Source of the DNA: an uncultured bacterium
GTDB taxonomy: Bacteria > Patescibacteriota > Patescibacteriia > CAIQCM01
DNA length: 64,000 nt
Reading direction: 5' to 3'
NCBI GenBank assembly: GCA_963708045.1
Contig: OY970181.1
Span: forward strand, 67,740 to 131,739
Shown: positions 1 to 64,000 of the stretch, piece by piece
Numbering within the stretch: position 1 is the stretch's first letter
How the letters are laid out: each line of letters opens with the position of its first letter
Position numbers and translations under genes: made by a program
The notes under the pieces: model-generated
The model's database searches: none
Seen by the model: the letters and a program-made list of their open reading frames with translations, nothing else
What the model was told of the DNA's origin: nothing

Positions 1-241
1 ACTTTGGACAACTGGACTGAGTTTTTATTACCGAACGACCAAATTTTTGACCGTCTAAACCCTAAACCCTAAACGCTATACCCTATCCTTGCCCACGAGG
101 GCACCTCCGTGCTAGGGTGAACATATAATAATGTAACTAATGGACGCCCATTTTTCCTTCTTGTGAATTCTGCAATTTTAGAGAAAATAGAACAAAATGC
201 AGTGCCGCGAGTCGCGGGGAATTTGGCGTCCCCGAATTCTT

Positions 242-1759
242 ATGACTTGGATACTTTTTTTGATCATCGGACTCTTAGCCGGCGCCTTGGTCGGTTATCT
301 AATCCGTCAAACGCTTGCAGGTAAGCGCACTGCGACCGCCGAAGCGAACGCCGAAAAGATTTTAAGCGAGGCCAAAGGCAAGGAACAACAAATTCTCCTT
401 GAAGCCAAAGAAAAAGCCATTAAGGTTTTAGACGAGGTTAAACGCGATGAACAATCGCGCCGCGTTGAGCTTTCCGAATACCAAAAAAAGCTGGAAAAAC
501 GCGAGTCGCTTTTTGACCAAAAAATTCTTGAGCTACAAACGGCGCAACAAAAAATCACCGACAAAGAAAAACAAATTGACGAAGCCAAAGCAAAAATAGA
601 CGCCATGGCCGGCGAAGAGATGAAAAAATTGGAAGCCGTTGCCAAACTTACGACCGAGGAAGCCAAAGAGCGCCTTCTTAAAATCGTTGAGGAGCGCTAC
701 CAAAACGACCTGATGTCGCGCGTCCGAAAATTAGAACAAGAAGACAGTGAAGTTTTGGAAACCAAGGCGCGGGAAATTTTGATGCCGATTATTGAACGCA
801 TGGGCGCCTCGGTCGTTTCCGACACGACGACGACCAACGTCCAACTCCCCTCGGACGACCTAAAGGGACGCATTATCGGCCGCGAAGGACGCAACATTAA
901 AGTCTTAGAATATTTGACTGGCTGCGAAATCGTCGTTGACGACACACCGGGAATGATTACCGTTTCCGGCTTCTCCCCGATTCGCCGACAAATTACCAAA
1001 CGCGCTTTGGACAAACTGCTTAAAGACGGGCGCATTCAACCAGCGCGCATTGAAGGCGCGGTTGAAGAAGCAAAAAAAGAATTGGCGTTGGATATTAAAA
1101 AGTCCGGCGAAGACGCTCTCTTTCAAGTCGGCGTTGCTGGCGTTGATCCCAAACTTGTCCAAATTTTGGGTCGCCTTAAATACCGCACCTCCTACGGACA
1201 AAACGTTCTTAACCACTCTATTGAAGTCGCTTTTATTTCCACGATGCTCGCCGAAGAGCTTGGCGCCAATGTTTCTGTGGCCAAGCGCGGCGGTCTCTTT
1301 CACGACATTGGTAAGGCCGTTGACCACGATGTCCAAGGCGGCCACCCCGAGATCGGCTACAACATTCTTAAAAAATTCGGCATGCCCGAAGAGGTTGCCT
1401 ATAACTCGCTCGGCCACCACGAAGACAAGCCGAAAACGTTGGAAGCGGAAATTGTTAAAGCTGCCGACGCCATTTCCGGCGCTCGTCCTGGCGCGCGCAA
1501 AGATTCGGTTGAACAATATGTTCAGCGTCTTGAAGATTTAGAAAAAACCGCCACTTCTTTCCCGGGCGTAGAAAAAGCGTATGCCATCCAGGCTGGCCGC
1601 GAAATTCGCGTCTTTGTAAAACCGCAGGAAATTGACGACTTTGCCGCTGTCCGCTTGGCGCAAGACGTGGCGCGAAAAATTGAAGCTGAGCTTCAATACC
1701 CTGGAGAAATTCGCGTGACAATTATCCGCGAAACACGCATTGTTGAATACGCCAAGTAA
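242..1759 (+). CDS. rny: Ribonuclease Y (N-terminal TM helix, KH domain, HD phosphohydrolase domain)
   Basis: Translation shows TM segment MTWILFLIIGLLAG, a coiled-coil, the KH-like GRIIGREGRNIK motif and HD-domain motifs (LFHDIGK ... GHHED). The ORF track spans 197..1759; the start was chosen at the Met that precedes the TM helix. Confidence 0.9.
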   Translation: MTWILFLIIGLLAGALVGYLIRQTLAGKRTATAEANAEKILSEAKGKEQQILLEAKEKAIKVLDEVKRDEQSRRVELSEYQKKLEKRESLFDQKILELQTAQQKITDKEKQIDEAKAKIDAMAGEEMKKLEAVAKLTTEEAKERLLKIVEERYQNDLMSRVRKLEQEDSEVLETKAREILMPIIERMGASVVSDTTTTNVQLPSDDLKGRIIGREGRNIKVLEYLTGCEIVVDDTPGMITVSGFSPIRRQITKRALDKLLKDGRIQPARIEGAVEEAKKELALDIKKSGEDALFQVGVAGVDPKLVQILGRLKYRTSYGQNVLNHSIEVAFISTMLAEELGANVSVAKRGGLFHDIGKAVDHDVQGGHPEIGYNILKKFGMPEEVAYNSLGHHEDKPKTLEAEIVKAADAISGARPGARKDSVEQYVQRLEDLEKTATSFPGVEKAYAIQAGREIRVFVKPQEIDDFAAVRLAQDVARKIEAELQYPGEIRVTIIRETRIVEYAK

Positions 1760-1765
1760 CGACTA

Positions 1766-1794
1766 TTGCAGGTTTGGAAAGAATTTGGTATAAT
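1766..1794 (+). promoter_or_regulatory. Sigma70-like promoter for hup (TTGCAG -17 bp- TATAAT with TG extension)
   Basis: Seen in sequence: ttgcag gtttggaaagaatttgg tataat, about 65 bp upstream of the hup start codon. Confidence 0.5.
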
Positions 1795-1859
1795 ATAGCT
1801 ATAATATATTGGATTAACGAATCCAAATAACTTAATCAATTTAAAAATTAATTAAGAAT

Positions 1860-2177
1860 ATGAATAAAGTTGACTTAGGTAATGCGATCGCCGAAAAATT
1901 CGGTCTCCCAAAAACACAGGGCGTTTCCATTGTGGAAGCGGCTGCCGAGTTTATCACCGAAGAGCTTAAAAAGGGCGGCGAAGTAACGATCGCCGGCTTT
2001 GGCCAGTTCACGTCCAAAGAACGCAAGGGTCGGATTGGCGTTAACCCACGCACCAAGGAAAAAATCACCATCCCCCCAATCCGCGTTCCTAAATTTAAAT
2101 CCGGAAAGAATTTGAAAGAAGCCTTAAAAGGCGAACGCAAACCAGCCGCCGCGCCAGCCGCCGCGCCGACGGTCTAA
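1860..2177 (+). CDS. hup: HU family DNA-binding protein
   Basis: MNKVDLGNAIAEKFGL...GFGQFTSKERKGRIGVNPRT is typical of the HU/IHF fold, with an Ala/Pro-rich C-terminal tail. Confidence 0.9.
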   Translation: MNKVDLGNAIAEKFGLPKTQGVSIVEAAAEFITEELKKGGEVTIAGFGQFTSKERKGRIGVNPRTKEKITIPPIRVPKFKSGKNLKEALKGERKPAAAPAAAPTV

Positions 2178-2219
2178 TGGCACGGGGCACTTAGCTAATA
2201 GCAAATAGAATTTTAAAAA

Positions 2220-2248
2220 CCCTCTCGCCTTCGCGAGAGGGTTTTTGG
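2220..2248 (+). terminator. Rho-independent terminator after hup
   Basis: The GC hairpin ccctctcgccttcgcgagaggg is followed by a T-run. Confidence 0.7.
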
Positions 2249-2365
2249 TTTACACGGAAGCTTTATATTACGATAGACTTAATAATACATAAAAATGAAA
2301 ATTCCCGCACGGTCAATAGAGTTTGAACTCGACCGTGCGGGAATTGTAATACGTTATGGGGCGAG

Positions 2366-2980
2366 TTAGCCAGGCATATATACAGCTGTCTCAACCTCAG
2401 GAGTTACTTTGTTATCAAGAAAGCTGTGATGCCAACTCCACTCTGTACCATCCCATAAAAGCCAGAGGCAATAGAGCTCGCTTTTGGATTCATTTTCAGG
2501 ATCAGTCCGTCGAAGCGGATCGGCATAAAAATGGATGTACCGAGGTTGGGGACCTTTGATTCCCCATTGTTCACAGAGACGATCACGGTGCGTCCAGCAA
2601 TAGTAAAAATGATTACTACCCAGACAAACAGCCTTCGCTTTCTGTAGACGAGCAACGTGCTCTTTTGTGCTGATTCCTTCTTCTTTGCCGTGGAGCGTCT
2701 TCATGAAAGAAACCTTGCTCAAATCAATCCCGAACGGAGCCTTCGTTAGAAACAGTCCAGTCAAATCAATGACCCAATTGTCTCCAACGAACTCGGCCGG
2801 ATTAAAAGGATAATCAACGCCCTGATTAATGAACCGCGCAAAAAGAGCGCCGGCTTCCTTACAACGAATGAACTCTTGTGCCCTCAACGGGTCAATGTCT
2901 TTATGCGAAACCTTCAACATGAAGGTAGCAAACAACGTGCTGAACTGTTCAATACCCATCGCATTCTCTATCGTATGCAT
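2366..2980 (-). CDS. Hypothetical protein, Cys/His/Trp-rich, about 42% GC against a 55% background
   Basis: A 204-aa ORF with no recognisable family. It is bracketed by hairpins at 2297-2335 and 3103-3135 and has lower GC than its neighbours. Confidence 0.55.
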   Translation of the reverse strand: MHTIENAMGIEQFSTLFATFMLKVSHKDIDPLRAQEFIRCKEAGALFARFINQGVDYPFNPAEFVGDNWVIDLTGLFLTKAPFGIDLSKVSFMKTLHGKEEGISTKEHVARLQKAKAVCLGSNHFYYCWTHRDRLCEQWGIKGPQPRYIHFYADPLRRTDPENESKSELYCLWLLWDGTEWSWHHSFLDNKVTPEVETAVYMPG

Positions 2981-3163
2981 GATTTCTCCTTGCTGCGGTT
3001 AGGCCGTTGCGCATAATTACGCATTGGGTTAGGCACAGCGCGATACGACCAAAGCCGCATGGCGCTGTGCCCAAAAAAATAACCAACGCCGTAACATAAC
3101 ACAAAACCCCTTGCTGGTCAAGGGGTTTTGTGGGCTTTGTTTTGTTGTGGTATGTGACGCGCG

Positions 3164-3775
3164 CTAAAACCCCAACTTCTCTTTCACCAAAATTACCGTG
3201 ATCCGGCCGTCGGTCATGTCGGAAAAAGTGATCAGCATTTTCTTAAGGTCGCTCCCTGCGTTCCCCATAGCCTTTTGATGCTTGTCTTCCATTGGCAAAG
3301 AATATTCGCGCACGCGCTTGATGCCGTCTTCAAAAGCCGGCACGATCTTTTGGCAACCGACAACAAAAATAGCGTGCGGGGAAAGCATTGCAAAGGCGGG
3401 AATTTGCGAACCAGAGTACGAACCTTGAAAAAGGATACCGTCTTCCGAAAGCGCGTGGGCGCTTGCGAGATAATAACTCGCGGCGGACGATTGTTTGCGC
3501 AAATCCATTTGCTTGGCTTGGTCTTTTTCCGAAAAAATTTTATCTTTCCAATTAACCCAACCGTTTTTCCCCGACTTGAGCAAATCGGAAAACCCGATTT
3601 CTTCCAACGTCACCGAGCCGCCAGTCATTACGTCGGCGCCCGTTGGAATTATTTCTTTAAGTTTCGCGAGCGCTTCGGCGCGACTTGTGACGACCGCGAC
3701 GTTATATTTCTTCGCGGTCAAAGCGGCCGCCGTCTTGTTGATCGCCTCTTCCGAGGCAAGGGTGTCGTAAGACAT
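3164..3775 (-). CDS. LUD-domain (LutC/YkgG-like) protein
   Basis: The protein is about 200 aa. Its architecture resembles DUF162/LUD-domain proteins (MSYDTLASEEAINKTAAAL ... GADVMTGGSVTLEE). This is a family-level call from memory. Confidence 0.5.
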   Translation of the reverse strand: MSYDTLASEEAINKTAAALTAKKYNVAVVTSRAEALAKLKEIIPTGADVMTGGSVTLEEIGFSDLLKSGKNGWVNWKDKIFSEKDQAKQMDLRKQSSAASYYLASAHALSEDGILFQGSYSGSQIPAFAMLSPHAIFVVGCQKIVPAFEDGIKRVREYSLPMEDKHQKAMGNAGSDLKKMLITFSDMTDGRITVILVKEKLGF

Positions 3776-3791
3776 ATTTAAAAAATATTTA

Positions 3792-3986
3792 ATATCTAAT
3801 GTCTAATATCTAATCCGACGACAGAGCACCGCATCAAATCTGTCATTGCGAGGAGTGAGTGGTAACGAATGACGCGGCAATCTCGCGAATATTGCAACCA
3901 TGGTGATATTCCGATGAGATTGCCGCGCTACCGCTCGCAATGACATTAAAAAAACTAAACGCTATACGCTAAACCCTAAACGCTAG
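3792..3986. mobile_element. MITE-like element: heptamer-repeat TIR (atctaat x3) + inverted pair of 'tgtcattgcgag...gcggcaatctc' palindromic units + ccctaaa/cgctaaa heptamer tail
   Basis: Seen in sequence. The left arm is atctaatgtctaatatctaatccgacg. Unit A (3839-3890) and the reverse complement of unit B (3895-3950) are near-identical. The right flank is ctaaacgctatacgctaaaccctaaacgctag. Confidence 0.6.
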
Positions 3987-5266
3987 TGATGATGTTCTTC
4001 CCCACAATCGCAGCCGCCAAAATATGATTCTAATTCTTTACCTAAATCTTTTATTTTAACCATTTTGGCGACGCCCGAGGCGCGGTCTTTTATTTCAACG
4101 GCATCTTCCTTTAGAGTTTTTTCGGAAATAATAATGCGCTTGGGAATACCAATCAGATCGGCGTCGGCGAACTTCTCCCCCGCTCCGCGGTCTTCGCGAT
4201 CGTCATAGAGAACATCCAAGCCGGTTTGCATTAACGCACCATAAAGCGACATCGCTTCTTCTCGCACTTTTTCATCTTTGCTTTTTATTTCAATCAAATG
4301 CAAATCAAATGGCGTAATCGCAGCCGGCCACTTCAAACCATTAGCATCGTTATAAATTTCGGCAATCGTGCCCATCACGCGTGACGGACCAATGCCATAG
4401 CAACCCATCATTACCGGCTGCAACTTACCGGCTTCGTCGGGATATTTAAAACCAAACGGCTCGGTATATTTAGTCTTTAACTTAAAGATATTACCGACTT
4501 CAATTGCTTTTCCTTCGGCAATGACGCCGTCTTTGCATTTCGGACATTTGTCGTCAGCCGCGACTTCGGTAATTTCTTTGTTCTGAGCGTAACGGCACGA
4601 CTTGCAGTAAAAAATCAAATCCTCGCCCGACTCGGTCAGCACCTGAAATTCGTGCGAATATTTTGCAAATGATCCGCCCGACGCTTCAACTAAATACGCA
4701 TCAAGACCGCAGCGCTTGTAAACATTATTGTAAGCAAGAATTGCGCGTTCGTAGAAAGCGTCAAGATCGGCTTCGTCGCGATGAAAGCTGTAAAGATCCT
4801 TCATTGAAAATTCGCGACCGCGAAGCAAACCCGCCTTGGCGCGCGCTTCATTTCTAAATTTATTTTGAATCTGGTAAACCGCGAGCGGCAGGTCTTTGTA
4901 CGACTTAACAAACTTTTGCACGAGCGGGGTGATAATTTCTTCGTGCGTCCAACCAAGCCCGTATTCTTTGTCGCCGTGGCCCTTTAAGTGAAAGAAAACG
5001 TCCTCATCCCAGCGACCAGAGATTTTCCAAGGCTCTTTAGGGGTCAAAGCCGGCAAAGCAACTTCTTCACCGCCAAGCGCGTTCATTTCCTCGCGAATAA
5101 TATTTTTTATTTTGTCGTGAACACGGAGCCCGAGCGGCAAAAAGCTGTACACACCAGCCGTAAGCTGATCAACAAACCCAGCCTTGGTTAAAAGCTCGGC
5201 ATTTTTTGATTCTAATTCAGCAGAAACGTTCTTTACGGTTTTTCCAAAAAGTTTTGAGTACAACAT
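3983..5266 (-). CDS. proS: Prolyl-tRNA synthetase (short form, no editing domain)
   Basis: Class II aaRS motifs are present, the anticodon-binding domain is C-terminal, and a Cys/His-rich zinc tail (CDCGEEHHH) closes the protein. Length is 427 aa. Confidence 0.85.
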   Translation of the reverse strand: MLYSKLFGKTVKNVSAELESKNAELLTKAGFVDQLTAGVYSFLPLGLRVHDKIKNIIREEMNALGGEEVALPALTPKEPWKISGRWDEDVFFHLKGHGDKEYGLGWTHEEIITPLVQKFVKSYKDLPLAVYQIQNKFRNEARAKAGLLRGREFSMKDLYSFHRDEADLDAFYERAILAYNNVYKRCGLDAYLVEASGGSFAKYSHEFQVLTESGEDLIFYCKSCRYAQNKEITEVAADDKCPKCKDGVIAEGKAIEVGNIFKLKTKYTEPFGFKYPDEAGKLQPVMMGCYGIGPSRVMGTIAEIYNDANGLKWPAAITPFDLHLIEIKSKDEKVREEAMSLYGALMQTGLDVLYDDREDRGAGEKFADADLIGIPKRIIISEKTLKEDAVEIKDRASGVAKMVKIKDLGKELESYFGGCDCGEEHHH

Positions 5267-5270
5267 TTTT

Positions 5271-5382
5271 TAGGGGTTAGGGTTTAGGGGCTAGGGGTTA
5301 GTTTATGAAACATGAAACACACAGCACGAAGCATTATTACCACCCCAATATCCATTGGAGTGGCTAGATGTTTCATAGTTCA
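5271..5382. repeat. Intergenic repeat: ccctaaa-type heptamer array (reverse orientation) followed by an atgaaac-heptamer inverted-repeat hairpin
   Basis: taggggttagggtttaggggctaggggttag, then tttatgaaacatgaaacac ... gatgtttcatagttcat. Confidence 0.6.
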
Positions 5383-5474
5383 TTAAATTACCCTTTTTAT
5401 GGTTTTTTGTAAACAAAAGCCGATTGCTTTCGCGATCGGCTTTTGTTTGTGTGTTTTAAATAAAAAATCTTAAA

Positions 5475-7277
5475 TTATTCTTTATTGCTCCGCTTGCGCT
5501 CAAGGTGATCCAAAATTGCCTTACGAATGCGGATAGACTTTGGCGTGGCTTCAACGAGTTCGTCGTCGCCAATGTATTCCAAGGCATCTTCAAGTTCCAT
5601 TGTTCGCGGCGTGTCCAATTTTTCTTGTCCGCCGTCGCCCTTGGAGCGCATATTGGACAAACGTTTTTCTTTGCAAACGTTGACTTCAATATCTTCGGGT
5701 TTGGCGTTTTGTCCGACGACCATTCCCCCGTAAACCTCAACGCCCGGACCGATAAATAACTGTCCGCGTTCTTGCGCCGCCACCATTCCGTAAGTAATGG
5801 ACGTTCCGGCTTCGTAAGCAACGAGCGAGCCGTGTTCAATGCCAGAAAAGTCGCCGCGGTATGGTTCATAACCCAAGAAAAGCGAGTTAATGATGCCAAG
5901 TCCTTTGGTGTCAGTTAAAAATTCATTACGGTAACCAATAAGACCACGCGTCGGGATCGTAAATTCCAAAAAGGTCGTGCCGCGTTCAACCTTCATATCT
6001 TTCATTTCACCGCGGCGCTTGCCCATTTTTTCAATTACCGATCCGGAAAAAGCTTCGGGTGCTTCAATAAAGACTTGTTCCACTGGCTCCGAAGTGACAC
6101 CGTTAATTTCTTTTAAAATCACTTGCGGGCGCGAGACTTGCAATTCAAAACCTTCGCGACGCATTTTTTCAATCAAGATCGCGAGGTGTAATTCGCCGCG
6201 GCCAGACACAACAAAGTGGTCGGCGGAGTCGCCTGGCGCGACGCGCAAAGCAACGTCGGTCTGAAGTTCGCGTTCCAAACGATCTTTAATATTTCGGGAG
6301 GTCGTGTATTTTCCTTCTTTGCCCGAGAACGGCGAAGTGTTGATACCGAAAGTCATTTTAACCGTCGGCTCTTCAATCGCGATTGGCGGAAGTGGGGTTG
6401 GACTTTCAATGTCAGTGATTGATTCGCCAATGGAAATATCGGTAATGCCGGCAATGGCAATAATGTCCCCTGGGACGGCGGCTTCGGTTTCAAGGCGACC
6501 AAGCCCGTCATAAGTCATAACCGAAGTAAGACGAACTTTGGCCGAAGAACCATCGCGGCGCACGTGCAAAACTTCCTGACCCTTTTTAAGCGATCCGGCA
6601 TAAAGACGACCAACGGCAATTTTGCCAATGTAGTTGTCGTAAGCAAGCGACACGGCCAAGTACTGTAACTTAACATTTGGCAACACTGGCGCGGGAATTG
6701 ATTTTAAAATGGTTTCAAAAACCGGAACCACATCGGTCATTTTGGATAGATCCGGTTCTAAGCCGGCTTTGCCCTGTTTGGCCGAAGCATAAATAATCGG
6801 AAAATCGGTTTGTTCGTCGGAGGCACCCAAAGAAACAAAGAGGTCAAAAGTTTTATCCAAAACCCATTCAACGCGCGCGTCGGGTTTGTCAATTTTATTG
6901 ATAACAACAATAACTTTGTGACCAGCGGCAATCGCCTTTTTTAAAACGAATTTAGTCTGCGGCATTGGCCCTTCTTTGGCATCCACGAGCAAAAGCACGC
7001 CGTCAACCATTCGCATAATGCGCTCCACTTCGCCGCCAAAGTCGGCGTGACCAGGCGTGTCCACAATATTGATCTTAAAATCTTTATAATGAATAGCCGC
7101 GTTTTTTGAAAAAATCGTAATACCGCGTTCGCGCTCCAATTCGTTGGAGTCCATAATCAGGTCGGAAACGGCATCTTGTTTAATCTTAAAATCAGCTGAC
7201 TGCTTTAAAAGCGCGTCAACGAGCGTTGTCTTTCCATGGTCTACGTGAGCGATGATGGCGATGTTTCTTATTTCCAT
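5475..7277 (-). CDS. typA: Translational GTPase TypA/BipA
   Basis: MEIRNIAIIAHVDHGKTTLVDALL carries the G1-G4 GTPase motifs. The protein is 600 aa with EF-G-like domains. Confidence 0.92.
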   Translation of the reverse strand: MEIRNIAIIAHVDHGKTTLVDALLKQSADFKIKQDAVSDLIMDSNELERERGITIFSKNAAIHYKDFKINIVDTPGHADFGGEVERIMRMVDGVLLLVDAKEGPMPQTKFVLKKAIAAGHKVIVVINKIDKPDARVEWVLDKTFDLFVSLGASDEQTDFPIIYASAKQGKAGLEPDLSKMTDVVPVFETILKSIPAPVLPNVKLQYLAVSLAYDNYIGKIAVGRLYAGSLKKGQEVLHVRRDGSSAKVRLTSVMTYDGLGRLETEAAVPGDIIAIAGITDISIGESITDIESPTPLPPIAIEEPTVKMTFGINTSPFSGKEGKYTTSRNIKDRLERELQTDVALRVAPGDSADHFVVSGRGELHLAILIEKMRREGFELQVSRPQVILKEINGVTSEPVEQVFIEAPEAFSGSVIEKMGKRRGEMKDMKVERGTTFLEFTIPTRGLIGYRNEFLTDTKGLGIINSLFLGYEPYRGDFSGIEHGSLVAYEAGTSITYGMVAAQERGQLFIGPGVEVYGGMVVGQNAKPEDIEVNVCKEKRLSNMRSKGDGGQEKLDTPRTMELEDALEYIGDDELVEATPKSIRIRKAILDHLERKRSNKE

Positions 7278-7369
7278 AATGAATAAGTTTTATAGAAAAA
7301 ATCCCGCAAGGCGGGACTTTTTCCGAACATAAAGATAGATTAACCTATTTTTAGCCAAATGTCAACTAT

Positions 7370-7963
7370 TTACCGGGTAGCGAGGTCGGCTGTCTTTCCA
7401 GTCGTTAGATCGTACGTCCAAACGTGAAAAGCCGTTTCATTCCCTTTTACCCCAGAAATTACATAAACTGTGCTCCCCGAACTTGCGAGATATGCCGCGA
7501 TAATAGGAGCATAGACCTTATCTTTAACTTCAAAAGAGGTGCGAATACTTTCAAGAATAACCTTTTTGCTCCCATCAGCTGTCGTACAGACAAGTTTGGC
7601 ATCGCCGTTCTTGTCGCCGCTTATATTTTCCGCGTTGCAGGAAGAAATTTTACCAGCGGCGTCGGTACGATTTTTTTCATACAAATTAATTTTGCTTTGC
7701 AAACCGCTCATCCGATGATTTACCGTTTGCAACTGATTGCCGGCGTAGGCGGTATAGCGAACAGCTTGCGTGGTTTTAAAATAAAAAAGTACCGAAGCGG
7801 CAAGCGAGACAAGCGTCACTAAAACCAAAATAAGCGCGCCCATTGTAAAGCCGCCGCGCCCTTCTGGAAGCGAAAGAACGGTCTTGGCCGCGGGCAAGGC
7901 CGCTGGCTCGTTGACCTTGGCCAAAAGTTTTACTTTTTTAACTACTTTTTTCATAATGAACAA
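7370..7963 (-). CDS. Pilin-like/pseudopilin-like secreted protein (possible start at 7954)
   Basis: The N-terminus has the basic stretch KKVVKKVK, then GRGGFTMGALILVLVTLV, which resembles a prepilin leader plus hydrophobic helix but lacks the canonical E5. Confidence 0.5.
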   Translation of the reverse strand: MFIMKKVVKKVKLLAKVNEPAALPAAKTVLSLPEGRGGFTMGALILVLVTLVSLAASVLFYFKTTQAVRYTAYAGNQLQTVNHRMSGLQSKINLYEKNRTDAAGKISSCNAENISGDKNGDAKLVCTTADGSKKVILESIRTSFEVKDKVYAPIIAAYLASSGSTVYVISGVKGNETAFHVWTYDLTTGKTADLATR

Positions 7964-7978
7964 TTAATATTTTTTGAT

Positions 7979-8263
7979 TTATTTGTTAAGGGAATTTAAT
8001 TGGTCTAAAACAATTCCGTTACTTACGCGCAATTCCACATTGTCCACATAATTTTTTATTTCAGTAACATCAGACTGAAGCGCGGCATCGTAAAGCAAAA
8101 TAGAACCGAGCGCCTGCGACGACAAAACGGAAAAAAATAAAGTTAAGACGGCGGCAAACAAAAATAAAATCTCCGCGTCGGTGTGATAATGTTTTAATTT
8201 TTTAACGGGCATTTTAAGCACAAGTGCTTTCTTTGCCGTCGGTTTTCGTAAGGTGCGTTTCAT
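7979..8263 (-). CDS. Small membrane protein (hypothetical)
   Basis: A 94-aa ORF with a basic N-terminus and one TM helix (ILFLFAAVLTLFFSVL). Confidence 0.45.
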   Translation of the reverse strand: MKRTLRKPTAKKALVLKMPVKKLKHYHTDAEILFLFAAVLTLFFSVLSSQALGSILLYDAALQSDVTEIKNYVDNVELRVSNGIVLDQLNSLNK

Positions 8264-8365
8264 AAAAAACTAATTAAGAATTTATTATACACCTAAATTA
8301 TGGCTCTTGAAAGAGAAACAGGTTTCTGCTACATTATGAAGGTCTTAACAAGGCCTTTTATTTTT

Positions 8366-8437
8366 GCGCCCTTAGTGAAATGGATATCACGGCAGGCTTC
8401 GAACCTGCTATTGGGGGTTCGAATCCCTCAGGGCGCA
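8366..8437 (+). tRNA. tRNA-Arg (anticodon TCG)
   Basis: Cloverleaf folded by hand: acceptor gcgccct/agggcgc, D-stem gtga/tcac, anticodon stem gcagg/cctgc with loop cttcgaa, and T-arm ggggg-ttcgaat-ccctc. Confidence 0.85.
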
Positions 8438-8765
8438 GAGGCTAGAGCCGTATCGCGGCTTTGACCTCTGCGCAGTTATGGTGGTCGGTATCGGCGCTAT
8501 CGCTTGATACCAACCCTAGCTCGGAGAAAGTGCAAAACGGTGCGCGATCAAATTGTTTCACAATTAACCTTTGTCGCCGTCTGTTATTAGCTCGAATACG
8601 ATTCGGCTAATAACAGCCGTCAACAAAGTAAAATCACTGCGGTGATTTTGATCGCACACCATTTTGTACTTTCAGTCACTCACAACGGGGTCCGTATCGT
8701 TGATACGATACCGGCCCTCGTTCGGAAAAAAAGTAAAAACACTTTTACTTTTTGTTCCTCACTTC

Positions 8766-8838
8766 GGGTCGGTAGCTCAGCCGGTAGAGCGGAGGACTCT
8801 TAATCCTTAGGTCGTGGGTTCAATCCCCACCCGACCCA
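8766..8838 (+). tRNA. tRNA-Lys (anticodon CTT)
   Basis: Acceptor gggtcgg/ccgaccc, D-stem gctc/gagc, anticodon stem gagga/tcctt with loop ctcttaa, and T-arm gtggg-ttcaatc-cccac. Confidence 0.9.
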
Positions 8839-8844
8839 TAAAAA

Positions 8845-8878
8845 ATATCCCACACTTTCGTGTGGGATATTTTTTATT
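8845..8878 (+). terminator. Rho-independent terminator after tRNA-Lys
   Basis: The hairpin atatcccacactttcgtgtgggatat is followed by tttttattt. Confidence 0.75.
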
Positions 8879-8904
8879 TATTTGATTGTGGGAACGAAAG
8901 AAAA

Positions 8905-9185
8905 CTAAATCAGTAACGAACTCCCCCTACCCCCCCGATGGCCATCGGGGGGCTAAGACTGGTTACAGATTTCATGTCTACCAATGTGCAAAGAGAGGGC
9001 GAGGATAAAATTCTAAAATACAATCTTTTTTACAAAGACAGTGACAAAGGCACGAAAAATCTTAGGCCTCCCTTTGGTAAAAGGGAGGGTAGGGAGAGTT
9101 CTTTTTTATTACGTTAAAATTATTTACGGCGAAACGAACTCCCCCTACCCCCTCTTTTGCAAAGAGTGGGCTAAGACATTACCAG
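8905..9185. repeat. Two direct copies of the 'cgaaacgaactccccctaccccc...gggctaagac' repeat flanking a 'cctccctttggtaaaagggagggt' terminator-like hairpin
   Basis: Seen in sequence at 8910-8960 and 9125-9180. A related copy sits at 46795-46880 with the same hairpin family at 46740-46766. Confidence 0.6.
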
Positions 9186-9270
9186 ACATATGATTATTGA
9201 CTTTTTATAAAAATAAACTTAAAGTCTTCTCAGTCAAAGCATCATTAACAATCAGCAGAAAGGCCAACCA

Positions 9271-10038
9271 ATGTCCACACTTGCAGACCTGGCAGCAGAA
9301 AACTTCGTGCAACTAGCCGCCAACAAATACCCTGGCCGGATCGTTTTCGCTGGCACGAGCTCTTGGGGCGCGATTCTCCAAGGACTCATCATCACCGTGC
9401 GCAGCAAGCCCAATCAGAATCGCGTCCTCGTTCCAGTGCCCGAGCCGAACCCTAACAACGAAGTAGGAACAGAGTTTGCCGACCCAGTTGCCGCCCACGG
9501 CGTTGATCCAACCAACATTCTCTACTTGGCGATGTCCGAAGATACCCACTCGTTCATAACGAGTAACGGCCAACATACCGCGATCATTTACTCAACGCAT
9601 CGCAACCTCGCCCTAGCCGACGGCCTTATGCAGGCCGGATGGAGGTATGAAGAGGACTCAGCTACAACGCCACGCATCGCCGTCCGCTCTTGGATCGGAT
9701 TGAATAATATCGTTCATACCCAATTCGCTGTTCTCAAAAAATCACTCTTTGACGACAGTGTCGTCGCGAACAACTTCCGCTACGACAACATTCCATCCGG
9801 TTTCGGTTTCTACATCTCAACCTACGAGCACGATGGCAATCCGCCACCTCCGTTCGTCGGCGAGCCGCGGCTGATTCCACTCATCGGATCTGATCTTGCC
9901 GACATCACCGACAGCCTCTGGAACGCTATGAGCCGCGACTATCGCGTGGCGATCGCGGTCAAAGAGATTGACCCCAAAACCTTCAAGTCGTGCACTCACA
10001 TCGTGAACCGCTTTCCAAAGGCTCCGACCGAGCCATAG
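9271..10038 (+). CDS. PurO-like (archaeal-type IMP cyclohydrolase family) protein, tentative
   Basis: The N-terminal GRIVFAG...ITVRSKPNQNR and the internal TPRIA motif resemble the PF07826 PurO pattern as recalled from memory. Local GC is up to about 62%, and the gene is flanked by repeat elements. Confidence 0.4.
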   Translation: MSTLADLAAENFVQLAANKYPGRIVFAGTSSWGAILQGLIITVRSKPNQNRVLVPVPEPNPNNEVGTEFADPVAAHGVDPTNILYLAMSEDTHSFITSNGQHTAIIYSTHRNLALADGLMQAGWRYEEDSATTPRIAVRSWIGLNNIVHTQFAVLKKSLFDDSVVANNFRYDNIPSGFGFYISTYEHDGNPPPPFVGEPRLIPLIGSDLADITDSLWNAMSRDYRVAIAVKEIDPKTFKSCTHIVNRFPKAPTEP

Positions 10039-10192
10039 ACTTACGAAGCAAACCCCTCGCAGACAGCGCGCCCGTCCAGTACGGCGCGCTGTTCTCTTTT
10101 GTCTATAAAAATAAAATAAATCAAGCTCATAACAAAACCTCCCATCTTTCTACGATCGTGGAAAGATGGGAGGTTTTAAAATTTAAAATACA

Positions 10193-10230
10193 GCATCACA
10201 TTAATTCGCGATCGCGAATTAATGTGATGC
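10193..10230. repeat. Perfect 38-bp palindrome gcatcacattaattcgcga|tcgcgaattaatgtgatgc
   Basis: Seen in sequence. It lies between the convergent genes at 9271-10038 and pilT. Hairpins at 10141-10170 and 10291-10310 flank it. Confidence 0.8.
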
Positions 10231-10373
10231 ATAAAAATTTTTTAATAAACATTAATCCGAAGCGAAAAAATAAATTAATAAAAACTTCACCAAAAGGTGA
10301 AGTTTTTATTAATTTTTAAAACTATACCCTTCAGCCAAAGGCTGATCCACCTCAGGCGGAAAACGCTAAAAAA

Positions 10374-11405
10374 CTAATCCGTGGCGCTTCGCTTAAACAT
10401 ATCGGCGATGTCTTGCGAGATTAGGCCTTCGCTTAGTAATTCGCGAACGCTTTGATTAAAATTAAACATCCCGGGCGAGGTCTGCATTACGTTTGGAATT
10501 TGCGCAACTTTATTTTCACGAATCATCGTGCCAATGGCTGGCGAATTTAATAACATTTCGCGAACCGCCACGCGGCCGCCGCCTTCTTTTGGCACCAAAT
10601 GCTGGGCAATAACCGCACGAAGCGAAAGCGCCATTTGCGAACGAATTTGGTTTTGATGATACGGCGGGAACATATCAATAATGCGGTCAATTGCCTGCGA
10701 CGCCGATGGCGTGTGCAAAGTTGAAAGCACTAAGTGGCCGGTTTCGGCCAAAGTTAAAGCCGCGGAAACAGTTTCTAGGTCGCGCATTTCGCCGACCATA
10801 ATCACGTTAGGGTCTTGGCGAAGAACGTGCTTAAGTCCTTCGGGAAAACTGGTCATATCTCCACCAAGCTCGCGCTGACGAATAAGCGCTTTGACTGGCG
10901 AGAACAAAAATTCAATTGGATCTTCAAGCGTCACGATGTTCACCGGCTGTTCTTCGTTAATTTTTTGAATCATCGCGGCGAGGGTGGTTGATTTACCGCT
11001 TCCAGTCGGGCCCGTGACGAGGATTAGCCCGTTCATCGCCGTCGTTAGCCGACCGACCACTTCCGGAAGATCAAGTTCTTTAAACGTCGGAACGGTGGTT
11101 GGAATAACGCGCGCCACGAGCGATAAATTACCGCGCTCAACGCAAATATTCACGCGGTAGCGGGCGCCGTTAACATCGTAAGAAAAATCAATGTCTTTAT
11201 GAGCTTCAAAACGCTGGCGCTGTTCGGGCGTAAGAATTTTATCTAGGATCGCCGAAAGGTCTTTGGCCGTAAGCACCGTGTCGTTAAGCGGGATCAGCAT
11301 TCCGTCAACGCGTAATGTTGGCGGACGATCAATTACCAAATGCACGTCCGAGGCTTTGCGTTCAAAAGCCTTTTTTAAAATGTCAGAAAAACTTATCGTG
11401 GCCAT
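10374..11405 (-). CDS. pilT: Type IV pilus retraction ATPase PilT
   Basis: Walker A GPTGSGKST, a PilT/GspE ATPase core and the VNIVTLEDPIEF motif. Length is 343 aa. Confidence 0.9.
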   Translation of the reverse strand: MATISFSDILKKAFERKASDVHLVIDRPPTLRVDGMLIPLNDTVLTAKDLSAILDKILTPEQRQRFEAHKDIDFSYDVNGARYRVNICVERGNLSLVARVIPTTVPTFKELDLPEVVGRLTTAMNGLILVTGPTGSGKSTTLAAMIQKINEEQPVNIVTLEDPIEFLFSPVKALIRQRELGGDMTSFPEGLKHVLRQDPNVIMVGEMRDLETVSAALTLAETGHLVLSTLHTPSASQAIDRIIDMFPPYHQNQIRSQMALSLRAVIAQHLVPKEGGGRVAVREMLLNSPAIGTMIRENKVAQIPNVMQTSPGMFNFNQSVRELLSEGLISQDIADMFKRSATD

Positions 11406-11419
11406 ATTTTTATTTTTTA

Positions 11420-12115
11420 TTACCAGCCTTTTTTGATAATTCCATTTTCCGCGGCTTTGACCTGAGCTTCTTGTTTAGAACTACCTTCGCCGTCGGCAAC
11501 AAATTCTTCGCCCAAATACACGCCAACTTTAAACCATTTATTATGATCCGGACCTTTTTCTTCAAGAACTTTATAGGACGGCGTAACGCCAGCCGTGTCT
11601 TGCGCCGCTTCCTGAAAGCGACTCTTGGGATCCAAATACAAACGATGTTCCAAAATATACGGCAACTTGACGAGGACGCGCTCGGTGCAGAATTTTTTTA
11701 CGGCATCATATCCCTTGTCTAAGTATATCGCACCAACGATCGCTTCAAAAGCGTTGGCTAAAATATATTGTCGCGCTTTGGTTCCCGCATCTTTTGATTC
11801 ACCACGCGAAAGATAAAGATAATCTTCAACGCCCAAGTCTTTGCAGATTCCCGAAAGCATTACCGCATTTACAAGCGCGGCGCGCCAATTTGTTAGATCG
11901 CCTTCGGGGTTAGGATAATTATTGTGAAGGTGTTCGGTTACAACAAGTTCAACGACCGCGTCGCCTAAAAATTCCAATCGTTCATTGTGACCAAGCCTAA
12001 AATCGGGATGCTCGTTAAGGTAGGAGCGATGAACTAGCGCTTGGGTTAAAAAATCAGGATTAGTAAACTTGACACCGAGTGTTTCTTCTAACCCGGAGAC
12101 ATCTTTGTCGGCCAT
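11420..12115 (-). CDS. rnc: Ribonuclease III
   Basis: The RNase III signature ERLEFLGDAV is present, with a C-terminal dsRBD. Confidence 0.92.
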   Translation of the reverse strand: MADKDVSGLEETLGVKFTNPDFLTQALVHRSYLNEHPDFRLGHNERLEFLGDAVVELVVTEHLHNNYPNPEGDLTNWRAALVNAVMLSGICKDLGVEDYLYLSRGESKDAGTKARQYILANAFEAIVGAIYLDKGYDAVKKFCTERVLVKLPYILEHRLYLDPKSRFQEAAQDTAGVTPSYKVLEEKGPDHNKWFKVGVYLGEEFVADGEGSSKQEAQVKAAENGIIKKGW

Positions 12116-12124
12116 ATCGGTAAA

Positions 12125-12208
12125 ATATCTAATGTCTAATATCTAACGTCTAATGAACGCGCCGAGGCCGTCCTTAGATTAGAAATTAAACATTAGATAT
12201 TGAAATTA
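12125..12208. mobile_element. Short MITE-like element with atctaat heptamer TIRs
   Basis: Left arm atatctaatgtctaatatctaacgtctaat, core gaacgcgccgaggccgtcc, right arm ttagattagaaattaaacattagatattgaaatt (inverted). Confidence 0.6.
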
Positions 12209-12219
12209 ATAATAAATAT

Positions 12220-12699
12220 TTATTCTTGCGTTTCTGGTTCGTCTGGAAGTTTCTTTGAAATGATCTTGTCCGCTTCTTTAGTTTGCCCGTTTAAGGCCAT
12301 ATCTTTGAAAACTGCGCCAAGGACGCCGTTTACAAACCTTCCCGATGATTCGCCGCCAAAAGTTTTCGCGAGTTCAATCGCTTCGTTAATCGCGACTTTT
12401 GACGGTATATTCTCCACGTACTTAAGTTCATAAATGCCGAGGCGCAAAATATTCCGATCAACTGTCGTAATTTGTTCAATCGGCCACTCCGGCGCGTACT
12501 TAATAATTGTGGCGTCAATTTCTTCCTGATGGTCGCGAACGCCAGAAACTAGACTTTGGATAAAAGCCTTGTCCTCGTAAGCCGGAGCAAACTCGGAAAT
12601 TGAATGATCAATAATTTCGGCGACCTCGCCGCCATTTCTAAAGTCCATCTGATAGAGGGACTGCATGGCAATAGTTCGGCCTAAATGTCGGTTGGACAT
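12220..12699 (-). CDS. nusB: Transcription antitermination factor NusB
   Basis: [16 protein letters not shown]...NGVLGAV is the NusB fold signature. The protein has a C-terminal extension. Confidence 0.85.
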
Positions 12700-12712
12700 A
12701 GATAAAGAGCAG

Positions 12713-12796
12713 GGTATTAGGTTTCGGGTTTCAGGTGTTAGGTTCTGTAATGACCTCTAACCTAAAACCTTGAACCTTGAACCTTAAACCTTAAAC
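12713..12796. mobile_element. MITE-like element with aggtttc/aaccttg heptamer TIRs between nusB and rpmF
   Basis: gtattaggtttcgggtttcaggtgttaggtt ... taacctaaaaccttgaaccttgaaccttaaaccttaaacc. Confidence 0.6.
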
Positions 12797-12994
12797 CTAT
12801 TTAGATGTTTTCTTGACCGCCTTAACTTTGGCCGCGGCGCGACCTTGATAAGTGCCACAAAAAGCGCAAGCATAATGCGAGCGAACGGGCTTTTTGCATT
12901 TGGCGCAAATCGTTAATTGCGTCGGCTTAAGCGCAAAATGCGAAGCGCGACGACGTTTGTGCGATGATGTGCGGCGATGGCCGGGTAATCCCAT
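12797..12994 (-). CDS. rpmF: 50S ribosomal protein L32
   Basis: A 65-aa basic protein with a CAKCKKPVRSHYACAFCGTY zinc ribbon. Confidence 0.85.
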   Translation of the reverse strand: MGLPGHRRTSSHKRRRASHFALKPTQLTICAKCKKPVRSHYACAFCGTYQGRAAAKVKAVKKTSK

Positions 12995-13227
12995 AGAAAT
13001 TTATAATTTAGTATTTAATTATAGCGCATTTCTGCGATTTTGGCAAGTTTGCTCTCCCCTTTTACTATATCTTTGGTAATAAGGCAAGGGTTTAACGGGG
13101 TTTTTTGCTTTAAAAGCCTTATTCGCCCAAGGCACGAGAAACGACCAGCCAGAAGACGAAACCGATAATGTTGACAGCTTTTAGTAATATGTTACAATCT
13201 CTATGTACTGATGTACCAGTACATAGT

Positions 13228-13503
13228 ATGAATGAAAAATATCGTAAGGAGTTGGTTGATCTGCTTGCGAACATAAAAGATTCCAAACTGATGAATCTCT
13301 TCCTAGAAGACCTTCTGACACCGGCTGAGTTAAAAGAAATTGTTTCGCGCTGGCAAATAATCAAACAATTATCAAAAAACGTGCCACAACGAAAAATTTC
13401 GTCTGGGTTAGGCGTGAGCATTGCTAAAATTACCAGAGGGTCGCGCGAACTAATGAATAAAAACGGCGGCTTTTGGAAAATATTAAAAAATACCAATGTC
13501 TAA
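13228..13503 (+). CDS. YerC/YecD-like Trp-repressor-fold protein
   Basis: About 92 aa from Met 13228. The LEDLLTPAEL...GLGVSIAKITRGSREL pattern matches the TrpR-like YerC family. Confidence 0.6.
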   Translation: MNEKYRKELVDLLANIKDSKLMNLFLEDLLTPAELKEIVSRWQIIKQLSKNVPQRKISSGLGVSIAKITRGSRELMNKNGGFWKILKNTNV

Positions 13504-13589
13504 TAATTTTTTAAACAAACAATTAGGTTGGTGGCGGACTTGCAACAACGTGGGCAAGATCCGTTTTTAATGCTAAACAAGCTTTTTAA

Positions 13590-13622
13590 AACGCCCGGAT
13601 CTGCCCCGGGCGTTTTTATTTG
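13590..13622 (+). terminator. Rho-independent terminator
   Basis: aaaacgcccggatctgccccgggcgtttttattt. Confidence 0.75.
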
Positions 13623-13694
13623 GAACAGGGTTGTGAATGGTTCATTCCCCTGCTCAGACAAAAACGTTCCTTAAAAAATCCGAAGGAGGCAGTT

Positions 13695-14789
13695 ATGCCA
13701 TTTCGCACCGACGCATCAGAAAGCCGATTGGTTGGAATCGGAATTGACTTAACCGAAATCTGCAACCGCCGCTGTCCGACTTGTTTTGCGGCACATACCC
13801 CGCAGAATATGTCGCTCGCGATTTACCAAAAAATCGTTGACGAAGCCGCTCAGAACAAATTCACCGAGCTATATATTCTCGGCGGTGAGCCAACCTTGCA
13901 TCCCGATATTTTGGAATGTCTGCAATATTCCAAAAATAAATTCAACCTTGTCATCTTGGTAACGAACATGGATCGCTTGGCCGACCGCGACTTTTGCGCG
14001 GCCGTGGAAAACCAAGGGGTGGTCATCGCCGGACAACGGCATACGCTTGGCAAAAATACCCACAGCCTAAGACTTGAACAATTGCTTGCTGGCGGCGACC
14101 ATCTGCACACTTCTAACCAGGCTTGGGAAAACGTGGCCGCAATTTTTCCGCCTGATCGCGTTTGTGTCCAGTGCTGTATTACCGCGCCGGTCATTGAAAA
14201 CGGCGACATCTTTGATGTCTTTCGCTTCGCACGGCAAATGGGTTATGAGCCGGTAATGGAATTTACCAAAGAAGGCGGTTCGTTCAAGCGCGGCGGAGCG
14301 TTGGATATTCAACCATCAACAATGATGAAGGTGCTTAGGGAGTTCCAACGCATTGATCGCGAAGAATTTAATCTGCCTGGCGCAAGTCTGCTTTCGCCAC
14401 AAGCATACGGAAAAACTTGCCATATGCAAGAAACGTCAATTCACTTTCGCGTGATGGGCGAAGCTGTTCCTTGTGTCGGACATCCAGCCTTAAGCTACGG
14501 AAACATTAGAACGAGCGATCTTAGTAAAATACTAAATCATCCGCTTCGGTCGCAGATTGCGTCGCCCGCAACGTGGGTCTATGGCTACTGCCGCGATACT
14601 TGCGAACACTTTGGGCTTTGCACGGGCGGCTGCCGCGGATCAAGTTACGACATGTCAGGGTGTTACCGGGCAAGCTTCTACTATTGCCCGCATATTCCGC
14701 GCGATCGTCTGAATCTCGCCGATATGATTCCGCCAAGTTGCGACGGTTGCCCGCTTAAAGGCAACTCAACCTGTCATCCTAAACGGTGA
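13695..14789 (+). CDS. Radical SAM / SPASM-domain enzyme (peptide-modifying or anSME-like maturase)
   Basis: A CNRRCPTC (CX3CX2C) cluster near the N-terminus. The C-terminal auxiliary-cluster region is Cys-rich and includes CRDTCEHFGLCTGGCRG (CX3CX5CX3C, a SPASM-like spacing). The RBS ggagg precedes ATG 13695. Confidence 0.8.
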   Translation: MPFRTDASESRLVGIGIDLTEICNRRCPTCFAAHTPQNMSLAIYQKIVDEAAQNKFTELYILGGEPTLHPDILECLQYSKNKFNLVILVTNMDRLADRDFCAAVENQGVVIAGQRHTLGKNTHSLRLEQLLAGGDHLHTSNQAWENVAAIFPPDRVCVQCCITAPVIENGDIFDVFRFARQMGYEPVMEFTKEGGSFKRGGALDIQPSTMMKVLREFQRIDREEFNLPGASLLSPQAYGKTCHMQETSIHFRVMGEAVPCVGHPALSYGNIRTSDLSKILNHPLRSQIASPATWVYGYCRDTCEHFGLCTGGCRGSSYDMSGCYRASFYYCPHIPRDRLNLADMIPPSCDGCPLKGNSTCHPKR

Positions 14790-14857
14790 CGCCGCCGCGC
14801 GGGAGCTGTAGTATGTAAATACTAGAGCTCCCGCATTTTCCTTTAATTAAAAAACGT

Positions 14858-15589
14858 ATGGGAAAAAATTCAATTTATAAAAACCAGGTAAAAATATTGG
14901 ATAATGTTTTTGATATTCAAAAAATTATTTCCGTCCGTTTTTCCAATACCAAAACCGACGCCTATAAAAAATATAACGACACTGCCTGCACTATTTTGGC
15001 GCGATGTTTTAAAAACAAAATTTTAACCTATATAGATCGCCGCGTTGGCCAGTCTTGTCCGGGTGGTAATTATTTTTTAGGCATCATCCCTGCAAAAAAA
15101 AATGCGCTGCGCGGAACATACGTTATGGACGAAAAAGTTTTTAAAACTAATGCCGGTTGCGACGCGTTTATAAACAAACTACCAAAATTTCCAAGAGCGG
15201 CGCAAAAAAATTTCGTGTTGTTTTCTCCACTCTTTAAAGAAACAAAAAAACCAGACATCATAATTTTACTCGTAAACGCCGCGCAAGTCGGGCGGCTTTT
15301 GGGCTTGGGCGCGTATCGTCAATTTTCTTATCCGCAAATTCTTCCGGCAATTTCAACTTGCGCCAGTATTTACGCGCCGCTTGACACGAACAGCATTCAC
15401 CTTAACTTTATTGATTATTTTGACAGATATTATCAAGGAAAACAGGCTGGTGGATTATTATGGAGCGATACGGACATAATCGTTTCTATGCCATATCGTC
15501 TTTTTTGCAAATTAATCCACGACGCCCCGCTTTCGGCCCACGGCAGTTATAAGCCAAATATCAAACCGCAAAAAATTGATCCGATATAA
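14858..15589 (+). CDS. Hypothetical protein, tentatively DUF169 family
   Basis: A 243-aa ORF that directly follows the rSAM gene after a hairpin. The family assignment comes from motif memory (SCPGGNYFLG) and is unverified. Confidence 0.45.
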   Translation: MGKNSIYKNQVKILDNVFDIQKIISVRFSNTKTDAYKKYNDTACTILARCFKNKILTYIDRRVGQSCPGGNYFLGIIPAKKNALRGTYVMDEKVFKTNAGCDAFINKLPKFPRAAQKNFVLFSPLFKETKKPDIIILLVNAAQVGRLLGLGAYRQFSYPQILPAISTCASIYAPLDTNSIHLNFIDYFDRYYQGKQAGGLLWSDTDIIVSMPYRLFCKLIHDAPLSAHGSYKPNIKPQKIDPI

Positions 15590-15590
15590 A

Positions 15591-15620
15591 AATACTCCGC
15601 CAATTGGCGGAGTATTTTAT
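15591..15620. terminator. Bidirectional terminator between DUF169 gene and gyrA
   Basis: aaaatactccgccaattggcggagtatttt. Confidence 0.7.
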
Positions 15621-15629
15621 TGATAAATT

Positions 15630-18094
15630 TTAGACAATGGTGACCGTGGACAGCGCGTCGTTTTCTTCCTTAAAGCGCATAATGCGAACGCCTTGGGTGG
15701 CGCGGCCGATCGTCCGAATCTCGCCCAAAGCCAAACGAATAACTTGGCCATGATTGGAGATCGCAACGATATCGCGTTCATCTTTGGCCGAAACAACAAA
15801 GCCGGTTACGATCTCGCCCGTCTTGGCCGTGACTTCGGCCGTCTTAATGCCGGAGCCGCCGCGCCCTTGCAAACGATATTCTTTCAAGTTAGTGCGTTTG
15901 CCAAAACCGTGCGCCATGACGACCAAAAGTTCCAGCAAATTCTTTTTTACTTCTTCGGAAGAAACAACGTCCATGCCGACAATGTAGTCACCGCGCTTTA
16001 ACTTCATTCCGCGGACGCCCGAAGCGGTACGTCCCATAGAACGAACATCTTTTTCTTCAAAGCGGATGGACATTCCTTTGCCGGTAATGATGACGATTTC
16101 GTCTTTGCCGGTTGAAGGACGAACATATTCAAGTGAATCCTGTTCGTGGAGTTTAAGCGCGATCAAGCCAGAGCGGCGAACTTGGGCAAATTCAGCGATC
16201 TCGGTTTTCTTAATCACACCCTCTTTTGTAATCATCACAAGATACTTAGCGTCGGGCATATCCGAAATCGGCAAAACAGCCGTAACTTTTTCGCTTGGCG
16301 CAAGCTGGAGGAAATTAACCAGTGCCTGTCCCTTGGCCGTTCGCGAGGCCGGCGGAATATCATATGCCTTAAGTTGGAAGACGCGGCCGCGCGACGTAAA
16401 GAAGAGAACATCGGCGTGCGTGCTCGTTGTAAACAACTGTTCAACCATATCTTCTTCTTTGGTCGCAACGCCGATCACGCCCTTGCCGCCGCGCGATTGG
16501 GCGTGGAACGTGTCCGGCGGCACGCGTTTTACATAGCCATCACCGGTAATAATGACAATCGTGGACTCATCAGGAATAACGTCTTCCATTGAAAATTCTT
16601 TAACCCCATGCGCGACGACTTGCGTCCGGCGCTCGTCGCCAAATTTGTCGCGAAGCCCAATGACCTCGTCGCGGACGATTTGCAAAATGCGTTTGGGCGA
16701 CGCCAAAATCGCCATCAGTTCTTTGATAATCTTTTTCTTTTCTTCAAGTTCGGTTTCAACCTTAATTCGTTCCAGGTTGGCAAGCTGCTGCAAGCGCATT
16801 TCCAAAATCGCAACCGTCTGCGCGTCCGAAAGCTTAAACTGCTTGATCAAATTAATCTTGGCTTCGTCTTTGTCCGTAGATTTTTTGATCGTCGCAATGA
16901 CCTTGTCAATATGAAGAATGGCAATGGATAATCCTTCCAAAATATGAGCCCGTTCTTTGGCGCGCATAAGGTCAAATTCGGTGCGCTTTCGGACAACGAC
17001 TTCGCGATGCTTAATATATTCTTCTAACAAAGTTTTTAAATTAAGCACGCGCGGCTGGATACCATCCACGAGCGACAGCATATTCACATGGAAAGTTTCC
17101 TGCAGCTGCGTCTGTTGGAACAAACGATTTAAAACTTTCTTTGGGTACGCGTCTTTTTTAAGTTCAATTACAACGCGCACGCCGTCCTTGTTGGACTCGT
17201 CGCGAATATCGCGGATGCCGTCAATTTTTTTGTCGCGAACCAGATCGGCGATTTTTTCCAAAAGCGTCGCTTTGTTTACCTGATAAGGAATTTCATTGAC
17301 GATGATCTTAAAAGCGCCGGCGCTATCTTCAACGATTTCCGTTTTGGCGCGCAAGTAATCGGCCCGCGACCAGTAACATAAGCCGAGAGAATTTCTTTCT
17401 TGTTATAAATAATGCCGCCGGTCGGAAAATCAGGTCCTTGAACAATATTGGTTAAATCTTCAACCGTTGAATCTGGCTCGTCAATAACTTTGACAATCGC
17501 GTTAGTAATTTCTGTCAGGTTGTGCGGCGGAATGTTCGTGGCCATGCCGACGGCAATGCCGACCGTGCCGTTAAGAAGCAAGTTGGGCAATTTTCCCGGA
17601 AACACCGACGGCTCTTTGTGCGAACCATCATAGTTCGGAATAAACGGAACCGTTTCTTTATCAAGATCAAAAAGAAGTTCTTCGGCGATCGGCGAAAGTT
17701 TGGCTTCGGTATAACGCATGGCCGCGGCGCCATCGCCGTCCATTGAGCCAAAGTTTCCTTGGCCATTCACGAGCGGATAGCGCATAGAGAAATCCTGCGC
17801 CATGCGCACCATTGATTCGTAAACCGCGGAGTCGCCGTGCGGATGGTATTTACCAAGCACTTCGCCGACCACAGTCGCCGATTTTTTGAATTTAGCGTTA
17901 GCGCGAAGGCCGATCGCCCACATCGCATAAAGAATGCGGCGATGCACTGGTTTCATGCCGTCTCTGGAGTCGGGAAGGGCGCGAGCAACAATGACTGACA
18001 TTGCGTAGTCTAGATACGACTCCTGCATTTCCGTCGTAATCTGCCGTTCGTTTATCTTACCGATAAGAAATTCTTTTGGTTGTTTATCACTCAT
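15630..18094 (-). CDS. gyrA: DNA gyrase subunit A, interrupted by an apparent -1/+1 frameshift near 17355-17375
   Basis: The N-terminal ORF (17276..18094) has the GyrA active-site region and ends in an out-of-frame tail (...[14 protein letters not shown]). The C-terminal ORF (15630..17354) begins [10 protein letters not shown], whose homologous sequence is normally contiguous with the N-terminal part. The +1 frame across the junction reads ...RAKTEIVED. Confidence 0.85.
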
Positions 18095-18438
18095 GGTTTT
18101 GCTGGTTCATTTAGAGGCTGCTTCGCGCCCGAGGCGTTAAGCAACGCGGCTTTAATTTTTTGTTTAGTTTCAATTTTTGACTTTAAGTTATTAATGGTCG
18201 CCTCTTTGCCATAGCCCGCGACAATCGCGGCATTCATTTCTTTAACACCATCGTCAAAAATCGTTTGTGCATCTTTAATACTGTTTAAGATTTTTTTTCC
18301 GTCCGATGATATTTCGGTCAAGATGCCGTCCGTTTTCGCGCCGGTGTGTCCAAGGACGCGGGGCAAGGTATAAACCCAACCCACGAGAATCGCCGCGAAG
18401 ACGATAACGCCAATTATAATTGGGGCACTGGTTTTCAT
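18091..18438 (-). CDS. Small membrane-anchored hypothetical protein
   Basis: A 115-aa ORF with an N-terminal TM helix that overlaps the gyrA start by 4 bp. Confidence 0.5.
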
Positions 18439-18459
18439 ACCAAGTGAAACGATTTAGAT

Positions 18460-19140
18460 TTACGTTTTTTCCAAAACGATTATTTTAGTTTCGGTAGTTG
18501 GCAAATCTTTTTTAGTAATCTTTAGTCTGCTCACGCGTTCAGCTTTAGTGGCGGCAATTTCTTTTAGAAATTTTTCAACATCGTCGCCGCCTTTGGGCAT
18601 TCCGGGAAGGGCGTAATGCATTGGGATAACAATTTTCGGTTCAAGTTCGGAAATAATCGCCACCGCTTCTTTGGCGTTGATCGTTGAATTTCCACCGACC
18701 GGAATAAGCAAAATATCAATGTCTTCAAGCGCTTCGCGCTCGGCGTCCACAATCGGCGTACCAAGATCGCCCAAATGCGCAAAAGAAAGATCGCCGATTT
18801 CAAAACGATAAATTGTGGTGAGTCCGCGTTTTTTCCCGTCGGCGGCATCATGCGGTGCAGGAATACCATAGACAAAAAGTCCACCAATTTCGTATTCGCC
18901 CGGCGAAGTTATTTTAAAAACGTCGCTCTTCCCTTCCATCACTTTAACGGCATCAATATTATTGTGCCAGCTATGATCGTGAGAAACCGTAACAACATCG
19001 GCCGATAGATTGCGCGGTAATTTAAGTCCAGTCTCTGCCTGAAAAGGATCAGTAACGAGTGTTGTTGAGGCATCGCCGTTCTTCGCTTCTATGGAAAAAC
19101 AGGAAACGCCGTGCCATTCAAAAACTAAGGTTGAAGCCAT
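18460..19140 (-). CDS. Metal-dependent hydrolase, beta-lactamase-like fold (UPF0173-like)
   Basis: The VSHDHSWH metal-binding motif and an overall pattern (...HLGDLG...) fit MBL-fold hydrolases. Confidence 0.65.
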   Translation of the reverse strand: MASTLVFEWHGVSCFSIEAKNGDASTTLVTDPFQAETGLKLPRNLSADVVTVSHDHSWHNNIDAVKVMEGKSDVFKITSPGEYEIGGLFVYGIPAPHDAADGKKRGLTTIYRFEIGDLSFAHLGDLGTPIVDAEREALEDIDILLIPVGGNSTINAKEAVAIISELEPKIVIPMHYALPGMPKGGDDVEKFLKEIAATKAERVSRLKITKKDLPTTETKIIVLEKT

Positions 19141-19250
19141 ATCTAGTAAGAGTGATTCTTTAATTTATTAAAATAATTATCCGCCGTAAAACGTCCTTTT
19201 TTGAGCTTATAATTTATCACAGCGAACCTTGTCTGGCAATGGATAAATTA

Positions 19251-19371
19251 CCTTGCGAGTTTTATTATTTTCCGCCTCAAAAATTTAATATGATTACCGC
19301 TTGCGATTTTTTGTCACTGGTTAATCTATGCCAAACGACCGTTTCGGCGGGAAATAATAAAACTCGCAAGG
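19251..19371. repeat. Hairpin element A: 26-bp perfect inverted arms around a 69-nt core (tcaaaaat...ttttttgtcac...cgtttc)
   Basis: The arms ccttgcgagttttattattttccgcc and ggcgggaaataataaaactcgcaagg are exact reverse complements. Confidence 0.7.
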
Positions 19372-19388
19372 TCGGGCTATAGATAAAG

Positions 19389-19522
19389 ATCGGCGACTTC
19401 CTCTTTTGTTATTTTTCACCTCAAAAGTCAGAAGAAACCGCCGTTGTGCAAATTGTCTAAATTGATTATTTTGTCATCAGCAATTGTTTCGGTGAAAAAT
19501 AACAAAAGAGGAAGTCGCCGAT
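19389..19522. repeat. Hairpin element B: 32-bp perfect inverted arms around a 70-nt core (tcaaaagt...ttgattattttgtcatcagcaattgtttc)
   Basis: The arms atcggcgacttcctcttttgttatttttcacc and ggtgaaaaataacaaaagaggaagtcgccgat are exact reverse complements. A terminator-like hairpin follows at 19540-19570. Confidence 0.7.
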
Positions 19523-19598
19523 AGAGACGAAAATGAGACGCGGCTGGAAAAACGAGTTTTCCAGCCGCTATGCGATGGGTGTCATTCGCGCCTCCGTC

Positions 19599-20015
19599 CT
19601 ATTTTGACAAAATCTGAAGATCACTGACTCTTGCGTAGATAATCCGCCTTTCTGCCAAAGACGCTTCGCCAACCAAACGAACGCGGATTTCGTGATAATG
19701 CCCGTTCGGATCGGACTTTATCAAAAGATTCATCGTCCGCTCTGGAAGTGAGCACCTCCCTGCCTGATCCCAGCGGTTTTTAAAAAGTGGCCCCGCGATG
19801 GCAAAAAGATTGCTGTCTTCCGGAAGTTTTGGAAAATGCTTGGCAAAAACCTCGGGGCTTAACCTGAAACAGTCGGTCTGGTTAAAATTAGGCACCGTCG
19901 GTAATTTTTTATCCTCACATTCCCTTGCCCCAGCCGGAAAGGGGTAGACTTGACCACAAAAACGACAGGTTCGCGAAGTAATATCGTTGCGAATTATTGG
20001 TGCCGCTCTTACCAT
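19599..20015 (-). CDS. Hypothetical protein (Cys-containing, 138 aa)
   Basis: A single ORF with no recognisable family. Confidence 0.5.
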   Translation of the reverse strand: MVRAAPIIRNDITSRTCRFCGQVYPFPAGARECEDKKLPTVPNFNQTDCFRLSPEVFAKHFPKLPEDSNLFAIAGPLFKNRWDQAGRCSLPERTMNLLIKSDPNGHYHEIRVRLVGEASLAERRIIYARVSDLQILSK

Positions 20016-20070
20016 GGCTAACTCCTTTGTAAAAACGTTTTGGTGATTACAATTTAAAGAACAACTGCGA

Positions 20071-20751
20071 TTAAATTTCCATTATGTCAACGTAGTACTC
20101 TATTTCCTTTTTTATGTCTATCACGGAAGGCAGTGGTTCAATTCCCGAAAAACCCAATTTAAAAGTTCTCGCCTTATCCAAAATTTCCGTCGCCCATTTT
20201 TCTGAACGCGCGGCGAGCAGCGTAAGCTCGTTTATTTTTTCGGCGAGGTCGGAAAAATTTGCTTTTTCTTTTAAAAGCAATTCACCAAAATCATTCTTTT
20301 TTTCGCCTTCAATAAGACGATTCATTTCTTCGCGCACCCCGTCGTGAGCGTCAAGTTCGGCCGCGACAATTTCGGCTTGAAAGTCGGGATTAAAAAACTC
20401 GTTAAACTTTTTGGCGCCGCGAACGTCTTCCACGCTATTTCCTTCGGCAATAAATTTTAAATACGCTTCAGCAGCTGGCTTGCTTAATTTGTCTAAAAGT
20501 CGGCGGTGCTCCGACGCCTCGCCATAAATTTTGTAAAACGTTTTATACGCTTCTATATAAGGAAGCGTTTCTTCACCAACAACAATCAATTGGTCTTCTA
20601 TTTGCTCGCGCGTAAGCGCCCCCTTTTCCAAATCGGCGATTTTTAAATTTATTTCCGTAAGCCGTTCGGCGGGAAAAACCAACGGCAAATCTATTAAGAT
20701 ATTTTTTACAATATTGATGGTTGATTGAAATTTATTCATATTGTTATCCAA
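20071..20751 (-). CDS. Hypothetical acidic helical protein (226 aa)
   Basis: ORF only. It overlaps the next gene by 8 bp, which suggests an operon. Confidence 0.5.
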   Translation of the reverse strand: MDNNMNKFQSTINIVKNILIDLPLVFPAERLTEINLKIADLEKGALTREQIEDQLIVVGEETLPYIEAYKTFYKIYGEASEHRRLLDKLSKPAAEAYLKFIAEGNSVEDVRGAKKFNEFFNPDFQAEIVAAELDAHDGVREEMNRLIEGEKKNDFGELLLKEKANFSDLAEKINELTLLAARSEKWATEILDKARTFKLGFSGIEPLPSVIDIKKEIEYYVDIMEI

Positions 20752-21430
20752 TGTTCATATCCATTAACTTGGGTTTGCTCTTTTCTTTATCTTTATCTTT
20801 ATCTGAATTTTTAGAGTCTGTCATTTGTCCCGGCTTGGATGTTTGGGGCGCAAGGTGGCCAAACGACGGCGTAAGCGGCCCCGCGACCGGCTTTGGCGTG
20901 CCGCTATAGGCCGAGAGATCTTCCTCCCCCGCCTTAATTCTGTCTTCCGTTTTTACCGCTTCAATATTTCTCTTTCTGGTTGCCTCGCGGCTAGCAAGCG
21001 CTTTTTGCTGGTGCATGGTCATTTGCCGACTCGCCCGCTCGTTCCCCATCCGATTTTCCGCGCGCTTGAAACGCGCCTTGATCATATTCTGTTTTTCTTG
21101 TTCAATCGCTTCTTTTACCCCACCACCATCGCCACCCGCCGCTTGTTGCACCAGCGTTTTAAGCACGTGCGTATCGCTTGAGTGGTATGTTCCGATATTT
21201 TCAATTTGTGCCTTAAGATAATCGTTGTCTTTTACCTGACCAACGATCTTCTTCGCTTCGGTAAGAGTAACTTTTCCGACCGACTTTGAACTTATGCCGA
21301 CTTTCTTAAGAGCATTAAAAGCTTCGTGGCGTTTTTCGGGACGCAAATCTTTTTTAAACGCGTCAAAAAGCGTTTTTTTGCTGACATAAGCGCCTAATCG
21401 GACTGGCCGTGCGGGATTTGTCGGCTGCAT
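20744..21430 (-). CDS. Hypothetical protein with Lys/Asp-rich disordered C-terminus (228 aa)
   Basis: ORF only. Confidence 0.5.
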   Translation of the reverse strand: MQPTNPARPVRLGAYVSKKTLFDAFKKDLRPEKRHEAFNALKKVGISSKSVGKVTLTEAKKIVGQVKDNDYLKAQIENIGTYHSSDTHVLKTLVQQAAGGDGGGVKEAIEQEKQNMIKARFKRAENRMGNERASRQMTMHQQKALASREATRKRNIEAVKTEDRIKAGEEDLSAYSGTPKPVAGPLTPSFGHLAPQTSKPGQMTDSKNSDKDKDKEKSKPKLMDMNIG

Positions 21431-21647
21431 AGTTTAGTATTTTAGCATATTTTTAACGAAACTTCCAGCCCTATTTTGATCGTTATAATGCGCCATTTTT
21501 TGATCAAAGCCGCGCTCGGACATGGGCTTTTGACAAAAATACCCCGTTTCTATATACTTCCAACACTAATTAATCATCCGTTTCCTTTGTTAAGCAAAGA
21601 ATAACGGAACTTGTCCGACCGACGTCGGATCGGTTAAGTTTCCAGCT

Positions 21648-22814
21648 ATGGAAGCTAAAAAACAAACACTAGAGTCACTTTTAGAAGATAATACTTATCT
21701 CAAGGTCCCCAAGGTCGGGGATATCGTCAAAGGCGCCGTTATTTCCGTCGCCCGCAACGAAGTCAAAATTGACATCCCAGGATTCCGAAGCGGCGTTGTC
21801 CGCGGTCCGGAACTTAAGGATGAATCCGGCTCAACCGAAGCCATTAAAGTTGGCGACGCGGTTGAAGCAACAGTCATTGGCACAGAAAACGAAAACGGCG
21901 ATATGGAACTTTCGTTCCGCTTTGCCGGACATTTGCGTGCCTGGGAAACAATTCACGAACTCCAAAAGACCGGCGAGAAAATTACCGTTCGCATTTTGGA
22001 AGCCAACAAAGGCGGTATGCTCGTCTCGGTAAACCACATTCAGGGATTCCTTCCGGTTTCCCAACTTTCGCCCGACCACTATCCGCGCATTTCCGGCGGC
22101 GAAAAGAACAAGATTTTGGAAAAACTCCGCACTTACGTTGGCGAAGACTTTACCGTTCGCATTATTGACGCGAACGAACAGGAACGTAAGCTGATTGTTT
22201 CGGAAAAAGCCATTTGGGAAGAAGACCAAAAAGAAGTTTTGAACCGCTTTAAAGTCGGCGATACGGTTGAGGGCGAAGTTGTCGCTCTGGCCGACTTTGG
22301 CGCCTTTATCCGCTTTGACGGCCTTGAAGGTTTGGTTCACATTTCCGAACTTGCTTGGCAACGCATTGACCACCCACGCGACATTCTCACGATGGGCCAA
22401 AAGGTTAAAGCGCAGATCATCAACATTGAAGCTTCAAAAATCTTCCTTTCGCTTAAACGCTTGGTCGCCGACCCGTGGAAAGATGTCGTTGACCGCTACC
22501 ACATCGGACAGATCGTCCGCGGCAAGATCATTAAAGCAAATCCGTTCGGCTTTTTCGTTGAACTTGATTCGGACATCCACGGCTTAGCCCACATTTCTGA
22601 ACTTTCTTCAAAACCAATTAAGGATCCGACCGAGGTTGCCAAAATCGGCGATGATATGGCTTGGAAAATCGTTTCCATTGAACCGGAACAACACCGCCTT
22701 GGCCTATCCCTTAAAGCGCTTGAAGAAACTGTAAAAGAAGGCAAAGAAAAAACTTCCGAAACCGAAGAAGAAACCAAGGAAGAAAAAAAGGAAGACGACA
22801 AAGAAGACAAATAA
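21648..22814 (+). CDS. rpsA: 30S ribosomal protein S1 (four S1 domains, short form)
   Basis: S1-domain motifs repeat (GDIVKGAV, GDTVEGEV, GQIVRGKI) and the tail is acidic and Lys-rich. Confidence 0.85.
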   Translation: MEAKKQTLESLLEDNTYLKVPKVGDIVKGAVISVARNEVKIDIPGFRSGVVRGPELKDESGSTEAIKVGDAVEATVIGTENENGDMELSFRFAGHLRAWETIHELQKTGEKITVRILEANKGGMLVSVNHIQGFLPVSQLSPDHYPRISGGEKNKILEKLRTYVGEDFTVRIIDANEQERKLIVSEKAIWEEDQKEVLNRFKVGDTVEGEVVALADFGAFIRFDGLEGLVHISELAWQRIDHPRDILTMGQKVKAQIINIEASKIFLSLKRLVADPWKDVVDRYHIGQIVRGKIIKANPFGFFVELDSDIHGLAHISELSSKPIKDPTEVAKIGDDMAWKIVSIEPEQHRLGLSLKALEETVKEGKEKTSETEEETKEEKKEDDKEDK

Positions 22815-22931
22815 AAAAATACCGATTATAATATAGTAGCCCCCCACTTTCTTTTGATTAAGCGAACCGCAAAATATGGGGTCGCTTGTTAAAAGAAAGT
22901 GGGGGGCTCTATTTGTTAATACACACATATC

Positions 22932-24775
22932 ATGAAAGCCCAATTAAAAAACATCATAATTTTTATCGCTGCCCTCGTCATTCTCGGTGTAATTTTTTCC
23001 GCCATCAATATGAATGCGGAAAAACCAACCAAGGTTGACTTGGTAAAACTTTCCGAGCAAGTAAAGAGCGAGCAGATTTCAACCGTGGTCATTAAGGGCT
23101 CAAGCATTGAAGCCACGACGACCGACAACAAAAAAGAGGTCGCGACCAAAGAAGACAGCGAATCATTTACCGACCTCATGAAAAATCTGGGCGTCGGCGA
23201 CGATAAACTGCAAAAAATTTCTCTTACCGTTTCCAACCCGAGCGGTTTTGAAAACTGGCTATCGCTTCTCATACCAGTTTTCCTTCCAGTCATTCTTATT
23301 GGCGTGCTCCTCTTTTTTATGATGCGCCAAGCACAGGGACAAAATATGCGCGCGATGTCGTTTGGCCAGTCTGGTGCGCGCGAAGTTGGGAAAGACAATA
23401 AAAACAAAATCACTTTTGCCGACGTTGCCGGCGCCAAAGAAGCTAAAGAAGAACTTTCCGAAGTTGTTGAATTTTTACGCCAGCCAAAAAAATTCGTTGC
23501 TGTTGGCGCCAAAATTCCTAAAGGCGTTCTCTTAATGGGGCCGCCGGGCACGGGAAAAACAATGCTCGCTCGCGCCGTGGCCGGCGAAGCCGATGTCCCC
23601 TTTCTTCATATTTCTGGTTCCGAGTTTGTGGAAATGTTTGTCGGCGTTGGCGCATCGCGCGTCCGCGATCTTTTCGCTCGCGCCAAAAAGAGCGCGCCGT
23701 GCATTGTCTTTATAGATGAAATTGACGCCGTTGGTCGTCAACGTGGCACGGGTCTTGGCGGCTCGCACGACGAACGCGAACAGACGCTTAACCAAATTTT
23801 GGTTGAGATGGACGGCTTTGACCCCTCCTTGGGCGTGATCGTTATTGCCGCTACCAATCGCCCCGACGTTCTTGATCCCGCCCTCCTTCGCCCCGGCCGT
23901 TTTGACCGCCGCGTCGTTCTTGACCTCCCTGATGTAAACGAACGCGAGGCGATTCTTAAGGTTCACTTTAAAGGCAAGCCGATTTCCGAAAATGTTTCTG
24001 CGAGAAAAGTTGCCGAGCGCACGCCCGGATTCTCTGGCGCCGACCTTGCTAACGTGGTGAACGAAGCCGCAATTCTTACGGCGCGTCTTAACACCAAAAC
24101 CGTAACCGAGGATTCGCTACTCACATCCATTGAAAAAGTAATGCTCGGGCCGGAACGCAAGAGCCGCGTCATTACCGAGGAAGAAAAGAAAATTATCGCC
24201 TACCACGAAGCTGGACACGCGCTGGTTTTCCACGAACTCCCCGCCGCTGACCCAGTGCAAAAAATTTCCATTATCGCTCGCGGGCACGCCGGCGGCTACA
24301 CGATTAAAATGCCGACGGACGATCGCCGACTCCGCACGCGCGGCAATTTCCTCGCCGACTTAGCCGGATCACTTGGCGGCTTTGTGACGGAACGAGAAAT
24401 TTTTGGCAACGACAAGCTTACAACCGGCGCTTCGGCCGACCTTAAAAACGCGACGCGCACCGCCCGCCGAATGGTTACCGAATTTGGTATGTCCGACGTC
24501 CTTGGCCCCAGAACTTTTGGCGAGCACGAGGAAATGATTTTCCTCGGTCGCGAAATTTCGGAACAGCGCGACTACTCGGAAAAAATCGCCGAGCAAATTG
24601 ACAACGAAGTAAGCGCGCTTATCCGCGCCGCCGAGAAAAAAGCCGAATCAATCATCAAAACCAAACGCGTTGTTTTAGAAAAAACTGGTGGAAACATTGC
24701 TTAAGAAAGAAACAATAGAACGCGAAGACTTTGAAGCCATCGTCGGCCCCAAAGCCAAGGTATAAAACAAATTCA
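22932..24775 (+). CDS. ftsH: ATP-dependent zinc metalloprotease FtsH, with an apparent frameshift in the A6 run at about 24677-24682
   Basis: An N-terminal TM, AAA+ Walker [12 protein letters not shown], and the zinc protease motif HEAGHAL. The annotated ORF stops at 24704. The +1 frame continues [26 protein letters not shown], which matches a typical FtsH C-terminus. Confidence 0.88.
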
Positions 24776-24796
24776 TACTCACAAACCCCCGCTTTA

Positions 24797-24826
24797 AGGC
24801 GGGGGTTTTGATTACTATCGTATCAT
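24797..24826 (+). terminator. Rho-independent terminator after ftsH
   Basis: aaacccccgctttaaggcgggggttttg. Confidence 0.75.
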
Positions 24827-24988
24827 CTAGAGGGTTTTATCGTATCGTTTTGATACGATTTTGGTTGAAGGTTTCGCCTCGACCAAAATGCGGTGGACGT
24901 CCGCTGTTCAACTACTGCCAAGCTAGTTATAACAAAAGCCCCATGTTCTCAACATGAGGCCTTCGATGAAACTTAACTAAAGAGCTGA

Positions 24989-25741
24989 TTACTTGCGACG
25001 ACGAAAGACGAAGCGGACGTCGGCACTCTGACGAGAGTCGGGGCTGCCATCGTCACTGCTCAACCAAAGTCCGTCATCGTCGCACCCAACGCTCCAGACC
25101 TTGAGATAGCTGCCCGTGTCAGTTGGTTCCATGGCTAGTATGAGCCACTCGCCTTTCGGTTGGTTAATGTACTTACGTCGCAGTTCGGGACCATCTTCTG
25201 GAAGACACAGGTCAAGACCCATTTCGCGACCTTTGTCGCATGTTTCTCGAAAAGTCGCCCCACTCGCGAATCCCAGTTCTGCGTTCGTAACCACGACTAA
25301 GGGAACGGTGGTTGTAGCAATATACTTGCTAAAAACAACGGTGTTCAGAAGATTGTTGGCCCAGTCACTGATCCGACGGCCGACTTGTACTAGGACGATG
25401 CGAAAACCGTCGGCGTCCTTCCTTCCGACGCTGTGGGTGATAGTTTTCCACGTCTTCCAAACACGGACTGGTTGTTCACGGACTGGTTGTTCAATGATCA
25501 AGTCAAAAACCCGATCCGCCAGCTTTGGCTCTTTGATAAGTCGTCTCAGATGTCCAATCGTGCCGTTGCGCTTTTCTAGCCCATGGACAACGACGCGGAT
25601 GAGCTCAAAGATGAATCCAATTACCGAGAGGAGTGTTCGCAAATTCCAATTCTTTTCTTTGCTTCTCATGACCCTGCTCTGCCTTTCTCTTGGCACACCC
25701 CTCATCCCGACACCACGCCGAGACATAGGGCTTGCCGACAA
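24989..25741 (-). CDS. Hypothetical protein, higher GC (about 63%); start uncertain (Met at 25741/25705/25669)
   Basis: A 250-aa ORF with one TM segment (LLSVIGFIFELIRVVV) and no recognisable family. Confidence 0.45.
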   Translation of the reverse strand: MSASPMSRRGVGMRGVPRERQSRVMRSKEKNWNLRTLLSVIGFIFELIRVVVHGLEKRNGTIGHLRRLIKEPKLADRVFDLIIEQPVREQPVRVWKTWKTITHSVGRKDADGFRIVLVQVGRRISDWANNLLNTVVFSKYIATTTVPLVVVTNAELGFASGATFRETCDKGREMGLDLCLPEDGPELRRKYINQPKGEWLILAMEPTDTGSYLKVWSVGCDDDGLWLSSDDGSPDSRQSADVRFVFRRRK

Positions 25742-25953
25742 CTAACAAAAATTGCAAAGGACACATTTTACTTTGTAAAAACAAAATAAAATGCGCACCT
25801 TCCAAAGGATTTTGACTTAATAATACATCATAGGAGCATGATTTTGTCAAAAATGTGTCCTTTAATTTTTTCATAAATTTTATTTAAAAACCCACAAAAA
25901 ACCTATTTATGATATAATGATTTAAACAAAAATTTTACTAACCATAGATCTTT

Positions 25954-26931
25954 ATGAGGACTGTTAAAAAAGAACAGACGACTTATCGGCATATTATTGC
26001 TGACGCTTGGAAAATTACCTGGCGGCGCAAAGAACTTTGGGTTTTTGGTTTTTTTGCTGTGTTTGCTTGGGGTGGCGGCGCGATAAATTATATCGCGAAC
26101 GCGGCGGCGCGATTTTCTTCGGGCGTGCCGTTTGTAAAAACAACCGAGACCATCCGTCTTTTTGCTTCCGAACTCGCATCGCCCGCGAGCGCCACGAGAA
26201 TTGCTGCCGCCATCGCCCTGCTTGTCACCGTTGTTATTTTTGCCATTGCCGTCTTTGCTTCCATAACCTCGGTTGGCGCAATTTTAAACGCCGCCGCCGA
26301 ACACAAAGCTGATCAAAAATCCAACCTGCGCAAAGACACCCTTGCGGGCGCGCGCTCTTTTTCCCGAATTTTTGCGATTATCTTGGCCTGCCGCATTATC
26401 GCCATTGCCCTTCTCCTTATTGTTGGACTAGCATTTTCCGGATATATTTTTGTGTCGCCATTGTTTTGGGTTTTGTTCATTATTCTTTTTATCATCGCTT
26501 GCCTGGTTTCGCTTTTTCTCTGGTTTGTTTCTTCGGTGGCGTCGGCCGGCGTTGCGATTGATAATTTAAGCATCCGACAGGCAGTTGCCGTTTCTTTTAA
26601 CCTGCTAGAACAGCACTGGCTCGTTTGTCTAGAAACAATGGTGATGCTTTTTGCCGCAACCATTGTTGCTGCAATCGCAATTATTGCCACAACTATTGTT
26701 CTTTCCCTACCCTTTACGATCCTTCTCTTTGTTGCCATCTTTGTTAAGTCAACAATCCTGGTAAACATTCTGGCTTATGTCGGGCTCGCGGTCGGTTTTG
26801 CCATAATTGTCGTCGCGGGAAGCGCGCTTTCAGTTTTTACTCAAGCAACTTGGGCGCTTCTTTACGAACGGCTCGGAACGCATGGCGCCGTGGCCAAACT
26901 GGAACGTCTTTTTTCTAAATTTAAAAAATAA
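25954..26931 (+). CDS. Polytopic membrane protein (hypothetical)
   Basis: A 325-aa ORF with about eight hydrophobic helices. Confidence 0.55.
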   Translation: MRTVKKEQTTYRHIIADAWKITWRRKELWVFGFFAVFAWGGGAINYIANAAARFSSGVPFVKTTETIRLFASELASPASATRIAAAIALLVTVVIFAIAVFASITSVGAILNAAAEHKADQKSNLRKDTLAGARSFSRIFAIILACRIIAIALLLIVGLAFSGYIFVSPLFWVLFIILFIIACLVSLFLWFVSSVASAGVAIDNLSIRQAVAVSFNLLEQHWLVCLETMVMLFAATIVAAIAIIATTIVLSLPFTILLFVAIFVKSTILVNILAYVGLAVGFAIIVVAGSALSVFTQATWALLYERLGTHGAVAKLERLFSKFKK

Positions 26932-27041
26932 CATAACCCCTCCCTGCCTCCCCTTACCTCCGACGTTTTGACCTCTTAAAATAATTTGGAGGTCGGAGTC
27001 CGATCAACATCGGACTTAAGGGGAGGAAAAGATAATATCCT

Positions 27042-27665
27042 GTGCCTACAGAAATGCGAGAAAAAATTCCCGGCGATCGCGTTCGTTATCTGCCGCCCGA
27101 CGGAACGGAAATAGAAAATAACTGGAAACTAATCCGTTACGAACCTGATTCGGGAAACGCGATTTTGGAACGCAATGCCACGCGCGTTAATGTGCCGCGC
27201 GAAAATTTTTTACTTTTAAATTTTCCCGGCAGTGATGACCTTTATCTTTGCCTTCAGAGCAGTATCGCTCGCGACCCCATGGCAACGAGCGCGATTAATG
27301 CTTGGAAAAACAACGATCTTAAAACCGTTAAACGCAATCTTACTGACATCATCAGCCGAAATGCGCCGGCGTTTTTGGGCATTCAAACCGCTTCCGATCT
27401 TTCGCAAAAACTTGTTGAACGCGAGGAAGCGATTGATAATTCAATGCGTATTCTCAAACTAGATATTGGCAGAGCCGAACAAGAATATAACCGCTTTGAA
27501 GCCAAAACAAACTTTGAGCGCGATAAGAAAGACAACCTCCTAATGCGTCTCCGCAACTTTCAAGATCAATACGCGACCAAACTTTTTGAAAAAAATAATC
27601 TTGTCCCCATTTGGCAAGAACTCTTTCGCGCCCTTTCGGCGATTGAATTTAAACTTAGAAATTAA
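27042..27665 (+). CDS. Hypothetical protein (207 aa)
   Basis: ORF only. The C-terminal half is predicted helical. Confidence 0.5.
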   Translation: MPTEMREKIPGDRVRYLPPDGTEIENNWKLIRYEPDSGNAILERNATRVNVPRENFLLLNFPGSDDLYLCLQSSIARDPMATSAINAWKNNDLKTVKRNLTDIISRNAPAFLGIQTASDLSQKLVEREEAIDNSMRILKLDIGRAEQEYNRFEAKTNFERDKKDNLLMRLRNFQDQYATKLFEKNNLVPIWQELFRALSAIEFKLRN

Positions 27666-27671
27666 CCTGCA

Positions 27672-27801
27672 AAGAAAAACCAGAAACCGCATTTTTTCAC
27701 CGAAACAAATTGACGATGAACAAATAATCAACCATTTTATTTAGCTTTAAGAATATATTTTCTAATTTTTGAGGTGAAAAAATGCGGTTCTGGTTTTTCT
27801 T
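27672..27801. repeat. Hairpin element C (opposite orientation): 29/30-bp inverted arms around a 71-nt core whose reverse complement shares ttgattatttgttcatcgtcaatttgtttc with element B
   Basis: Arms aagaaaaaccagaaaccgcattttttcacc / ggtgaaaaaatgcggttctggtttttctt, with one extra A in the left arm. Confidence 0.7.
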
Positions 27802-27852
27802 ATTCACACATCGCCTGACGGCGATTTTTTTGTTATACTGGCGGAAAGCAAT

Positions 27853-29574
27853 ATGGCAACAACCAAACCAACAATTGAAGAGATTCTCAAACGAAACGTG
27901 CCGATTTTAACCGATAAGCTGGATTCGGAGATGACGCAAGCGGAAAAAATCAGGGTGGAATTGGATGCGATTCGCTTAAAAGAAAAAGAAACCGAGACCG
28001 AACGAACGGCGGCCAAGCTCGGCCTGCCTTATGTTAATCTTTTTCGTTTCGCAATCGGCCCCGAAACAATTGCCACCATCCCCCAAGAACTGGCGGCCAA
28101 ACATTTCGTGGTTTGCTTTTTAAACACCGGCGCCGAAATCCGACTTGGCACAATTGATCCGTCGGACCCGGGTGTAGAAGAAATTCGTTATCAAATCGCC
28201 GAACGAACGCACTCCAACGTCGTTGTTTATTTTATTTCCGAACACTCGCTCGCCGCCGGTTATCGGCTTTATGAAACTCTTCCCGTCATTCACAAAGTTA
28301 CGCGCGGCGTGAATATTTCCGACGCCGAGATTCAGCGTTTTCACGATGTCCGCTCGTTTGACAAACTTCAAGCGGCGCTTAAAAACGCCAACATGACCGA
28401 CGTTGTCACGATTATCATTGCGGGCGCCCTTAACGCCCGCTCGTCGGACATCCACGTGGAAGCCGAAGAAAAAGAAACCTCTGTTCGTTTTCGCGTTGAC
28501 GGCGTCCTTGTCCGCGTCGCGACTTTGCCAGCAACAGACTGGCAACGAATGATTTCGCGCATCAAACTGCTTGCCAAATTAAAACTCAACGTCATTTCCC
28601 AACCGCAAGACGGACGCTTTAGCATTTTCCTAGAAAAAGAAAAAATTGACGTTCGCGTTTCCACCATTCCGACTGCTTTTGGCGAATCAATCGTTATGCG
28701 TATTCTTCGTTCCGGTTCGGCGCAAATCAAACTTGAATCCTTGGGCTTGCGCGCGCCGTATGACGCCCTTCTTAATCGGCAAATTGAACGCCCAAACGGA
28801 ATGATCATCACAACCGGACCGACCGGCTCTGGAAAAACGACGACGCTTTACGCTGTTTTGCAAAAACTTAATTCGCCGGACACAAAAATTATCACTCTTG
28901 AAGACCCGATTGAATACGAACTTGCCGGCATTAACCAGTCGCAAATTGACCACACCAAAGATTATACGTTTGCTAAAGGTTTGCGCTCCATTCTCCGCCA
29001 AGACCCCGACATTATTATGGTCGGCGAAATCCGCGACCTAGAAACTGCCGAGGTAGCGATTCAAGCCGCGCTCACCGGCCACCTTCTCCTTTCAACCATT
29101 CACACAAACGATGCCGCGGGTGCCATCCCCCGTTTTCTTTCTATGGGCGTTAAATCATTCTTGCTCGCGCCGGCGCTTAACGCGATTATCGGCCAGCGCC
29201 TATGCCGCACCATTCACGACAAATGCAAAACCGAAGCCAAGCTGGACGATGAAACGCTTGCCCGCGTTAAAAAAACACTCGCTGAAATTTCGCCAAAGTC
29301 GGGCGTTAAAGTTGATTTGAATAATTTACATTTTTACCGCGGCGCCGGTTGTGATGAATGCAACAACTTGGGCTACCTCGGACGCATTGGCATTTATGAA
29401 ATCCTCGCGATGAGCCAAGACATTGAAAAAGTCATTCTCTCGGGCGCGGTTTCGGAATATCAAATGCGCGACATCGCCAAAGAAGCCGGGATGATCACGA
29501 TGGCCGAAGACGGCTTGCTTAAAGCCCTAGACGGCTTTACCACCGTGGACGAAGTCTTCCGCGTGGCTGAATAA
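27853..29574 (+). CDS. pilB: Type IV pilus assembly ATPase PilB/GspE
   Basis: A T2SSE N-domain, Walker A GPTGSGKTT, and a tetracysteine motif CX2C...CX2C (CRTIHDKC ... CDEC). Confidence 0.9.
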   Translation: MATTKPTIEEILKRNVPILTDKLDSEMTQAEKIRVELDAIRLKEKETETERTAAKLGLPYVNLFRFAIGPETIATIPQELAAKHFVVCFLNTGAEIRLGTIDPSDPGVEEIRYQIAERTHSNVVVYFISEHSLAAGYRLYETLPVIHKVTRGVNISDAEIQRFHDVRSFDKLQAALKNANMTDVVTIIIAGALNARSSDIHVEAEEKETSVRFRVDGVLVRVATLPATDWQRMISRIKLLAKLKLNVISQPQDGRFSIFLEKEKIDVRVSTIPTAFGESIVMRILRSGSAQIKLESLGLRAPYDALLNRQIERPNGMIITTGPTGSGKTTTLYAVLQKLNSPDTKIITLEDPIEYELAGINQSQIDHTKDYTFAKGLRSILRQDPDIIMVGEIRDLETAEVAIQAALTGHLLLSTIHTNDAAGAIPRFLSMGVKSFLLAPALNAIIGQRLCRTIHDKCKTEAKLDDETLARVKKTLAEISPKSGVKVDLNNLHFYRGAGCDECNNLGYLGRIGIYEILAMSQDIEKVILSGAVSEYQMRDIAKEAGMITMAEDGLLKALDGFTTVDEVFRVAE

Positions 29575-29585
29575 TAAATTTATCT

Positions 29586-30743
29586 ATGGCCAAAAGAAAA
29601 CCACCGGAAAAAACTGAACAAGTTGAGCGTGGTGCAGAACCAATGGAGATAAGGGAAGAGGACACAGCAGAAGAAACATTTGAAACACCAGCCGAGTTAA
29701 GACGTGATGCTGTAAGAGAAAGGACAGAGACCGCACTGGGCATTGAAAAAGCAAAAGAAATAATTGAAAAGCACAGAAAAAAATCCAAAAAACCGACGTC
29801 GTCAAAAAACGAACGACTGGGAGATTTTGCCGACCAAGTTAATGAAGAAGGCGGAATAACTCTTACCCCCGAGCAGATGCCGGTTGTTCAAAAATTTTTA
29901 GAAAAAATCAAAACCGAAGATCGTTTTTCTCCCCCATCGCTTGCGATCGGCGGAAAAATTGCGACCGAATACGAAAGCCGGGCGCGCAACTTTAGCACCA
30001 GAACCAGAATTTTAGAACTTCCCGATGGACGAAAAGTTTTTGTAATCAATAATTACCCTCTTTCGGGAATACATCGTGAACTTGACGCCTTAGGAAAATG
30101 GACAGCCGGCGCGCCAATGCGCAAAGCCAAGCATCGCGATTGGAAAAAAGCCTTTGCGGAAAAAAGCAAAATTCCAATAATTGAATGCGACGACCCAAAT
30201 ATTGTCCTTGTCCCATATATTCAAAATATAAATGCTGACGATGTATTTACTTTTAACCACGAAATAAAAAATTTTGGCGAAATGCCGCAAGTCGCAGGCT
30301 ATGGCACTGAAGAAAAGTTGGAACTGGCCGACAAAATTGTGGACGAACTGGCTAAAACCCACACTGGCGGAATCGCCTGGGGCGAGGCAATTCTTGCTAA
30401 TATGATTATCGCAAAAGATGGCCAACCGATAATTGTTGACCCCGAAATCCGTTACAATAAAGACGTTCCGCTTACCGAACAAAAAGCACGCGATCTTCTT
30501 GATTTTATTCAATCACTTGTAAGCGCACTAAGGCGCAGTGAAAAAGACGTTGACATTAACGCGATCGTTCAGCGAATTATTGATCATTATCCTGACGCCG
30601 CCGTTAAAAGTGAACTCCCTGGCATTATAAAAGACAAGTCGCGTTGGATTAGAAAACTCTTGCGACCGATCCATGAACTACCTCGTTTAGGACAAAATAG
30701 TAAGGATTATGAAGCAGTCTTAAATGCCTTGCGAGAAAAATAA
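29586..30743 (+). CDS. Hypothetical protein; a kinase-like fold was considered but is not supported
   Basis: A 385-aa ORF 12 bp after pilB. A segment HTGGIAWGEAILANMIIAKDGQPIIVDPE vaguely resembles a kinase catalytic loop, but the catalytic Asp of the HGD motif is absent. Confidence 0.5.
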   Translation: MAKRKPPEKTEQVERGAEPMEIREEDTAEETFETPAELRRDAVRERTETALGIEKAKEIIEKHRKKSKKPTSSKNERLGDFADQVNEEGGITLTPEQMPVVQKFLEKIKTEDRFSPPSLAIGGKIATEYESRARNFSTRTRILELPDGRKVFVINNYPLSGIHRELDALGKWTAGAPMRKAKHRDWKKAFAEKSKIPIIECDDPNIVLVPYIQNINADDVFTFNHEIKNFGEMPQVAGYGTEEKLELADKIVDELAKTHTGGIAWGEAILANMIIAKDGQPIIVDPEIRYNKDVPLTEQKARDLLDFIQSLVSALRRSEKDVDINAIVQRIIDHYPDAAVKSELPGIIKDKSRWIRKLLRPIHELPRLGQNSKDYEAVLNALREK

Positions 30744-30755
30744 TCTTTTTCAAAA

Positions 30756-30788
30756 TCTGCCCCGATAAATATCGGGGCAGATTTTTAT
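30756..30788 (+). terminator. Rho-independent terminator (ccccgat-NNNN-atcgggg class)
   Basis: tctgccccgataaatatcggggcaga + ttttt. The same loop motif recurs at 37540, 40205, 42870 and 57022. Confidence 0.75.
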
Positions 30789-31268
30789 TTAAAAAAATTA
30801 TCCACTTTTATTTATTACTGGAGGTGAAATAATATAAATAGGCTGTTGTGGTTGTTTTGCACCTTCAAAAAAAGTTCACTAGTCACCCCACCAAACCACA
30901 ACAACTAACAAGGAGAAAAACAATGGGCGGCGGGGGCTTCTGAGCAACAACAACTTTTTATTTCAAGAGAGGAGAGTGTTATGGATTAACGACTTGGAAA
31001 AAATGAAGACTGACGCGCTTGTCAAAATTCATTTTTTCTAAATGCTTAGAGCGTCCGCGTTCAAGAGAATCGGCCAATCAGCCGAACAAAAATTTAGCCA
31101 ACAGGTTAGACCGGTTTACAAAGCAATGACGACAGACGACAAAACGACGCTTGTTAAACTGTCCGAAAAATACTGCTTGCCGTGTCGCCTGAATTGGCAC
31201 TTTAAGCACCAAGGTTACGCGCTACAAGGGGAGAGGAAAAGTCCGACGACTTGCCACTCCCCTTTTCC

Positions 31269-32033
31269 TTATTCACTCGCCAGCCAAGCCAGATTAAAAA
31301 GACCGCGCATTGTTTGCGCAAAAGATTCGTGTTCAATAATCGCCCCAACGATTCCTTTATTATAAGAAAGAAAAGCGACGGTTTTTCCAAAAATGACAAC
31401 TTCCCCTTCAAAGGGGTATTTTTGTTTTGAAACGCGGCGGCGCTCCCACCCGACTTTATTTACCAAATTCTCCAATAGTTTTTTATTAAGCTCGTCCGAG
31501 CAAGTATAAAGAACGCGGCCAGAAACATTATAAAGATTTAAATTTTTATAATGTTCGCGCATATTTTCCGACGGGGCGGCGGCAGAGAAAGCGTCCATAT
31601 CCAAAGCGTTTAAAATCTCTTCGTGACGATTTTTGTAAAGAATTTCGCGCATTACCGCAAGACCATCAACGCCTTCATAATAGCGCACCGCCGGCCGCGC
31701 GGGCGAACCTTTTACGATCGCCTCCAGTTCAGGAAGCGCCGAGGTAAGCTTTTCGCGGCGCGCGACCAAAGTTTCGTTTTCTTTTTCTATTTTAGAAACA
31801 AGCAATGTCGGCGGCTCAGCGCAAAACTGTTTGCTTCCAGCGCGTTCCACGCCACTCATAAGCCCGCGACTCATTAAACTTTCGGCAATTAAATAGGTCG
31901 TACCACGATTAATGCCGGACTTTCGCGCGATCTGCACTGCCGTACCGCCGCCAAGCTCCAGCGAGGCCAAATAAACTTTTGCCTCTTTTTCGGAAAGACC
32001 GGCGCCATGCAGCGCTTCAACAAGTCTCACCAT
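31269..32033 (-). CDS. TrmB-family transcriptional regulator
   Basis: N-terminal wHTH (EKEAKVYLASLELGGGTAVQIARKSGINRGTTY) plus a C-terminal TrmB-like domain. Confidence 0.65.
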   Translation of the reverse strand: MVRLVEALHGAGLSEKEAKVYLASLELGGGTAVQIARKSGINRGTTYLIAESLMSRGLMSGVERAGSKQFCAEPPTLLVSKIEKENETLVARREKLTSALPELEAIVKGSPARPAVRYYEGVDGLAVMREILYKNRHEEILNALDMDAFSAAAPSENMREHYKNLNLYNVSGRVLYTCSDELNKKLLENLVNKVGWERRRVSKQKYPFEGEVVIFGKTVAFLSYNKGIVGAIIEHESFAQTMRGLFNLAWLASE

Positions 32034-32045
32034 ATTTTTTATAAT

Positions 32046-32504
32046 TTAATAAGTCACGATCCGTTCGGTAGAATTTTTTCCGTGATTAAAATTCATCCAA
32101 GCGGCGCGTTTGGGAATTATTTTTTTCACTAAATCAGCCCACTCAATAACCGTTACCGTTTCTGGGTCTTCAAGTTTTTCACCAAGACCAATATTGATGA
32201 GCTCGCGTTCGTTCTTTATGCGATAAGCGTCAACGTGGCAAATAGCACGTAGCACGTGGCTCGTCGCACGTGGTTTTATATTGTAACATTTCATTAAAAG
32301 AAACGTTGGACTTTGGACAACTTGTTTAATGCCCAAAGCTTTTGCCAAACCTTTAACAAACGCAGTTTTTCCGGAACCAAGATCGCCGGTTAATGCCAAA
32401 ACCTCGCCGCCTTTTAAGGTCTTCGCAAACCTCGCCGCAAAAACTTGCATTTCTTTTGGAGATTTTATGATGATTTTTTTATCCATGTTATTTTCTACGT
32501 GCAA
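32046..32504 (-). CDS. tsaE: tRNA threonylcarbamoyladenosine biosynthesis protein TsaE, carrying an in-frame heptamer-repeat insertion (PRATSHVLRAI)
   Basis: P-loop GDLGSGKT. The insert is encoded by cacgtgc/gacgagc/cacgtgc/tacgtgc at 32222-32258. Confidence 0.8.
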   Translation of the reverse strand: MHVENNMDKKIIIKSPKEMQVFAARFAKTLKGGEVLALTGDLGSGKTAFVKGLAKALGIKQVVQSPTFLLMKCYNIKPRATSHVLRAICHVDAYRIKNERELINIGLGEKLEDPETVTVIEWADLVKKIIPKRAAWMNFNHGKNSTERIVTY

Positions 32505-32525
32505 CAGGCAACGTGCTACGCGCTG

Positions 32526-33542
32526 CTAAACCAGCTCCCAATTAGGATCGGCTTTGGCTTTGTTCCATAAAGTAAAATCCTTTTTGGCGGCGTGAAAATA
32601 TCCTGCTGTCCCGATCATCACCGCGTTGTCGGTGGTATATTTTCGCTGCGGCAAACGCAAAGTAATGCCCGGCAATTCTTTAACGCGCGCTTCAAGCGAC
32701 ATTCGTAAAAATTCGTTGGCAATAACTCCCCCGCCCACGATAATCGTTTTGACTTTAAATTTTTTTGCGGCGCGAATCGTTTTCTCTACCAATACTTCAA
32801 CAATCGCCGCTTGCACCGACGCGGCCATATCGTTTTTTAAATTTTTAATCCCCGATTTTGCGTCGCGAACACTATAAAGCACCGCTGTTTTAAGTCCGGC
32901 AAAACTAAATTCAAAATTATCTTCGCTAAGCATTGGCCGCGGCAATTTAAACGCTTGCGGATTCCCTTTTTCCGCGGCTTTGGCAATAGCGGGACCGCCC
33001 GGATAACCAAGGCCAAGCATCTGCGCTGTTTTGTCAAAGCATTCGCCGGCAGCATCGTCGCGTGTTCGCCCGATAAGTTTATATTTTCCGTGTCCGCGGA
33101 GGAGTAAAAGCTCGGTGTGTCCGCCCGAAACAATCAACCCAAGCGCCGGAAACTGCAATTCTTCCTTTTCATTAATAAGCGAAGAATATAAATGACCTTC
33201 AATATGATTAACCCGGACAAGCGGAATATCCCAAGCGTAGGAAAGGGTTTTTGCCGTTTCCAAACCAACCATCAATGACGAAAAAAGCCCCGGCCCTCCG
33301 GTCGCGGCAATAACATCAACTTTTGGTTTTATTTTAAAATCGCCGAGAAGCGTTTTAAGAAGCGGAATAATAACGCCAACATGTTCGCGCGCCGCAATTT
33401 CTGGAACCACCCCGCCGGTTAACGCGTGAATTTTCATCTGGGTTGCAACGAGCGATTCAATTTCTTTAACGCGCCCGCCATTTCCCTCCACCAAAGCAAC
33501 CGCGGTTTCGTCACACGATGTTTCTATCCCCAAAATTCTCAT
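32526..33542 (-). CDS. tsaD: tRNA N6-adenosine threonylcarbamoyltransferase TsaD
   Basis: MRILGIETSCDETAVALV with the Kae1/TsaD metal-binding signatures. Length is 338 aa. Confidence 0.92.
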   Translation of the reverse strand: MRILGIETSCDETAVALVEGNGGRVKEIESLVATQMKIHALTGGVVPEIAAREHVGVIIPLLKTLLGDFKIKPKVDVIAATGGPGLFSSLMVGLETAKTLSYAWDIPLVRVNHIEGHLYSSLINEKEELQFPALGLIVSGGHTELLLLRGHGKYKLIGRTRDDAAGECFDKTAQMLGLGYPGGPAIAKAAEKGNPQAFKLPRPMLSEDNFEFSFAGLKTAVLYSVRDAKSGIKNLKNDMAASVQAAIVEVLVEKTIRAAKKFKVKTIIVGGGVIANEFLRMSLEARVKELPGITLRLPQRKYTTDNAVMIGTAGYFHAAKKDFTLWNKAKADPNWELV

Positions 33543-33675
33543 AATTATTATATTCTATCACAAAATTAAACCACTTAGACAGACACCCCTTTTTCTAAGT
33601 TTATCCGATCGGATAAACTTAGAAAAAAACGAGGCCCGCCCAGGATGAGCAGGGCGGGCCGAGCGAAAGCGGCGG

Positions 33676-33993
33676 CTACTTTTTGTGCGAGATTCGGTAA
33701 CGAAACTCCGCAAACCAGCCTGGAGCGATCGTGCCGATACACAAGGTAATCGGAAACACAAAGGTCCCCACAATTGACGCCGCGAGAAGGATCTTTTCGG
33801 CGCGCGATTTGGGAAGACGTTTTTCGCGCCACATTCTTACCAAGTCGTAGATGACCGAAATGACCACAACAAACACGAACAAGTACAAGACGCCGATAAT
33901 AAACTGAGAAATGAACCTTCTATGCATTTTTAGTCCTTTCCCAAAGGTACGGTTGTCACGCAAAATAATAGCTCCAGCCGCACGTTTTGTCAA
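33676..33993 (-). CDS. Small membrane protein (hypothetical)
   Basis: A 105-aa ORF with two TM helices. The start is uncertain. Confidence 0.45.
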   Translation of the reverse strand: MTKRAAGAIILRDNRTFGKGLKMHRRFISQFIIGVLYLFVFVVVISVIYDLVRMWREKRLPKSRAEKILLAASIVGTFVFPITLCIGTIAPGWFAEFRYRISHKK

Positions 33994-34080
33994 CGGACAG
34001 GACTCGGCCTAATTGCCTTTTTAAAAACGTTGATATAAGATGCGGGCAGCACATTTTATCAACTTTTTGGAGGTTTAACA

Positions 34081-34886
34081 TGCCCGACGAACATCAATTG
34101 ATGCCAATCGGCCGGGCGCGTTTAATCGCCCTCGGCAGCGAAACTGGACGACTTGGCGAACCAACAAAGATGCCTGGTCCCTCTTTCGGCATATCGGCCA
34201 CGCACTGCATACGCGGAAAAGTTCTTGCCGCCGACCCGACGTCCGTCTGCGCCCATTGCTACGCTCTCACCAACTATTATCTGACCAAAGACGAGGTCCT
34301 AATTGCGCACAAACGACGGTTTGCCGGGCTTACGCATCCAGAATGGGTGCCGGCCATGGTGGCGCTAATTTTGCACGAGACCACAAACGAGTTTGGGAAA
34401 TATTTCCGTTGGCACGACTCTGGCGACCTCCAAGGTATTTGGCACCTCTTAAACATCGTCAAGGTCTGCATAGAGACGCCGCGAGTAAGGCACTGGCTTC
34501 CGACCCACGAGCCGAACATGGTCGCTGATTATCTCAAGCTCGTCCATTACGGTGTCCACCCAGCGTTTCCGGAAAACCTCTGCCTTCGTATTAGCGCCGA
34601 CTACATTGGGAAGCCGCCAAAAAAAATCGCAGGTCTGGAAATGATCCCAACGCACACGGCGCATCGCGGACACGGAAAACAATACCGCGTTAAGGTGTCC
34701 GACCGTCTCGGCGATTCGTTTGAGTGCGACTCCTACACGCGCGCCAAAAAAAAGGGCACCGCTGGTTTTTGCGGCGACTGTCGCGCCTGTTGGAACAACC
34801 GCATAAAAAACGTTTCGTTTCCGGTTCACGGAGAAAAATGGGACAAATATCAGCTTAGGTTGTTTCCGCTGTCCCCAACCAGATAA
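34081..34886 (+). CDS. Cys-rich hypothetical protein (CX2C and CX2CX2C motifs), possibly phage-associated family
   Basis: Starts at MPDEHQLMPIG inside ORF 33987..34886. Carries CAHCYA, CGDCRAC and WHDSGD. GC is about 55%. Resemblance to a phage 'gp88-like' family is from memory and unverified. Confidence 0.55.
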
Positions 34887-34976
34887 TGAATTAACCCTCG
34901 CATACGGCCGCCCGGAAAGCGGCCGTATTAAATTTTATAAAAAATAAAGCCGCATCTTCTCCCAAAGATGCGGCGG

Positions 34977-36008
34977 CTAGAATGGAACTTCTTCCTGCTC
35001 CCCTTTGGGAAGCCAAGTTCGCGACGTTGGTTTTGGTTTCTGAATCGGTTGCTGATGAACTTCAATGGTTGAGTAGCGTCCGTTGTGCCTGACCATCCGC
35101 AAATAAGTATCTCCAATGCGCTCGGCTTGATTGGGCAAAACGTTTTCTATGGCTCTTGAAAAAATCGGACTTGGTTCGCCGATCGCTTCAAGAATCCGAT
35201 CCAAACAAAACCGCACGGGACGATGCTTTTTACCCTCACCTTTCCTCATCAACTCAGCCAAGAGCCGCACCCTTTCATGAATGAGCAGCCGGTCAATTGA
35301 CGCCTTGGCAATCGCGGCATTGTGTTGTTTCCAAAAACCATGACTAGTACGCCGCGACAACTTATAGCGTGACATTAGCAAGCCGAGGAAACGAGCCATT
35401 TTTGGAATTTTTTCCTTGGCCAGAGGAGACAGCTCCCATTCGGCCCAAAGCACGTCCGCCATTAAATACTGGTCGGTGTACGGGATTGAGAAACGAATCC
35501 CGTTCGTTACCTCAACGTACGCCCGGCGCGTTTCCACTTTTTTTCTCCGATGAGAAAAGCTCGAGACAGAGGTTAAGATTTTTCTTGGGTTTTCTGGCGT
35601 TCCACATTGCCAGTTAGCCATCCGTGCTTTGGTAAGCTCGCGGATGATCCGAAAAATCTCAGGCGCTACCGCCGTATATTGTTCCAATGTGGGCCAAAAC
35701 CATTTACGGCGCTTTGGTATTTGCCGCGATTCACCGGCGCGATAACTGCCCTTGGTTTTGTTGGCGGCCGCATAAGGACGCCCACGGCTTACGCCAACCT
35801 CAAGCAGAACTGCTTCGTTATAATTACAACCGCCAAAACTTCCCGGACCAATAACGGCAATCACTGAAAGCCCAGAGCGTCCGCGGCGATAATCCACGCG
35901 CAGTTTGTTGCGCTGATCAAGCGTAATCACGACGAGCGCGTTTTCACGAACCCGACAAACGTCGCCTTCAACAAGAAGCGCGACGCGTTTGGAATTTGTC
36001 CAAAGCAT
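34977..36008 (-). CDS. Hypothetical basic protein (343 aa), unknown function
   Basis: A long ORF rich in Arg/Lys. No HUH, DDE, tyrosine/serine-recombinase or RuvC motif was found by eye. Confidence 0.55.
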   Translation of the reverse strand: MLWTNSKRVALLVEGDVCRVRENALVVITLDQRNKLRVDYRRGRSGLSVIAVIGPGSFGGCNYNEAVLLEVGVSRGRPYAAANKTKGSYRAGESRQIPKRRKWFWPTLEQYTAVAPEIFRIIRELTKARMANWQCGTPENPRKILTSVSSFSHRRKKVETRRAYVEVTNGIRFSIPYTDQYLMADVLWAEWELSPLAKEKIPKMARFLGLLMSRYKLSRRTSHGFWKQHNAAIAKASIDRLLIHERVRLLAELMRKGEGKKHRPVRFCLDRILEAIGEPSPIFSRAIENVLPNQAERIGDTYLRMVRHNGRYSTIEVHQQPIQKPKPTSRTWLPKGEQEEVPF

Positions 36009-36078
36009 TTAGAGCCTCCTTGTTGAAATTGGTTTAAAAATTCAAAGACCTGCCCTATTCTTCTCAAAAAAAACGACA

Positions 36079-36108
36079 AAAGTCAACACCTTGACAAAAA
36101 GACCGTTT
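36079..36108 (+). promoter_or_regulatory. Sigma70-like promoter TTGACA -17- TTAGAT upstream of 36144 gene
   Basis: ttgacaaaaagaccgttttgcggttagat, followed by RBS aggagg and ATG. Confidence 0.5.
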
Positions 36109-36143
36109 TGCGGTTAGATAGCAAGTTAGAAAGGAGGATGTCA

Positions 36144-36524
36144 ATGAGATACCACCGCCGGACGCGTATCTTATGCGTCCTCTTCTCAACCGTGCTCACC
36201 GCTCTTTCTGTGTTATTTTTCTTGTTCAGTTATACTACTGGGGCAATCGTTTGCGCGATCATTCCGAATATATTCGTTGCTTACTTTATGTGGATTACCT
36301 TTTCCACATATCGGGAAGCACAGGCTCTAAAAAACGAGTCTGAAAAACGCATCGCTGAAGCCGATGAAGTGACGCAGGCAGCGCTTCGTTCTAGCGCAAC
36401 CTTCCGACTATTGGCCGAGGAACTTCGTCGGGGGAAAAAAGAAACCCACGGACAAGAAACAACACCGCGCCCGCGTCAAGAAACAAAAAAACGTGGGCCT
36501 GGTCAAAACCGCTATGAGAACTAA
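36144..36524 (+). CDS. Small membrane protein (hypothetical)
   Basis: RBS aggagg lies 8 nt before ATG 36144. Two TM helices are followed by a charged tail. Confidence 0.5.
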   Translation: MRYHRRTRILCVLFSTVLTALSVLFFLFSYTTGAIVCAIIPNIFVAYFMWITFSTYREAQALKNESEKRIAEADEVTQAALRSSATFRLLAEELRRGKKETHGQETTPRPRQETKKRGPGQNRYEN

Positions 36525-36680
36525 AACGCGACACCTTTTCGGGGGTGTCGCGTTAAACTTTTTATAGACAAAATTATCGGCGCGTATTGACAAAATTGTA
36601 TTTAAGCGTATTTTACAGTCAAACGAGATCATTTAAAAAAAATCCGTTTGAGCAGGGTACCGCAAGCAAAGGGGGAAGGT

Positions 36681-37067
36681 ATGATTCACGAAGAACATCC
36701 GACCAAAGTTTTGTTCATAGATGAAACAAATGAGCGCGACGGGTCAGATCACCACATCTACAAAGCCGTTCCTTTTGACGCCGATCGCGACGCGCATTTA
36801 GCAAACAAGTTTCTCTACTGGCCAGCATCGGCTTTGTCTAATGGCCAAGCGATCCTCGCCGTCGGCTCATGCGCTAAATCACTCATGAGTCATCCGTTTC
36901 TTCTAGACAGACTCATTCGCCTTGCTATTATTAAGGAGGGGCAAATACCAACTGCCGCCGGGGATTTTAGAGACGGCAAGATCGCGAGTTGGGAAAGCAC
37001 TTGCTTTGAGATTGAGACGCCATGCGAACTAATGCCCGTGATTACCGAAGCACTTGGCCTTGGCTAA
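36681..37067 (+). CDS. Hypothetical protein (about 128 aa)
   Basis: ORF with a promoter-like TTGACA at 36587 and no recognisable family. Confidence 0.45.
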   Translation: MIHEEHPTKVLFIDETNERDGSDHHIYKAVPFDADRDAHLANKFLYWPASALSNGQAILAVGSCAKSLMSHPFLLDRLIRLAIIKEGQIPTAAGDFRDGKIASWESTCFEIETPCELMPVITEALGLG

Positions 37068-37102
37068 ACCAGAGATTCAAAACCCAGACAGGGAGTACTC
37101 AG

Positions 37103-37456
37103 ATGAAACTAGACGATGAAACCTTTGTGCCGTTTATCGGTGGACAGCTTGAAGCCCAAGATCACCGAGGACAATCACTCAAGCGCGGCGAAATTGCGGC
37201 GGTTAATATGACGGGAGATTTGGTCGCAGTAATCTTCAGCCAGTGCGTCCGAATGGAAAACGGGAAGTGGGTTCGCGAACAAAATCTTGTTCATTGTATT
37301 CACACCAACCTTTGCGACGCGAGCGTGATTCCTGGCAGGCGGCTCCTAATTCAACTAACGTCCACAACGGTCAAAACGGCTTCGCACTCAAGCATCTTCT
37401 ATCCCAAGGACTCCGCAATGGGACTGTTTGATTTCAGCTCCGTCGTGGCGTCCTAG
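37103..37456 (+). CDS. Hypothetical protein (117 aa)
   Basis: RBS gggag precedes ATG 37103. The gene is followed by terminator 37540-37575. Confidence 0.45.
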   Translation: MKLDDETFVPFIGGQLEAQDHRGQSLKRGEIAAVNMTGDLVAVIFSQCVRMENGKWVREQNLVHCIHTNLCDASVIPGRRLLIQLTSTTVKTASHSSIFYPKDSAMGLFDFSSVVAS

Positions 37457-37601
37457 TAACCAAGCGCACTCGTGTCTGCCTAACGCAGACGCGACAAAGA
37501 GCACGCTCTTTGCCACCGAGCGCGCTTTTTGTTTTAAACAAATCCCACCCCGATATATATCGGGGTGGGATTTGTTTATTATTTGTTTGCGATTTTATTT
37601 T

Positions 37602-38465
37602 TTACCAGCCTATCTTTGTTTTGTCGTCTTCGTTTGAGGCAATATTTTTAGGCATATTCCTCGCGATATATTTTTGTGATTCATTAAGCTGCGCTTCTTT
37701 TGTTTTTATTTTTTTTGCATTGTCCTTGAGCAAAGACGCAATTACGGCTAATGATTTATCAAGGTCGGCCATTTCGTCGCTGCCTATTTTTATATTTTCG
37801 TCATAATTACCTTCACCGATTTTCTTAATGGATTCGGTTAAACGCTGCATAGGCTCAACCATTTTATTTGCACAAAAACGCGCGTATAAAAAGCTTCCCA
37901 AAACCGCCGCTAAGCACAAAATTAAACCAACCATCTCACTCCAAAATTTTGTTTTTTTAATATCGGCTTGCGCGGTTTCCACGCTTTCTAATTCTTTGAG
38001 GAGCAAGGTGCCGGTATTTTCCCTGACAAAATTATTATCTTGCGCCGCTTTTAAGTAGTAGGAGGTAACTTCGGAAAAATTACCGGCGGAAATATTTTCA
38101 ACGCCACTATTTACTTCGCTAATCACTAGATTAATTGTATTCTTTACGCCCAAATAAACCGTCCAACTAGCGCCATCAGCCAAACTCTTGTCCAATTTTC
38201 CCAAAAGCGTTTGCAGTTTACTTAGGTTGCCCTGAAAAGCCAATACCCTTTCCCGATCGTTGCTGTACTGGATTAAATCGTAAAACGAATTAACCACATC
38301 GGTCGTGTCTTTGCTTAATTGGTATTCCGAAACCATATTATCCGTAATCCGCTGATATTTGTCGGTTACAATAAAGTGGGTGACGACAAAAAATATCTCG
38401 GAGATAAGCAAAAATGAGATTACGGTTAAAAACGCTTTTATGATTTTCTTTTTCATGATCTGCAC
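37602..38465 (-). CDS. Membrane sensor-like protein with periplasmic domain and HAMP domain but no output domain
   Basis: TM1, a periplasmic segment of about 170 aa, TM2, then a HAMP-like MVEPMQRLTESIKKIGEGNYDENIKIGSDEMADL. The protein ends about 50 aa later. Confidence 0.6.
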   Translation of the reverse strand: MQIMKKKIIKAFLTVISFLLISEIFFVVTHFIVTDKYQRITDNMVSEYQLSKDTTDVVNSFYDLIQYSNDRERVLAFQGNLSKLQTLLGKLDKSLADGASWTVYLGVKNTINLVISEVNSGVENISAGNFSEVTSYYLKAAQDNNFVRENTGTLLLKELESVETAQADIKKTKFWSEMVGLILCLAAVLGSFLYARFCANKMVEPMQRLTESIKKIGEGNYDENIKIGSDEMADLDKSLAVIASLLKDNAKKIKTKEAQLNESQKYIARNMPKNIASNEDDKTKIGW

Positions 38466-38476
38466 GAAGAGAGAGT

Positions 38477-39523
38477 TTATTTTGACGGTTGGTTGAAAAT
38501 AGCGCTATAGCTTTGGAAGCCGTCTTTTACGACCGTGGCCATTATATTGTCTTTATTCACAATAATCGGGTCAAGTAAAAACGAAGGAACGTCAATTTTC
38601 CCATTGTTCACAATGTTGTTTGTTTGCGGCGTTTCTCCTTTGGCCAAGGCGACAGCCATTTCCGCCGCCTTGTTGGCCAAAGACTTAATCGGCTTATAAA
38701 CCGTAGCTGTCTGTGTGCCGGCAATAATTCTTTGGCAAGCGGCCAAATCGGCATCCTGTCCAGAAACCGGAATTTTTCCAGCCAAGCCTTTTTCTTGCAA
38801 AGCTTTGATTACACCGTAAGCCATTCCGTCGTTGGCCGAAACAACAGCGTCCAACGTTTTTCCTGTGGCCAGATAATTCTTAATGGTTTGATAAGCCTCG
38901 GTTGGATCCCAGTTATTCATAAACTTATCAATCACCAATTTTATCTCGCCGCTTTTAATTTTTGCGTCCAAAACAGCCATAGAACCTTGTTTAACCAAGT
39001 AGGCGTTATTGTCCGATGGCGAGCCGCCGATGTAGGCAAAATTTCCTTTGGCTACTTTTCCAAAAACGCTTTGCGCTTCTAATTTACCGACCTGAACATT
39101 GTCAAAAGACACATACAAATCCAAATCGCTATTTTTAATCATTCGGTCGTAGGCAATAACTTTTGCGCCCGCGGCATGGGCTTCTTCTACAACTGGACCT
39201 AATTTTTCCGAATCAGCAGGCACGACAACGATTACTTTGACTCCTTGGCTGATCAAATTTTTAATTTGATTAATTTGCGCTTCCGCGTTGTTTGAAGAAA
39301 CCTCGTTGACTACTCCGCCAAGCGCAGTAACTTGTTCTTTAAACAATGCCGTATCTGTCATCCATCGTTCTTCCAAAGTACTGCCTAAAGAAAAACCAAT
39401 AATGATCGGCGCCGCTTTTTTGGCGGTGTCACCAGATCCTTTTAATAAGATTGTCCGACTGACCCAGAAAGCACCGCCCGCGACAACGACGAGCAAAACT
39501 AAAATCGCAATGATTCTTTTCAT
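38477..39523 (-). CDS. Periplasmic sugar-binding protein (type I PBP, ribose/xylose-binding family)
   Basis: Signal/TM peptide, then a type I periplasmic-binding fold pattern (VKVIVVVPADSE ... AYDR ... DAVVSANDGMAYGVIKAL). Confidence 0.7.
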   Translation of the reverse strand: MKRIIAILVLLVVVAGGAFWVSRTILLKGSGDTAKKAAPIIIGFSLGSTLEERWMTDTALFKEQVTALGGVVNEVSSNNAEAQINQIKNLISQGVKVIVVVPADSEKLGPVVEEAHAAGAKVIAYDRMIKNSDLDLYVSFDNVQVGKLEAQSVFGKVAKGNFAYIGGSPSDNNAYLVKQGSMAVLDAKIKSGEIKLVIDKFMNNWDPTEAYQTIKNYLATGKTLDAVVSANDGMAYGVIKALQEKGLAGKIPVSGQDADLAACQRIIAGTQTATVYKPIKSLANKAAEMAVALAKGETPQTNNIVNNGKIDVPSFLLDPIIVNKDNIMATVVKDGFQSYSAIFNQPSK

Positions 39524-39709
39524 ATTCTTTTTTAAAGAAATATTATTTAGAAGAAATTTTTATAAAATTGTTCAGGCGCGAACTAAATAACTAAATACAG
39601 ATAAATTCACTATTTATTATACCACTTTTTTAGGTGCAAGACAATAACCTTTATTAACCATCGTTTAAAACCAAAGAACAGTACTATTGTGATATAATTT
39701 ATTTCTATG

Positions 39710-40201
39710 ATGGCCAATTTTAAAAAAGGCTTTACCTTAATTGAGCTATTGGTTGTAATTGCAATCATCGGCCTGCTTTCAACAATCGCCGTTATCTCGC
39801 TTAGTAATACTAGGGTCAAAGCTCGGGACGCCAAACGCGCCGCTGATATGCGCCAAATATTGACTGCGCTTAATCTTTACCAAGACCAGTACGACTGTTT
39901 GCCAATTACCAACCTTTCCACTTGTCCGGGGAATGGTGGTTATAGTGAATGGAACGCGGGCGCGTGGGATTATAGTTCGCAGGGCGGATTCCTAACTTTT
40001 CTGCAAACGTCTGGAATTATGTCCAAGGTACCCGTTGACCCGATCAACAATATGACCGGCGACGGCACCCCCGCCGGCAGTTATTCTTATAGATATTTTT
40101 GTTATCCTTCTGGACCGCATTTGGTTTATTTTAGAGAGTCTGATTATACCCAGATCGGCGTACTCGTAACAGGAACCGACTCTGGTTACGTCTGCAAGTA
40201 A
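39710..40201 (+). CDS. Type IV pilin / pseudopilin
   Basis: The class III signal KKGFTLIELLVVIAIIGLLS is the canonical prepilin cleavage and methylation motif. Confidence 0.85.
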   Translation: MANFKKGFTLIELLVVIAIIGLLSTIAVISLSNTRVKARDAKRAADMRQILTALNLYQDQYDCLPITNLSTCPGNGGYSEWNAGAWDYSSQGGFLTFLQTSGIMSKVPVDPINNMTGDGTPAGSYSYRYFCYPSGPHLVYFRESDYTQIGVLVTGTDSGYVCK

Positions 40202-40329
40202 AAATACCGCCCCGATGGCCATCGGGGCGGTATTTTTATAATCTTGGGAACCGATAGTTGACCAGAAGAGGGTTTTCTGTTATGTTGTTCTGAACAAAAT
40301 CGCCAGTAACGATTTTGGGGGAGGAACAA

Positions 40330-41298
40330 ATGACTAAGCTCTTTTCATCTACCATCATCGCATTCCTAATTCTCGGCATTGGTAACGAGGTTCGCGCCGA
40401 AGTTACGCGCAACCAGCCTGCCGCGGCGGTAAATACCGTCAACGTCACGAACGACCCGCTAAAACAACTTGAGGGTCAAGGGCGTTTTGACATCATTCAG
40501 ATGTCGGCGCCGCCCGCCGAATGGCCGGAGCAGACGTTTGGGCCAACCAAACTCATCCTTGTTCGCTTTGCGAAAGAGTTCAACAGTTATTTAGATATCC
40601 TTAGCGAACTCCAAGTGCGCGGAATGATGCCGGCCAATTACCGCGAGCTGCTTTGCTACGCGGCGCAAGCGCCGGCGGCATACAAAGGCAAATTCACCGT
40701 GGTCGCGTTCGGCTCGTCCGTGGAAATGCCAAGCGGAAAAATTTCGTGGCAAAGCTATGGCGTAAACAACACCGGCAAGCGCTTTCTCTTCTATGTTGTG
40801 GAAGGCGACGGCTGGCCGGAGGAGTTTCTCTATCTTGCCAAGTACCAACCGCCAAAGCCAGACAATCGTCCGGCGAAAAAAACCGTCGTGAGCGCCGCGG
40901 ACTGGAAAAAAATGCAAGAGATCACCGCCATTATTAAGGCGGAGATACTGAAGCACAAAAAGAACGGCACCAACCCCAACAAGTTCGTTAGGAGGGTTGA
41001 GGAAACCACCCTAACCTACCACCTTATCGCGATTGCGGCCTATGATCAGCCAAAGACGCTTGCGCAAGCAAACGAACTCGCCGAGGTGCCCGAGGATTTC
41101 GTTTTAGGAAAAGCAATGTTTGAATTCAATGTCATCCAAGGCAATGAAACGAAATTGACCATCGGATGTTTTATTGAGCACTGCAGAAAGCGAACCGTTC
41201 ATATCCCGCTCACAATGGAAGGAATGGGGATCACCGACGCGCCGATTCTAATAGACATTGATTACTCAACGCGGCTCATCCCTATCCCCACACAGTGA
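40330..41298 (+). CDS. Secreted hypothetical protein (cassette 1)
   Basis: Signal peptide MTKLFSSTIIAFLILGIGNEVRA. Length is about 322 aa. Confidence 0.55.
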   Translation: MTKLFSSTIIAFLILGIGNEVRAEVTRNQPAAAVNTVNVTNDPLKQLEGQGRFDIIQMSAPPAEWPEQTFGPTKLILVRFAKEFNSYLDILSELQVRGMMPANYRELLCYAAQAPAAYKGKFTVVAFGSSVEMPSGKISWQSYGVNNTGKRFLFYVVEGDGWPEEFLYLAKYQPPKPDNRPAKKTVVSAADWKKMQEITAIIKAEILKHKKNGTNPNKFVRRVEETTLTYHLIAIAAYDQPKTLAQANELAEVPEDFVLGKAMFEFNVIQGNETKLTIGCFIEHCRKRTVHIPLTMEGMGITDAPILIDIDYSTRLIPIPTQ

Positions 41299-41332
41299 CC
41301 GTCTTGACCGACAACGCAAAGGAGACGACACA

Positions 41333-41587
41333 ATGACAAAGATCTTTTCGGTACAGTTTGAATTGCCGCTACCCGAGCGAGACCACATACCGCCAAACGC
41401 TGCCTTTGAACAACAGAAAGAGAACGATAAAAAACGGGTGTTGGGCGACTTGGAGCAAGGAATCAACACCTTCGTGAAATCGCTCAAAAAAGAAGAATTC
41501 GTTGGGATTCAGTGGCTCCAAACCACAACAGTGAATACATACGGATCTTTTGTCCAACTGACTGCGATTGTGACGTACACGTTCTGA
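41333..41587 (+). CDS. Small hypothetical protein (84 aa)
   Basis: RBS aaggag precedes ATG 41333. Terminator ccacttcggtgg follows. Confidence 0.45.
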   Translation: MTKIFSVQFELPLPERDHIPPNAAFEQQKENDKKRVLGDLEQGINTFVKSLKKEEFVGIQWLQTTTVNTYGSFVQLTAIVTYTF

Positions 41588-41617
41588 GCCACACCTCGCA
41601 CTCTCGACCAAAACGCC

Positions 41618-41867
41618 TACCACTTCGGTGGTGGGCGTTTTTATTTTTTCTTGTTTTCCGATCAAACCAAGAGCGTTCCTTTTTCTTCCAACTTTTCCCG
41701 ATCGGGAAAAGTTGGAAGAAAAATATTTTAATAAAATTATCAAGAATGTCCACTATAACGGCAAACTGGCATAGCCACTTATTTGGATAAACAAAAAACC
41801 ACCCCGATTAAAGGTTGATCTTTTTTTGCTGAGCCGATCTCAGTCAAAATAGGTAAGCCAAGTTTGT
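41618..41867. repeat. Inter-cassette junction copy 1: terminator + palindrome/AT-box module M1a (41683-41747) + module M2a (41790-41867)
   Basis: M1a is about 90% identical to 42785-42848. M2a is about 85% identical to 43700-43777. Confidence 0.7.
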
Positions 41868-41952
41868 ATCATTGACAACCTTGCCGTTGAGGTTCATCGT
41901 CTAGTCAACGATCAACACAATCGTTCTTTCAACAACCAAAAGGAGCGGGGCC

Positions 41953-42693
41953 ATGAAAGTAACAAATTTGTTTTCGCAAATTTTCCTGACAAGCGCATTC
42001 CTTATATTTCTCTCCGATGGAATCAAGGCCGACGAACCAACAATTGAAACCGACACCGATTTTGTTGAAACCTCTTTGAATACAGAGCCATCAATCACTG
42101 TCTACCCAACATTCAGGCACGACGCTCGTCCGGTCAACATTGATGGTTACGGTATCTATTCAACTTTTGGTATATCCAAGGAGATCGTCAAAGTTGACGA
42201 CAACGGTAGTGTTTCATTTAGTCCCTGGTCATGCCGAGAAGATTATTGTCTATTATTTTGCTTATATTGGCATGTTTTACGCCGACAATTTGACCAAATC
42301 ATTGACCTGAGTCAGGCCGACGGCATTGAAGTAACTATCAATGTTGAAAAACCTCTAAAAGTCAATGTAAAGAGGGATGGAAAATGTAGGACGCACTTGC
42401 GTGTCGTACTCTGCGATCGTGATAAAACGCTCACCGGTCGTAGAAATAACAACTTTGACAACCAATGGATTTTTGACCTACCAAAGTCAGTTCTCTATGA
42501 GAAGCATTCTGTCACTTTGAGGGTTCCATTTAGCAAGCTTCGCAAGCCGAGTCAGGACGAAAAAGGATCGAGAATAAGTTCCCTGCGTCGTTTCCGGCCG
42601 ACATATACAACGGCATACGAAATTGCGATTATTGGAATCAGCTGGAACGATTTTGGAATCACTAGCGTAATTACCTACAAGGACAAGAAATAA
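41953..42693 (+). CDS. Secreted hypothetical protein (cassette 2)
   Basis: Signal peptide MKVTNLFSQIFLTSAFLIFLSDGIKA. Length is 246 aa. Confidence 0.55.
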   Translation: MKVTNLFSQIFLTSAFLIFLSDGIKADEPTIETDTDFVETSLNTEPSITVYPTFRHDARPVNIDGYGIYSTFGISKEIVKVDDNGSVSFSPWSCREDYCLLFCLYWHVLRRQFDQIIDLSQADGIEVTINVEKPLKVNVKRDGKCRTHLRVVLCDRDKTLTGRRNNNFDNQWIFDLPKSVLYEKHSVTLRVPFSKLRKPSQDEKGSRISSLRRFRPTYTTAYEIAIIGISWNDFGITSVITYKDKK

Positions 42694-42727
42694 TCCAACT
42701 AGCGTGCCACGCCGACATCTAGAGCGC

Positions 42728-42848
42728 CTGCCACTTCGGTGACGGGCGCTTTCTTATATAAACAAAATCGGGAATATTTATTTTTTCTTCCAACTTTTAC
42801 CGATCGGTAAAAGTTGGAAGAAAATATTTTAATAAAATTATCAAGAAT
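42728..42848. repeat. Inter-cassette junction copy 2: terminator + M1b
   Basis: ccacttcggtgacgggcg ... ttcttccaacttttaccgatcggtaaaagttggaagaaaatattttaataaaattatcaagaat. Confidence 0.7.
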
Positions 42849-42914
42849 AATATTAACGAAAAACGGCCGCTCCGATGATTATCGGGGCGGCCGTTTGATG
42901 AGATTCCGCTTGCG

Positions 42915-43451
42915 CTACGTATTGAGTTGGTAGGTGAGCGGCACGATCAAACTGAAGTTTTCCCGTTTCCAGGACATTTCGCCGACCGCGTTGTAAAGCA
43001 GACCAATGCCGATTGCGAAGTTGTTGACCCTGATGCCGTAGGGCACGACGTAAACACCAAGAACGATGTCGGCCGAGGTCTGCGGTTTTTGCACTTGAAA
43101 ACCGGCGCCCCATTCCCAAAAGGAAATGCTCACGACTTCGTTTTTGCCATCAGCGCCGCGATAGCTAGTCCTTTTTAGGTATTGCAGATTTGAACTGTGC
43201 AGTTCAAGCGCCGCCGCCTTATCAAGCAGGCCGATCCTGGCCGTCTCCATATTGATGGACAGAGCCGAAAGCGCCGGACCAATGCTAAAGTACGGCCGCC
43301 AACCAGCGCGGCAAAAACTCGGCGCACCGGCCTTGTTTAGGTCGCGATCGGCTGGGCATTCTTCCGCCAATGCCATTTGTGGCAAGAGCAGTGCAGCGAA
43401 CGCCACAACCAAGAACAAACGAGAACGAATTAAATGCCAAAGAACGGACAT
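42915..43451 (-). CDS. Secreted hypothetical protein (inserted between M1b and M2b)
   Basis: Signal peptide MSVLWHLIRSRLFLVVAFAALLLPQMALA. The gene is bounded by hairpins at 42866-42895 and 43477-43507. Confidence 0.55.
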   Translation of the reverse strand: MSVLWHLIRSRLFLVVAFAALLLPQMALAEECPADRDLNKAGAPSFCRAGWRPYFSIGPALSALSINMETARIGLLDKAAALELHSSNLQYLKRTSYRGADGKNEVVSISFWEWGAGFQVQKPQTSADIVLGVYVVPYGIRVNNFAIGIGLLYNAVGEMSWKRENFSLIVPLTYQLNT

Positions 43452-43699
43452 GGTGCCTCCTACTGTTTTACCCGTCTTAGTTCAGATCACCCGATCTGAA
43501 CTAAGGTAAGGGTTTCCGACCGCATCTAAACAATTTGTCGTAAAAATGTCAACCAATTGCACTTGATAAACCTTGCTATCAGATCCAGTATGTGCAAATT
43601 TTGCACATACTGAGTCGGTGCCCAGATCATTGTCTTTAAAGATATTGCAAATACGTTTAGTAATCAAAAAACACAAGCAGATAACACAAAAGAGACTAA

Positions 43700-43777
43700 T
43701 AACAAAAGACCACCCCGATTAAAGGGTGATCTTTTTTGCTGAGCCGACCTCGGTTCAAGTAGGCAAGCGAAGTTGAG
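43700..43777. repeat. Module M2b, adjacent to the tRNA-Glu 3' end
   Basis: taacaaaagaccaccccgattaaagggtgatcttttttgctgagccgacctcggttcaagtaggcaagcgaagttgag. Confidence 0.7.
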
Positions 43778-43813
43778 CTTCGCCGTCACTCTTAGAACCG
43801 AGCTGAGCTCGGG

Positions 43814-43888
43814 TAGCCCCAACCGGATTCGAACCGGTGTACCCAGAATGAAAATCTGGTGTCCTAGGCCGGACTAGACGATGGGGCC
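43814..43888 (-). tRNA. tRNA-Glu (anticodon TTC)
   Basis: The minus-strand fold ggccccatcgtctagtccggcctaggacaccagattttcattctgggtacaccggttcgaatccggttggggcta has anticodon loop ttTTCat and T-loop ttcgaat. Confidence 0.85.
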
Positions 43889-43893
43889 TTATT

Positions 43894-43980
43894 GGCACGT
43901 GGCACGTGGCTCGTGGCTTTTGGCAAATGGACTCCGCCTTATACCGTACGTTCTCTGCCGGTTTTGCTACGTGCCATGTG
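43894..43980. repeat. cacgtgg-heptamer inverted-repeat element
   Basis: ggcacgtggcacgtggctcgtggc ... gctacgtgccatgtgctatatgctatgtgctatta. Confidence 0.6.
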
Positions 43981-44085
43981 CTATATGCTATGTGCTATTA
44001 GCCAACGAAGGGTATTCTTACATAAACTAAAAGATATTTCAAGAGGTGATCCGCGCCAATGATATTTAATGAAATAATTTGCTTT

Positions 44086-46680
44086 TTACGCCTCTTCTGG
44101 CGAAAAGCGGGTTTTAATAAACTGGGCCAAGAGGAAATACAAGACAATCATTATTGCTAAGGCAATCCAGTACAAAAACGGTAGCGGAACAAAGCCTAGC
44201 GTTGCGGCGAGTGGCGAATAGGGCAATAAAATTCCGATGATCACCGCACCCGTAGTCGTAAAGGTCAGCGCTTTGCTGGCGCGACTTTGGAAGAACGGCA
44301 ATTTGCCAGTGCGAAGAACGTGAATAATAAGCGTCTGGCTCACGATAGATTCCACAAACCAGCCGGTATGAAAAAGCGCAGGGTTGGCCCAAGCGTTAAA
44401 AACAAAAATCATTAACCCGAAGGTAAGGTAGTCAAAAAGCGAGCTAACGGGTCCAATGCGATAAATAAATTTTTCAATAGCTTTAATGTTCCACTGGCGC
44501 GGCTTTTTAATATATTCTTCATCAACGGCGTCGGTGGGGATTCCAATTTGCGAAAAGTCATAGAGCAAATTATTGACAATAATCTGAAGCGGTAACATCG
44601 GCAAAAACGGCAAGAAAATACTTGCGCCAATGACACTAAACATATTGCCAAAATTTGAGCTCGCGGCCATTTTTAAATATTTCACGATGTTGCCAAAAAC
44701 TTTGCGACCTTCACGCACGCCGTTTGCAAGCACGGACAAACTTTTTTCCAAAAGAATAATGTCCGACGATTCTTTGGCAATGTCCACGGCGTCGTCAACG
44801 GAAATACCAACATCAGCCGCGCGCAAAGCCGGCGCGTCGTTGATGCCGTCGCCCAAATAACCAACCGTGTGCCCAGCGGATTTGAGCGCGCGAATGATTC
44901 GTTCTTTGTCGGGCGGCGTCAGTTTGTAAAAAACATTGGCCACGGTCGCGGCGGCGGCCAATTCTTTTTCGCTCATTTTTTCAATTTGCTCGCCCGAAAG
45001 CGCGCCCGTTACCGGCAAATTAACTTCGCGGCAAATTTTATCGGTAACCAGCTCGTTGTCGCCGGTCAAAATTTTTACGGCCACGCCAAGCTCCTCCAAT
45101 TTACGAAGGGCGGCACCAGAAGACGGCTTGGGCGGATCCAAAAACGCCAAAAAGCCAACAAGCGTCATCCCCTTTTCGTCGGCAACGGAATATTCTTTTT
45201 CCTCGCGTTCAAGTTCGCGCACGGCAACCGCGATCATCCTAAACCCGTCGTTATTCATTTTTGCCAAAATTTTATTTTTAAATTCGTGATGTGCTTTTTT
45301 AATCAAGCTTACCGTCTTGCCGTCTTTTACCTTACTGCAAACCGCAAGCACTTCTTCCACCGCTCCTTTTGTAATAATTAGCGTTTTCCCGGCCTGTGAT
45401 TTTACGACGACCGACATTCGTCGGCGAATAAAATCAAAAGGCATTTCATTAAGCTTAGTATAACTTTTGGCAATTGCGCGTTCCGATGGATCAAAACGCA
45501 GCACCGCCTCGTCCAGCATATTTTTTAAACCGGTTTGGAAAAAACTATTGACCGTCGCAAGTTCAAGCACCGATTTTTCTTCTTTGCCACAAATATCCAT
45601 ATATTTAATAAGCGCGACGCGGCCGTCGGTGAGCGTACCGGTTTTGTCGGTGCACAAAATATCCATTGCGCCAAAATTTTGAATGGCGTTTAACCGTTTA
45701 ACAATAACTTTATACGACGACATTTTGATCGCGCCCTTGGAAAGGTTTACCGTCACGATCATCGGCAGGAGCTCCGGAGTTAGGCCAACGGCCACGGCCA
45801 AGGCAAAGAAAAATGCCTCACCCCAATCGCCTTTGCTTAAGCCGTTCGCAATAAAAACCGTCGGCGTTAAAAACAGCATTAGCTTGATCATTAGCCAGGT
45901 GAAATGCTTGATCCCCTTGTCAAAACTCGTGACTTCGCGCAGTTCGGTTAAACGATTTCCAAGCGCACCAAACTTGGTCGCGCCAGCCGTCGCAATTACG
46001 ACCGCGGTGGCCATTCCGTTTTCCACGCTCGTACCCATAAAACAAATATTTGGAAAATCGGTTTCCGCGACCCCGCTCATTGTTTTTTTAAGCAGTGGCG
46101 CTTCCACAATTTTTTCCGCGGCAAACGATTCGCCGGTTAAGGTAGCTTGGTTAACGTACAAATTATGAGACGAAATAAGCCGGACGTCGGCCGGGATCAT
46201 ATCGCCGGCCGTAAGTTCAACAATGTCGCCAGGGACGATCTGACGCAAGGGAATTTCTTTTTTAGTTCCGTTTCGGAGCACAGTCGCGGTCGTATGGACC
46301 ATTCGCTTAAGTTTTTTCGCGGCCAAGTCGGCGCGGTTTTCCTGAAAAAATCGCAAGCCGACGCTTATAACAATCATCAAAACAATTAGAATGGAAGTTT
46401 TTTGGTCGCCGGTAAGATACGAAAGCGCGGCCAAAACGGCAAGCAAAATAACGAGCGGGTTTTTTAAATTTAAAATCAGTGCCCAAAGCCAGTTGTCACG
46501 CTTTTCCGTTTTAATTTCATTAAAGCCGAATTCAAGCCGACGTTTTAATACTTCTGAATGCGTTAAGCCGGAATCGCGAGAGCGCAAACGGCTTAATGCT
46601 TCATTCGCCGCTAGGCTAGAAAATTCCCGAAGGTTTAACGATCCAGCTTTTGACGAATTATTTTTTATCTTTTGCGGCAT
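44086..46680 (-). CDS. mgtA: Magnesium-translocating P-type ATPase (MgtA-like)
   Basis: DKTGTLT phosphorylation motif, TGD and GDGxND motifs, 10 TM topology, an N-terminal MgtA-like segment, and 864 aa. Confidence 0.85.
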   Translation of the reverse strand: MPQKIKNNSSKAGSLNLREFSSLAANEALSRLRSRDSGLTHSEVLKRRLEFGFNEIKTEKRDNWLWALILNLKNPLVILLAVLAALSYLTGDQKTSILIVLMIVISVGLRFFQENRADLAAKKLKRMVHTTATVLRNGTKKEIPLRQIVPGDIVELTAGDMIPADVRLISSHNLYVNQATLTGESFAAEKIVEAPLLKKTMSGVAETDFPNICFMGTSVENGMATAVVIATAGATKFGALGNRLTELREVTSFDKGIKHFTWLMIKLMLFLTPTVFIANGLSKGDWGEAFFFALAVAVGLTPELLPMIVTVNLSKGAIKMSSYKVIVKRLNAIQNFGAMDILCTDKTGTLTDGRVALIKYMDICGKEEKSVLELATVNSFFQTGLKNMLDEAVLRFDPSERAIAKSYTKLNEMPFDFIRRRMSVVVKSQAGKTLIITKGAVEEVLAVCSKVKDGKTVSLIKKAHHEFKNKILAKMNNDGFRMIAVAVRELEREEKEYSVADEKGMTLVGFLAFLDPPKPSSGAALRKLEELGVAVKILTGDNELVTDKICREVNLPVTGALSGEQIEKMSEKELAAAATVANVFYKLTPPDKERIIRALKSAGHTVGYLGDGINDAPALRAADVGISVDDAVDIAKESSDIILLEKSLSVLANGVREGRKVFGNIVKYLKMAASSNFGNMFSVIGASIFLPFLPMLPLQIIVNNLLYDFSQIGIPTDAVDEEYIKKPRQWNIKAIEKFIYRIGPVSSLFDYLTFGLMIFVFNAWANPALFHTGWFVESIVSQTLIIHVLRTGKLPFFQSRASKALTFTTTGAVIIGILLPYSPLAATLGFVPLPFLYWIALAIMIVLYFLLAQFIKTRFSPEEA

Positions 46681-46943
46681 ATTTACATATCATAACACTT
46701 TGAACCAAATTTTCATTATTGATAAAAAAAATTGACTAGCCCCTCCCTTTGGTAAAAGGGAGGGTGCCCGAAAGGGCGGGAGGGTTCTGTTTTGTTACGT
46801 TAGGACGAAACAAACTCCCCGCCTCGTTGGCGGACAAGCCCCTACCCCCCGATGGACATCGGGGGGGGTAAGACAATTCCAAAATACTTAAACAAAAACA
46901 TCCCTCACTTGTATAAAGTGAGGGATGTTTTTTAAATTTTAAA

Positions 46944-47417
46944 TTATTTTTCTGTTTCGTTTGAAGCGAGCGGGGTTTTACCCATTGCCCTGTCTACAAC
47001 CAACTGAGATTCATTAAATATTCTTACTTCATCAAGATCCCGTTTCATTTTGTCAGCAAAATCATAGTGCATTCCCTCGTCGCCTTTGTCGGTTTTGGTA
47101 AGCGCATATCTCTTTGTGTCGGTATTACCATCAATATCAATTGTTATTTCCATAACAATACCAACCCCTGGTTCTTCTCTAACTTTTGCCGACCAGTTTT
47201 TACCAGGAAGAGTTGTTCCGCTAGTTTCGTTAAAGGTTGAGCCATTTAATTCGTTTAAAACTGACTTTTGTGCGCCTTCTAAAACCGTTTTAGGATTGGT
47301 ATATTTTTCTACGTGCTCTGGAGCAGCTTGTGCGTTGTTTTCCACGCCGACAGCACCGCCAGCGAGGGTTGCGGCAACGGCGGCCGCTTCTATTGTCTTT
47401 CTTCCAAATCCAAACAT
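46944..47417 (-). CDS. Secreted hypothetical protein (157 aa)
   Basis: A signal-peptide-like N-terminus is present. Confidence 0.5.
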   Translation of the reverse strand: MFGFGRKTIEAAAVAATLAGGAVGVENNAQAAPEHVEKYTNPKTVLEGAQKSVLNELNGSTFNETSGTTLPGKNWSAKVREEPGVGIVMEITIDIDGNTDTKRYALTKTDKGDEGMHYDFADKMKRDLDEVRIFNESQLVVDRAMGKTPLASNETEK

Positions 47418-47603
47418 ATAATTAGTTTCCTTAATTATTAGCGTCCTTAGGTGGACTTTTGTGAATATATACTACCATTTTTTTGGCCTTTTGTCAATTG
47501 GTTGGCTAAAAAAATTTCTTTTTAAAGACTTTTAAAATACTTATGAACAGGTTACCCACCATTCCCCTTTGGCACAACATCTTGTGTATAAGTCAAAAAG
47601 ACA

Positions 47604-47619
47604 ACGCTATATATTGGGG
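47604..47619 (+). promoter_or_regulatory. Possible NrdR-box-like palindrome upstream of nrdD
   Basis: acgctatatattgggg matches 12 of 16 positions of the acaCwAtATaTwGtgt consensus as remembered. Only a single box is present. Confidence 0.25.
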
Positions 47620-47681
47620 TTTTGAAATGTTTGCGTGCGTTCGCGCGCGGGGTTATATTTAGAGGGCGACATAATTTTTAA

Positions 47682-47760
47682 ATGAAACATAAAGCATAAA
47701 ACACGAAGCACTCTTGCGTCCCCGCGGGACGTCCGGATGCTTCATGGTTCATGCTTCATG
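47682..47760. repeat. atgaaac-heptamer inverted-repeat element in nrdD 5' region
   Basis: aatgaaacataaagcataaaacacgaagca ... ccccgcggg ... gcttcatggttcatgcttcatg. Confidence 0.6.
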
Positions 47761-47770
47761 CCAAATACAT

Positions 47771-49921
47771 ATGACCGAACTTTTAGTAGTAAAACGAGAC
47801 GGCGAAAAAATTCCGTTTGATAAAGAATTTATCGTGAGCGCCGTTACCAAAGCCGCCGAAGCAACAAACGAGTTTGGACCGACCGAAGCGCGTAAGATTG
47901 CCGAGATGGCCGCCCATTTTATTGCTAAATCTAAAAAAATGGCCGAAACGATTGCTGTTGAAGAAATCCAGGACATTGTTGAATTTACTATAATGAGCTC
48001 TGGGCACTTTAAAACCGCCCGCGCTTACATTGTTTACCGCGAACACCGCGCCCAATCCCGCGCCGCCGGCGCCGTGGCGGTTGAAGTTGAAAAGACGATT
48101 AATGAATATTTGCAACAATCCGACTGGCGCGTCCATGAAAACGCCAACCAAAGCTATTCCTTGGGCGGCATGATTCTTAATACTTCTGGCAAGCTGACCG
48201 CTAATTACTGGTTACATCACGTTTATCCGCGCGAAGTCCGCGAAGCACATCTTGAGGGTGATTTTCACATCCATGATCTTTCTATGTTCTCCGGCTATTG
48301 CGCTGGCTGGTCACTGCGACAACTCTTAGAGGAAGGCTTTAACGGCGTTCCGGGCAAAGTTGAATCCGCTCCGCCAAAACACTTAGAAACAGCTGTCGCC
48401 CAAATGGTCAACTTCCTTGGCACTTTGCAAAACGAATGGGCTGGCGCGCAAGCTTTCTCATCTTTTGACACGCTCCTCGCGCCGCTTATTAAAAAAGATA
48501 ATTTGGATTATGACCGCGTTAAGCAGTCGGTTCAACAATTTGTCTTTAACCTTAATGTTCCGTCCCGCTGGGGCACTCAGACGCCATTTACCAATATTAC
48601 GCTTGATTGGGTCTGTCCCGACGACCTAAAGCCGCAACATCCCAAAATTGGTGGTGTTGAAATGCCTTTCACCTACAGCGACTGCCAAAAAGAAATGGAT
48701 ATGCTGAACAAGGCATATATTGAGGTTATGACTGCTGGCGATTATCGCGGCCGCATTTTTACCTTTCCTATTCCAACCTACAACATCACAAAAGATTTTA
48801 ATTGGGACGATGAAAAAGTTAAGCCATTGTTTGAAATGACTGCCAAGTTTGGCACGCCCTACTTCCAAAACTTCATCAATTCAAATTTAAACCCCTCGGA
48901 TGTGCGTTCTATGTGCTGTCGCCTGCAGTTAGACCTGAGACAACTCCGCGCCAAGGGTGGTGGCCTGTTCGGTTCTGGCGAAATGACCGGCTCGGTCGGC
49001 GTTGTTACTATTAATATGCCACGCATCGGCTACCTTTCGCGCACGGAAGCGGAATTCTTTGAACGTCTCGGACGGCTTATGGAGATTGCCAAAGAATCGT
49101 TGGAAATAAAGCGCAACGTTGTAACCGACAGCATTGAACGCGGGCTATTACCATTTACCAAGCGCTATTTACCATCCCTGCACAACCATTTTTCAACAAT
49201 CGGGATAAATGGAATGAACGAAGCTTGTTTAAACTTCCTTGGCAAAGACATTTCAACGTCAGAAGGTAAAGAATTCGCCTTACGCGTTATGGAGTTTATG
49301 CGTAATCGCCTGACCGACTTCCAAGAAAAAACCACCCACTTCTATAATCTGGAAGCAACGCCGGGCGAAGGAATTACCCACCGTTTTGCCAAAGAGGATA
49401 AAGTTCGTTTCCCGGGTATTATTCAGGGCGGCGTTCATGACGCGCCTTACTACACCAATTCCACTCACCTACCAGTTGATCACACGAGCGACCCGCTTGC
49501 AGCATTGGATCACCAAGACGAACTGCAAACTAAATACACTGGCGGCACCGTGCTCCACCTCTTTATGGGCGAACGCGTGACTGACTGGGAAACCTGCCGC
49601 GACTTTGTAAAACGCGTTGCCGAAAATTACCGCCTCCCCTATTTCACCATTACTCCAACCTTTAGCATTTGTCCGACGCATGGTTATCAAAACGGCGAGG
49701 TTCCTGTCTGTGGCGTATGCGGAACGAAGAACGAAATTTGGTCGCGTATTGTCGGCTACTACCGCCCGACCGAGGAATGGAATCACGCAAAAAAGAGCGA
49801 GTACGCCGAACGCGTTGAATACACCATTCCCGCCGCAATCGCTTATGAATGCGAAACTGCTCCTGTCGCTTCCGTTGTTTCTTCCGAATCTGTCAGCGTT
49901 CCGACACAAAGCAACATATAA
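47771..49921 (+). CDS. nrdD: Anaerobic ribonucleoside-triphosphate reductase (class III)
   Basis: An N-terminal ATP-cone, the C-terminal zinc ribbon CPTHGYQNGEVPVCGVCG and the glycyl-radical motif RIVGYYRP. Confidence 0.9.
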   Translation: MTELLVVKRDGEKIPFDKEFIVSAVTKAAEATNEFGPTEARKIAEMAAHFIAKSKKMAETIAVEEIQDIVEFTIMSSGHFKTARAYIVYREHRAQSRAAGAVAVEVEKTINEYLQQSDWRVHENANQSYSLGGMILNTSGKLTANYWLHHVYPREVREAHLEGDFHIHDLSMFSGYCAGWSLRQLLEEGFNGVPGKVESAPPKHLETAVAQMVNFLGTLQNEWAGAQAFSSFDTLLAPLIKKDNLDYDRVKQSVQQFVFNLNVPSRWGTQTPFTNITLDWVCPDDLKPQHPKIGGVEMPFTYSDCQKEMDMLNKAYIEVMTAGDYRGRIFTFPIPTYNITKDFNWDDEKVKPLFEMTAKFGTPYFQNFINSNLNPSDVRSMCCRLQLDLRQLRAKGGGLFGSGEMTGSVGVVTINMPRIGYLSRTEAEFFERLGRLMEIAKESLEIKRNVVTDSIERGLLPFTKRYLPSLHNHFSTIGINGMNEACLNFLGKDISTSEGKEFALRVMEFMRNRLTDFQEKTTHFYNLEATPGEGITHRFAKEDKVRFPGIIQGGVHDAPYYTNSTHLPVDHTSDPLAALDHQDELQTKYTGGTVLHLFMGERVTDWETCRDFVKRVAENYRLPYFTITPTFSICPTHGYQNGEVPVCGVCGTKNEIWSRIVGYYRPTEEWNHAKKSEYAERVEYTIPAAIAYECETAPVASVVSSESVSVPTQSNI

Positions 49922-50023
49922 CTCGTTCAAAAAACTTTTAACTATTAACTGTTAACTTTTAGTCCTGCTAAGCGGCTAAAAGCAGACCCTAACAGTTATA
50001 AAGTTAAAAGTTAACAGTTCAAA

Positions 50024-50713
50024 ATGAAAATTGCTGGCTTCCAAAAAATTAGTTTGCTGGATTATCCAAAAACACCCTGCGCGATTGTTTTCACGCAGGG
50101 TTGTTCGTTTCGTTGTCGCTTTTGCCATAACCCCGATCTTATTCCAGCGACGGCGCCAAATAGCGTTAATGAGGACGAACTCATCGCCAAACTAAATGCG
50201 CACAAAAAAATGGTTAGTGCCGTCACGATTACGGGCGGCGAGCCAACGCTTCACCCTGACCTTCCTAAATTTATCAAACGCCTTAAAGACGAAGGCTATA
50301 AGGTTAAGTTAGATACGAATGGTACCAACCCAGAAATGGTGGAAAAACTTATTCGCGACGGACTTTTGGACTACCTCGCAATGGACATAAAAAACGATTG
50401 GGAAAATTATGATGCCATAACAAACACCGGCTCGCCCACGGTTTTTGAACGCCCAAAAGAAACTCTTAAGATTATCCAAGATTCTATGGTTGCCCACGAA
50501 TTTCGGACAACGATTCTTCCCGCCGTGCATACGCCGGAAAATTTTATGAAAATCGTGAGCTACCTTAGGCCGGGTGAAAAATATTTTATCCAAGACACGC
50601 GTTTTACCGTTACCCTTGATTCAACCATTTCTCACGAATATGGTTTTGATCTTGACGAGCTAATTAAAAATCTGCGTGCCAAGTATCCCGAGGTTTTGAT
50701 ACAGAAAAGATAG
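50024..50713 (+). CDS. nrdG: Anaerobic RNR activating protein (radical SAM)
   Basis: CSFRCRFCHNP (CX3CX2C) cluster. The protein is 229 aa and lies immediately downstream of nrdD. Confidence 0.85.
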   Translation: MKIAGFQKISLLDYPKTPCAIVFTQGCSFRCRFCHNPDLIPATAPNSVNEDELIAKLNAHKKMVSAVTITGGEPTLHPDLPKFIKRLKDEGYKVKLDTNGTNPEMVEKLIRDGLLDYLAMDIKNDWENYDAITNTGSPTVFERPKETLKIIQDSMVAHEFRTTILPAVHTPENFMKIVSYLRPGEKYFIQDTRFTVTLDSTISHEYGFDLDELIKNLRAKYPEVLIQKR

Positions 50714-50730
50714 ATTTTAAATTTTAAAAA

Positions 50731-51032
50731 TATCTAATATCTAATCCGACGAAACATCATCATCAAAGATTGTCAGCTTTTTCGGCGTCATCCCGAGCGA
50801 AGCGAGGGAACTCAAAGTCTCTAGGCAAGCTCCGTGATTCCTCGCCCTGGACAAACCGACCTCACAGGCTCGGAATGACGGCGGGGTGTTTGACGTCATC
50901 CCGAAGAGCCGAAGCGATGAGGGAACTCAACGTCTCTAAGTCGTCTGCGAGATCCCTCGCCTTGGACAAACCGACCTTACAGGCTCGGAATGACGGCGAA
51001 CGGATTAGACATTAGGTATTAGATATTAGGTA
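50731..51032. mobile_element. MITE-like element (about 300 bp): atctaat-heptamer terminal inverted repeats flanking two tandem about 100-bp imperfect palindromes of the 'gtcatcccgagcgaagcgaggg...gctcggaatgac' type
   Basis: Left TIR tatctaatatctaatccgacg; right TIR cggattagacattaggtattagatattaggta. A single-unit copy in inverted orientation sits at 58585-58759. Confidence 0.75.
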
Positions 51033-51084
51033 TTCATCGGGTGACTATTGTTCACGACAATGATCCGTTATAGAATATAAGAAT

Positions 51085-51504
51085 ATGTTAGAGCAACCAG
51101 AAATCCGCACTGACGAAAATGGCGAGTTCTTCTTTTACGCTCCGGAAAAAATCGCCGCTATTCATCCGATTGACGCGCCCGACGAAGGCGAACTTTCGGT
51201 TGATGTTTTTGAAACCGAAGACGCGCTTATTGTGCAATCCACCATCGCTGGCGCGCGCATTGAAGATCTTGAACTGTCGCTTCACAACGATATGTTCACG
51301 ATTCGCGGCACGCGACGCCACGAAATTCCCGTGACCGGCAAACTGCTTTGGGGCGAATGTTATTGGGGTCCGTTTTCCCGCTCAATTATTCTTCCTTCCG
51401 AAATCAAGGGCGACGAAGCGACCGCGATCTTGCGCGCTGGCGTTCTAACTGTTAATCTCCCCAAACGAAACCGCCGCACCATTCCGGTGGAAGAAGTAGA
51501 ATAG
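51085..51504 (+). CDS. Hsp20/alpha-crystallin family small heat-shock protein
   Basis: An alpha-crystallin domain pattern with a C-terminal IPV-like motif (TIPVEEVE). Confidence 0.75.
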   Translation: MLEQPEIRTDENGEFFFYAPEKIAAIHPIDAPDEGELSVDVFETEDALIVQSTIAGARIEDLELSLHNDMFTIRGTRRHEIPVTGKLLWGECYWGPFSRSIILPSEIKGDEATAILRAGVLTVNLPKRNRRTIPVEEVE

Positions 51505-51605
51505 TTAATTGAGACAATAGAGATTAGAGATTTGAAATTAGATTTTAGAAGACGAACGGACGGCTTCAACATTCAAATCTCAAATCTCTTATCTCAACAA
51601 AAAAA

Positions 51606-51902
51606 ATGGAAAACCTTACTGCAATCCAAGCACAAATTTTAGCCAAAGCCATTTCCGAGGAATGGGACAATCTCCCCAGCTCCGAAGAAGTTGAATACGG
51701 ACCAAACACCGAAAAAAAAGCTAACGCCGCCATTCTTAACGCTTTGCAAAGCGCGGAGGTTGTTGACGCTGGAATTAAATTAAACGGCGACGCGCTCACG
51801 GACTTAATCGGCCAATTTCAAGTGTACTTGGAGTCTGCTGAAAATCTTGCCGACCTTACCCGGATGGAAGACGAACTGGCCGCGCTTTTTGCCGCTGAAT
51901 AA
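51606..51902 (+). CDS. Hypothetical acidic protein (98 aa)
   Basis: ORF only. It sits 4 bp upstream of the VanW-family gene. Confidence 0.45.
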   Translation: MENLTAIQAQILAKAISEEWDNLPSSEEVEYGPNTEKKANAAILNALQSAEVVDAGIKLNGDALTDLIGQFQVYLESAENLADLTRMEDELAALFAAE

Positions 51903-51905
51903 AAA

Positions 51906-53789
51906 ATGGAAACCGAAACACAAAAACCACAAAGGACTCGCCGACTCCTTGCTGTAGCCGGCGTTCTTTTTATTATCCTCATTGCGGCACCACCGATCGC
52001 TTATGCCATTTTTTATCATGAACGAATTATCCCTGGCGTTTATGTCGCCGGCGCTAATCTTAGCGGTCTCACCCAAAACGAAGCACGAACAAAAATAATT
52101 CAGACAATTGATAAAATAAAACTTCACGGAATTTTCGTTACAAATGGCGTTAAAACCATTCGCTTGGAAGACAAAACCGAATTTAACGCTGAAGACGCTC
52201 TGCACCAAGCTTATGAACTCGGCCGCGCCGGAAGTTTGCCAAGCCGACTCCGTGCCGCCACGAGCGCTGTTTTTTCCAACATCCATATTCCAATCTCCGG
52301 ATCGTTAGAGCCGACGCAGATGGATAAAATTTTAAAAGACAATTTTTCTGGCAACGAACGAAAAGCGATTGACGCAAAACTCGTCGTTAATATGAACGGC
52401 GAAAACTTTGTTTCGGCCGAAATTGTTCCAGAAAAATCCGGCTTAGCCTACGATTACGCGGATGCCGAGGCAAGAGTTCAGAAAATGCTTTTTTCTATGG
52501 AAATAGAAACGGTAAAGATAAAAGAAATCACCATCCCGCCAACGCTTAGCCAAAACGATGTCGCCCTCTTTACAACGCTTGTGCCAAACGCCATTCGTCT
52601 TGCTCCCTTAACCATTCAAGCCGAAGATAAAAAAATAATTTTAACAGCCAGCAAGCTGGCGAAACTTTTGACCGTTAATAAAAACAATGGTTCGGTAGCA
52701 CTCGTCTTGGACGAATCAGCAACGCAAACTTTTTTAAAAAATCTTTCTGACGCCTATGATATTCCGGCCAAGGACACGTATTTAGAAATTGACCCGGCAA
52801 CCAACCGCATGACCAGCTTAAAAGCCGGCCGCGACGGACGCCGCGTCAACGCCGAAAAAACTTTTGCCGCACTAAACGATACTTTTAAAACAGCGCTCGC
52901 GGGAAACACCTCCGCAAAAAACATTAGTGCTGTAACCGAAACGGCAAAATCGCAAGTCATTTCCGATTCCGCGGCCGCGCTCGGCATAAAAGAAGTTCTT
53001 GGCACCGGCCGCTCTAACTACAAAGTTTCGTCGGCTAACCGGATAAAAAATATTGCAAACGGCGTCGCCAAACTTAACGGACGTCTGATCGCGCCCGATG
53101 AAGTTTTTTCAATGATCGGTGCGCTTTCGCCTTTTACCATTGAAGGCGGCTATGTTCCCGAGTTGGTTATTCTTGGCGATTCGCTTAAACCAGAAATCGG
53201 CGGCGGCCTTTGCCAAATTGGCACGACTACCTTTCGCGCGGCAATGAATTCCGGTTTGCCGATTTTGGAACGACAAAATCATTCGCTCGTTATTAGTCAC
53301 TATTTAGATCCACAAAACAACCAACCTGGAACGGACGCGACTATTTACGACCCTGCACCTGACTTAAAATTTAAAAACGATACCGGACACTGGCTTCTTT
53401 TCACCGCCGATATGAATACCAAAACCGGCGACTTGGCCTTTAGTTTTTGGGGAACACCCGACGGACGGCGTGGCTCATATTCCGCGCCCAAAGTCAGCGA
53501 ATGGATAAATTATCCGCCCGAAATAAAAAATATTGAAACCGATACGCTTGCTCCAGGAAAAACTACCTGTCAAAATCCTTTCCGCGGCGCCAACGCTTCG
53601 TTCGTTTACACGATAGAATTTGCCGACGGCACTAAAAAAGAAAAAACCTTTGTCTCACACTACAAACCGCTCCAGAAAATTTGTATGGTTGGCAAGGCCG
53701 CACCGGAAATTGCCATTCCCCCATCGGACGCTGCGGCGCCCGCACCAACCGAACCAATTCTTCCACCCGAAGCGGCGGTTGGAAACTAG
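51906..53789 (+). CDS. VanW-family protein with N-terminal TM anchor
   Basis: The conserved VanW region ...GGGLCQIGTTTFRAAMNSGLPILERQNHS... is present. Confidence 0.7.
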   Translation: METETQKPQRTRRLLAVAGVLFIILIAAPPIAYAIFYHERIIPGVYVAGANLSGLTQNEARTKIIQTIDKIKLHGIFVTNGVKTIRLEDKTEFNAEDALHQAYELGRAGSLPSRLRAATSAVFSNIHIPISGSLEPTQMDKILKDNFSGNERKAIDAKLVVNMNGENFVSAEIVPEKSGLAYDYADAEARVQKMLFSMEIETVKIKEITIPPTLSQNDVALFTTLVPNAIRLAPLTIQAEDKKIILTASKLAKLLTVNKNNGSVALVLDESATQTFLKNLSDAYDIPAKDTYLEIDPATNRMTSLKAGRDGRRVNAEKTFAALNDTFKTALAGNTSAKNISAVTETAKSQVISDSAAALGIKEVLGTGRSNYKVSSANRIKNIANGVAKLNGRLIAPDEVFSMIGALSPFTIEGGYVPELVILGDSLKPEIGGGLCQIGTTTFRAAMNSGLPILERQNHSLVISHYLDPQNNQPGTDATIYDPAPDLKFKNDTGHWLLFTADMNTKTGDLAFSFWGTPDGRRGSYSAPKVSEWINYPPEIKNIETDTLAPGKTTCQNPFRGANASFVYTIEFADGTKKEKTFVSHYKPLQKICMVGKAAPEIAIPPSDAAAPAPTEPILPPEAAVGN

Positions 53790-53861
53790 CTCACCTTCGT
53801 TATTACGAGGAATAAAACAGGCCGTTCCCTTGTCGGGAGCGGCCTTGTTGTAAGCCTCCTT

Positions 53862-54593
53862 TTACTTTTTGAAAAGAAAGTCCGAAATAGCGAACCCGAG
53901 TCCGCCGGTGGCTTGTTTTGAACCATCAAGCTCAAACCAAATTACCAAATGAAGAATTTCGTATCCAATCTCAATACTATTCCGCCAAGCCGCGCCACTA
54001 GAAATTGAGACACGATTCTTAAGTTCCGAACCGTTTGGACAGTCGCGACAATCAACACCTCGGTAGGTTTTAACGTCAAGTTCGTATCTCCGCACCGAGA
54101 GTGAATACTGAATCATCTGCTTGATACCAAGTGTGGTATCGTTCATGAATCCAATAGTAAAACCAATGGACGGCCCGCGGATAATACCAACGTCTTCGGC
54201 TGGAACCAAATTCCACCAATGCATTGTTGTTGAACGAATTATCTGTCGGTTGTATTTGTTACCAGCATTCATACCGTTCAAACCGAAAGAAACATAGGTG
54301 CTGGTCAACCCAAGATAAAACCGATCGTCAAGGCGCTCGCGAAAATCAATGGCAAATTCCAACAAACCCGTCGTTGTTTTATTGTCCGTATCAGTAATCA
54401 TCTCTCCACCTGCCGGCAAAAAATCATTCGGGTCAACTACTGGCGGTTTCTTATATTCTTCACTTGACGACCACGCCGCGACAATGGATCCGCTGTGCGT
54501 GAGCGAGGTGTTTTGGCCAAGCTTAAGCGTGTAGCAGCCCGAAACAAAAATAACAACTATAACAAACAACGCCTTATTGCCAATTCGTGACAT
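53862..54593 (-). CDS. Putative lipoprotein (beta-rich, 243 aa)
   Basis: Signal peptide with lipobox FVSGC. Confidence 0.5.
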   Translation of the reverse strand: MSRIGNKALFVIVVIFVSGCYTLKLGQNTSLTHSGSIVAAWSSSEEYKKPPVVDPNDFLPAGGEMITDTDNKTTTGLLEFAIDFRERLDDRFYLGLTSTYVSFGLNGMNAGNKYNRQIIRSTTMHWWNLVPAEDVGIIRGPSIGFTIGFMNDTTLGIKQMIQYSLSVRRYELDVKTYRGVDCRDCPNGSELKNRVSISSGAAWRNSIEIGYEILHLVIWFELDGSKQATGGLGFAISDFLFKK

Positions 54594-54750
54594 GACACAT
54601 CCCTTTCTAATGCCTTGCGAGCATTTTGACGGAGTTATAATTCAATAAGTTAAAGAGCTAGCTTTAAACCCTAAACCCACACCTAAAAAGTGTCAACCTT
54701 AACGGTGTCGTTTAGTATAAAATTTTGTTATACTGTAAGCATAATTTTCT

Positions 54751-56916
54751 ATGCTAAGAAGGATCGCGATTGTTGCCGCGTTAATCGTTTGGATAGCAGC
54801 CAACCTGTTATTTTTTTATTGGTATCACCAGCTGATTGGTCTGAGTTTTTCTTTGCCTTCGGCTATAGTTATTATTATCGCGAGCGCTTGGTTTTTTTCA
54901 ATCGCTTATTTTGTGCCACGCCTCGCCGTTCGGTTTTTTTTAAGCGGAACCGTTGCCATAATCCTTGCCTGGACACTCGTCAACTTTGCATATTTTAAAA
55001 TTTTTGGAACTTTTTTGCCGCTTACCTCAAGCCGACTGATGTCGCTCAATTTGCCGATGCTACGCCTCGTTCACGACTTTGCCTACACTGTTCCCCTACC
55101 GCTTTCGCTCGCGGCGCTCGGGCTAGTTATTTATTATTTTGCAATCGGGCGCTTACTAAAAATTCCCAAAGAAGACGAGATGACCGTTCTTTTTGCGTCG
55201 GCGGAAAACCAAATCACCTCAATCAGTTTTAGAAAAAAATTTAAAAAAACTTTTATCACCATTGGCGTTGCGACTCAGCTTGGCGTTTTCTTGCTTATGT
55301 CCGCGACGATCACCGACATTAGGCGCGACGCGCGCGCCACCGACCCGACCACTGTTCTCTCTAAAATCGGCCTGATTGGTTTTGCGCTTGCGAGCGGCGC
55401 CGACCCGGGCCCACAATCCGAAAACGGCGTCGCCCGACCAAAAGAAAATAATTTTTCCTCGCTCTCGGGCGCCAAAGGAAACATTGCCTCGCTCCGCGAG
55501 TCGCTTGCCAAGCTAAATTCCGATGCCGAAAAATCTGCCAATCTTAAACGGCCGGTTCCGCCAAAAACGCCGCACTTAATTTTTTACCAAATGGAGTCCG
55601 CGGATAGCTGGCCGCTTTACCAAAACCCGACGCCAATGCCTTTTCTCGCGTCGCTTATGGAAAAATACGGAACAGTAAATGATTATTTTGCGAACGGCTG
55701 TACCACCGTGGACGCCGAGTTTTCTATAAACTGCGGCTTCTTGCCCGAAACCTACGGCCCCGTTAGCGACTTGTATTCAAAAAATTCTTATAACTGCTTA
55801 CCATCAATCCTCAAAGACAAAGGGTATCGCACGTCTATTTATCACGCGAACGACAGTTCTTTTTGGGCACGCGCGACACTCGCGCCAGCTTGGGGTTTTG
55901 ACAATTTAAATTTTGAACCAGTTTTTAAAAACCGCGAACCGGACAGCGCGATTTTTGATCGCGTTGTCTCCGACCTTAAAGCCGCAAACGAACCGACAAT
56001 GCAATATGTAATCGGGATGACCGGCCACGCGCCGCACGACGAACATTTTCAAAGATTTTATAACGATAGTTATCATTTAGACGTCCAGCCATACGCCGGC
56101 GAATTAAATTTGTCGTCGCAAGCAATGAACATAGACGAGCCAACACTGCGCCTTTACTTGGGCTTTCTTAAAGCGACCGACAACGGCCTTAAGCATCTTT
56201 TTGACCGCCTAACCCAAGAAGGATTACTAGACGAAACCGTGGTTATAATTTATGGCGACCATCGCTACTACCAAGCCAGCTCTGGCAACGCGGAAAAAGA
56301 TTTTCTTCTTTATAACCGTATTCCAATGGTAATCGCGATGCCGAATGCTGAAAAAATCGCTTGGCCAAAAATTGCGAGCCATCTTGATATCGCGCCGACG
56401 ATTTACGATTACCTCACAAGCGGCAAAGAAACCCTTCCGCCGACCTTTCTTGGCACTAGTTTATTTTCTTCCGCGCACGCGAACGCGGCGATAAACAAAT
56501 GTCTTGGCCGCGCCAGTTATTACGATGGCAATACACTTGCTGACAACAATGTTTCTTTGCGCACTTTTAAAATCACGAATTTCCGCGGCACAACGACGAG
56601 CGACAAACAGACAACAATAGAAAACGAACTTGCAAGCATTGCTAGCGCAAGCGACCTTTTGTTTGCTAGAAACTTACTTCACGAAAACGCCATCGTGAGT
56701 TCACCAGATGCAGAAGTGGGTGCCCCTCTGCCCGAACAAAATTCCGCCGACGCGAATACCGACACTGACCACGATGGTTTGTCTGACCTACGCGAAAAAG
56801 CGCTTGGCACTGATCGGAACAATCCCGATACTGATGGCGATGGTTTTACCGATGGCAATGAGGTTATGAACGGTTTTGATCCATTGGGACCTGGGAAAAA
56901 GTTAATGGAAAATTAA
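54751..56916 (+). CDS. LTA-synthase/sulfatase-family membrane protein with C-terminal calcium-binding D-x-D repeats
   Basis: Five N-terminal TM helices, an alkaline-phosphatase-superfamily catalytic domain, and a C-terminal DTDHDGLSDLRE...DTDGDGFTDGNE (thrombospondin-type-3-like). Confidence 0.7.
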   Translation: MLRRIAIVAALIVWIAANLLFFYWYHQLIGLSFSLPSAIVIIIASAWFFSIAYFVPRLAVRFFLSGTVAIILAWTLVNFAYFKIFGTFLPLTSSRLMSLNLPMLRLVHDFAYTVPLPLSLAALGLVIYYFAIGRLLKIPKEDEMTVLFASAENQITSISFRKKFKKTFITIGVATQLGVFLLMSATITDIRRDARATDPTTVLSKIGLIGFALASGADPGPQSENGVARPKENNFSSLSGAKGNIASLRESLAKLNSDAEKSANLKRPVPPKTPHLIFYQMESADSWPLYQNPTPMPFLASLMEKYGTVNDYFANGCTTVDAEFSINCGFLPETYGPVSDLYSKNSYNCLPSILKDKGYRTSIYHANDSSFWARATLAPAWGFDNLNFEPVFKNREPDSAIFDRVVSDLKAANEPTMQYVIGMTGHAPHDEHFQRFYNDSYHLDVQPYAGELNLSSQAMNIDEPTLRLYLGFLKATDNGLKHLFDRLTQEGLLDETVVIIYGDHRYYQASSGNAEKDFLLYNRIPMVIAMPNAEKIAWPKIASHLDIAPTIYDYLTSGKETLPPTFLGTSLFSSAHANAAINKCLGRASYYDGNTLADNNVSLRTFKITNFRGTTTSDKQTTIENELASIASASDLLFARNLLHENAIVSSPDAEVGAPLPEQNSADANTDTDHDGLSDLREKALGTDRNNPDTDGDGFTDGNEVMNGFDPLGPGKKLMEN

Positions 56917-57129
56917 CACGCAAAAACCCTCTCCCGGCCTTCGGCCAGCTGAGCTGGCCTGCGGACCACCCTCCCCCATTTTTGGGGGAGGGTTTTAAAA
57001 ATACGAAGCCGCATCTAACAAAAACCGCTCCGATAAATATCGGAGCGGTTTTTGTTAGTAAGTATTAAGTATATTTATACCGTCGCAAACAACAACTAAT
57101 TTAATTATTCCTTAAATAAATTAAACAGA

Positions 57130-57528
57130 CTATAAACTATAATCTGGGAGTTTTTCTGGTATTACTGGATTACGAATAGCATTTATTCGTGATCGCAAGT
57201 CTGCTTGAAGATTTGCGACGAACTTTTGTTTATCGTCCGCTGCAACATATGCCTCTTTTAATTCACCGAACTTAAGTGCAAGATCCTGCCATTTTTCGTC
57301 CGGCACCCGCGAATTAAGCGCCTCGGCATGTAGCAATACCATGAAAGCCTTACTTCCTGGAAACGACTCGCCGTCTTGAAGAGTTGGTCTTATCAGACCG
57401 ATTTCCAACTCGGCATCTGTTAGAGCGTGATCCTCGTCAACTGTTAGAGCATGCTCAAAGCTCATTTTACTTTCTTGGACGCCAGTTTCAGATCCTGGTT
57501 GTTCTGGAGAGCCATGTCTTTCGTTCAT
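57130..57528 (-). CDS. Hypothetical acidic protein (132 aa)
   Basis: ORF only. Confidence 0.45.
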   Translation of the reverse strand: MNERHGSPEQPGSETGVQESKMSFEHALTVDEDHALTDAELEIGLIRPTLQDGESFPGSKAFMVLLHAEALNSRVPDEKWQDLALKFGELKEAYVAADDKQKFVANLQADLRSRINAIRNPVIPEKLPDYSL

Positions 57529-57935
57529 AAAAAATAATTAATTATTATTGTATTATTCTACAATATTTTATCTAGATTGTCAAGATAAATGTATGTCCGA
57601 GTACCCTTCCTCCCGCAAAAACCTTAACGCTGCCGTCCGAAGGACGCAGCGTTCTAGATAACAAAAACACCTCCACTTTATTAAGTGGAGGTGTTTTTTA
57701 TCACATACAGGGGGTCGCGCCCAAGAAGTTTGGTACAAGGGAATGTTGAGCCGGAGCCCACGCAATCCTAAAAACCAAACCCCATGCTTGTCGTGGGCGC
57801 GACCGCTATTTGCGAATTTAGTTCGCTTAGCAGCCGTGCGAGCAACAACTAAAAATACCATAACTATGCCGAACTGTCAAGTCCCGTATATTTATACGCA
57901 AAAGCCGCCCGTTTGGGCGGCTTTTAAAATCTATT

Positions 57936-58535
57936 TTATGCCCTATTTTTCAACACTTTATCAGCCAAGCCGTAGGCGACGGCTTCTTCGGCGGTCATAA
58001 AGTAATCACGATCGGCGTCTTTTTCAACTTTGGAAAACGACTGTCCGGTGTGACCGGCCAAAATTTCATTAAGACGCTTTTTAAGTTTTATAATCCGACG
58101 CGCCGAAATTTCTATGTCCGAGGCCTGACCCTGCGCTCCGCCCATTACTTGGTGAATCATTACTTCGGAATTAGGCAAAACAAAACGTTTGCCTTTGGTG
58201 CCAGCGGCGAGAAGCACCGAGGCCATTGAAGCGGCCATTCCAATACAGATTGTGGAAATGTCCGACTTTACGTATTGCATTGTGTCGTAAATCGCCATTC
58301 CCGACGTCACCGATCCGCCCGGCGAATTGATATAAAGTTTGATGTCTTTGGTCTTGTCTTGTGACTCCAAAAACAAAATTTGCGCGATCACGGCATTCGC
58401 CACGTCGTCGTCAATCGTGTCGCCAAGAAAAATAATCCGGTCTTTAAGCAGACGCGAATAGATATCGTAGGCCCGCTCGCCAAATTGCGATTTTTCTATG
58501 ACAGTGGGGATGAGGGTGTAGTTTGATGGTTTCAT
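57936..58535 (-). CDS. clpP: ATP-dependent Clp protease proteolytic subunit
   Basis: The Ser-His-Asp triad context (GMAASMAS ... HQVMGG) is present. The protein is 199 aa. Confidence 0.92.
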
Positions 58536-58584
58536 ATTTTCTAATAATTTAATCTTTAAACCAGCGTTAATATTTTCTTGTTGA

Positions 58585-58759
58585 AAATATCTAATTTTAC
58601 GCCGTCATTCCGAGCCCGTAAGGTCGTTTTGTCCAGGGCTCGGCCGAGCTCAGCTCGGCGAGGGATCTCGCAGACGACTTAGAGACGTTGGGTTCCCTCA
58701 TCGCTCCCACTCTTCGGGATGACGCCAGAGGATTAGATATTAGGTATTCATAATCACTC
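58585..58759. mobile_element. Single-unit copy of the 'gtcattccgagc' palindromic MITE with atctaat/attagatattagg flanks
   Basis: gccgtcattccgagcccgtaaggtcgttttgtccaggg ... gggatgacgccagaggattagatattaggtattc. Confidence 0.7.
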
Positions 58760-58788
58760 GTATATAAAAACTAGCACCAAAAAATGAT

Positions 58789-59832
58789 TTAGTCTACGGA
58801 AACACTCCACTCATTTTCCATCTCAACAATCTTTCCTTTAACAACAAACCCTGCGGCTTTGCGGTGGCCACCGCCGCCCCAGCGGAGTGCTTCGGCTGCG
58901 ACGTCAATGTCTTCGCGTGCTGTGCGCAAGCTCCCCTTTATCGTTCCGTCGTCGTTTTCGCGCAAAACCAAAACCGTTCGCGCTGGGAGGACACTGTTTA
59001 AAAAATTAGAAAGACCACCAAGGGCGTCTTCGTCTATGCAAAGCAAAGCCGTTTCTTCGGCGTAAAGAACGGTGGAGGCGCGACCAAGATCGGTGTTGTA
59101 CTTTAATCGCTCTAGCGCTTTACCCCAAAGCGAGAGTGATTCTATGGATTTATTTCTAACAACCAGACGGGAAACAAAATGGCGGTCGGCGCCGAGCGCT
59201 TCTAGGCGCGACGCGACGGCGAGCGATTCGGCAGTTGTCGCCGGATTAAAAAACATCATCGTATCGTGAATAACGCCGGCGAGCATATTTGTTGCCGCGT
59301 CCTCGGAAGCGGTATGACCAAAACATTCGTAGACGCCAAAAATAATTTCGGTCGTAGAAGCGGCCGTCGGAATTACCAAATTCACATCGCCAAAAAATTC
59401 GTTAGCGCCGTGATGGTCAATATTAACAATAAACGGACGCGGTGAAAGCGAAGGAATCACCTTATCCATACCGGCGAACTTTAAATCGCTCGCGTCCAAA
59501 ACCACGATAGCGTCAGCGTTAGAAAAGACGCCAAGGTCGGCGGTAAACTTTTTGGAATTTGGCAATTCCACAAGCGACAATGGAACCGGATCGGACGAAA
59601 AACAAGCCACAGTTTTGCCTCGTTTTTCTAAAAGGTCGGCGAGCGCCAGCGCCGCGCCAAGCGTGTCCGCATCAGGCCGACGATGTGAAACCGTAACAAT
59701 TCGGTTGGCTTTGTTAAGCGCCGAAACGACCGCGTTAAATTGAATCGTGTTTGAAGTCATCCAGACACAATACGGCCATATTTTTGCCTTGTCAATGGGC
59801 GGCCTTTGGCCGTAAAATGAAACATGAAGCAC
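58789..59832 (-). CDS. nrnA: DHH/DHHA1 phosphoesterase (NrnA-like oligoribonuclease/pAp phosphatase); likely start at 59757
   Basis: The DHH motif region (VSHRRPDADTLGAA) and the C-terminal DHHA1 GGGH motif are present. The N-terminal extension of the ORF overlaps a repeat element. Confidence 0.75.
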   Translation of the reverse strand: MLHVSFYGQRPPIDKAKIWPYCVWMTSNTIQFNAVVSALNKANRIVTVSHRRPDADTLGAALALADLLEKRGKTVACFSSDPVPLSLVELPNSKKFTADLGVFSNADAIVVLDASDLKFAGMDKVIPSLSPRPFIVNIDHHGANEFFGDVNLVIPTAASTTEIIFGVYECFGHTASEDAATNMLAGVIHDTMMFFNPATTAESLAVASRLEALGADRHFVSRLVVRNKSIESLSLWGKALERLKYNTDLGRASTVLYAEETALLCIDEDALGGLSNFLNSVLPARTVLVLRENDDGTIKGSLRTAREDIDVAAEALRWGGGGHRKAAGFVVKGKIVEMENEWSVSVD

Positions 59833-59902
59833 GCAACATGAAACATCACCATCCCGCTTCGCGGGGTTAATGTGTTTTATGCTTCATGTTTCATGCTTCA
59901 TA
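59816..59902. repeat. atgaaac-heptamer inverted-repeat element between nrnA and smc
   Basis: aaatgaaacatgaagcacgcaacatgaaacat ... cccgcttcgcgggg ... tgcttcatgtttcatgcttcat. Confidence 0.6.
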
Positions 59903-59908
59903 CCTTAT

Positions 59909-62158
59909 ATGTATCTCCAACGCTTAGAAATTCAGGGCTTTAAGTCGTTCGCCTCAAAGACGACGATTTTATTTTCCGCGGCCGGCGACGATGGCCGCCG
60001 CGGCCTTACCGCCATTGTCGGACCAAACGGTTCGGGCAAATCCAACATCGCTGACGCGATGCGTTGGGTTATGGGCGAACAATCATTAAAACAGCTACGC
60101 GGAAAAAAGAGCGAAGACGTTATTTTTTCCGGCTCGGACAAACGGGCAAAAATGGGTATGGCCGAGGTTTCGTTATTTTTAAAAAATGAACACGGCGTTG
60201 CCGGCTCGGCTGAAGACGATTCCGTGGACACAATTCTTAATGCGCCCGAAATTGTAATTACCCGCCGCCTTTTCCGCGACGGCACTTCGGAGTACCTCCT
60301 TAACGGCGCCCGAGCGCGGCTTTCCGATATTAATATGCTGCTCGCCAAAGCCGCGATCGGCGAACGCGGCTTTACGATTATTGGCCAAGGAATGATTGAC
60401 CAGTTTCTTTTTCTTTCGCCCGAAGAGCGCAAAGAAGCGATTGACGAAGCCGCCGGCATCCGCCACCTGCAAATAAAAAAGAACGAGGCCGAACGCAAAC
60501 TCGCGGCGACTCGCGAAAATCTGCGTGAAGCTGAAGTTTTGCTCGGCGAAATTGAACCGCGCTTGCGTTCGCTCGGCCGAATGGTGAAGCGCCTTAGCGA
60601 ACGCGAAGAAATGGAAAAAGAATTAAAATCGCTCCAAGCGCGCCACTACGGTTCGCTTTATAATTCGCTACTAAAAGAAGTCGTGACCGTTCGCGCTGGG
60701 ATGAGCGTTAAAGAAAAAATCGTCGCCGAAAAAGAAAGCGCCATTCGCGTTGTCCAAGAAAAATTAAATTCTCTAGAAAAAGCCGAGACCTCGTCTTCAA
60801 AACTTTTAGACTTTCAAAAAGAACTTGAGCCTTTGCACGCCGAGCGCCAACGCTTGCGCGATCGCGCTTTTGAAATTCGCGTTACGGCCGAGCGCACAAA
60901 AAACACCCAACTGCCAATGGCCGCGATTATCGCCGGCGTGGAAACGCTTCAGGCCGAAGAACAAACGTTGCTTGGCAAAATTCAAGCCGCAACGACGCTA
61001 GAAGACTTGGACGCCTTAAAAATCGCCGCGCAAAACTTGGATGCGCGCGTTACCAAATTCCTTGGTACGCTTCGCGGCGAAACGCGCAATAAAGAAAACG
61101 AAAAAAATCTGGCCGAGGTTGAAGCTGGTATTAACAACGTCAACGCCAAAATTAACGCCGTTCAGGCCAAGATCGCCGCGTCTTCAAAAAACGAACAAGA
61201 GCAAAAGTCGGCCTTCTTTGACATTCAGCGCGAATACCAAACCCTGCTTGAAGCCGCTACCTTTGCGCGGCAAGAACTTGGCGAGCGCCGCGTTACTTTG
61301 GCCAAGCTGGAACAGCGCTTGGAAGATTTGGAATCGGAAATAAAAGCCGAAATGCAGATAGAAAATATTGCCGACGTGCTTAAGGGTGCGGCCGAACCGG
61401 CTAACGAAATTTTAGGGAACAATCTTGATAGCCCCGAAGAAGCGTATCGCCATATTCAACGGCTTAAACAACAAGTGGCGGCGATCGGCGGCATTGACCC
61501 CGAAGTTGTTCGCGAACATGCCGAAACCGCGACTCGTTACGAAACCCTAAAAACGCAATACGACGACCTTATCTCCGCCGAAGGAAAATTGTTGGAGCTC
61601 GGAAAAGAATTGGACGAAACAATCGGTAAATCTTTTCACGAAGCGTTTAAAAAAATCAGCGTTGAGTTTGAAAAATTCTTCAAAATTCTTTTTAACGGCG
61701 GTAGTGCGAAATTGGTTTATCTTGAACCGGAAGAAGTGTTGCCCGAAGAAAATTCTGCCGAAGGCGAAACAACCGAAGCCGCAAAACCCGTTCGCACCAA
61801 GCCGGGCGTAGAAATTATCGCCCAACCGCCAGGAAAACGCGTTAAGTCAATGAGCATTCTTTCGGGCGGCGAACGCGCACTTACGGCGATCGCCCTTATT
61901 TCCGCGATCATCGCCGTAAACCCCTCCCCCTTTGTTGTTTTGGACGAAGTTGACGCCGCCTTGGACGAAGCCAACTCCGTCCGCTTTGCCGACATTATTT
62001 TTGAACTGACTAACAAAACGCAATTTATCGTCGTCACCCACAACCGCTACACGATGGAGCGCGCCGGCCTTATCTACGGCGTCACGATGGGCGACGACGC
62101 CGTCTCTAAAATTTTGTCTATCAAATTTGAGGAGGCAGTGGTTGGGAGTACGAAGTAA
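59909..62158 (+). CDS. smc: SMC-family ATPase (short, about 750 aa)
   Basis: N-terminal [14 protein letters not shown], Walker [10 protein letters not shown], long coiled coils, ABC signature [13 protein letters not shown], Walker [11 protein letters not shown] and a D-loop. No obvious hinge was seen. Confidence 0.75.
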
Positions 62159-62159
62159 T

Positions 62160-64000
62160 ATGAAGCCTATGGATAACCCCAAATTTAACGAGCCGATAAA
62201 AGCGGATTATCCTCTACCTGACCAATATTCTCCATCCCAAAATACAGAACGCCGAGAAAAATTGGACGAGATTCGTGCTGAATTAAACAGACTAGCCACC
62301 ACACCAAAAAATCATCCAGTGGACACGTCTGCCGATTTGCAAGCAATCCGCCAAGAACTCGGTTCGGAAGTACCCGCTGCGATCGGACAAGCCCAAGAGA
62401 AGACAGACCAAGAAGCGCGCTTCTTGGTTGATTTGGAAAATAGGCGCAAGGATGAACTTGCGCGTGAAGAAAAAATTTTGTCTTTTCTTATAGAGAGTTT
62501 ACCAGAAACCGAAGAACGTATCGGTAAAAAAATGGACCCGCACTCTGAAGTAGCAGTCGTCATCCCCGCTTATAGCGAGCGTGATTTTATTTTGCGACCG
62601 TTAGAATCTTTGGCGGAACAAAGAAATGTCTCAACCGATCAATTTGAGGTCATCGTCGTCGTCAACAATCCGGATGATACGCCCGCCCGTACGCCCGACG
62701 AAACAGACGATGACTATCGTCGTAAAATGGAACAGTACCGCAAGTCGCTCATGGAAAATCAGGAAACACTCAAGCTCATCCGCTTGCTAAATGATGAATC
62801 AACCGACGTCGCCGTAAACGCCGAGGAAATGGAAATAATAAAAAAAATCCGTCTCTCTGGTCTAAAAGTCTACGCCATAGACAAAGCTAGTCACGGAAAA
62901 ACACTTCCACCGAGCGAAGCCAATGTCGGCGGCGCTAGAAACCGCGGCGTTGCCGAGGCATGCGCTCGTTTCTACGAGGCAGGGAGAAACGGCATCATCG
63001 CCCAATCCGATGCTGACACCAAATTTGATGAACATTATATAGAGAACCTGATCAGAACTTTTCAGGAACGTCCCGAAATCGTCGGCTTAACAGGCAACTC
63101 CCAGTTTGAGGAATTGGAAGGCAACAAAGAGTTGGGATTGATTCTGTATAAATACGACGAGGCCTTGTATGAATACAAGGGGCTCCTAAAAAAATTATCA
63201 ATGGCACCAGAGGAAAAGAAGAGCGAGTCGGACGTGTTTTTTAGTGGTGCCAATATGGCCAGCCGTGCTTTTGAAACAGCAATCGTTGGCGGCGTTCCAA
63301 AAATCAGCGGCGGTGAAGATCCGGCGTTCGGAAAACGTCTTGAGACGGTTGGAAAAATCGTAAGAGTTGAAGATATCATCACAATGCCAGCCTTTCGTTT
63401 CTCTGCCCGAACAGCAAAGGACTCGGGGCAAGGACAAAGCAATATACGTTTTGCTGAGAACCTCCGAAAGCATGGCGCCTTGATGGTCAAAAATCCCGAA
63501 ATATCTTTGCGCGAAAGAGAAATTAAAGTAAGCATGGAAGAAATTTTTGCCACAGAAAAAGCAAAGCAAATTTCTCCCCAAGAAATCAGCGAAATTTTTT
63601 CTATCAACGGAAAGCATTTATTAACAGACAGCGAGTCCGAACTTTTAAGCGCTAAGCTAAAAGAAGCGGCTGACCCAAGGCAACTATCCAGCGATCCAGA
63701 GCTAGCTTTTTTAAAAACAAACTTTAGACAAGCCCTTAATGACTCGCTACCAGAATTACCCTTTGACGTGGCCACGGCTAAAATCATAGATTTATTTAAA
63801 AGAGATCCAGGTGTAGCTCATAAATACGAAATTAATCTTGCGAAAATCTTAGAAAAAGAAAAGATTAAGTTAGAAAAACGAGCACAGCTCCTCAATAAAA
63901 TTTTTGAGGTGTCTTTCCGTGACAAGCCCCAAAAACCAGACAGTAAGTGGGTATTCCGGGTACTGCAAGACAATAGAGCGGAGCTCGGTTTGGATGAAAA
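62160..64000 (+). CDS. Family 2 glycosyltransferase (GT-A fold) with long C-terminal extension; partial, runs off the window end
   Basis: Hand translation from ATG 62160: ...VAVVIPAYSERDFILRPLESLAEQ...FEVIVVVNNPDD...SDADTKFD (GT2 motifs with D-x-D). No stop codon before 64000. Confidence 0.65.
   Translation, partial: MKPMDNPKFNEPIKADYPLPDQYSPSQNTERREKLDEIRAELNRLATTPKNHPVDTSADLQAIRQELGSEVPAAIGQAQEKTDQEARFLVDLENRRKDELAREEKILSFLIESLPETEERIGKKMDPHSEVAVVIPAYSERDFILRPLESLAEQRNVSTDQFEVIVVVNNPDDTPARTPDETDDDYRRKMEQYRKSLMENQETLKLIRLLNDESTDVAVNAEEMEIIKKIRLSGLKVYAIDKASHGKTLPPSEANVGGARNRGVAEACARFYEAGRNGIIAQSDADTKFDEHYIENLIRTFQERPEIVGLTGNSQFEELEGNKELGLILYKYDEALYEYKGLLKKLSMAPEEKKSESDVFFSGANMASRAFETAIVGGVPKISGGEDPAFGKRLETVGKIVRVEDIITMPAFRFSARTAKDSGQGQSNIRFAENLRKHGALMVKNPEISLREREIKVSMEEIFATEKAKQISPQEISEIFSINGKHLLTDSESELLSAKLKEAADPRQLSSDPELAFLKTNFRQALNDSLPELPFDVATAKIIDLFKRDPGVAHKYEINLAKILEKEKIKLEKRAQLLNKIFEVSFRDKPQKPDSKWVFRVLQDNRAELGLDE

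Follow-up and report, generated by a model that had tools for sequence, protein, structure and literature searches.

Between the genes for tRNA-Arg and tRNA-Lys of an uncultured bacterium lies a 205-nt element (W) that, on comparative sequence evidence, is a conserved structured element of a new family. Our preferred reading, to which we give slightly less than an even chance, is that W is a non-coding element inserted site-specifically at the 5' end of tRNA-Lys, which would be transcribed together with the tRNAs and then eliminated by tRNA processing. The element was studied within a stretch of 64,000 nucleotides (here termed the window), the source of which is placed among the Patescibacteria (CPR) by TypA, encoded 1.1 kb away.

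Composition and folding of the spacer

The spacer between the two tRNA genes (8438-8765, 328 nt) has a minimum free energy (MFE) of -140.4 kcal/mol, compared with -81.5 +/- 5.4 for dinucleotide shuffles (z = -10.9; 0/100 shuffles equal), which bears out the claim of a first-pass annotation that it is highly structured; the reverse strand of the whole spacer folds as well as the tRNA strand (z = -11.4). The flanking tRNA-Arg and tRNA-Lys genes proposed in that annotation are both genuine according to ARAGORN and Rfam. The four hairpins that it listed are all present, the last one reading ccgtatcgttgatacgataccgg with one c that had been omitted, and the long-range pairing exists as well, with its arms at 8526-8552 and 8647-8673 (27 nt, 89% complementary) rather than at 8520-8542 and 8640-8662 as originally given. 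A related hairpin had been said to recur after ftsH (22932-24704, identified by Pfam); it is indeed found at 24839-24859, yet its similarity to the spacer is limited to GTATCGTT and GATACGAT and includes a 2-nt indel, and the link is weak because GTATCG occurs in the window no more often than chance predicts (22 occurrences, 22.1 expected). GTATCG was consequently discarded as a recurring protein-binding box, the ftsH-side palindrome having only 16 nt in common with the spacer hairpin. This palindrome, ATCGTATCGTTTTGATACGAT, is located just 3' of the ftsH terminator with TATCGTATC repeated 24 nt upstream, and could represent a candidate protein-binding site.

Only tRNAs reached the gathering score in the window when it was scanned with the covariance models of Rfam 15, and the spacer was without any family match on either strand even at E <= 10. 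The absence of RNase P RNA, tmRNA and SRP signatures, previously judged by eye, was upheld by Rfam, and ARAGORN detected no tmRNA; RNase P RNA, SRP RNA, 6S RNA and tmRNA are thus excluded by Rfam together with the absence of W from close relatives (see below). Group I and group II introns, self-cleaving ribozymes and HEARO were rejected as the spacer matches none of these families, and no Rfam hit at E <= 1 overlapped W, or the elements U, V and X described below, in six related loci. The spacer is therefore structured, as had been proposed, and outside Rfam, but it is a mosaic and not one 330-nt ncRNA gene, being wholly accounted for by a hairpin (hp1), W and a truncated second copy of W (W'; Table 1). 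The ncRNA reading also needs revision with regard to the insertion-like borders and distribution of W and to a mismatch pattern that fits the opposite strand.

Directly after hp1, the motif TGCGCAG can pair with the tRNA-Arg 3' end (GCGCA). Homologues of hp1 with compensated stems were identified in L083, L084 (two copies), L089 (two), L091 (two) and L092, and the non-Watson-Crick pairs of hp1 are, by hand count of the sequences, mostly G.U on the tRNA strand. In W, helix P1 and the three inner hairpins have the layout of a four-way junction. Global alignment of W' against both ends of W gave 59/79 identical positions (score 62.6, shuffles 20.2 +/- 5.0) and nhmmer matched 8688-8738 of W' to the 5' part of W; by these alignments W' is a second copy of W whose interior has been lost.

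Table 1 Features of the tRNA-Arg/tRNA-Lys region (window positions) and W homologues in related loci (locus positions)
Feature	Position	Strand	Remarks
Promoter-like site TTGAAA-17-TACATT with TG	8307-8335	+	5' of tRNA-Arg; sigma-70-like; consensus scan
Hairpin and U tract between promoter and tRNA-Arg	8338-8358	+	Counterparts L097 4064-4048, L098 3540-3558
tRNA-Arg(TCG)	8366-8437 (Rfam); 8365-8438 (ARAGORN)	+	Rfam and ARAGORN
hp1, trailer hairpin GAGGCTAGAGCCG/CGGCTTTGACCTC	8438-8475	+	13 bp, directly after tRNA-Arg discriminator base
W	8482-8686	not assigned (strand of fold)	205 nt: hairpin P0, 25-bp closing helix, three inner hairpins
P0 hairpin of W	8483-8492/8506-8515		First 9 nt match tRNA-Lys 5' end
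Joining strand of W, TAGCTCGGA	8516-8525		Conserved
P1 of W	8526-8550/8649-8673		25 bp, encloses Pa, Pb and Pc
Pa of W	8551-8556/8560-8565
Pb of W	8569-8591/8606-8628		Long; apical stem 8593-8597/8601-8605
Pc of W	8631-8637/8642-8648
Tail of W, ..CACTCACAAC	8674-8686		Ends CACAAC
W'	8687-8765	not assigned	Internally deleted second copy of W
P0' of W'	8688-8700/8705-8717		Joining strand TCGTTCGGA
Collapsed P1 stub of W'	8728-8738/8743-8753		AT-rich hairpin; inverted repeats
Tail of W', ..CCTCACTTC			Adjoins tRNA-Lys
tRNA-Lys(CTT)	8766-8838	+	ARAGORN and Rfam agree; first 9 nt = GGGTCGGTA
Bidirectional intrinsic terminator	8838-8877	+	18-bp stem between A tract and T tract; ends tRNA operon
W homologue, L100	3004-3207	-
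W homologue, L097	3715-3914	-
W homologue, L098	3656-3857	+	Identical in L099
W homologue, L089	246-455	-

The tRNA operon and its signals

Consensus scans of both strands detected no promoter- or terminator-like signal between the promoter-like site upstream of tRNA-Arg and the bidirectional terminator downstream of tRNA-Lys, so that tRNA-Arg, the spacer and tRNA-Lys are predicted, from these scans only, to form one transcription unit with a single promoter-like site and a single terminator. A counterpart of the promoter-like site (TTGAAA-17-TAGCAT) precedes tRNA-Arg in L097 and L100, and the site is also alignable with L084; the tRNA-Arg sequence itself is identical in L084, L097, L098 and L100. 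The hairpin between the promoter-like site and tRNA-Arg is terminator-like and conserved, and is located exactly at the expected transcript start. By inspection, an extended -10 box (GTGTATAAT, ~8283-8291, minus strand) is conserved in all related loci and is probably the promoter of the divergent operon encoding a 94-aa protein, a 194-aa protein and TypA. The neighbours of W in the window are, according to Pfam, two small unknown proteins, TypA, an IMP-cyclohydrolase-like protein and PilT. Elsewhere in the window, the minus-strand tRNA-Glu(TTC) gene is followed immediately by a 3' hairpin (CCGAGCTCAGCTCGG) and by a second hairpin before its terminator (43690-43811), and trailer hairpins may thus be general in this genome.

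Conservation and covariation of W

A TypA-anchored search with one genome per species returned relatives of <=70% identity, none of which carries the tRNA pair beside TypA, indicating that synteny is lost at that distance. Relatives were obtained from homologues of the 194-aa neighbour, from a metagenome scan for the tRNA-Arg 3' end plus RAGG, and from TypA homologues of 82-92% identity. tRNA-Arg(TCG) is followed by tRNA-Lys(CTT) in every recovered locus that reaches past tRNA-Arg (L084, L089, L090, L091, L094, L097, L098 and L100), with spacers of 58 nt (L090 and L094), 217 nt (L098), 239 nt (L091), 247 nt (L097), 269 nt (L100), 327-328 nt (window), 377 nt (L084) and 439 nt (L089). W was found in four other Patescibacteria metagenome contigs, always between both tRNAs and in constant orientation relative to them, and in all four (L089, L097, L098 and L100) it abuts tRNA-Lys directly (..C[A/G]CAAC followed at once by GGGTCGGTAGCTC).

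In the alignment of the four closest W sequences (window, L097, L098 and L100), the structure of 76 pairs is 88.7% paired and 18 pairs have changed on both sides. This number of two-sided changes was reached by 0/500 column shuffles, and sliding the 3' partners by 1-3 columns yielded at most 4 two-sided pairs and 30-42% pairing. The L089 copy, which is ~50% identical and whose stem sequences are unrelated, independently folds into the P0/P1/Pa/Pb/Pc layout. Hardly any variation was seen among the five W-bearing genomes in P0, CCTAGCTCGGAGAAA and the ..TCACAAC tail, and ~45 nt of unpaired W sequence together with the five-helix layout are kept between genomes whose spacers are otherwise unalignable. 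A profile built without L089 recovers the 5' part of the L089 copy (E = 9e-10) and nothing further in 1.48 Mb. No reading frame is common to the five copies, and a small protein encoded in W was rejected on this basis. The pairing pattern is thus kept in related genomes, and the earlier view that the spacer is too ordered for a simple tRNA operon spacer gains support, because W recurs at the same site with two-sided helix changes. A single template switch during replication could produce some of the compensatory-looking changes (PMC8794818).

Insertion signature and distribution

The first 9 nt of tRNA-Lys are duplicated at the start of both W and W', and next comes D-arm-like TAGCTCGG, which stands after the P0 loop and 3' strand and is close to tRNA-Lys positions 8-15; direct repeats of the tRNA-Lys 5' end thereby enclose each element. 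The window copy of W starts with GGGTCGGTA and the next repeat is GGGGTCCGTA of W', and in L089, L097, L098 and L100 GGGTCGGTA stands at the start of W and again at that of tRNA-Lys. In all five W-bearing genomes, direct repeats of a tRNA end thus lie on either side of the insert, and the tRNA gene is intact. An additional stray GGGTCGG is located 20 nt upstream of W in L100.

W is lacking in L094, L090, L084 and L091. L094 and L090 have the 58-nt spacer, and L091 lacks W yet has tRNA-Lys of the same type, and hp1, as in L089. In the TypA tree, L094 groups with the L097/L098 pair, i.e. within the W-bearing clade, and its TypA is 95% identical to that of both. The divergence of W does not follow that of TypA either, as L097 and L098 share 98.3% identity in TypA and 73.7% in W, compared with 92.2% and 86.9%, respectively, for the window and L100. 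W is thus polymorphic in its presence and diverges incongruently with TypA; vertical descent with one loss in L094 would account for much of its distribution, and such a loss together with fast evolution is an alternative account. An essential housekeeping RNA was rejected since W is missing from L094 and L090, both closely related. The sequence that separates tRNA-Arg from W also varies, consisting of hp1 in the window, of another hairpin in L097 and L100, of 15 nt in L098 and of a complete additional unit in L089, and the entire tRNA unit is inverted in L098 and L094. The tRNA-Lys acceptor stem is GGGTCGG/CCGACCC in all W-bearing genomes and GGGCCGC/GCGGCCC in L094, L090 and L084, which lack W; L091 is the exception, with the GGGTCGG stem but no W.

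Across the window, which covers 64 kb of the 1.19-Mb source genome, and 100 loci (1.48 Mb in total), nhmmer located W only between tRNA-Arg and tRNA-Lys, so that a dispersed repeat (MITE or REP/BIME) was rejected, no copies being present at unrelated sites in the sequence searched. By inspection, W has no terminal inverted repeats, its ends (TC.. and ..CACAAC) being non-complementary in 5/5 copies, and the examined loci contain neither a second W locus nor an empty and a filled site with identical flanks. Its mobility is for these reasons inferred rather than shown. Pfam identified no recombinase, transposase or homing nuclease gene in or beside W in the window, and the called genes of L084, L094, L097, L098 and L100 include no recombinase or nuclease; an enzyme mobilising W may act in trans from elsewhere in the genome. 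A retron was dismissed, as no reverse transcriptase domain occurs among the window neighbours or in the gene tables of the related loci, and so was an IS200/IS605-type or bridge-RNA element, no TnpA/TnpB or recombinase gene being adjacent. A hammerhead-like GATGAG in relatives was rejected, as it simply complements the T arm of tRNA-Arg and lacks conservation. The spacer had no match in phage and plasmid collections (blastn), and viral contigs scanned with W and tRNA-Arg-end motifs gave 0 hits; two viral-contig hits of a motif of element U lie inside protein-coding sequence and were set aside as chance matches.

On the reading of W as a site-specific insert, the element would enter at the 5' end of the tRNA-Lys gene and leave that gene intact, would have done so at least twice in the window (W and W'), and would spread or be exchanged among related Patescibacteria. 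It would be transcribed within the tRNA precursor, because it lies between the sole promoter and tRNA-Lys with no terminator between, and would be released by an RNase P cut at tRNA-Lys +1 and possibly also by one at the tRNA-like P0 helix. Its fold could serve the element's own mobility, hold the precursor in an inert state, or function as a separate RNA.

Strand of the fold and alternative readings

The 76 helical columns of the four-sequence alignment comprise 262 Watson-Crick cells, 22 A.C cells (15 columns) and 5 G.U cells (5 columns) as read on the tRNA strand, and 12 other mismatches. Because A.C on the tRNA strand corresponds to G.U on its complement, the fold is better suited to the opposite strand (15 versus 5 G.U columns, binomial p ~0.04). 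The opposite-strand fold has an MFE lower by 12 to 24 kcal/mol in 5/5 homologues and a better z-score in 4/5, and the RNAalifold consensus reaches -98.1 kcal/mol (SCI 0.97) on the opposite strand versus -68.7 (SCI 0.84) on the tRNA strand. Furthermore, the C5.A mismatch of P0 is invariant in 5/5 genomes and reads U.G on the opposite strand, and the tRNA strand of W contains more C than G. The mismatch asymmetry is also seen in L098, whose unit is inverted with respect to the neighbouring sequence, and hp1 has the reverse bias; a regional mutation bias is therefore an unlikely cause. Such a pattern is unexpected for a fold selected in a tRNA-strand transcript.

This pattern bears directly on the possibility that W is a host ncRNA, i.e. 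a stable RNA cut from the tRNA operon by tRNA-processing enzymes that acts in trans or binds protein. Such an RNA would be in keeping with the conserved fold and its 18 doubly changed pairs, with the conserved single-stranded motifs, with the co-transcription of W suggested by its position, and with the Pc loop, which on the tRNA strand forms a c(UNCG)g tetraloop in 4/4 close copies (UGCG or UCCG). Additionally, the 3' end of W always meets a tRNA-like 5' end, and hence a site for RNase P, which also holds in the window despite the intervening W'. We nevertheless consider a host ncRNA unlikely, given that W is absent from L094 and L090, which are close relatives, and from L084 and L091, that its divergence does not track TypA, that it has no Rfam relative, and that both the ratio of A.C to G.U cells (22 to 5) and the excess of C over G on the tRNA strand are atypical of an RNA fold under selection.

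The same asymmetries, including their persistence in the inverted L098 unit and their reversal in hp1, favour a fold selected on the strand opposite the tRNAs, either in an antisense RNA, which might pair through its 3' end (..GAUACCGACCC) with the initial 9 nt of tRNA-Lys, or in a single-stranded DNA hairpin serving replication or movement of the element. This reading appears quite improbable to us, as consensus scans of that strand in the window, L097, L100 and L098 found no promoter-like site directed into W, and W touches tRNA-Lys in four genomes, leaving no room for such a promoter; the bidirectional terminator 3' of tRNA-Lys is predicted to block read-in, the opposite-strand Pc hairpin of L097, with its U-rich tract, scores as a terminator inside W, and the UNCG loops sit on the tRNA strand. 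An independent antisense sRNA gene was rejected since no promoter and terminator of its own were found on the opposite strand.

Finally, it is very unlikely that the spacer is functionless palindromic filler produced by tRNA-end duplication and template switching and tolerated since tRNA processing removes it: its near-perfect stems, the equal folding of its two strands, a content that varies from 58 to 439 nt among relatives with differing modules, the duplication and subsequent decay seen in W', and the ability of template switching to make and "compensate" hairpins in a single event (PMC8794818) would all suit filler, but the five-helix layout and unpaired sequence are retained between genomes, the shuffle and slid-partner controls fall far under the observed covariation, and the strand asymmetry of the mismatches would be unexpected for neutral palindromes.

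Other structured inserts at tRNA genes

Further short, structured elements, purine-rich on the tRNA strand and designated X, U and V, follow tRNA-Arg or tRNA-Lys in L084 (4560-5480), L089, L091 (950-1190), L097 (3500-3640) and L098 (3930-4080). An inverted T-arm copy stands before each of them, and after each come the tRNA 3' end in direct repeat and its hairpin or terminator; up to three units of this type stand in tandem after tRNA-Lys in L084. As the elements end in a T-arm-like hairpin plus the tRNA 3'-end copy, a tRNA-like acceptor/T helix could form there.

Duplication of tRNA ends was surveyed for the 56 tRNAs in all fetched loci. A copy of the last 12 nt was present within 700 nt downstream for 8/56 tRNAs and upstream for 0/56, and a copy of the first 12 nt was present upstream for 6/56. 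Inserts flanked by duplicated tRNA ends were also identified outside the focal clade, in other Patescibacteria (L024, L027, L029 and L009). Those in L024 (8876-9290), L029 (9268-9420 and 14843-15290) and L027 (~6389-6570, minus strand) are short and structured, with duplicated tRNA 3' or 5' ends. In L009 (~6850-7255), a gene for an 81-aa GIY-YIG nuclease (Pfam E = 2e-20) lies between a copy of the 5' half of tRNA-Glu(CTC), with a hairpin inserted in its D loop, and the intact tRNA, an arrangement that looks like a nuclease cassette inserted into a tRNA gene; no homology was found between this insert and W.

A second repeat family (AACGAACTCCCCCTACCCCC plus a hairpin) is represented by two copies 3' of the tRNA-Lys terminator, with the inverted partner GGGAGGGTAGGGAGAGTTC; its sites are 8915-9177, 46742-46867 and 40205-40232 in the window, ~4440-4530 in L084 and 11481-11573 in L097.

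It is conceivable, if decidedly doubtful, that W, the unrelated elements X, U and V, and the similar inserts at other tRNAs of more distant Patescibacteria make up a new class of miniature, protein-less, fold-dependent elements homing to the ends of tRNA genes in these bacteria. Selection would then act on the fold of the strand opposite the tRNA, so that the life cycle of the elements would include an intermediate of single-stranded DNA or antisense RNA.

Comparison with known systems

In Escherichia coli, the 3'ETS-leuZ and the internal spacer of metZWV give rise to small RNAs from tRNA-operon spacers or trailers, which are weakly structured base-pairing sponges of ~50 nt. Like these, W is non-coding and lies between or after tRNAs, and its ends would be set by tRNA-processing enzymes; unlike them, it is 205 nt long, has a four-way junction and a tRNA-end copy at its start, is absent from close relatives, and has mismatches that favour the other strand. 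The known integrative elements at tRNA genes extend over kilobases, insert into the 3' half of the tRNA gene and depend on a tyrosine or serine integrase that they carry or borrow. W resembles these elements and their gene-less, cis-mobilisable derivatives in that a direct repeat of a tRNA end flanks the insert and the tRNA gene is intact, and arrays formed by repeated insertion at one site, as in integrative elements, have parallels in W with W' and in the three units after tRNA-Lys of L084. It differs in its size, in its position at the 5' end of the tRNA, in its 9-nt repeat, and in having no recombinase nearby.

A selfish cassette among tRNA genes is also known from phage T4, where SegB is encoded by a free-standing GIY-YIG homing endonuclease gene in a tRNA cluster (PMC2330249). 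The GIY-YIG gene beside the tRNA-Glu copy in L009 resembles the SegB setting, whereas W encodes no protein and has no linked nuclease gene. With REP/BIME and MITEs, W shares the character of a short, non-coding, strongly palindromic intergenic mosaic; those elements, however, exist as many near-identical dispersed copies, whereas W occupies one locus in 1.48 Mb, has no terminal inverted repeats, and diverges between genomes while its fold is kept. No account of such elements in Patescibacteria was found in the literature searched.

Patescibacteria have very small genomes with few described ncRNAs or mobile elements. In W, they present a 205-nt element within a tRNA operon that appears shaped by compensatory evolution and lies outside the catalogued RNA families, at a locus where tRNA ends have repeatedly been duplicated around short structured inserts. 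The conflict between the strand predicted to be transcribed and the strand with the selected-looking fold is itself unusual. As an RNA product, W would represent a new RNA family that relies on the tRNA-processing machinery for its maturation; as a selfish insert, it would point to an unrecognised way of colonising tRNA genes in these organisms without destroying them.

What the first reader, a model, noticed from the sequence alone, without database searches (positions are those of the whole stretch)
13228..15589. Orphan radical-SAM/SPASM maturase between a YerC/TrpR-like regulator gene and a putative DUF169-family gene
The rSAM protein has CX3CX2C plus a C-terminal CX3CX5CX3C SPASM-like auxiliary-cluster region. 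Such enzymes normally modify a RiPP precursor, or a Cys/Ser in a protein substrate. No precursor ORF is evident within 300 bp. The conserved flanking pair may define a new three-gene module. The product or target could be a peptide encoded elsewhere or the neighbouring putative DUF169-family protein.
Basis: partly seen in the sequence, partly recalled or inferred. Interest (0 to 1): 0.6.

Follow-up and report, generated by a model that had tools for sequence, protein, structure and literature searches.

The report
Tryptophan-starvation operon with radical-SAM enzyme
A radical-SAM enzyme and a protein of unknown function sit where tryptophan-synthesis genes normally sit, behind a tryptophan repressor gene and a tryptophan-codon attenuator, so tiny-genome bacteria may obtain tryptophan by an undescribed route.

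Summary
The three genes are real: a TrpR-type repressor (13228-13503), a radical-SAM/SPASM protein (13695-14789) and a DUF169 protein (14858-15589).

A 24-codon leader ORF (13496-13570) carries tandem Trp codons (GWWRT). It is followed by mutually exclusive antiterminator and terminator hairpins. This is the E. coli trp attenuator layout. A near-consensus promoter with a GTAC-repeat, TrpR-operator-like palindrome precedes trpR.

In about 80 related loci, mostly from Patescibacteria:
- DUF169 directly follows the close rSAM orthologues in about 25 loci.
- The pair is preceded either by trpR plus a WW/WWW leader attenuator or by a T-box leader with an invariant UGG in the specifier position.
- Tryptophanyl-tRNA synthetase and tRNA-Trp genes are frequent neighbours.
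- In more distant clades a flavin-reductase-like protein replaces DUF169.

No RiPP precursor, RRE domain or sulfatase accompanies the family.

Best reading: a tryptophan-starvation-induced operon whose enzyme pair supplies tryptophan by unknown radical chemistry. The regulation is well supported in silico. The enzymatic role is inferred. I found no description of this in the literature searched.

The parts
13171..13198 (+). Sigma-70-type promoter of the operon: TTGACA, 16 nt spacer, TACAAT with a TG extension
   Evidence: 11 of 12 consensus matches. It is the only strong + strand promoter-like site lying between the upstream gene and the rSAM start. A TTGACx -35 box sits at the same place upstream of trpR in related loci.
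13201..13226 (.). TrpR-operator-like palindrome CTATGTACTG-N6-CAGTACATAG with three GTAC motifs, directly after the -10 box
   Evidence: Perfect 10-nt inverted repeat (I2). It is the only perfect copy in the 64-kb window. GTAC repeats of the form TGTACT..GTAC..AGTACA occur at the same position upstream of trpR in 7 of 8 loci. The resemblance to the E. coli GTACT/AGTAC operator half-sites is from memory.
13228..13503 (+). trpR-type repressor gene (91 aa)
   Evidence: PF01371 E 2.4e-22. TIGR01321 scores 64.8 bits, just under its cut-off. Best PDB hits are E. coli Trp repressor chains, with the LTPxE and IAxITRGS motifs aligned. An exact 91-aa protein is on record.
13496..13570 (+). Leader peptide ORF MSNNFLNKQLGWWRTCNNVGKIRF. 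Tandem Trp codons lie at 13529-13534. The start overlaps the trpR stop (ATGTCTAA), so translation is probably coupled.
   Evidence: Read from the sequence. Homologous leaders carry WW or WWW in L009, L036, L079, L080, L081 and L013, and a single W in L010 and L032. The chance of a WW in such an ORF is about 0.003.
13534..13564 (+). Attenuator regions 1 (13534-13543) and 2 (13553-13563), which form the 1:2 hairpin
   Evidence: ViennaRNA fold, -12.5 kcal/mol. The same arrangement occurs in most of the 7 aligned leaders.
13552..13607 (+). Antiterminator: region 2 (13552-13563, GGGCAAGATCCG) pairs with region 3 (13596-13607, CGGATCTGCCCC)
   Evidence: I3. Energy is -19.7 kcal/mol in the window and -18.6 to -28.7 in the 7 leaders. 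88% of cells pair and 3 pairs carry compensatory double changes. Only 2 of 500 shuffles reach the covariation score.
13588..13621 (+). Intrinsic terminator of the attenuator: AAAACGCCCGG / CCGGGCGTTTT followed by a U-run. Its 5' arm and loop overlap region 3.
   Evidence: I1. Energy is -18.5 kcal/mol. 82% of cells pair and 3 pairs carry double changes. Rfam Trp_leader RF00513 is the best Rfam hit on 13523-13619, at 28.4 bits against a gathering score of 41, E 0.0011.
13626..13672 (+). Conserved 5'-UTR element of unknown role: hairpin 13626-13652, then CAGACAAAAAC and GTTCCTT, ahead of the AGGAGG ribosome-binding site at 13684-13689
   Evidence: Alignment of 7 leaders shows the hairpin covarying as GGYGAA/UUCRCC. 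The ACAG..GTTCTTT..AAGGAGG part is also seen after the T-box terminators.
13695..14789 (+). Radical SAM/SPASM enzyme (364 aa). It has an invariant N-terminus MPFR(E), the CX3CX2C motif, eight SPASM-region Cys and a C-terminal C349/C352/C360 motif.
   Evidence: AF2 model pLDDT 85. Nearest solved folds are CteB, SkfB, anSME, SuiB and PqqE at TM about 0.6 and 13-20% identity. The family is very small: about 20 clusters above 200 bits among 1.84 billion representatives.
14799..14834 (+). Intercistronic hairpin GCGGGAGCT..AGCTCCCGC between the rSAM stop and the DUF169 start
   Evidence: Read from the sequence. Its conservation was not examined.
14858..15589 (+). DUF169 protein (243 aa from ATG 14858; a public annotation starts at TTG 14897, giving 230 aa)
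   Evidence: PF02596 E 6e-23. The subfamily has 81 proteins. Invariant residues are D41, C44, R49, C67, G69, Y88, E92, F95, R146, G149, N183, D186, Y187, D189, R190, Q193 and G229. AF2 pLDDT is 92 with no solved structural relative.
15590..15618 (.). Bidirectional terminator hairpin between DUF169 and the convergent gyrA; it marks the end of the operon
   Evidence: AAAATACTCCGCC-AATT-GGCGGAGTATTTT, read from the sequence.

Best explanation
The region 13171-15618 is one tryptophan-controlled operon: promoter plus TrpR operator, trpR, a translationally coupled Trp-codon leader peptide, a terminator/antiterminator attenuator, the rSAM/SPASM gene, the DUF169 gene and a final terminator.

How it would work. 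When tryptophan is plentiful, Trp-bound TrpR closes the promoter. Ribosomes also run through the two Trp codons to the leader stop and cover region 2, so the 3:4 terminator forms. When charged tRNA-Trp is scarce, the ribosome stalls at 13529-13534. Region 2 begins 18 nt further on, stays free and pairs with region 3. Transcription then reads into rSAM and DUF169.

The enzyme pair is therefore made only under tryptophan starvation. Its most likely task is to supply tryptophan, by salvage or synthesis from a precursor taken up from outside. It occupies the position that trpBA holds in the chlamydial trpR-IGR-trpBA operon.

The rSAM/SPASM protein is the constant catalytic part. I infer a SAM-derived 5'-deoxyadenosyl radical acting on a small molecule, with auxiliary Fe-S clusters to move electrons. 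DUF169 is an exchangeable partner, replaced by a flavin-reductase-like protein in other clades.

Shown in silico: gene identities, the leader/attenuator architecture and its conservation, the T-box replacement, and the TrpRS, tRNA-Trp and TrpR neighbourhoods. Inferred: that the regulation works as in E. coli, that the product is tryptophan or its immediate precursor, and the chemistry.
For: Regulation in the window:
- Promoter and GTAC palindrome.
- Leader ORF with GWWRT, the 1:2, 2:3 and 3:4 hairpins, and a canonical layout. Region 2 starts 15-21 nt after the last tandem Trp codon and ends 3-15 nt before the leader stop, in all 7 aligned leaders.
- Compensatory changes in both helices.
- Only one such element per locus, always upstream of the rSAM gene.
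- Rfam Trp_leader is the top hit.

Independent Trp-sensing devices on orthologous operons:
- trpR plus a WW leader in L009, L036, L079 and L080. L081 has a WWW leader with no trpR called. L010 and L032 have trpR plus a single-W leader.
- A WWW leader in L013.
- T-box leaders in L001, L011, L014, L019, L038-L042, L037 and L046. The five searched with Rfam (L001, L019, L038, L040, L041) gave RF00230 E 5.5e-12 to 2.9e-5. They carry an invariant UGG followed by G in the 3'-side internal loop of stem I.

Neighbourhood:
- DUF169 lies directly downstream in about 25 loci.
- TrpRS lies within 3 genes in 13 distinct loci across Patescibacteria and DPANN archaea. All 6 tested exceed the TIGR00233 cut-off.
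- tRNA-Trp(CCA) genes are adjacent in L015 and L030.
- One contig reads trpR, a PALP-family gene, rSAM, DUF169, trpS.
- An amino-acid racemase adjoins the rSAM gene in 3 lineages.

The logic of dual TrpR plus TrpL (WW) control and the trpR-IGR-trpBA layout are described in PMC7755916.
Against: - No biochemical or expression data exist, and nothing identifies the substrate.
- Rfam hits for Trp_leader and T-box are below the curated gathering scores.
- The TrpR equivalog model is missed by 2.4 bits.
- Covariation rests on 7 related sequences.
- No TrpB-like gene lies in any fetched locus or in the window. The single PALP neighbour could not be read.
- I could not check whether these genomes lack the canonical trp genes.
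- Where trpS follows in the same operon, the Trp control could serve trpS. This does not apply to the window, L009, L010, L019, L038, L039, L079 or L080, which have no trpS there.
Confidence: 0.6

Rival explanations
1. The rSAM enzyme acts on a macromolecule of the tryptophan-charging machinery or on its own partner. It might mature DUF169, in the way anSME or QhpD mature their targets, or modify TrpRS or tRNA-Trp, so that translation copes with low tryptophan.
For: - Its size and its lack of an RRE resemble anSME (TM 0.63-0.64).
- TrpRS and tRNA-Trp are frequent neighbours.
- DUF169 has two invariant and two nearly invariant Cys.
- DUF169 is occasionally found in SepRS operons of archaea (PMC8762117).
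Against: - The adjacent partner is not constant. It is DUF169 in 27 loci, Flavin_Reduct in 17, never both, and neither in L015/L016.
- Many loci have no trpS nearby.
- From general knowledge, known Trp regulons contain biosynthesis, transport and the synthetase, not modification enzymes.
Confidence: 0.12
2. The WW-containing small ORF is a RiPP precursor. The rSAM/SPASM enzyme cross-links its Trp residues, as in streptide- or darobactin-like chemistry.
For: - A conserved 23-30-codon ORF with WW or WWW lies directly upstream of a SPASM enzyme.
- Several SPASM enzymes cross-link Trp. The weak NCBIfam hits include DynA and WgkB.
Against: - Peptide conservation is limited to the Trp codons and to the stretch that is region 2 of the RNA.
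- The ORF is embedded in a terminator/antiterminator with compensatory changes.
- Eleven orthologous loci have a T-box RNA and no upstream WW ORF.
- L010 and L032 have a single W.
- There is no RRE domain, and no transporter or protease neighbours were seen.
Confidence: 0.06
3. The pair consumes tryptophan or an indolic compound to make a cofactor, signal or secondary metabolite. The Trp sensing only coordinates it with the Trp supply.
For: The deltaproteobacterial relatives (41-43% identity) sit between a weak AMP-binding-like protein and a stand-alone NRPS Condensation domain. That looks like secondary metabolism.
Against: All three control devices switch genes on when Trp or charged tRNA-Trp is low. 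That is the opposite of what a Trp-consuming pathway needs. Organisms with genomes of about 1 Mb rarely keep secondary metabolism (general knowledge).
Confidence: 0.07
4. Hitch-hiking: the Trp control exists for trpR and trpS, and rSAM-DUF169 is an unrelated housekeeping Fe-S enzyme pair that merely shares the transcript.
For: trpS follows DUF169 in L001, L040 and the P0031 contig.
Against: In the window and in at least 10 other loci the attenuator or T-box precedes only rSAM-DUF169, with a terminator after DUF169 and no trpS. Three different sensing devices were recruited to the same gene pair.
Confidence: 0.06

Closest known systems
E. coli trp operon control (TrpR repression plus TrpL ribosome-mediated attenuation)
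   Same: A TrpR-family repressor. An operator that overlaps the promoter. A short leader ORF with tandem Trp codons (GWWRT here; KGWWRTS in E. coli TrpL, from memory). Alternative 1:2, 2:3 and 3:4 hairpins and a U-tailed terminator.
   Different: The structural genes are an rSAM/SPASM enzyme and DUF169, not trpEDCBA. trpR is the first gene of the same transcript, and the leader ORF is coupled to its stop codon. The sequence is below the Rfam RF00513 gathering score.
Chlamydia trachomatis trpR-IGR-trpBA tryptophan-salvage operon
   Same: The same gene order: trpR, a regulatory intergenic region, then two structural genes. It belongs to a reduced-genome organism that salvages rather than synthesises Trp (PMC7755916).
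   Different: The structural genes there are tryptophan synthase TrpB and TrpA. The chlamydial putative TrpL lacks consecutive Trp codons and is considered a poor attenuator, whereas here the attenuator looks canonical.
T-box(Trp) leaders of Firmicutes (Rfam RF00230)
   Same: Orthologous rSAM-DUF169 operons carry the GGUGG(U/C)ACCGCG T-box sequence, a terminator/antiterminator and a UGG triplet at the specifier position.
   Different: Stem I is very short. Scores are 40-66 bits against a gathering score of 93. The purine after the specifier is G. The window itself has no T-box.
anSME / AtsB-type SPASM enzymes (anaerobic sulfatase maturases)
   Same: About 360-370 aa. The radical SAM core starts near the N-terminus without an RRE. 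Two auxiliary-cluster Cys sets. Fold TM 0.63-0.64.
   Different: 13-20% identity only. The anSME model is not among the top matches. No sulfatase was seen among the annotated neighbours of any of about 80 loci. There is an extra C-terminal CX2CX7C motif and an invariant MPFRE N-terminus.
Trp-cross-linking RiPP SPASM maturases (SuiB/StrB, DarE, DynA, WgkB)
   Same: SPASM architecture and a link to tryptophan. There are weak domain-level hits.
   Different: No RRE and no dedicated precursor conserved across lineages. All scores are far below the family cut-offs.
DUF169 / COG2043 (Pfam PF02596)
   Same: The downstream gene is a clear member, at 82 bits.
   Different: The family has no known function and no solved structure. 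This subfamily is tied to a specific rSAM and to Trp control.

Membership tests
Radical SAM superfamily (PF04055) | CX3CX2C motif that binds the SAM-cleaving [4Fe-4S] cluster; score above the Pfam gathering score | tested here: met
   C23-X3-C27-X2-C30 is invariant in 16 aligned homologues. PF04055 scores 33.2 bits against a cut-off of 29.5.
SPASM domain (PF13186 / TIGR04085) | C-terminal Cys-rich domain for two auxiliary Fe-S clusters; score above the cut-offs | tested here: met
   PF13186 scores 23.7 against 21.5 and TIGR04085 28.8 against 27. Invariant Cys are 242, 260, 299, 303, 309, 313, 323 and 331. The core motif is CX3CX5CX3C rather than the usual CX2CX5CX3C.
Anaerobic sulfatase-maturating enzyme (anSME) | Match to the anSME equivalog model; a sulfatase gene with a Cys/Ser-X-P-X-R target nearby | tested here: not met
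   The anSME model is not among the 25 best NCBIfam hits, and all hits are far below their cut-offs. No sulfatase appears in the Pfam-annotated neighbourhoods.
RiPP radical SAM maturase | An N-terminal RRE (PqqD-like) domain or a separate RRE protein | tested here: not met
   The radical SAM motif begins at residue 23, so there is no N-terminal domain. No PqqD-like neighbour is present in the annotated loci.
RiPP radical SAM maturase | A precursor peptide gene conserved next to the enzyme across lineages | tested here: not met
   The WW ORF exists only where a terminator/antiterminator exists. The 9 T-box loci scanned have no upstream WW ORF, and no small-ORF family other than the Trp leaders recurred next to the rSAM across the loci.
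TrpR (Trp repressor, PF01371 / TIGR01321) | Sequence membership | tested here: met
   PF01371 scores 79.2 bits against a cut-off of 27. The best PDB relatives are E. coli TrpR at E 3.5e-6, ahead of the YerC-like structures. The equivalog model TIGR01321 scores 64.8 against 67.25 and is narrowly missed.
TrpR (Trp repressor) | L-tryptophan as corepressor and binding to GTACT-type operators | not testable with these tools
   Only indirect evidence. GTAC-repeat palindromes overlap the promoter in 7 of 8 loci. The LTP, R and ITRGS positions align with E. coli TrpR.
Ribosome-mediated trp attenuator (TrpL type, RF00513) | A short translated leader ORF with consecutive Trp codons | tested here: met
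   WW or WWW occurs in 7 of 9 leaders, at codons 11-14. Chance expectation is about 0.003 per ORF. Translation itself was not shown.
Ribosome-mediated trp attenuator (TrpL type, RF00513) | Mutually exclusive antiterminator (2:3) and terminator (3:4 plus U-run), placed so that a ribosome at the Trp codons frees region 2 and a ribosome at the stop codon masks it | tested here: met
   Searches give the energies and spacings in 7 leaders. Searches give 88% and 82% of cells paired and 3 compensatory pairs in each helix.
Ribosome-mediated trp attenuator (TrpL type, RF00513) | Rfam gathering score | tested here: not met
   28.4 bits in the window and 25.2 bits in L036, against 41. It is nevertheless the best of 4227 families on this stretch. 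It works like a trp leader but is not a curated member.
T-box leader (RF00230), in orthologous loci only | The T-box sequence and its terminator, a specifier triplet in the stem I loop, and the Rfam gathering score | tested here: inconclusive
   The T-box sequence, the terminator and full-length model matches at E 5.5e-12 to 2.9e-5 are present, but at 40-66 bits against 93. UGG is invariant in the 3'-side internal loop in 10 loci. tRNA binding was not tested.
DUF169 (PF02596) | Sequence membership | tested here: met
   82.2 bits against a cut-off of 27.
Canonical tryptophan biosynthesis enzymes (TrpA-G) | Homology of the structural genes to any Trp enzyme | tested here: not met
   Neither gene matches a Trp enzyme family. 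No TrpB-like sequence lies in the window or in 82 loci. Only a distant TrpD-like gene occurs in some clade-B loci.

The most novel reading that the evidence does not exclude
The rSAM/SPASM protein is a radical, PLP-independent tryptophan-forming enzyme. For example, it could couple C3 of environmental indole to the beta-carbon of an alanyl-type donor. That is the same oxidative sp3-C to arene C-C coupling that SPASM cyclophane and streptide synthases perform on peptides. Alternatively it could aromatise or close an indolic precursor. DUF169, or a flavin-reductase-like protein in other clades, would serve as the redox or substrate-handling partner. The neighbouring amino-acid racemase would correct the stereochemistry. 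This would be a new route to a proteinogenic amino acid, used by Patescibacteria and DPANN archaea that lack the classical pathway.
Probability: 0.15. Interest if true: 0.95.

Novelty: new variant of a known kind. Interest (0 to 1): 0.72.

Why it matters
Patescibacteria (CPR) and DPANN archaea are thought to depend on hosts for amino acids, and how they obtain tryptophan is not known.

Here a rare enzyme pair, an rSAM/SPASM protein and DUF169, has been placed under tryptophan-specific control. The control uses three different sensing devices: TrpR, a WW-leader attenuator and a T-box(Trp). That is the classical signature of a tryptophan-supply function.

If this is true, three things follow:
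- DUF169 and a new SPASM subfamily gain a first functional context.
- There is a testable candidate for a non-canonical tryptophan salvage or synthesis step.
- Ribosome-mediated trp attenuation and T-box control are shown to operate in CPR genomes.

The regulatory elements can be tested directly in E. coli reporters. The enzyme pair can be tested by complementing Trp auxotrophs and by anaerobic reconstitution.

Tried and rejected
- RiPP reading. I looked for precursor ORFs. The only conserved one is the Trp leader, and WW ORFs in T-box loci are out-of-frame artefacts inside the rSAM gene.
- anSME or sulfatase reading. No model match and no sulfatase neighbour.
- 'rSAM makes indole for TrpB'. 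tblastn with E. coli TrpB (sequence from memory) found nothing in 82 loci or the window. The one contig with a PALP gene between trpR and rSAM has no retrievable DNA. The PALP gene after DUF169 in L041 is a cysteine synthase.
- Rfam at gathering thresholds found only tRNAs in the window and loci.
- Literature. DUF169 has no assigned function. No paper links an rSAM enzyme to Trp regulons, T-boxes or CPR.
- Search of the 64-kb window for trpS, Flavin_Reduct, TrpD-like, BtpA, racemase or M20 relatives: none. A second TrpR-operator-like site: none convincing.
- Organism name: the exact-sequence look-up gave no names.


Full report
OBSERVATION

The window between 13168 and 15589 holds three co-directional ORFs.
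- The first is a Trp-repressor-family protein: PF01371, E 2.4e-22. It scores 64.8 bits on the TrpR equivalog model against a cut-off of 67.25, and only 26.7 on YerC/YecD. Its best solved relatives are E. coli Trp repressor chains.
- The second is a radical SAM/SPASM protein. All homologues begin at the ATG at 13695 with MPFR, which gives 364 aa. CX3CX2C is C23/C27/C30. Seven more Cys are invariant.
- The third is a clear DUF169 member (PF02596, 82 bits).

The exception is the statement that no small ORF lies upstream.

WHAT LIES BETWEEN THE GENES

A near-consensus promoter (TTGACA, 16 nt, TACAAT; 13171-13198) comes first. A perfect 10-nt inverted repeat, CTATGTACTG-N6-CAGTACATAG (13201-13226), follows it immediately. 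This repeat is unique in the window. The most probable trpR start, ATG 13228, comes next.

Related loci show the same -35 box and runs of GTAC motifs at this place in 7 of 8 cases. From memory, E. coli TrpR operators are built from GTACT/AGTAC half-sites.

A 24-codon ORF starts at ATG 13496 and overlaps the trpR stop codon. It encodes MSNNFLNKQLGWWRTCNNVGKIRF, with tandem Trp codons at 13529-13534, and ends at 13570.
- Region 2 (13552-13563) can pair with region 1, which lies just after the Trp codons, or with region 3 (13596-13607).
- Region 3 overlaps the 5' arm and the loop of a strong terminator (13588-13616 plus a U-run).
- Region 2 begins 18 nt after the Trp codons and ends 5 nt before the leader stop codon. 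A ribosome stalled at the Trp codons would leave it free. A ribosome at the stop codon would mask it.

This is the architecture of the E. coli trp attenuator, whose logic is summarised in PMC7755916. Of all 4227 Rfam families, the best match to 13523-13619 is Trp_leader RF00513. It is a full-length match at 28.4 bits, E 0.0011, below the gathering score of 41.

No separate promoter for the rSAM gene was found. A bidirectional terminator follows DUF169. The whole stretch therefore reads as one operon.

CONSERVATION

I fetched 82 related loci through the rSAM and DUF169 proteins. I clustered their ORFs.

The rSAM family is very small. There are 134 proteins at E<=1e-5 in 5.8 billion. About 20 clusters score above 200 bits among 1.84 billion representatives, with a steep drop to generic SPASM proteins. 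Named members are mostly Patescibacteria. More distant clades occur in DPANN archaea and Deltaproteobacteria.

Among orthologues at 56% identity or more, DUF169 is the next gene in about 25 distinct loci.

The same leader design occurs in L009, L010, L036, L079, L080 and L081, and in diverged form in L013 and L032. The peptides include:
- MQINSRKNYLAWWTCYDKGKIQF
- MNINFSNNHRAWWRAWQGHGEIQSFRC
- MSYNFGKKYQAWWWILHWHGKVHSYCC
- MKKIPTKNSMNWWRTPRKTGRIHF
- MTVDSIKNLSWWWTCHDKGKIHF
- MKNEFLKNLILVWWWVLHFKLQSPGFSYVR

Seven of nine leaders have two or three consecutive Trp codons. The chance expectation is about 0.003 per ORF.

In the seven alignable leaders, the antiterminator has -18.6 to -28.7 kcal/mol and the terminator -14 to -19 kcal/mol.
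- Antiterminator: 88% of cells pair, three pairs carry compensatory double changes, and only 2 of 500 shuffles reach the covariation score.
- Terminator: 82% of cells pair, with three double changes.
- Some 'unpaired' cells are one-column alignment shifts in two rows.

The element occurs once per locus, always before the rSAM gene.

A SECOND, INDEPENDENT DEVICE

Eleven other orthologous loci have no trpR and no leader ORF in front of the rSAM gene. These are L001, L011, L014, L019, L038-L042, L037 and L046. Instead they carry a T-box leader.
- The GGUGG(U/C)ACCGCG sequence and a terminator are present.
- The five loci searched with Rfam (L001, L019, L038, L040, L041) gave full-length RF00230 matches at E 5.5e-12 to 2.9e-5. 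Scores are 40-66 bits, under the gathering score of 93.
- Stem I is short. Its 3'-side internal loop always contains UGG followed by G, while the flanking bases vary. This is the position of the specifier codon. UGG is the Trp codon.
- A control T-box in L011, upstream of an unrelated operon, has a different stem I.

The same gene pair is thus controlled by TrpR, by a Trp-codon attenuator or by a T-box(Trp), depending on the lineage.

FURTHER TRYPTOPHAN LINKS

- A class-Ib aminoacyl-tRNA synthetase lies within three genes of the rSAM gene in 13 distinct loci, including Aenigmarchaeota. All six tested are TrpRS above the TIGR00233 cut-off.
- tRNA-Trp(CCA) genes adjoin the rSAM gene in L015 and L030.
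- One JGI contig reads trpR, a PALP-family gene of 415 aa, rSAM, DUF169, trpS. Its DNA could not be fetched, so I could not verify that the PALP gene is trpB.
- An amino-acid racemase (TIGR00035, above its cut-off) adjoins the rSAM gene in L003, L013 and L077.
- In clades at 35-45% identity, a Flavin_Reduct protein replaces DUF169: 17 loci against 27, never both.
- Some of those loci carry further T-box(UGG)-controlled genes. These include a TrpD-like gene, BtpA, HAD phosphatases, PfkB, an M20 amidohydrolase, an EamA transporter and a methyltransferase with a weak chorismate-mutase-like N-terminus.

WHAT THE PROTEINS LOOK LIKE

The rSAM model (pLDDT 85) resembles CteB, SkfB, anSME, SuiB and PqqE at TM about 0.6 and 13-20% identity. 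Profile hits to solved structures are generic. Like anSME, it has no N-terminal RRE. It adds a C-terminal C349/C352/C360 motif and an invariant MPFRE N-terminus.

DUF169 gives a confident model (pLDDT 92) with no solved structural or sequence relative. It has two invariant and two nearly invariant Cys. I found no function for DUF169 in the literature.

INTERPRETATION

All three devices switch genes on when tryptophan or charged tRNA-Trp is scarce. From established knowledge of the TrpR, TrpL and T-box regulons, genes under such control supply tryptophan by synthesis or transport, or charge it onto tRNA.

The layout trpR, regulatory spacer, two structural genes is that of the chlamydial salvage operon trpR-IGR-trpBA. 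I therefore read rSAM-DUF169 as a tryptophan-supply module of reduced-genome organisms. The rSAM enzyme is the constant catalytic part and DUF169 is an exchangeable partner.

I put confidence in the regulation at about 0.9, as an in-silico inference. I put the supply role at about 0.55-0.6. The chemistry is unknown.

The RiPP reading is disfavoured. The WW ORF is part of an RNA switch, it is replaced by a T-box elsewhere, and no RRE exists. The anSME reading fails for lack of a model match and of sulfatases. The remaining rivals are a macromolecular target (DUF169, TrpRS or tRNA-Trp), a Trp-consuming pathway, and hitch-hiking with trpS.

NOVELTY

The regulatory devices are known kinds. Their cargo is not. 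I found no paper that links a radical SAM enzyme or DUF169 to a Trp regulon, nor T-box or trp attenuation to CPR bacteria.

I rate this as a new variant of a known kind: a trp-operon-like unit with non-canonical structural genes. There is a minority chance, about 0.15, that it hides a categorically new, radical route to tryptophan.

LIMITS

- All evidence is computational.
- The Rfam matches are sub-threshold.
- Covariation rests on seven related sequences.
- I could not inspect whole genomes for canonical trp genes.
The nearest relatives are Patescibacteria MAGs, two of them labelled 'Gammaproteobacteria' in their records.

Noticed in passing
window 15630-18094 (- strand), break near 17345: gyrA is split into two overlapping ORFs (17276-18094 and 15630-17354) by a frameshift in '...GRGPIT|RAKTEIVED...'. 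Another assembly of the same organism (ERR15459707 contig) has an uninterrupted ORF of at least 743 aa there. A sequencing or assembly error in a homopolymer is likely.
   Followed up: partly
window 13626-13672: A conserved hairpin plus the CAGACAAAAAC/GTTCCTT motif lies between the attenuator terminator and the ribosome-binding site. The hairpin covaries in 7 loci. The ACAG..GTTCTTT..AAGGAGG part is also present downstream of the T-box terminators of orthologous operons. Its role is unknown.
   Followed up: partly
window 14799-14834: A 9-bp GC-rich hairpin followed by ATTTTCCTTT lies between the rSAM stop and the DUF169 start. It could be a partial terminator or a stabilising or processing element within the operon.
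   Followed up: no
L015 10516-16124; L016; L029; L030; L031; L026 9501; L008 9771: In Moraniibacteriota, Parcubacteria and related MAGs, further T-box leaders with the same UGG specifier precede uncharacterised genes next to the rSAM gene. These are LMWPc, a TrpD-like phosphoribosyltransferase (TIGR01245, 144 bits, below its cut-off), HAD phosphatases, a GNAT-like protein, an M20 amidohydrolase, PfkB, BtpA, a PPDK-like protein and an aminotransferase. This may be a larger non-canonical tryptophan regulon or pathway.
   Followed up: partly
L015 7766-7837 (-); L030 8896-8967 (+): tRNA genes with anticodon CCA (tRNA-Trp) lie directly beside the rSAM gene.
   Followed up: partly
L005/L023, L022, L024, L025, L027, L050, L052, L053, L055, L069: Deltaproteobacterial and Verrucomicrobial relatives (41-43% identity) always sit in front of a stand-alone NRPS Condensation-domain protein. 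Often a weak AMP-binding-like protein lies upstream. This is a different, secondary-metabolite-like context for the same rSAM family.
   Followed up: partly
rSAM N-terminus, window 13695-13709 and all loci: The first residues, MPFR(E), are invariant from Patescibacteria to archaea and Deltaproteobacteria, although the AF2 model leaves residues 1-9 disordered. A catalytic N-terminal Pro (after Met removal) or a partner-docking peptide is conceivable.
   Followed up: no
L014/L045 (rSAM-trpR-rSAM2) and L036 (rSAM2-trpR-leader-rSAM): A second, different radical SAM gene (356-376 aa) flanks trpR in some lineages. L014 and L045 lack DUF169, and the L036 contig ends directly after the rSAM gene. This rSAM may be another alternative partner.
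   Followed up: no
window 9271-10038 (+): An archaeal-type IMP cyclohydrolase-like protein (PF07826, E 3.5e-19; PurO-like) is encoded in what appears to be a bacterial reduced genome.
   Followed up: no
L009, L010 record titles: The two closest genome-collection relatives (69-71% identity) are labelled 'uncultured Gammaproteobacteria bacterium'. Their gene content and all other relatives point to Patescibacteria, so they are probably mislabelled MAGs.
   Followed up: no

What the first reader, a model, noticed from the sequence alone, without database searches (positions are those of the whole stretch)
19251..19522. Family of about 130 bp hairpin elements: a conserved 70 nt core with arms that differ between copies but stay perfectly complementary
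Three copies (A 19251-19371, B 19389-19522, C 27672-27801 in the opposite orientation) share the core boundaries TCAAAAnT...GTTTC. They also share an internal block, about ttgattatttTGTCATCagCAATTtGTTTC. Their 26-32 bp arms are unrelated between copies yet exact reverse complements within each copy. Classical MITEs show the reverse pattern, with conserved TIRs and a variable interior. The pattern here suggests either selection for a long stem, meaning a structured RNA, or a DNA mechanism that copies flanking sequence in inverted form on insertion. Perfect 30-bp stems without G-U pairs favour a DNA-level origin.
Basis: seen in the sequence. Interest (0 to 1): 0.8.

Follow-up and report, generated by a model that had tools for sequence, protein, structure and literature searches.

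The report
Small hairpin repeats inside locus-specific palindromes
Three ~125-135 bp hairpin repeats in the gaps between genes of a candidate-phyla-radiation bacterium are real and their long stems are actively kept paired, but they are most simply read as a new small repeat family (a conserved ~90 bp centre sitting in the middle of a locus-specific palindrome) rather than a new kind of genetic mechanism.

Summary
A (19250-19372), B (19389-19522) and C (27672-27801) are 123-134 nt hairpins with 27-32 bp arms around 69-71 nt loops, far beyond chance. Details need correcting: only B is perfect, only B and C share the internal block, and the inner 9-11 bp of the arms (TTTTYCRCC/GGYGRAAAA) are conserved in all copies.

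Related Patescibacteria contigs gave three orthologous copies (A' and A'' at the A site, C' at the C site). Neutral sites are ~50% diverged, yet pairing is kept by double substitutions: 92.8% of cells paired, 18 of 32 pairs covary, 0 of 500 shuffles reach this. One orthologue (A'') has decayed. Other relatives lack the copies as whole units.

Paralogue loops are as alike as orthologue loops, but paralogue outer arms are unrelated. The window holds 19 other perfect palindromes.

Best reading (0.4): a ~90 bp miniature element with short inverted repeats, nested at the centre of host palindromes. Main rival (0.3): an integral REPIN-like hairpin. No family member was found outside this narrow lineage in ~1.1 Mb searched, and no transposase lies in the window. 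Function is untested. Interest is moderate.

The parts
19250..19372 (-). Copy A, whole hairpin (sense = minus strand): arms 19250-19276 / 19346-19372, loop 19277-19345 (69 nt)
   Evidence: 26 of 27 pairs, with one C.A on the sense strand. Fold z -8.5/-7.3. CM R1 106 bits. Orthologues: L124:507-631 (A') and L210:1316-1443 (A'').
19389..19522 (-). Copy B, whole hairpin: arms 19389-19420 / 19491-19522 (32/32 pairs), loop 19421-19490 (70 nt)
   Evidence: 100% complementary. Fold z -11.5/-12.2. CM 123.5 bits. Absent as a whole unit from L210 and L124, which keep copy A.
27672..27801 (+). Copy C, whole hairpin: arms 27672-27701 / 27773-27801 (29 pairs + 1 bulge), loop 27702-27772 (71 nt)
   Evidence: CM 110.5 bits. 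Orthologue C' at L211:1300-1428 (= L212:664-792). Absent from L121, L126, L209 and L210.
19412..19420 (.). Conserved inner stem (putative short TIR) of B, left half TTTTTCACC. Partner is 19491-19499 GGTGAAAAA. Equivalents: A 19268-19276 / 19346-19354; C 27692-27701 / 27773-27782
   Evidence: Alignments A1 and A5: consensus TTTTYCRCC / GGYGRAAAA in all six copies. B and C are identical over these 9 bp and unrelated beyond them.
19421..19426 (.). Junction signature. Gene-sense strand: stem-CC|GAA(A)C ... TTTGA|GG-stem. Plus strand for A and B: CC|TCAAA ... GTTTC|GG. Shown here for B, left junction.
   Evidence: Invariant columns in the six-copy alignment A5: CCGAA ... TTTGAGG.
19540..19568 (-). 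Intrinsic terminator of the upstream gene (19599-20015, minus). A and B lie downstream of it.
   Evidence: Conserved in L124, L209 and L210.
19211..19239 (-). Promoter-like site TTGCCA-17-TAAATT (with TG) for the Lactamase_B_3 gene 18460-19140. Copy A ends ~11 nt upstream of it.
   Evidence: The block TTTATCCATTGCCAG..GTGATAAATTATA is conserved in all relatives, with or without A.
27810..27825 (+). Conserved terminator ATCGCC-tgac-GGCGAT + T-run, 8 nt downstream of C. C therefore sits between the stop codon (27665) and this terminator.
   Evidence: Conserved in L121, L126, L209, L210 and L211.

Best explanation
A lineage-restricted family of small non-coding dispersed repeats in an Uhrbacteria-like Patescibacterium. 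The module shared between paralogous copies is the central ~88-92 bp. It consists of an AT-rich 68-71 nt segment with fixed ends (sense GAAAC...TTTGA), bounded by 9-11 bp inverted repeats (TTTTYCRCC / GGYGRAAAA). This module sits exactly at the centre of a locus-specific perfect palindrome with 17-23 bp arms, so the two stems stack into one 27-32 bp stem. The most likely history has two steps. First, a miniature, non-autonomous transposable element with short TIRs lands at the symmetry centre of one of the many palindromic hairpins this genome carries. Second, the outer stem is kept paired by whatever keeps all palindromes in this genome perfect: template-switch correction of imperfect inverted repeats, plus selection on the RNA hairpin where it is transcribed. 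Shown: the anatomy, presence or absence as units, covariation, conserved inner repeats and junctions, unrelated outer arms in paralogues, and the abundance of other perfect palindromes. Inferred: mobility, targeting of palindrome centres, and the correcting process.
For: (1) Paralogues B and C have loops as similar as the orthologues C/C' (0.65 vs 0.64 identity). Their arms are at random level (0.44-0.47) apart from 9 identical inner bp, whereas orthologue arms are 0.59-0.68 identical. Core and outer arms therefore have separate histories. (2) B keeps the 5' block shared with C and the 3' 14-mer shared with C' (70 sequences). Its core thus looks ancestral or consensus-like, yet its arms are unrelated to theirs. 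(3) Arms of 27-32 bp are longer than any plain palindrome in the window (maximum 22-24). They equal a 9-11 bp TIR plus a typical 17-23 bp palindrome arm. (4) C's outer arms have the A-run / GC stem / T-run build of this genome's ordinary terminators and start 6 nt after a stop codon. (5) The window has 19 perfect small-loop palindromes against ~0.1 in shuffles, often clustered in one intergenic region. (6) One palindrome family (CCCCCCACTTT...) occurs with loops of 0, 3, 35 and 78 nt, and the larger loops are unrelated. (7) Copies come and go between relatives. In L209 and L210 the C site holds other small repeats. (8) Ordinary palindromes also change compensatorily between relatives: window 10272-10315 vs L215:11765-11805. 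(9) Template switching that corrects imperfect inverted repeats to perfect ones is documented (PMC5941160).
Against: No relative shows an 'empty' palindrome at the A, B or C site. Wherever a copy is missing, both arms are missing too, and the length difference is ~130 nt rather than ~90. This reading therefore needs two events per locus. No armless copy of the central module was found in ~1.1 Mb. No target-site duplication can be read, because any duplication at a palindrome centre is itself palindromic. No transposase, integrase or reverse transcriptase lies in the 64 kb window, and no parent element is known. Three of three loci share the gene-sense orientation, and C' has 4 G.U against 0 C.A on the sense strand. 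These hint at an RNA-level role that this reading does not need. Only six copies at three loci are known.
Confidence: 0.4

Rival explanations
1. Integral hairpin element (REPIN-like). The whole ~130 bp stem-loop is the unit that is copied. It is recognised as a folded single strand at the stem-loop junction and loop. The outer stem needs only to pair, so it drifts by compensatory change or arm-to-arm correction until paralogue arms are unrecognisable.
For: Copies are gained or lost as whole units of ~130 nt, which needs one event per locus. All six known copies have long arms and no armless copy was found. Junction nucleotides CC|GAA..TTTGA|GG are invariant while loop and arm sequence evolve nearly neutrally. 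[quoted passage not shown]
Against: Orthologue arms and loops diverge at equal rates (0.59-0.68 vs 0.60-0.66). B-C loops are 0.65 identical while their outer arms are random. This needs a very old family whose core is conserved only in active lineages. No RAYT or other Y1/HUH gene lies in the window. The outermost ends, which are conserved in REPINs and MITEs, are not conserved here. A'' shows that resident copies can decay.
Confidence: 0.3
2. Host cis-acting structured RNA, not a mobile element. A long double-stranded hairpin is transcribed with the flanking genes and acts as an RNase III substrate, a 3'-end protector, or an insulator between adjacent transcription units.
For: Strong covariation: 92.8% of cells paired, 18 of 32 pairs with double changes, 0 of 500 shuffles reach it, and slid controls give 44-57%. 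All copies at all three loci are gene-sense, although A/B and C lie on opposite DNA strands within a window of uniform GC-skew sign. Among well-kept copies, non-Watson-Crick cells are 5 G.U against 1 C.A on the sense strand. On the sense strand only, the junctions could form a tandem G.A/A.G (inference). C and C' lie inside a 3' UTR, 5-6 nt after the stop codon and before the terminator. RNase III is encoded at 11420-12115.
Against: No Rfam family reaches threshold. RNAalifold finds no conserved structure in the loop. Loop sequence is nearly neutral. The neighbouring genes are unrelated in function. Copies are absent from close relatives and one has decayed. A and B lie after a terminator and before a promoter, so they would be transcribed only by read-through. 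Five to one G.U is not significant (one-sided p ~0.11), and three of three orientations gives p 0.125. A 30 bp perfect stem is more than RNA folding needs.
Confidence: 0.15
3. A ~70-90 bp core inserts, and the insertion process (or later template switching) copies one flank of the target in inverted form to the other side, creating locus-specific arms.
For: It would explain locus-specific, perfectly complementary outer arms next to conserved inner repeats that could seed the switch. Template switching is reported to homogenise and expand inverted-repeat arms (abstracts of PMC8604942 and PMC13100816).
Against: One arm should then pre-exist in the empty site, and the net gain should be ~90-110 nt. 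At the B site, the window's non-element spacer (17+16 nt) already equals the whole spacer of L210 and L124 (~21-36 nt). At the C site it is 6+8 nt against 10 nt in L121. Both arms are therefore extra. The arms have no match in the flanks or anywhere else in ~1.1 Mb. With ~50% neutral divergence, a 20 nt homology could have been erased, so this is weakened rather than excluded.
Confidence: 0.07
4. Invertible promoter switch (inverton), small peptide or type I toxin gene, intrinsic terminator, or assembly artefact.
For: Long inverted repeats flanking an AT-rich segment with weak promoter-like matches. Short ORFs exist on the antisense strand of A and B.
Against: The orientation is the same in all five independent assemblies. 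70 bp between the repeats is very short for site-specific inversion (own knowledge). No recombinase lies in the window. ORFs differ in frame, length and sequence between orthologues, and a 1-nt indel separates B and C. The loop is 70 nt and no T-run follows A or B, while real terminators lie next to the copies. Orthologues in independent metagenome assemblies exclude an artefact.
Confidence: 0.03

Closest known systems
REPINs (REP doublets forming hairpins, mobilised by RAYT transposases; PMC3116915)
   Same: Roughly 100 bp intergenic hairpin-forming non-coding repeats. The critical features are length and the capacity to form a hairpin. Compensatory changes are common across the stem. Copies sometimes cluster, and families are lineage-specific and vertically persistent.
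   Different: In REPINs the two ends (REP 16-mers) are the most conserved part and the middle is variable. Here the ends are unrelated between loci, and the middle (junctions, inner 9-11 bp, loop length) is what is shared. No RAYT was found in the window. Known copy number is tiny (three loci) against hundreds.
Classical bacterial MITEs such as Correia/NEMIS elements (own knowledge)
   Same: Small, non-coding, intergenic and co-transcribed. They fold into hairpins and show presence/absence between relatives. If the unit is redefined as the central ~90 bp, it has short conserved terminal inverted repeats and a less conserved interior, as a MITE should.
   Different: The full 27-32 bp arms are not conserved between copies. 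No target-site duplication is readable. No parent IS or transposase was identified. All copies sit at the exact centre of a long palindrome.
Insertion sequences that target palindromic units: IS1397/ISKpn1 into the loops of REP/PU sequences, and IS110-family elements into REPs (own knowledge, not checked here)
   Same: A precedent for a mobile element that lands specifically at the apex or centre of a host palindrome. The result is host-derived complementary arms around a conserved insert.
   Different: Those are full-length IS elements that encode a transposase, and their targets are a repeated REP family. Here the insert is ~90 bp and non-coding, and the palindromes are locus-specific.
Quasi-palindrome correction by DNA polymerase template switching (PMC5941160; PMC8604942 and PMC13100816 abstracts)
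   Same: It explains perfect Watson-Crick arms, multi-nucleotide 'compensatory' differences (including transversions) between orthologues, and the genome-wide excess of perfect inverted repeats.
   Different: It is a process, not an element. It does not explain the conserved loop, junctions and loop length, nor the dispersal to three loci. It usually concerns short spacers, whereas here the spacer is ~70 nt.
Integron attC sites (own knowledge)
   Same: Recombination sites recognised as folded single strands, in which structure rather than sequence is conserved.
   Different: attC conserves the outer R''/R' boxes (RYYYAAC/GTTRRRY) and has extrahelical bases. It occurs in cassette arrays next to intI. 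None of these features is present here.

Membership tests
Classical MITE | Short non-coding multi-copy element, present or absent between relatives | tested here: met
   Three copies in 64 kb. Whole-unit presence/absence among relatives.
Classical MITE | Terminal inverted repeats conserved between copies | tested here: inconclusive
   The outermost 17-23 bp of the arms are unrelated between loci. The inner 9-11 bp (TTTTYCRCC/GGYGRAAAA) are conserved. This is met only if the element is redefined as the central ~90 bp.
Classical MITE | Target-site duplication flanking the element | tested here: inconclusive
   No direct repeat flanks the 123-134 bp units. At the inner boundary any duplication would be palindromic and therefore invisible.
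Classical MITE | Cognate transposase or parent IS with the same ends in the genome | not testable with these tools
   None in the window. The rest of the 1.19 Mb genome could not be fetched.
REPIN / REP-RAYT | Two highly conserved REP sequences in inverted orientation at the two ends | tested here: not met
   The ends of A, B and C (ACCTTGCG.., ATCGGCGA.., AAGAAAAA..) are unrelated.
REPIN / REP-RAYT | Hairpin maintained with compensatory changes | tested here: met
   92.8% of cells paired, 18 of 32 pairs with double changes, 0 of 500 shuffles reach it. Pairwise counts.
REPIN / REP-RAYT | A RAYT (Y1 transposase) gene in the genome | not testable with these tools
   No PF01797-type hit among window ORFs >=150 aa. 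The whole genome is not available.
Integron attC | Conserved R''/R' boxes at the outer ends, cassette array, intI nearby | tested here: not met
   Outer ends are not conserved. Neighbours are housekeeping genes and no integrase is present.
Invertible promoter (inverton) | Both orientations of the segment occur; site-specific recombinase present | tested here: not met
   The loop has the same orientation in window, L124, L210/L215 and L211/L212. No recombinase lies in the window. Read-level heterogeneity was not testable.
Intrinsic terminator | GC-rich stem, 3-8 nt loop, U-run directly after the stem | tested here: not met
   Loops are 69-71 nt and no T-run follows A or B. Canonical terminators lie beside the copies. 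Only C's outer arms have the A-run/T-run build.
Any described RNA family (Rfam 15) | Covariance-model score at or above the gathering threshold | tested here: not met
   Only three tRNAs pass in the window. The permissive scan gives only sub-threshold plant/animal miRNA-precursor models, the best at 45 bits against a threshold of 90. This reflects a generic long hairpin.
Type I toxin / small protein gene | ORF conserved in frame and sequence between orthologues | tested here: not met
   ORFs differ in length, frame and sequence between A, A' and A'' and between C and C'.

The most novel reading that the evidence does not exclude
The whole hairpin is a structure-specified replicator, the mirror image of a MITE or REPIN. 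The only sequence requirements would be the stem-loop junction (CC|GAAAC...TTTGA|GG), ~10 bp of inner stem and a ~70 nt loop. The outer 20 bp may be any sequence as long as it pairs, and would be kept perfect by arm-to-arm template switching. It would be recognised as a folded single strand (the transcript or the non-template DNA strand, given the gene-sense bias) by an enzyme not yet identified in Patescibacteria.
Probability: 0.25. Interest if true: 0.7.

Novelty: new variant of a known kind. Interest (0 to 1): 0.4.

Why it matters
Patescibacteria (CPR) genomes are small and poorly understood, and almost nothing is known about their mobile non-coding DNA or their regulatory RNAs. This family is a clean case of a long stem kept paired across species whose neutral sites are ~50% diverged. 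It therefore offers a way to separate RNA-level selection from DNA-level arm correction. If the nested reading is right, palindrome centres in these genomes are insertion hot-spots, which matters for annotation (terminators disrupted by inserts) and for how intergenic regions turn over. If the integral-hairpin reading is right, it would be a mobile element defined by structure rather than by terminal sequence. In either case the covariance model built here (R1) can be used to census the family.

Tried and rejected
(1) My first idea was that the arms are pre-existing terminators and only the 70 nt core is inserted. I set it aside when relatives lacked whole units. I revived it in modified form, with the insert being the core plus 9-11 bp TIRs, after the paralogue/orthologue comparison.

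(2) The genome-contig scan used too loose a pattern (CCTCAAAAN{52,70}GTTTCGGYGR). That cap was wasted.

It was still useful as ~0.8 Mb of negative control.

(4) Exact-protein look-ups for the source genome beyond the window failed.

(5) Sequence-only profile (nhmmer) searches for cores found no extra copy, and missed even the orthologues.

(6) A structure-plus-junction regex over 2.1 Mb (both strands) found only A, B and C.

(7) Covariance model R1 over 1.0 Mb, plus newly fetched close-relative contigs (about 35 kb of it new sequence), found only the six known copies and their duplicates.

(8) Viral contig scans gave one chance match.

(9) BLAST of the arms against everything held found no donor or flank match.

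(10) Small-ORF, promoter-in-loop, K-turn / box C/D-like and IHF-site readings were considered. ORFs are not conserved. Promoter-like matches are weak and not shared. The other motifs are not shared by all copies (by eye on alignment A5).

(11) Other large-loop hairpin families in relatives (ACCCCGCACC.., ACCCCGTTAGA.., CCCCCCACTTT..) were compared with this family and are unrelated.

(12) I tried to infer the direction of arm conversion from A, A' and A''. It was uninformative, because A'' mismatches are mostly its own transitions.

Full report
OBSERVATION.
- B has 32-nt arms (19389-19420 / 19491-19522), 100% complementary, 70 nt apart.
- A has 27-nt arms (19250-19276 / 19346-19372), 96% complementary, 69 nt apart.
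- C (27672-27801, opposite strand) has 29 pairs plus a one-base bulge around a 71-nt loop.
The shared junction pattern occurs three times in the window and never in 100 shuffles. Either strand folds with z-scores of -7.3 to -12.2. Perfect arms >=13 nt around 45-110 nt loops number 6 in the window against 0 in ten shuffles.

Three details need correcting.
- Only B is perfectly paired.
- The 'conserved core' is really conserved only between B and C (z 6.6). A-B reaches z 3.4 and A-C z 1.9.
- The arms are not wholly unrelated. Their inner 9-11 bp (TTTTYCRCC / GGYGRAAAA) are shared by all copies.

CONTEXT. The window is chromosomal DNA of a Patescibacteria (CPR) bacterium. Pfam shows housekeeping genes (gyrA, ftsH, S1, pilB-like, RNase III, RNase Y, nrdD, clpP, SMC) and no transposase, integrase or reverse transcriptase. 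The identical neighbouring protein sits on a 1,188,223-bp NCBI contig. Relatives at about 72% identity are named Candidatus Uhrbacteria.

A and B lie 16 nt apart, between the terminator of the upstream gene (19568-19540) and the promoter-like site of the Lactamase_B_3 gene (19239-19211), all on the minus strand. C lies between the stop codon at 27665 and a conserved terminator at 27810-27825 on the plus strand. All three copies therefore have the same orientation relative to the flanking genes: the sense strand reads stem-GAAAC...TTTTGA-stem. Because GC skew keeps one sign across the window, A/B and C have opposite orientations relative to replication.

RELATIVES. Orthologous loci came from exact look-ups of homologues of three window proteins. 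Synteny is conserved.
- Copy A has orthologues in L124 (A', 507-631) and in L210/L215 (A'', 1316-1443). L210 is the closest relative, at 90% amino-acid identity in the neighbouring gene.
- Copy A is absent from L209, L121/L122 and L126.
- Copy C has an orthologue in L211/L212 (C', 1300-1428), found through a BLAST of the junctions.
- Copy C is absent from L121 and L126. In L209 and L210 other small repeats occupy its site.
- Copy B is unique to the window, although L124 and L210 keep A next to the empty B site.

Wherever a copy is absent, both arms are absent and the length difference is the whole unit. At the B site the window's non-element spacer is 17+16 nt, against about 21-36 nt in L124 and L210. 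At the C site it is 6+8 nt, against 10 nt in L121.

COVARIATION. A' keeps a strong stem (fold z -7.6), yet its arms differ from A's. A'' has a decayed outer stem (z about -2).

Pairwise counts:
- A vs A': 5 double substitutions, 1 one-sided change that keeps the pair, 0 broken.
- C vs C': 3 double substitutions, 4 one-sided changes (all giving G.U), 1 broken at the outermost position.
- A'' against either orthologue: 7 broken.

On the six-copy alignment A5, 92.8% of cells form standard pairs, against 68.9% in shuffles and 44-57% with partners slid by 1-3 columns. Eighteen of 32 pairs show changes on both sides, and no shuffle of 500 reaches any of the measures. RNAalifold predicts the long stem only, with nothing conserved in the loop.

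Non-Watson-Crick cells on the gene-sense strand:
- A: one C.A.
- A': one U.G plus a bulge.
- B: none.
- C: a bulge.
- C': four G.U, one A.G and a bulge.
Five G.U against one C.A is suggestive of RNA-level tolerance but is not significant.

RATES. Four-fold degenerate sites are only 48-55% identical between the window and L210, L124 or L211. Orthologous arms are 59-68% identical and orthologous loops 60-66%, so primary sequence is close to neutral. What is held is pairing, loop length (68-71 nt in all six) and the junction CC|GAA...TTTGA|GG, which is invariant in A5.

The informative contrast is between paralogues and orthologues. B and C have loops as similar (0.65) as C and C' (0.64), but their arms are at random level (0.44-0.47) outside the nine identical inner base pairs. 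B also shares its 5' block with C and its 3' 14-mer (CTTCTGACTTTTGA) with C'. Its core therefore looks ancestral while its arms are unrelated to theirs.

EXTENT. I found no other member.
- nhmmer on the window and close relatives: nothing.
- A stem-plus-junction search over 2.1 Mb (both strands): only A, B and C.
- Covariance model R1 over 1.0 Mb of Patescibacteria DNA, plus newly fetched close-relative contigs holding about 35 kb of new sequence: only the six known copies and their duplicates.
- Two viral-collection scans: one chance match.
- Rfam: nothing at threshold.
The rest of the source genome could not be reached. My genome-collection scan was wasted on too loose a pattern.

THE GENOME'S OTHER PALINDROMES. 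The window holds 19 perfect hairpins with arms >=13 nt and loops <=10 nt, against about 0.1 in shuffles. Many have the A-run/stem/T-run build of bidirectional terminators, and some cluster three to an intergenic region (10134-10315). They too change compensatorily between relatives: window 10272-10315 against L215:11765-11805. Perfect Watson-Crick stems are thus a property of this genome and not of this family.

Published work supports preferential correction of imperfect inverted repeats to perfect ones by template switching (PMC5941160). One palindrome family (CCCCCCACTTT...) occurs with loops of 0 and 3 nt (L215, L214), 35 nt (window 22838-22908) and 78 nt (L210:3515-3630). The two large loops are unrelated to each other.

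EXPLANATION. Core and outer arms have separate histories. The inner 9-11 bp behave like short terminal inverted repeats. The total arm length equals that repeat plus a typical host palindrome arm. C's outer arms look like an ordinary terminator placed 6 nt after a stop codon.

Given these points, I favour (0.4) a miniature element of about 90 bp nested at the centre of locus-specific host palindromes. The outer stem would be maintained as all palindromes here are. This removes the apparent paradox of a 'reverse MITE'.

The weakness of this reading is that no relative shows an uninterrupted palindrome at any of the three sites, and indels are about 130 nt rather than about 90 nt. It therefore needs two events per locus.

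The main rival (0.3) is that the whole hairpin is the unit, REPIN-like but with the conserved part at the apex. That fits the whole-unit indels. It needs an old family in which the arms have randomised while the core stayed constrained.

A purely host-functional RNA hairpin (0.15) is supported by orientation, G.U asymmetry and the 3'-UTR position of C and C'. It is weakened by patchy distribution, the decay of A'', unrelated neighbouring genes, and the position of A and B outside predicted transcription units.

High divergence prevents excluding it.

An inverton, a peptide gene, a terminator and an assembly artefact are rejected.

These readings are not exclusive. A nested or integral repeat can also act as an RNA hairpin when it is transcribed.

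COMPARISON AND VERDICT. The closest known kinds are REPINs and classical MITEs.
- REPINs are hairpin mobile DNA with compensatory changes, but with conserved ends and a RAYT transposase (PMC3116915).
- Classical MITEs are matched only if the unit is redefined as the central ~90 bp.
- Insertion of IS1397-type or IS110-type elements into palindromic units is a precedent for apex targeting. This rests on my own knowledge and was not checked here.
The family fails the defining feature of REPINs (conserved ends) and of attC sites. Its membership among MITEs is inconclusive.

I rate it a new variant of a known kind: a real, well-supported, lineage-restricted hairpin repeat family with an unusual distribution of conservation. 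Its function is untested and only six copies at three loci are known. Interest is 0.4.

Noticed in passing
window 2215-2246, 3100-3132, 8838-8877, 10134-10177, 10193-10230, 10272-10315, 15589-15618, 30752-30785, 33590-33627, 37535-37578, 40199-40238, 46894-46932, 57015-57058, 57663-57698: There is a strong excess of long perfect palindromes: arms of 13-22 nt with loops of 0-10 nt, 19 observed against ~0.1 in shuffles. Many have the A-run/stem/T-run build of bidirectional terminators, and several have a ...CCGAT|ATCGG... apex. Three sit in a row in the convergent intergenic region 10134-10315.
   Followed up: partly
window 41680-41723 and 42780-42827: Two near-identical loopless 44-48 bp palindromes (TTTTTCTTCCAACTTTTCCCGA|TCGGGAAAAGTTGGAAGAAAAA). 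Each is followed by the same ~25 nt (ATATTTTAATAAAATTATCAAGAAT). Together they flank the gene 41953-42693. They look like a duplicated operator/promoter module or a small repeat.
   Followed up: no
window 15630-17354 and 17276-18094 (minus strand): gyrA is split into two overlapping ORFs of 272 aa and 574 aa, whereas all relatives have a single 821 aa gene. This indicates a frameshift, which could be a sequencing error, a pseudogene or recoding.
   Followed up: no
window 22838-22908; L210:3515-3630; L215:5352-5391; L214:7657-7707: A palindrome family with arms CCCCCCACTTT(CTTTT) occurs at different loci with loops of 35, 78, 0 and 3 nt. The arms are conserved and the loops are unrelated, the opposite pattern to the finding.
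   Followed up: partly
L121:6905-7020, L214:17540-17657, L216:15735-15861 (=L217:8843-8969), L143:1401-1517: A classical-looking hairpin repeat family with conserved outer termini ACCCCGCACC(TTTGG) and variable 70-92 nt interiors, found in relatives of the window organism. No copy lies in the window.
   Followed up: partly
L121:7655-7775, L141:8624-8756, L148:5068-5158 and 13640-13735, L149:9776-9894, L158:12334-12442 and 12766-12874, L163:1763-1876: A second hairpin repeat family with conserved termini ACCCCGTTAGA...TCTAACGGGGT and 63-111 nt interiors. It is widespread in distant Patescibacteria, including an identical pair 432 nt apart in L158.
   Followed up: no
window 58586-58741; L209:10620-10715; L210:10672-10795; L154:10659-10742: Imperfect hairpin repeats with termini of the type CGTCATTCCGAGC / GTCATTGCGAGG ... 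CTCGGAATGACG. In L209 and L210 they occupy the site that copy C occupies in the window.
   Followed up: no
L209:1486-1544 and 10825-10855; L210:10885-10915; L126 upstream of pilB: Runs of the heptamer (T/A)GTTCAT, direct and inverted, lie just upstream of promoters in relatives but not in the window. They may be a regulator-binding array.
   Followed up: no
window 12124-12201; L216:9922-9991; window 59817-59894; L215:9254-9333: Imperfect inverted repeats made of short tandem units lie between conserved genes. AATATCTAATGTCTAAT... sits between the NusB and RNase III genes (confirmed in L216:9922-9991; inferred for window 12124-12201). ATGAAACATGAAGCA... sits at window 59817-59894 and L215:9254-9333. 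Both recur in relatives.
   Followed up: no

Follow-up and report, generated by a model that had tools for sequence, protein, structure and literature searches.

Element C, a 130-base hairpin at positions 27672-27801 of the 64,000-nucleotide stretch of DNA that we analysed (the window), looks from its sequence context like an inserted repeat and not like a dedicated switch of the neighboring pilB gene. Our tentative reading, held with confidence a little short of even, is a MITE-like foldback insert that is specific to the lineage and conserved in its inner stem and loop ends, and it would belong to a small family of foldback repeats of about 125-135 bp in Patescibacteria-like genomes. Its inverted repeat has arms of 30 and 29 nt with one indel (29 matched pairs and one bulged A) around a 71-nt loop. 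The left arm (27672-27701, + strand, AAGAAAAACCAGAAACCGCATTTTTTCACC) consists of a copy-specific outer 20 nt and the family-conserved stem core TTTTTTCACC (27692-27701, +), and the right arm (27773-27801, +, GGTGAAAAAATGCGGTTCTGGTTTTTCTT) consists of the core GGTGAAAAAA and a copy-specific outer part that ends in TTTTTCTT. The loop, or core (27702-27772, +), is conserved at its ends and poorly so in its middle, which has no consensus fold; the conserved pieces, all on the + strand, are GAAACAAATTG at 27702-12, TAATCA at 27725-30 and TTTTTGA at 27766-72. The RNA fold of the element has an energy of -44 to -46 kcal/mol, with z from -8.2 to -9.1, and none of 200 shuffles was equally stable. A second match to the full arm was found neither in the window nor in 100 shuffles.

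The element is preceded by a 207-aa ORF without family match (27042-27665) and followed by pilB (27853-29574; T2SSE, E = 2e-121), whose ATG is 52 nt away. An earlier note on this DNA had described a third, inverted copy of a hairpin family located between a hypothetical gene and pilB, and this description holds for the arms of 30 and 29 nt, for the two siblings A and B on the opposite strand and for the genes on both sides. The same note had aligned the reverse-complemented core with that of B over about 30 nt; the similarity in fact reaches somewhat further, with 70.5% identity over 88 nt. In copy C only, GAGGTG-N5-ATG opens a 42-codon hydrophobic ORF (MRFWFFLFTHRLTAIFLLYW...) at 27782-27910 (+), which runs into pilB out of frame. 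This small ORF was rejected as a family feature and is probably due to chance, because the other copies (A, B and the one on the metagenome contig L056, see below) have no start codon at that place.

The position of element C was compared with five syntenic relatives (L053, L054, L106/107, L105 and L104, with PilB identity of 89, 80, 74, 73 and 71%, respectively); more distant PilB homologues that bear names are labelled Patescibacteria or Falkowbacteria. Gene order is shared: gyrA is followed by a small ORF, a metallo-beta-lactamase-fold gene, some intervening genes, S1, FtsH, a 325-aa gene and a gene of about 200 aa, after which comes pilB. Within about 78 kb of the relatives in total, no copy of the hairpin family was found at the pilB site, at the A/B site or elsewhere, and short "empty" spacers precede pilB between the called genes in L054 (53 bp), L104 (61 bp) and L106 (16 bp). 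On the other hand, a compact terminator followed by TTTTTG before pilB is kept in all five. In the window this terminator is the hairpin ATCGCC-TGAC-GGCGAT with a T-tract (27810-27825, +), separate from element C and downstream of it, and it is followed by the extended -10 TGTTATACT of pilB (27831-39, +; 13 nt before the ATG). The extended -10 (TTATACT; TGnTATACT) is kept in L053, L054, L104 and L105, that is, in the four relatives read further than L106, whose sequence read ends at TTTTTG. The arrangement of a terminator directly followed by TTTTTGTTATACT is seen at window 27810-27839, L053 9955-9990, L054 9957-9989, L104 about 9945-9980 and L105 about 9505-9535, and is kept across 46-64% G+C.

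By this comparison, the terminator and the extended -10 are a predicted terminator/promoter module of pilB shared by the window and four relatives. Element C sits between the stop codon of the 207-aa gene and the conserved terminator, and since the relatives lack the element and the pilB module is downstream of it, it would be a lineage-specific insert at this place. Judged from the order of these signals, element C is outside the 5' UTR or leader of pilB, whose predicted promoter follows the terminator, and apparently is not part of the ancestral control of pilB. Extra termination of read-through from the upstream gene, or its cleavage by RNase III, is possible and would be incidental.

The same spacers carry other sequences in the relatives. 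The TTGCCA-N17-TAAATT promoter and the terminator that flank the A/B site recur in L053, where an unrelated segment of about 90 nt separates them; at the pilB site, L053 has a different insert, composed of a GTCATCCCGAGC...GGCTCGGAATGACGGC repeat and GTTCAT heptamers, and runs of GTTCAT heptamers occur at both sites of L053. Because relatives carry other, different inserts there, the spacers at the pilB and A/B sites would be insertion hot spots, and the hairpin elements would be lineage-specific.

Several other features of these loci were noted. A repeat of about 100 nt ending in GGCTCGGAATGACGGCG occurs in the window as a tandem pair (50804-50883 and 50919-50998) and as an inverted copy 7.7 kb away (58600-58727), and in L053 at 9707-9811, where it is the insert upstream of pilB (GTCATCCCGAGC...GGCTCGGAATGACGGC). 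Heptamer runs, often as inverted pairs, occur in intergenic spacers. Their units are CTAAACC, which equals that of plant telomeres, TCTAATA/G and ATGAAAC/GTTCAT. In the window they are found at 55-78 and 3948-3985; at 3784-3828, 12124-12204, 50724-50759, 51004-51037 and 58730-58753; and at 5305-5334, 47682-47772 and 59817-59914. In L053 they recur at about 580-640 and about 9915-9950. In L105 a different hairpin with an 18-bp perfect stem and a 75-nt loop (9552-9662) lies between the pilB promoter and the ATG, and its 3' arm contains the ATG of pilB; unlike element C, it could sequester the translation start of pilB. The gyrA gene of the window (15630-18094, -) is read as two overlapping ORFs (15630-17354 and 17276-18094) and the relatives have one 821-aa GyrA; a frameshift, an error in the sequencing or a pseudogene may account for the split. 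Between ftsH and the gene of the 325-aa membrane protein is a variable segment (24705-25953) with a 250-aa ORF (24989-25741, -) that is absent at that position in L053, L054, L104 and L105, preceded by a hairpin with a 14-bp stem and an 80-nt loop (25756-25863). As a possible mobility gene this ORF was rejected: Pfam, NCBIfam and PDB gave no match for it, and the family motif is missing from its flanks. A duplication of about 75 nt with 84-95% identity is present at 41790-41864 and 43701-43774, 1.9 kb apart, the second copy being just ahead of a tRNA gene (43814-43888, -).

The two siblings of element C are A (19250-19372, -; arms of 27 nt with 26/27 paired, one T.G; loop of 69 nt), which has the most diverged core, and B (19389-19522, -; arms of 32 nt, 32/32 paired; loop of 70 nt). 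They are in tandem with a linker of 16 nt, and B is flanked on one side by a terminator (19540-19568) and on the other by the promoter TTGCCA-N17-TAAATT, which belongs to the metallo-beta-lactamase-fold gene. The three window copies are clustered within 8.5 kb, and a core profile detected only these three in the window and, with the relatives and L056 included, just four copies. Both chromosomal orientations are represented in the window. Relative to the flanking genes, A, B and C are oriented alike; GA then adjoins the stem on both strands, which by inspection of the sequence permits tandem G.A pairs.

Conservation among the copies is concentrated in 9-10 bp of the loop-proximal stem (TTTTTCACC/GGTGAAAAA) and in the loop ends (TCAAAAGTC and GCAATTGTTTC). 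The consensus of the stem core, taken from A, B and reverse-complemented C, is TTTT(T)C(A/C)(C/G)CC pairing with GG(T/C)G(A/G)(A/G)AAA, and that of the loop ends is TCAAAA(G/A)T(C/T) and (CAA)TTGTTTC, neither end being an inverted copy of the other; a short TGATTA motif is also conserved in the loops. C and B are 75.6% identical over 45 nt at the GTTTC end and 88% identical over 17 nt at the TCAAAA end, and the loop middle shows 15-50% identity between copies. Together, the stem core, the loop ends and the middle make up a conserved unit of about 90 bp within repeats of about 125-135 bp. The outer 18-23 nt of the arms agree between copies about as expected by chance (2-5/19 identical, but 9/18 for A and B), and despite this divergence the arms within each copy pair at 96-100%. 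Stem cells are paired in 93% of cases against 54-59% with slid partners, and the observed covariation was reached by none of 500 shuffles. RNAalifold, run in either orientation, predicted the closing stem alone, in which 11 of 18 pairs are compensated; an inner consensus fold was not obtained. The stems are nearly perfect in Watson-Crick terms, with few mismatches and hardly any G.U pairs, and the fold of one strand is about as good as that of the other.

No Rfam family fits the hairpin elements: over the window, three tRNAs alone passed the gathering threshold of Rfam 15, and at E <= 10 the elements matched only generic plant or animal miRNA-precursor models, on both strands and at less than half the gathering score. 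Some narrower candidates were also rejected. CUGAUGA in B, suggestive of a hammerhead, is not conserved and is without Rfam support; TGTTTCGGTGAAAAA, read as parS-like, is one base short and non-palindromic; and a replication-linked orientation does not agree with the GC skew, which is negative throughout the window.

Outside the window, one further copy was found in the JGI metagenome scan, at positions 296-422 of the contig L056, which has 55% G+C and carries uvrABC, mraZ and mraW. Its locus is unrelated: the copy is between a terminator and a TTGACA-N17-TACAGT promoter, antisense to the flanking genes, and the nearest homologue of the adjoining gene is 44% identical. Compared with B, the junctions are identical over 17 and 21 nt, and the middle is only 38% identical and has drifted toward the G+C of the host. 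The junction motifs are identical across two genomes that differ in G+C (46% vs 55%).

Exact-motif scans that demanded a gap of 45-75 nt, by which a full-length autonomous element would be missed, gave 52 matches in one genome per species of 185,579 species, all of them chance matches without flanking stems, and eight matches in the JGI metagenomes, among which L056 alone is genuine. The full pattern had no match in IMG/VR. There, the left junction word had 36 matches, none with the partner motif GGTGAA within 140 nt or with flanking arms, and many of these look like a ribosome-binding site with a start codon on the opposite strand (GAGGTGAAAAA-ATG). A single match, in unrelated sequence, was obtained with the right junction word. 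BLAST against plasmids and phages gave nothing relevant. We also considered the arms as "spacers" and rejected this, with second copies in the window and the relatives limited to chance words of 11-12 nt; the arms of A and B had no match in IMG/VR, and a 19-mer of arm C occurred there in three unrelated phage-contig contexts without extension past the word. So few true copies are unusually rare for a mobile repeat, which counts against the MITE-like reading.

Nevertheless, the presence of multiple intergenic copies (three in the window and one on L056) and their absence from five syntenic relatives are in line with a MITE-like insert, as are the other repeats inserted into the same spacers and the hairpin families that different genomes have in common. 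The elements would behave as non-autonomous inserts in short intergenic spacers beside terminators and promoters, each bringing a conserved unit of about 90 bp with the 9-10-bp inverted repeat TTTTTCACC...GGTGAAAAA, loop ends that are asymmetric and a middle with little conservation. The outer 18-23 bp of the stem, which are particular to each copy, may derive from a local palindrome, for example a terminator-type hairpin, into whose center the unit was inserted, or their complementarity may be maintained by templated correction from arm to arm. Copy C would have entered the 3' region of the 207-aa gene, ahead of the terminator/promoter module of pilB. Its co-transcription with the upstream gene would give a perfect dsRNA of about 29 bp followed by a U-tract, which may be a substrate of RNase III (encoded at 11420-12115) or add some termination, as with the Correia/NEMIS elements of Neisseria.

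The family resembles bacterial MITEs whose transcripts fold into hairpins, such as Correia/NEMIS, ERIC and RUP, in being intergenic repeats of 100-150 bp with long inverted-repeat arms, which are present or absent by lineage, lie near promoters and terminators and can give substrates for RNase III upon co-transcription. In Correia/NEMIS, ERIC and RUP, the copies agree in their terminal inverted repeats and show a target duplication (TA for Correia). Here, by contrast, each copy has its own outer arms, a duplication is not seen and very few copies are known. Ordinary MITEs likewise have conserved terminal inverted repeats, whereas the outermost arms of the present family are variable (2-5/19 identical); its termini differ between copies, and no consistent direct repeat or target-site duplication flanks the hairpins. 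Neither a transposase nor an autonomous partner was found in the window, and no autonomous element with matching ends was found in the window, in the fetched loci or, by either junction word, in IMG/VR. On the side of the MITE-like reading, the adjacent ORFs without known function matched neither Pfam nor NCBIfam, and no Rfam family reached its gathering score. Against it, the two loop ends lack an inverted relation to each other, and the near-perfect Watson-Crick stems with 11/18 compensated pairs would also fit selection on structured RNA or ssDNA.

Insertion into palindrome centers is known for IS1397/ISKpn1, which target the loops of REP/BIME, and for the IS110/IS1111 family, which targets REP or attC. 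Such targeting would explain a conserved unit between differing self-complementary host flanks; however, those elements are full-length and carry transposase genes, and here neither such a gene nor an uninterrupted target palindrome was found. When the unit is removed, the arms of C and L056 resemble the A-tract/GC-stem/T-tract terminator palindromes of the genome and those of A and B are not terminator-like; an uninterrupted version was not found for any arm palindrome. With the intrinsic terminators of this genome, C and L056 have in common an A-tract/GC-rich stem/T-tract form, seen in their outer arms. These terminators have loops of 0-8 nt (3-8 nt in intrinsic terminators generally) against 69-71 nt in the window elements, and element C has a separate compact terminator after it, the hairpin at 27810-27825 being the only one that the terminator scan reports there. 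A U-tract follows the stem in copy C and not in A and B; therefore, termination is not a family property.

Other palindromes and hairpins occur in these genomes. The window contains perfect palindromes of 35-48 bp at 10134-10177, 37535-37578, 40199-40238, 41680-41723 and 42780-42827, and also at 30751-30785 and 57019-57053, which differ in their arms and share the center (CCGAT..ATCGG or CGATCG), with A- and T-tracts flanking; they probably are bidirectional terminators with a conserved apex. L056 and L054 share another hairpin family with arms ACCCCGCACCTTTGG, and hairpin repeats are therefore shared across these genomes. This second family (L054 4245-4365, 5000-5115, 14191-14312 and 17491-17617; L056 12409-12526 and 12749-12870) is absent from the window and shows the opposite pattern, with conserved outer arms (ACCCCGCACCTTTGG or ACCCCGTTAGAAAAA) and unrelated loops of 78-95 nt.

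A family of structured small RNAs is an unlikely alternative to the MITE-like insert. The stem core and the loop ends would be a platform for protein binding and the long stem would only have to pair, as in an orphan stem-loop guide RNA related to the tigRNAs of TIGR-Tas or in an sRNA released by RNase III. The strong covariation described above, the tandem arrangement of A and B, the shared orientation of the window copies to their flanking genes, the possible tandem G.A pairs and the junction motifs kept between genomes of 46% and 55% G+C all speak for it. TIGR-Tas stem-loop arrays are common in CPR bacteria, and their stems are variable yet always palindromic (Faure et al., 2025, PMC12045711), with only a few nucleotides beside the box C/D motifs conserved (PMC12045711; Xu et al., 2026 preprint, 10.64898/2026.09.09.750476). 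The present elements show this pattern of conservation confined to the loop-proximal stem with the rest divergent: the palindromic stems are variable, a conserved core of 9-10 nt is beside the loop, and units occur in tandem. In both systems, tandem hairpins of Patescibacteria have conserved loop-end motifs round a variable middle.

On the other hand, the tigRNA loop opens with box C, a spacer A of 8-12 nt and box D, continues through a loop and closes with a second box C, spacer B and a second box D, the C and D motifs occurring twice as CCA/UG or CUU/UG, and Tas, whose gene lies beside, around or overlapping the hairpins, is a Nop-domain protein resembling the C-terminal part of IS110 proteins (PMC12045711). 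We searched six-frame ORFs of the window, L053, L054 and L056 with an HMM of seven Tas sequences (Table S1, PMC12045711) and phmmer, and no Tas protein was found (best E 1.1-2.8), nor a Nop or IS110-like protein in any frame (best E about 1-3). PF01798, PF02371 and PF01548 had no match in about 55 ORFs, and NCBIfam had none. A Tas gene is thus lacking over 19-36 kb to either side of the hairpins, and L056 has none. In the four aligned cores, in both orientations, a repeated box pair was absent, as were a CCA/UG or CUU/UG box, a 9-12-nt spacer and a box periodicity; the supposed "spacers", which are the stem-adjacent segments, are partly conserved between copies and not variable. Furthermore, the loops are about 70 nt (69-71 nt) against about 40 and are without consensus inner fold, the stems are of 27-32 bp, and the copies are scattered (2 + 1) and form no array beside an effector gene. 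No consistent promoter was found across the copies, with no hexamer pair recurring at a matching place, and on L056 the copy runs antisense to the genes around it. The near absence of G.U pairs and the equal folding of both strands also disagree with a structured RNA. Since there is neither a Tas gene nor the box C/D-spacer pattern, the element, on the evidence available, appears to resemble a stem-loop tigRNA in its stem pattern without being a member of TIGR-Tas. It is quite unlikely, though worth stating, that the elements are a new class of Patescibacteria sRNA with a build like that of stem-loop tigRNAs, in which a long stem is free to vary, a 9-bp stem core is conserved and the conserved loop ends are asymmetric and may form tandem G.A pairs, acting as an orphan or trans-acting guide or scaffold with a partner protein that is encoded elsewhere and is not a recognizable Tas, in which case the variable parts would be generated and not decayed.

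Very unlikely, in our view, is a site that works at the level of DNA, whether for recombination, inversion or protein binding, as a duplex or in extruded or single-stranded form, with the inner inverted repeat as the binding site. Strictly Watson-Crick stems that are symmetric on both strands, a short conserved inverted repeat with sequence-specific flanks and copies in both chromosomal orientations would suit such a site, but the window yielded neither a recombinase nor an integrase, a segment of only 70 bp would not invert easily, and GC skew indicates no origin or terminus nearby. The layout of integron attC (RYYYAAC ... GTTRRRY) was also not found, for its conserved boxes are at the base of the hairpin and here the base is variable and the apex-proximal part conserved, and GTTTCGG misfits GTTRRRY.

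A regulatory hairpin for pilB, acting as bidirectional terminator, antiterminator or 5' regulatory RNA as the earlier note had proposed, is the least probable reading and is unsupported: element C is 52 nt from the ATG of pilB and, with its stem followed by TTTTTCTT and preceded by an A-tract on the + strand, has the look of an oversized bidirectional terminator, but the five relatives are without it and all keep the terminator, four also showing the extended -10, in a module downstream of C, while the other copies (A, B and L056) have no pilus genes nearby, A and B are without U-tracts, and a 71-nt loop is atypical of intrinsic terminators.

Finally, the local biology of element C is ordinary. 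If it is only a foldback insert, the value of this result is negative: pilB control in the clade would rest on the conserved terminator and extended -10 module, and the hairpin should not be annotated as a riboregulator. The family itself is unusual, with the inside of the hairpin conserved, the outside variable and the pairing kept, a pattern that requires insertion at palindrome centers, templated correction from arm to arm or selection on the folded nucleic acid. The same pattern has newly been described for stem-loop guide RNAs of the same bacterial group, and the cause of its maintenance could inform the origin of units with variable stems.
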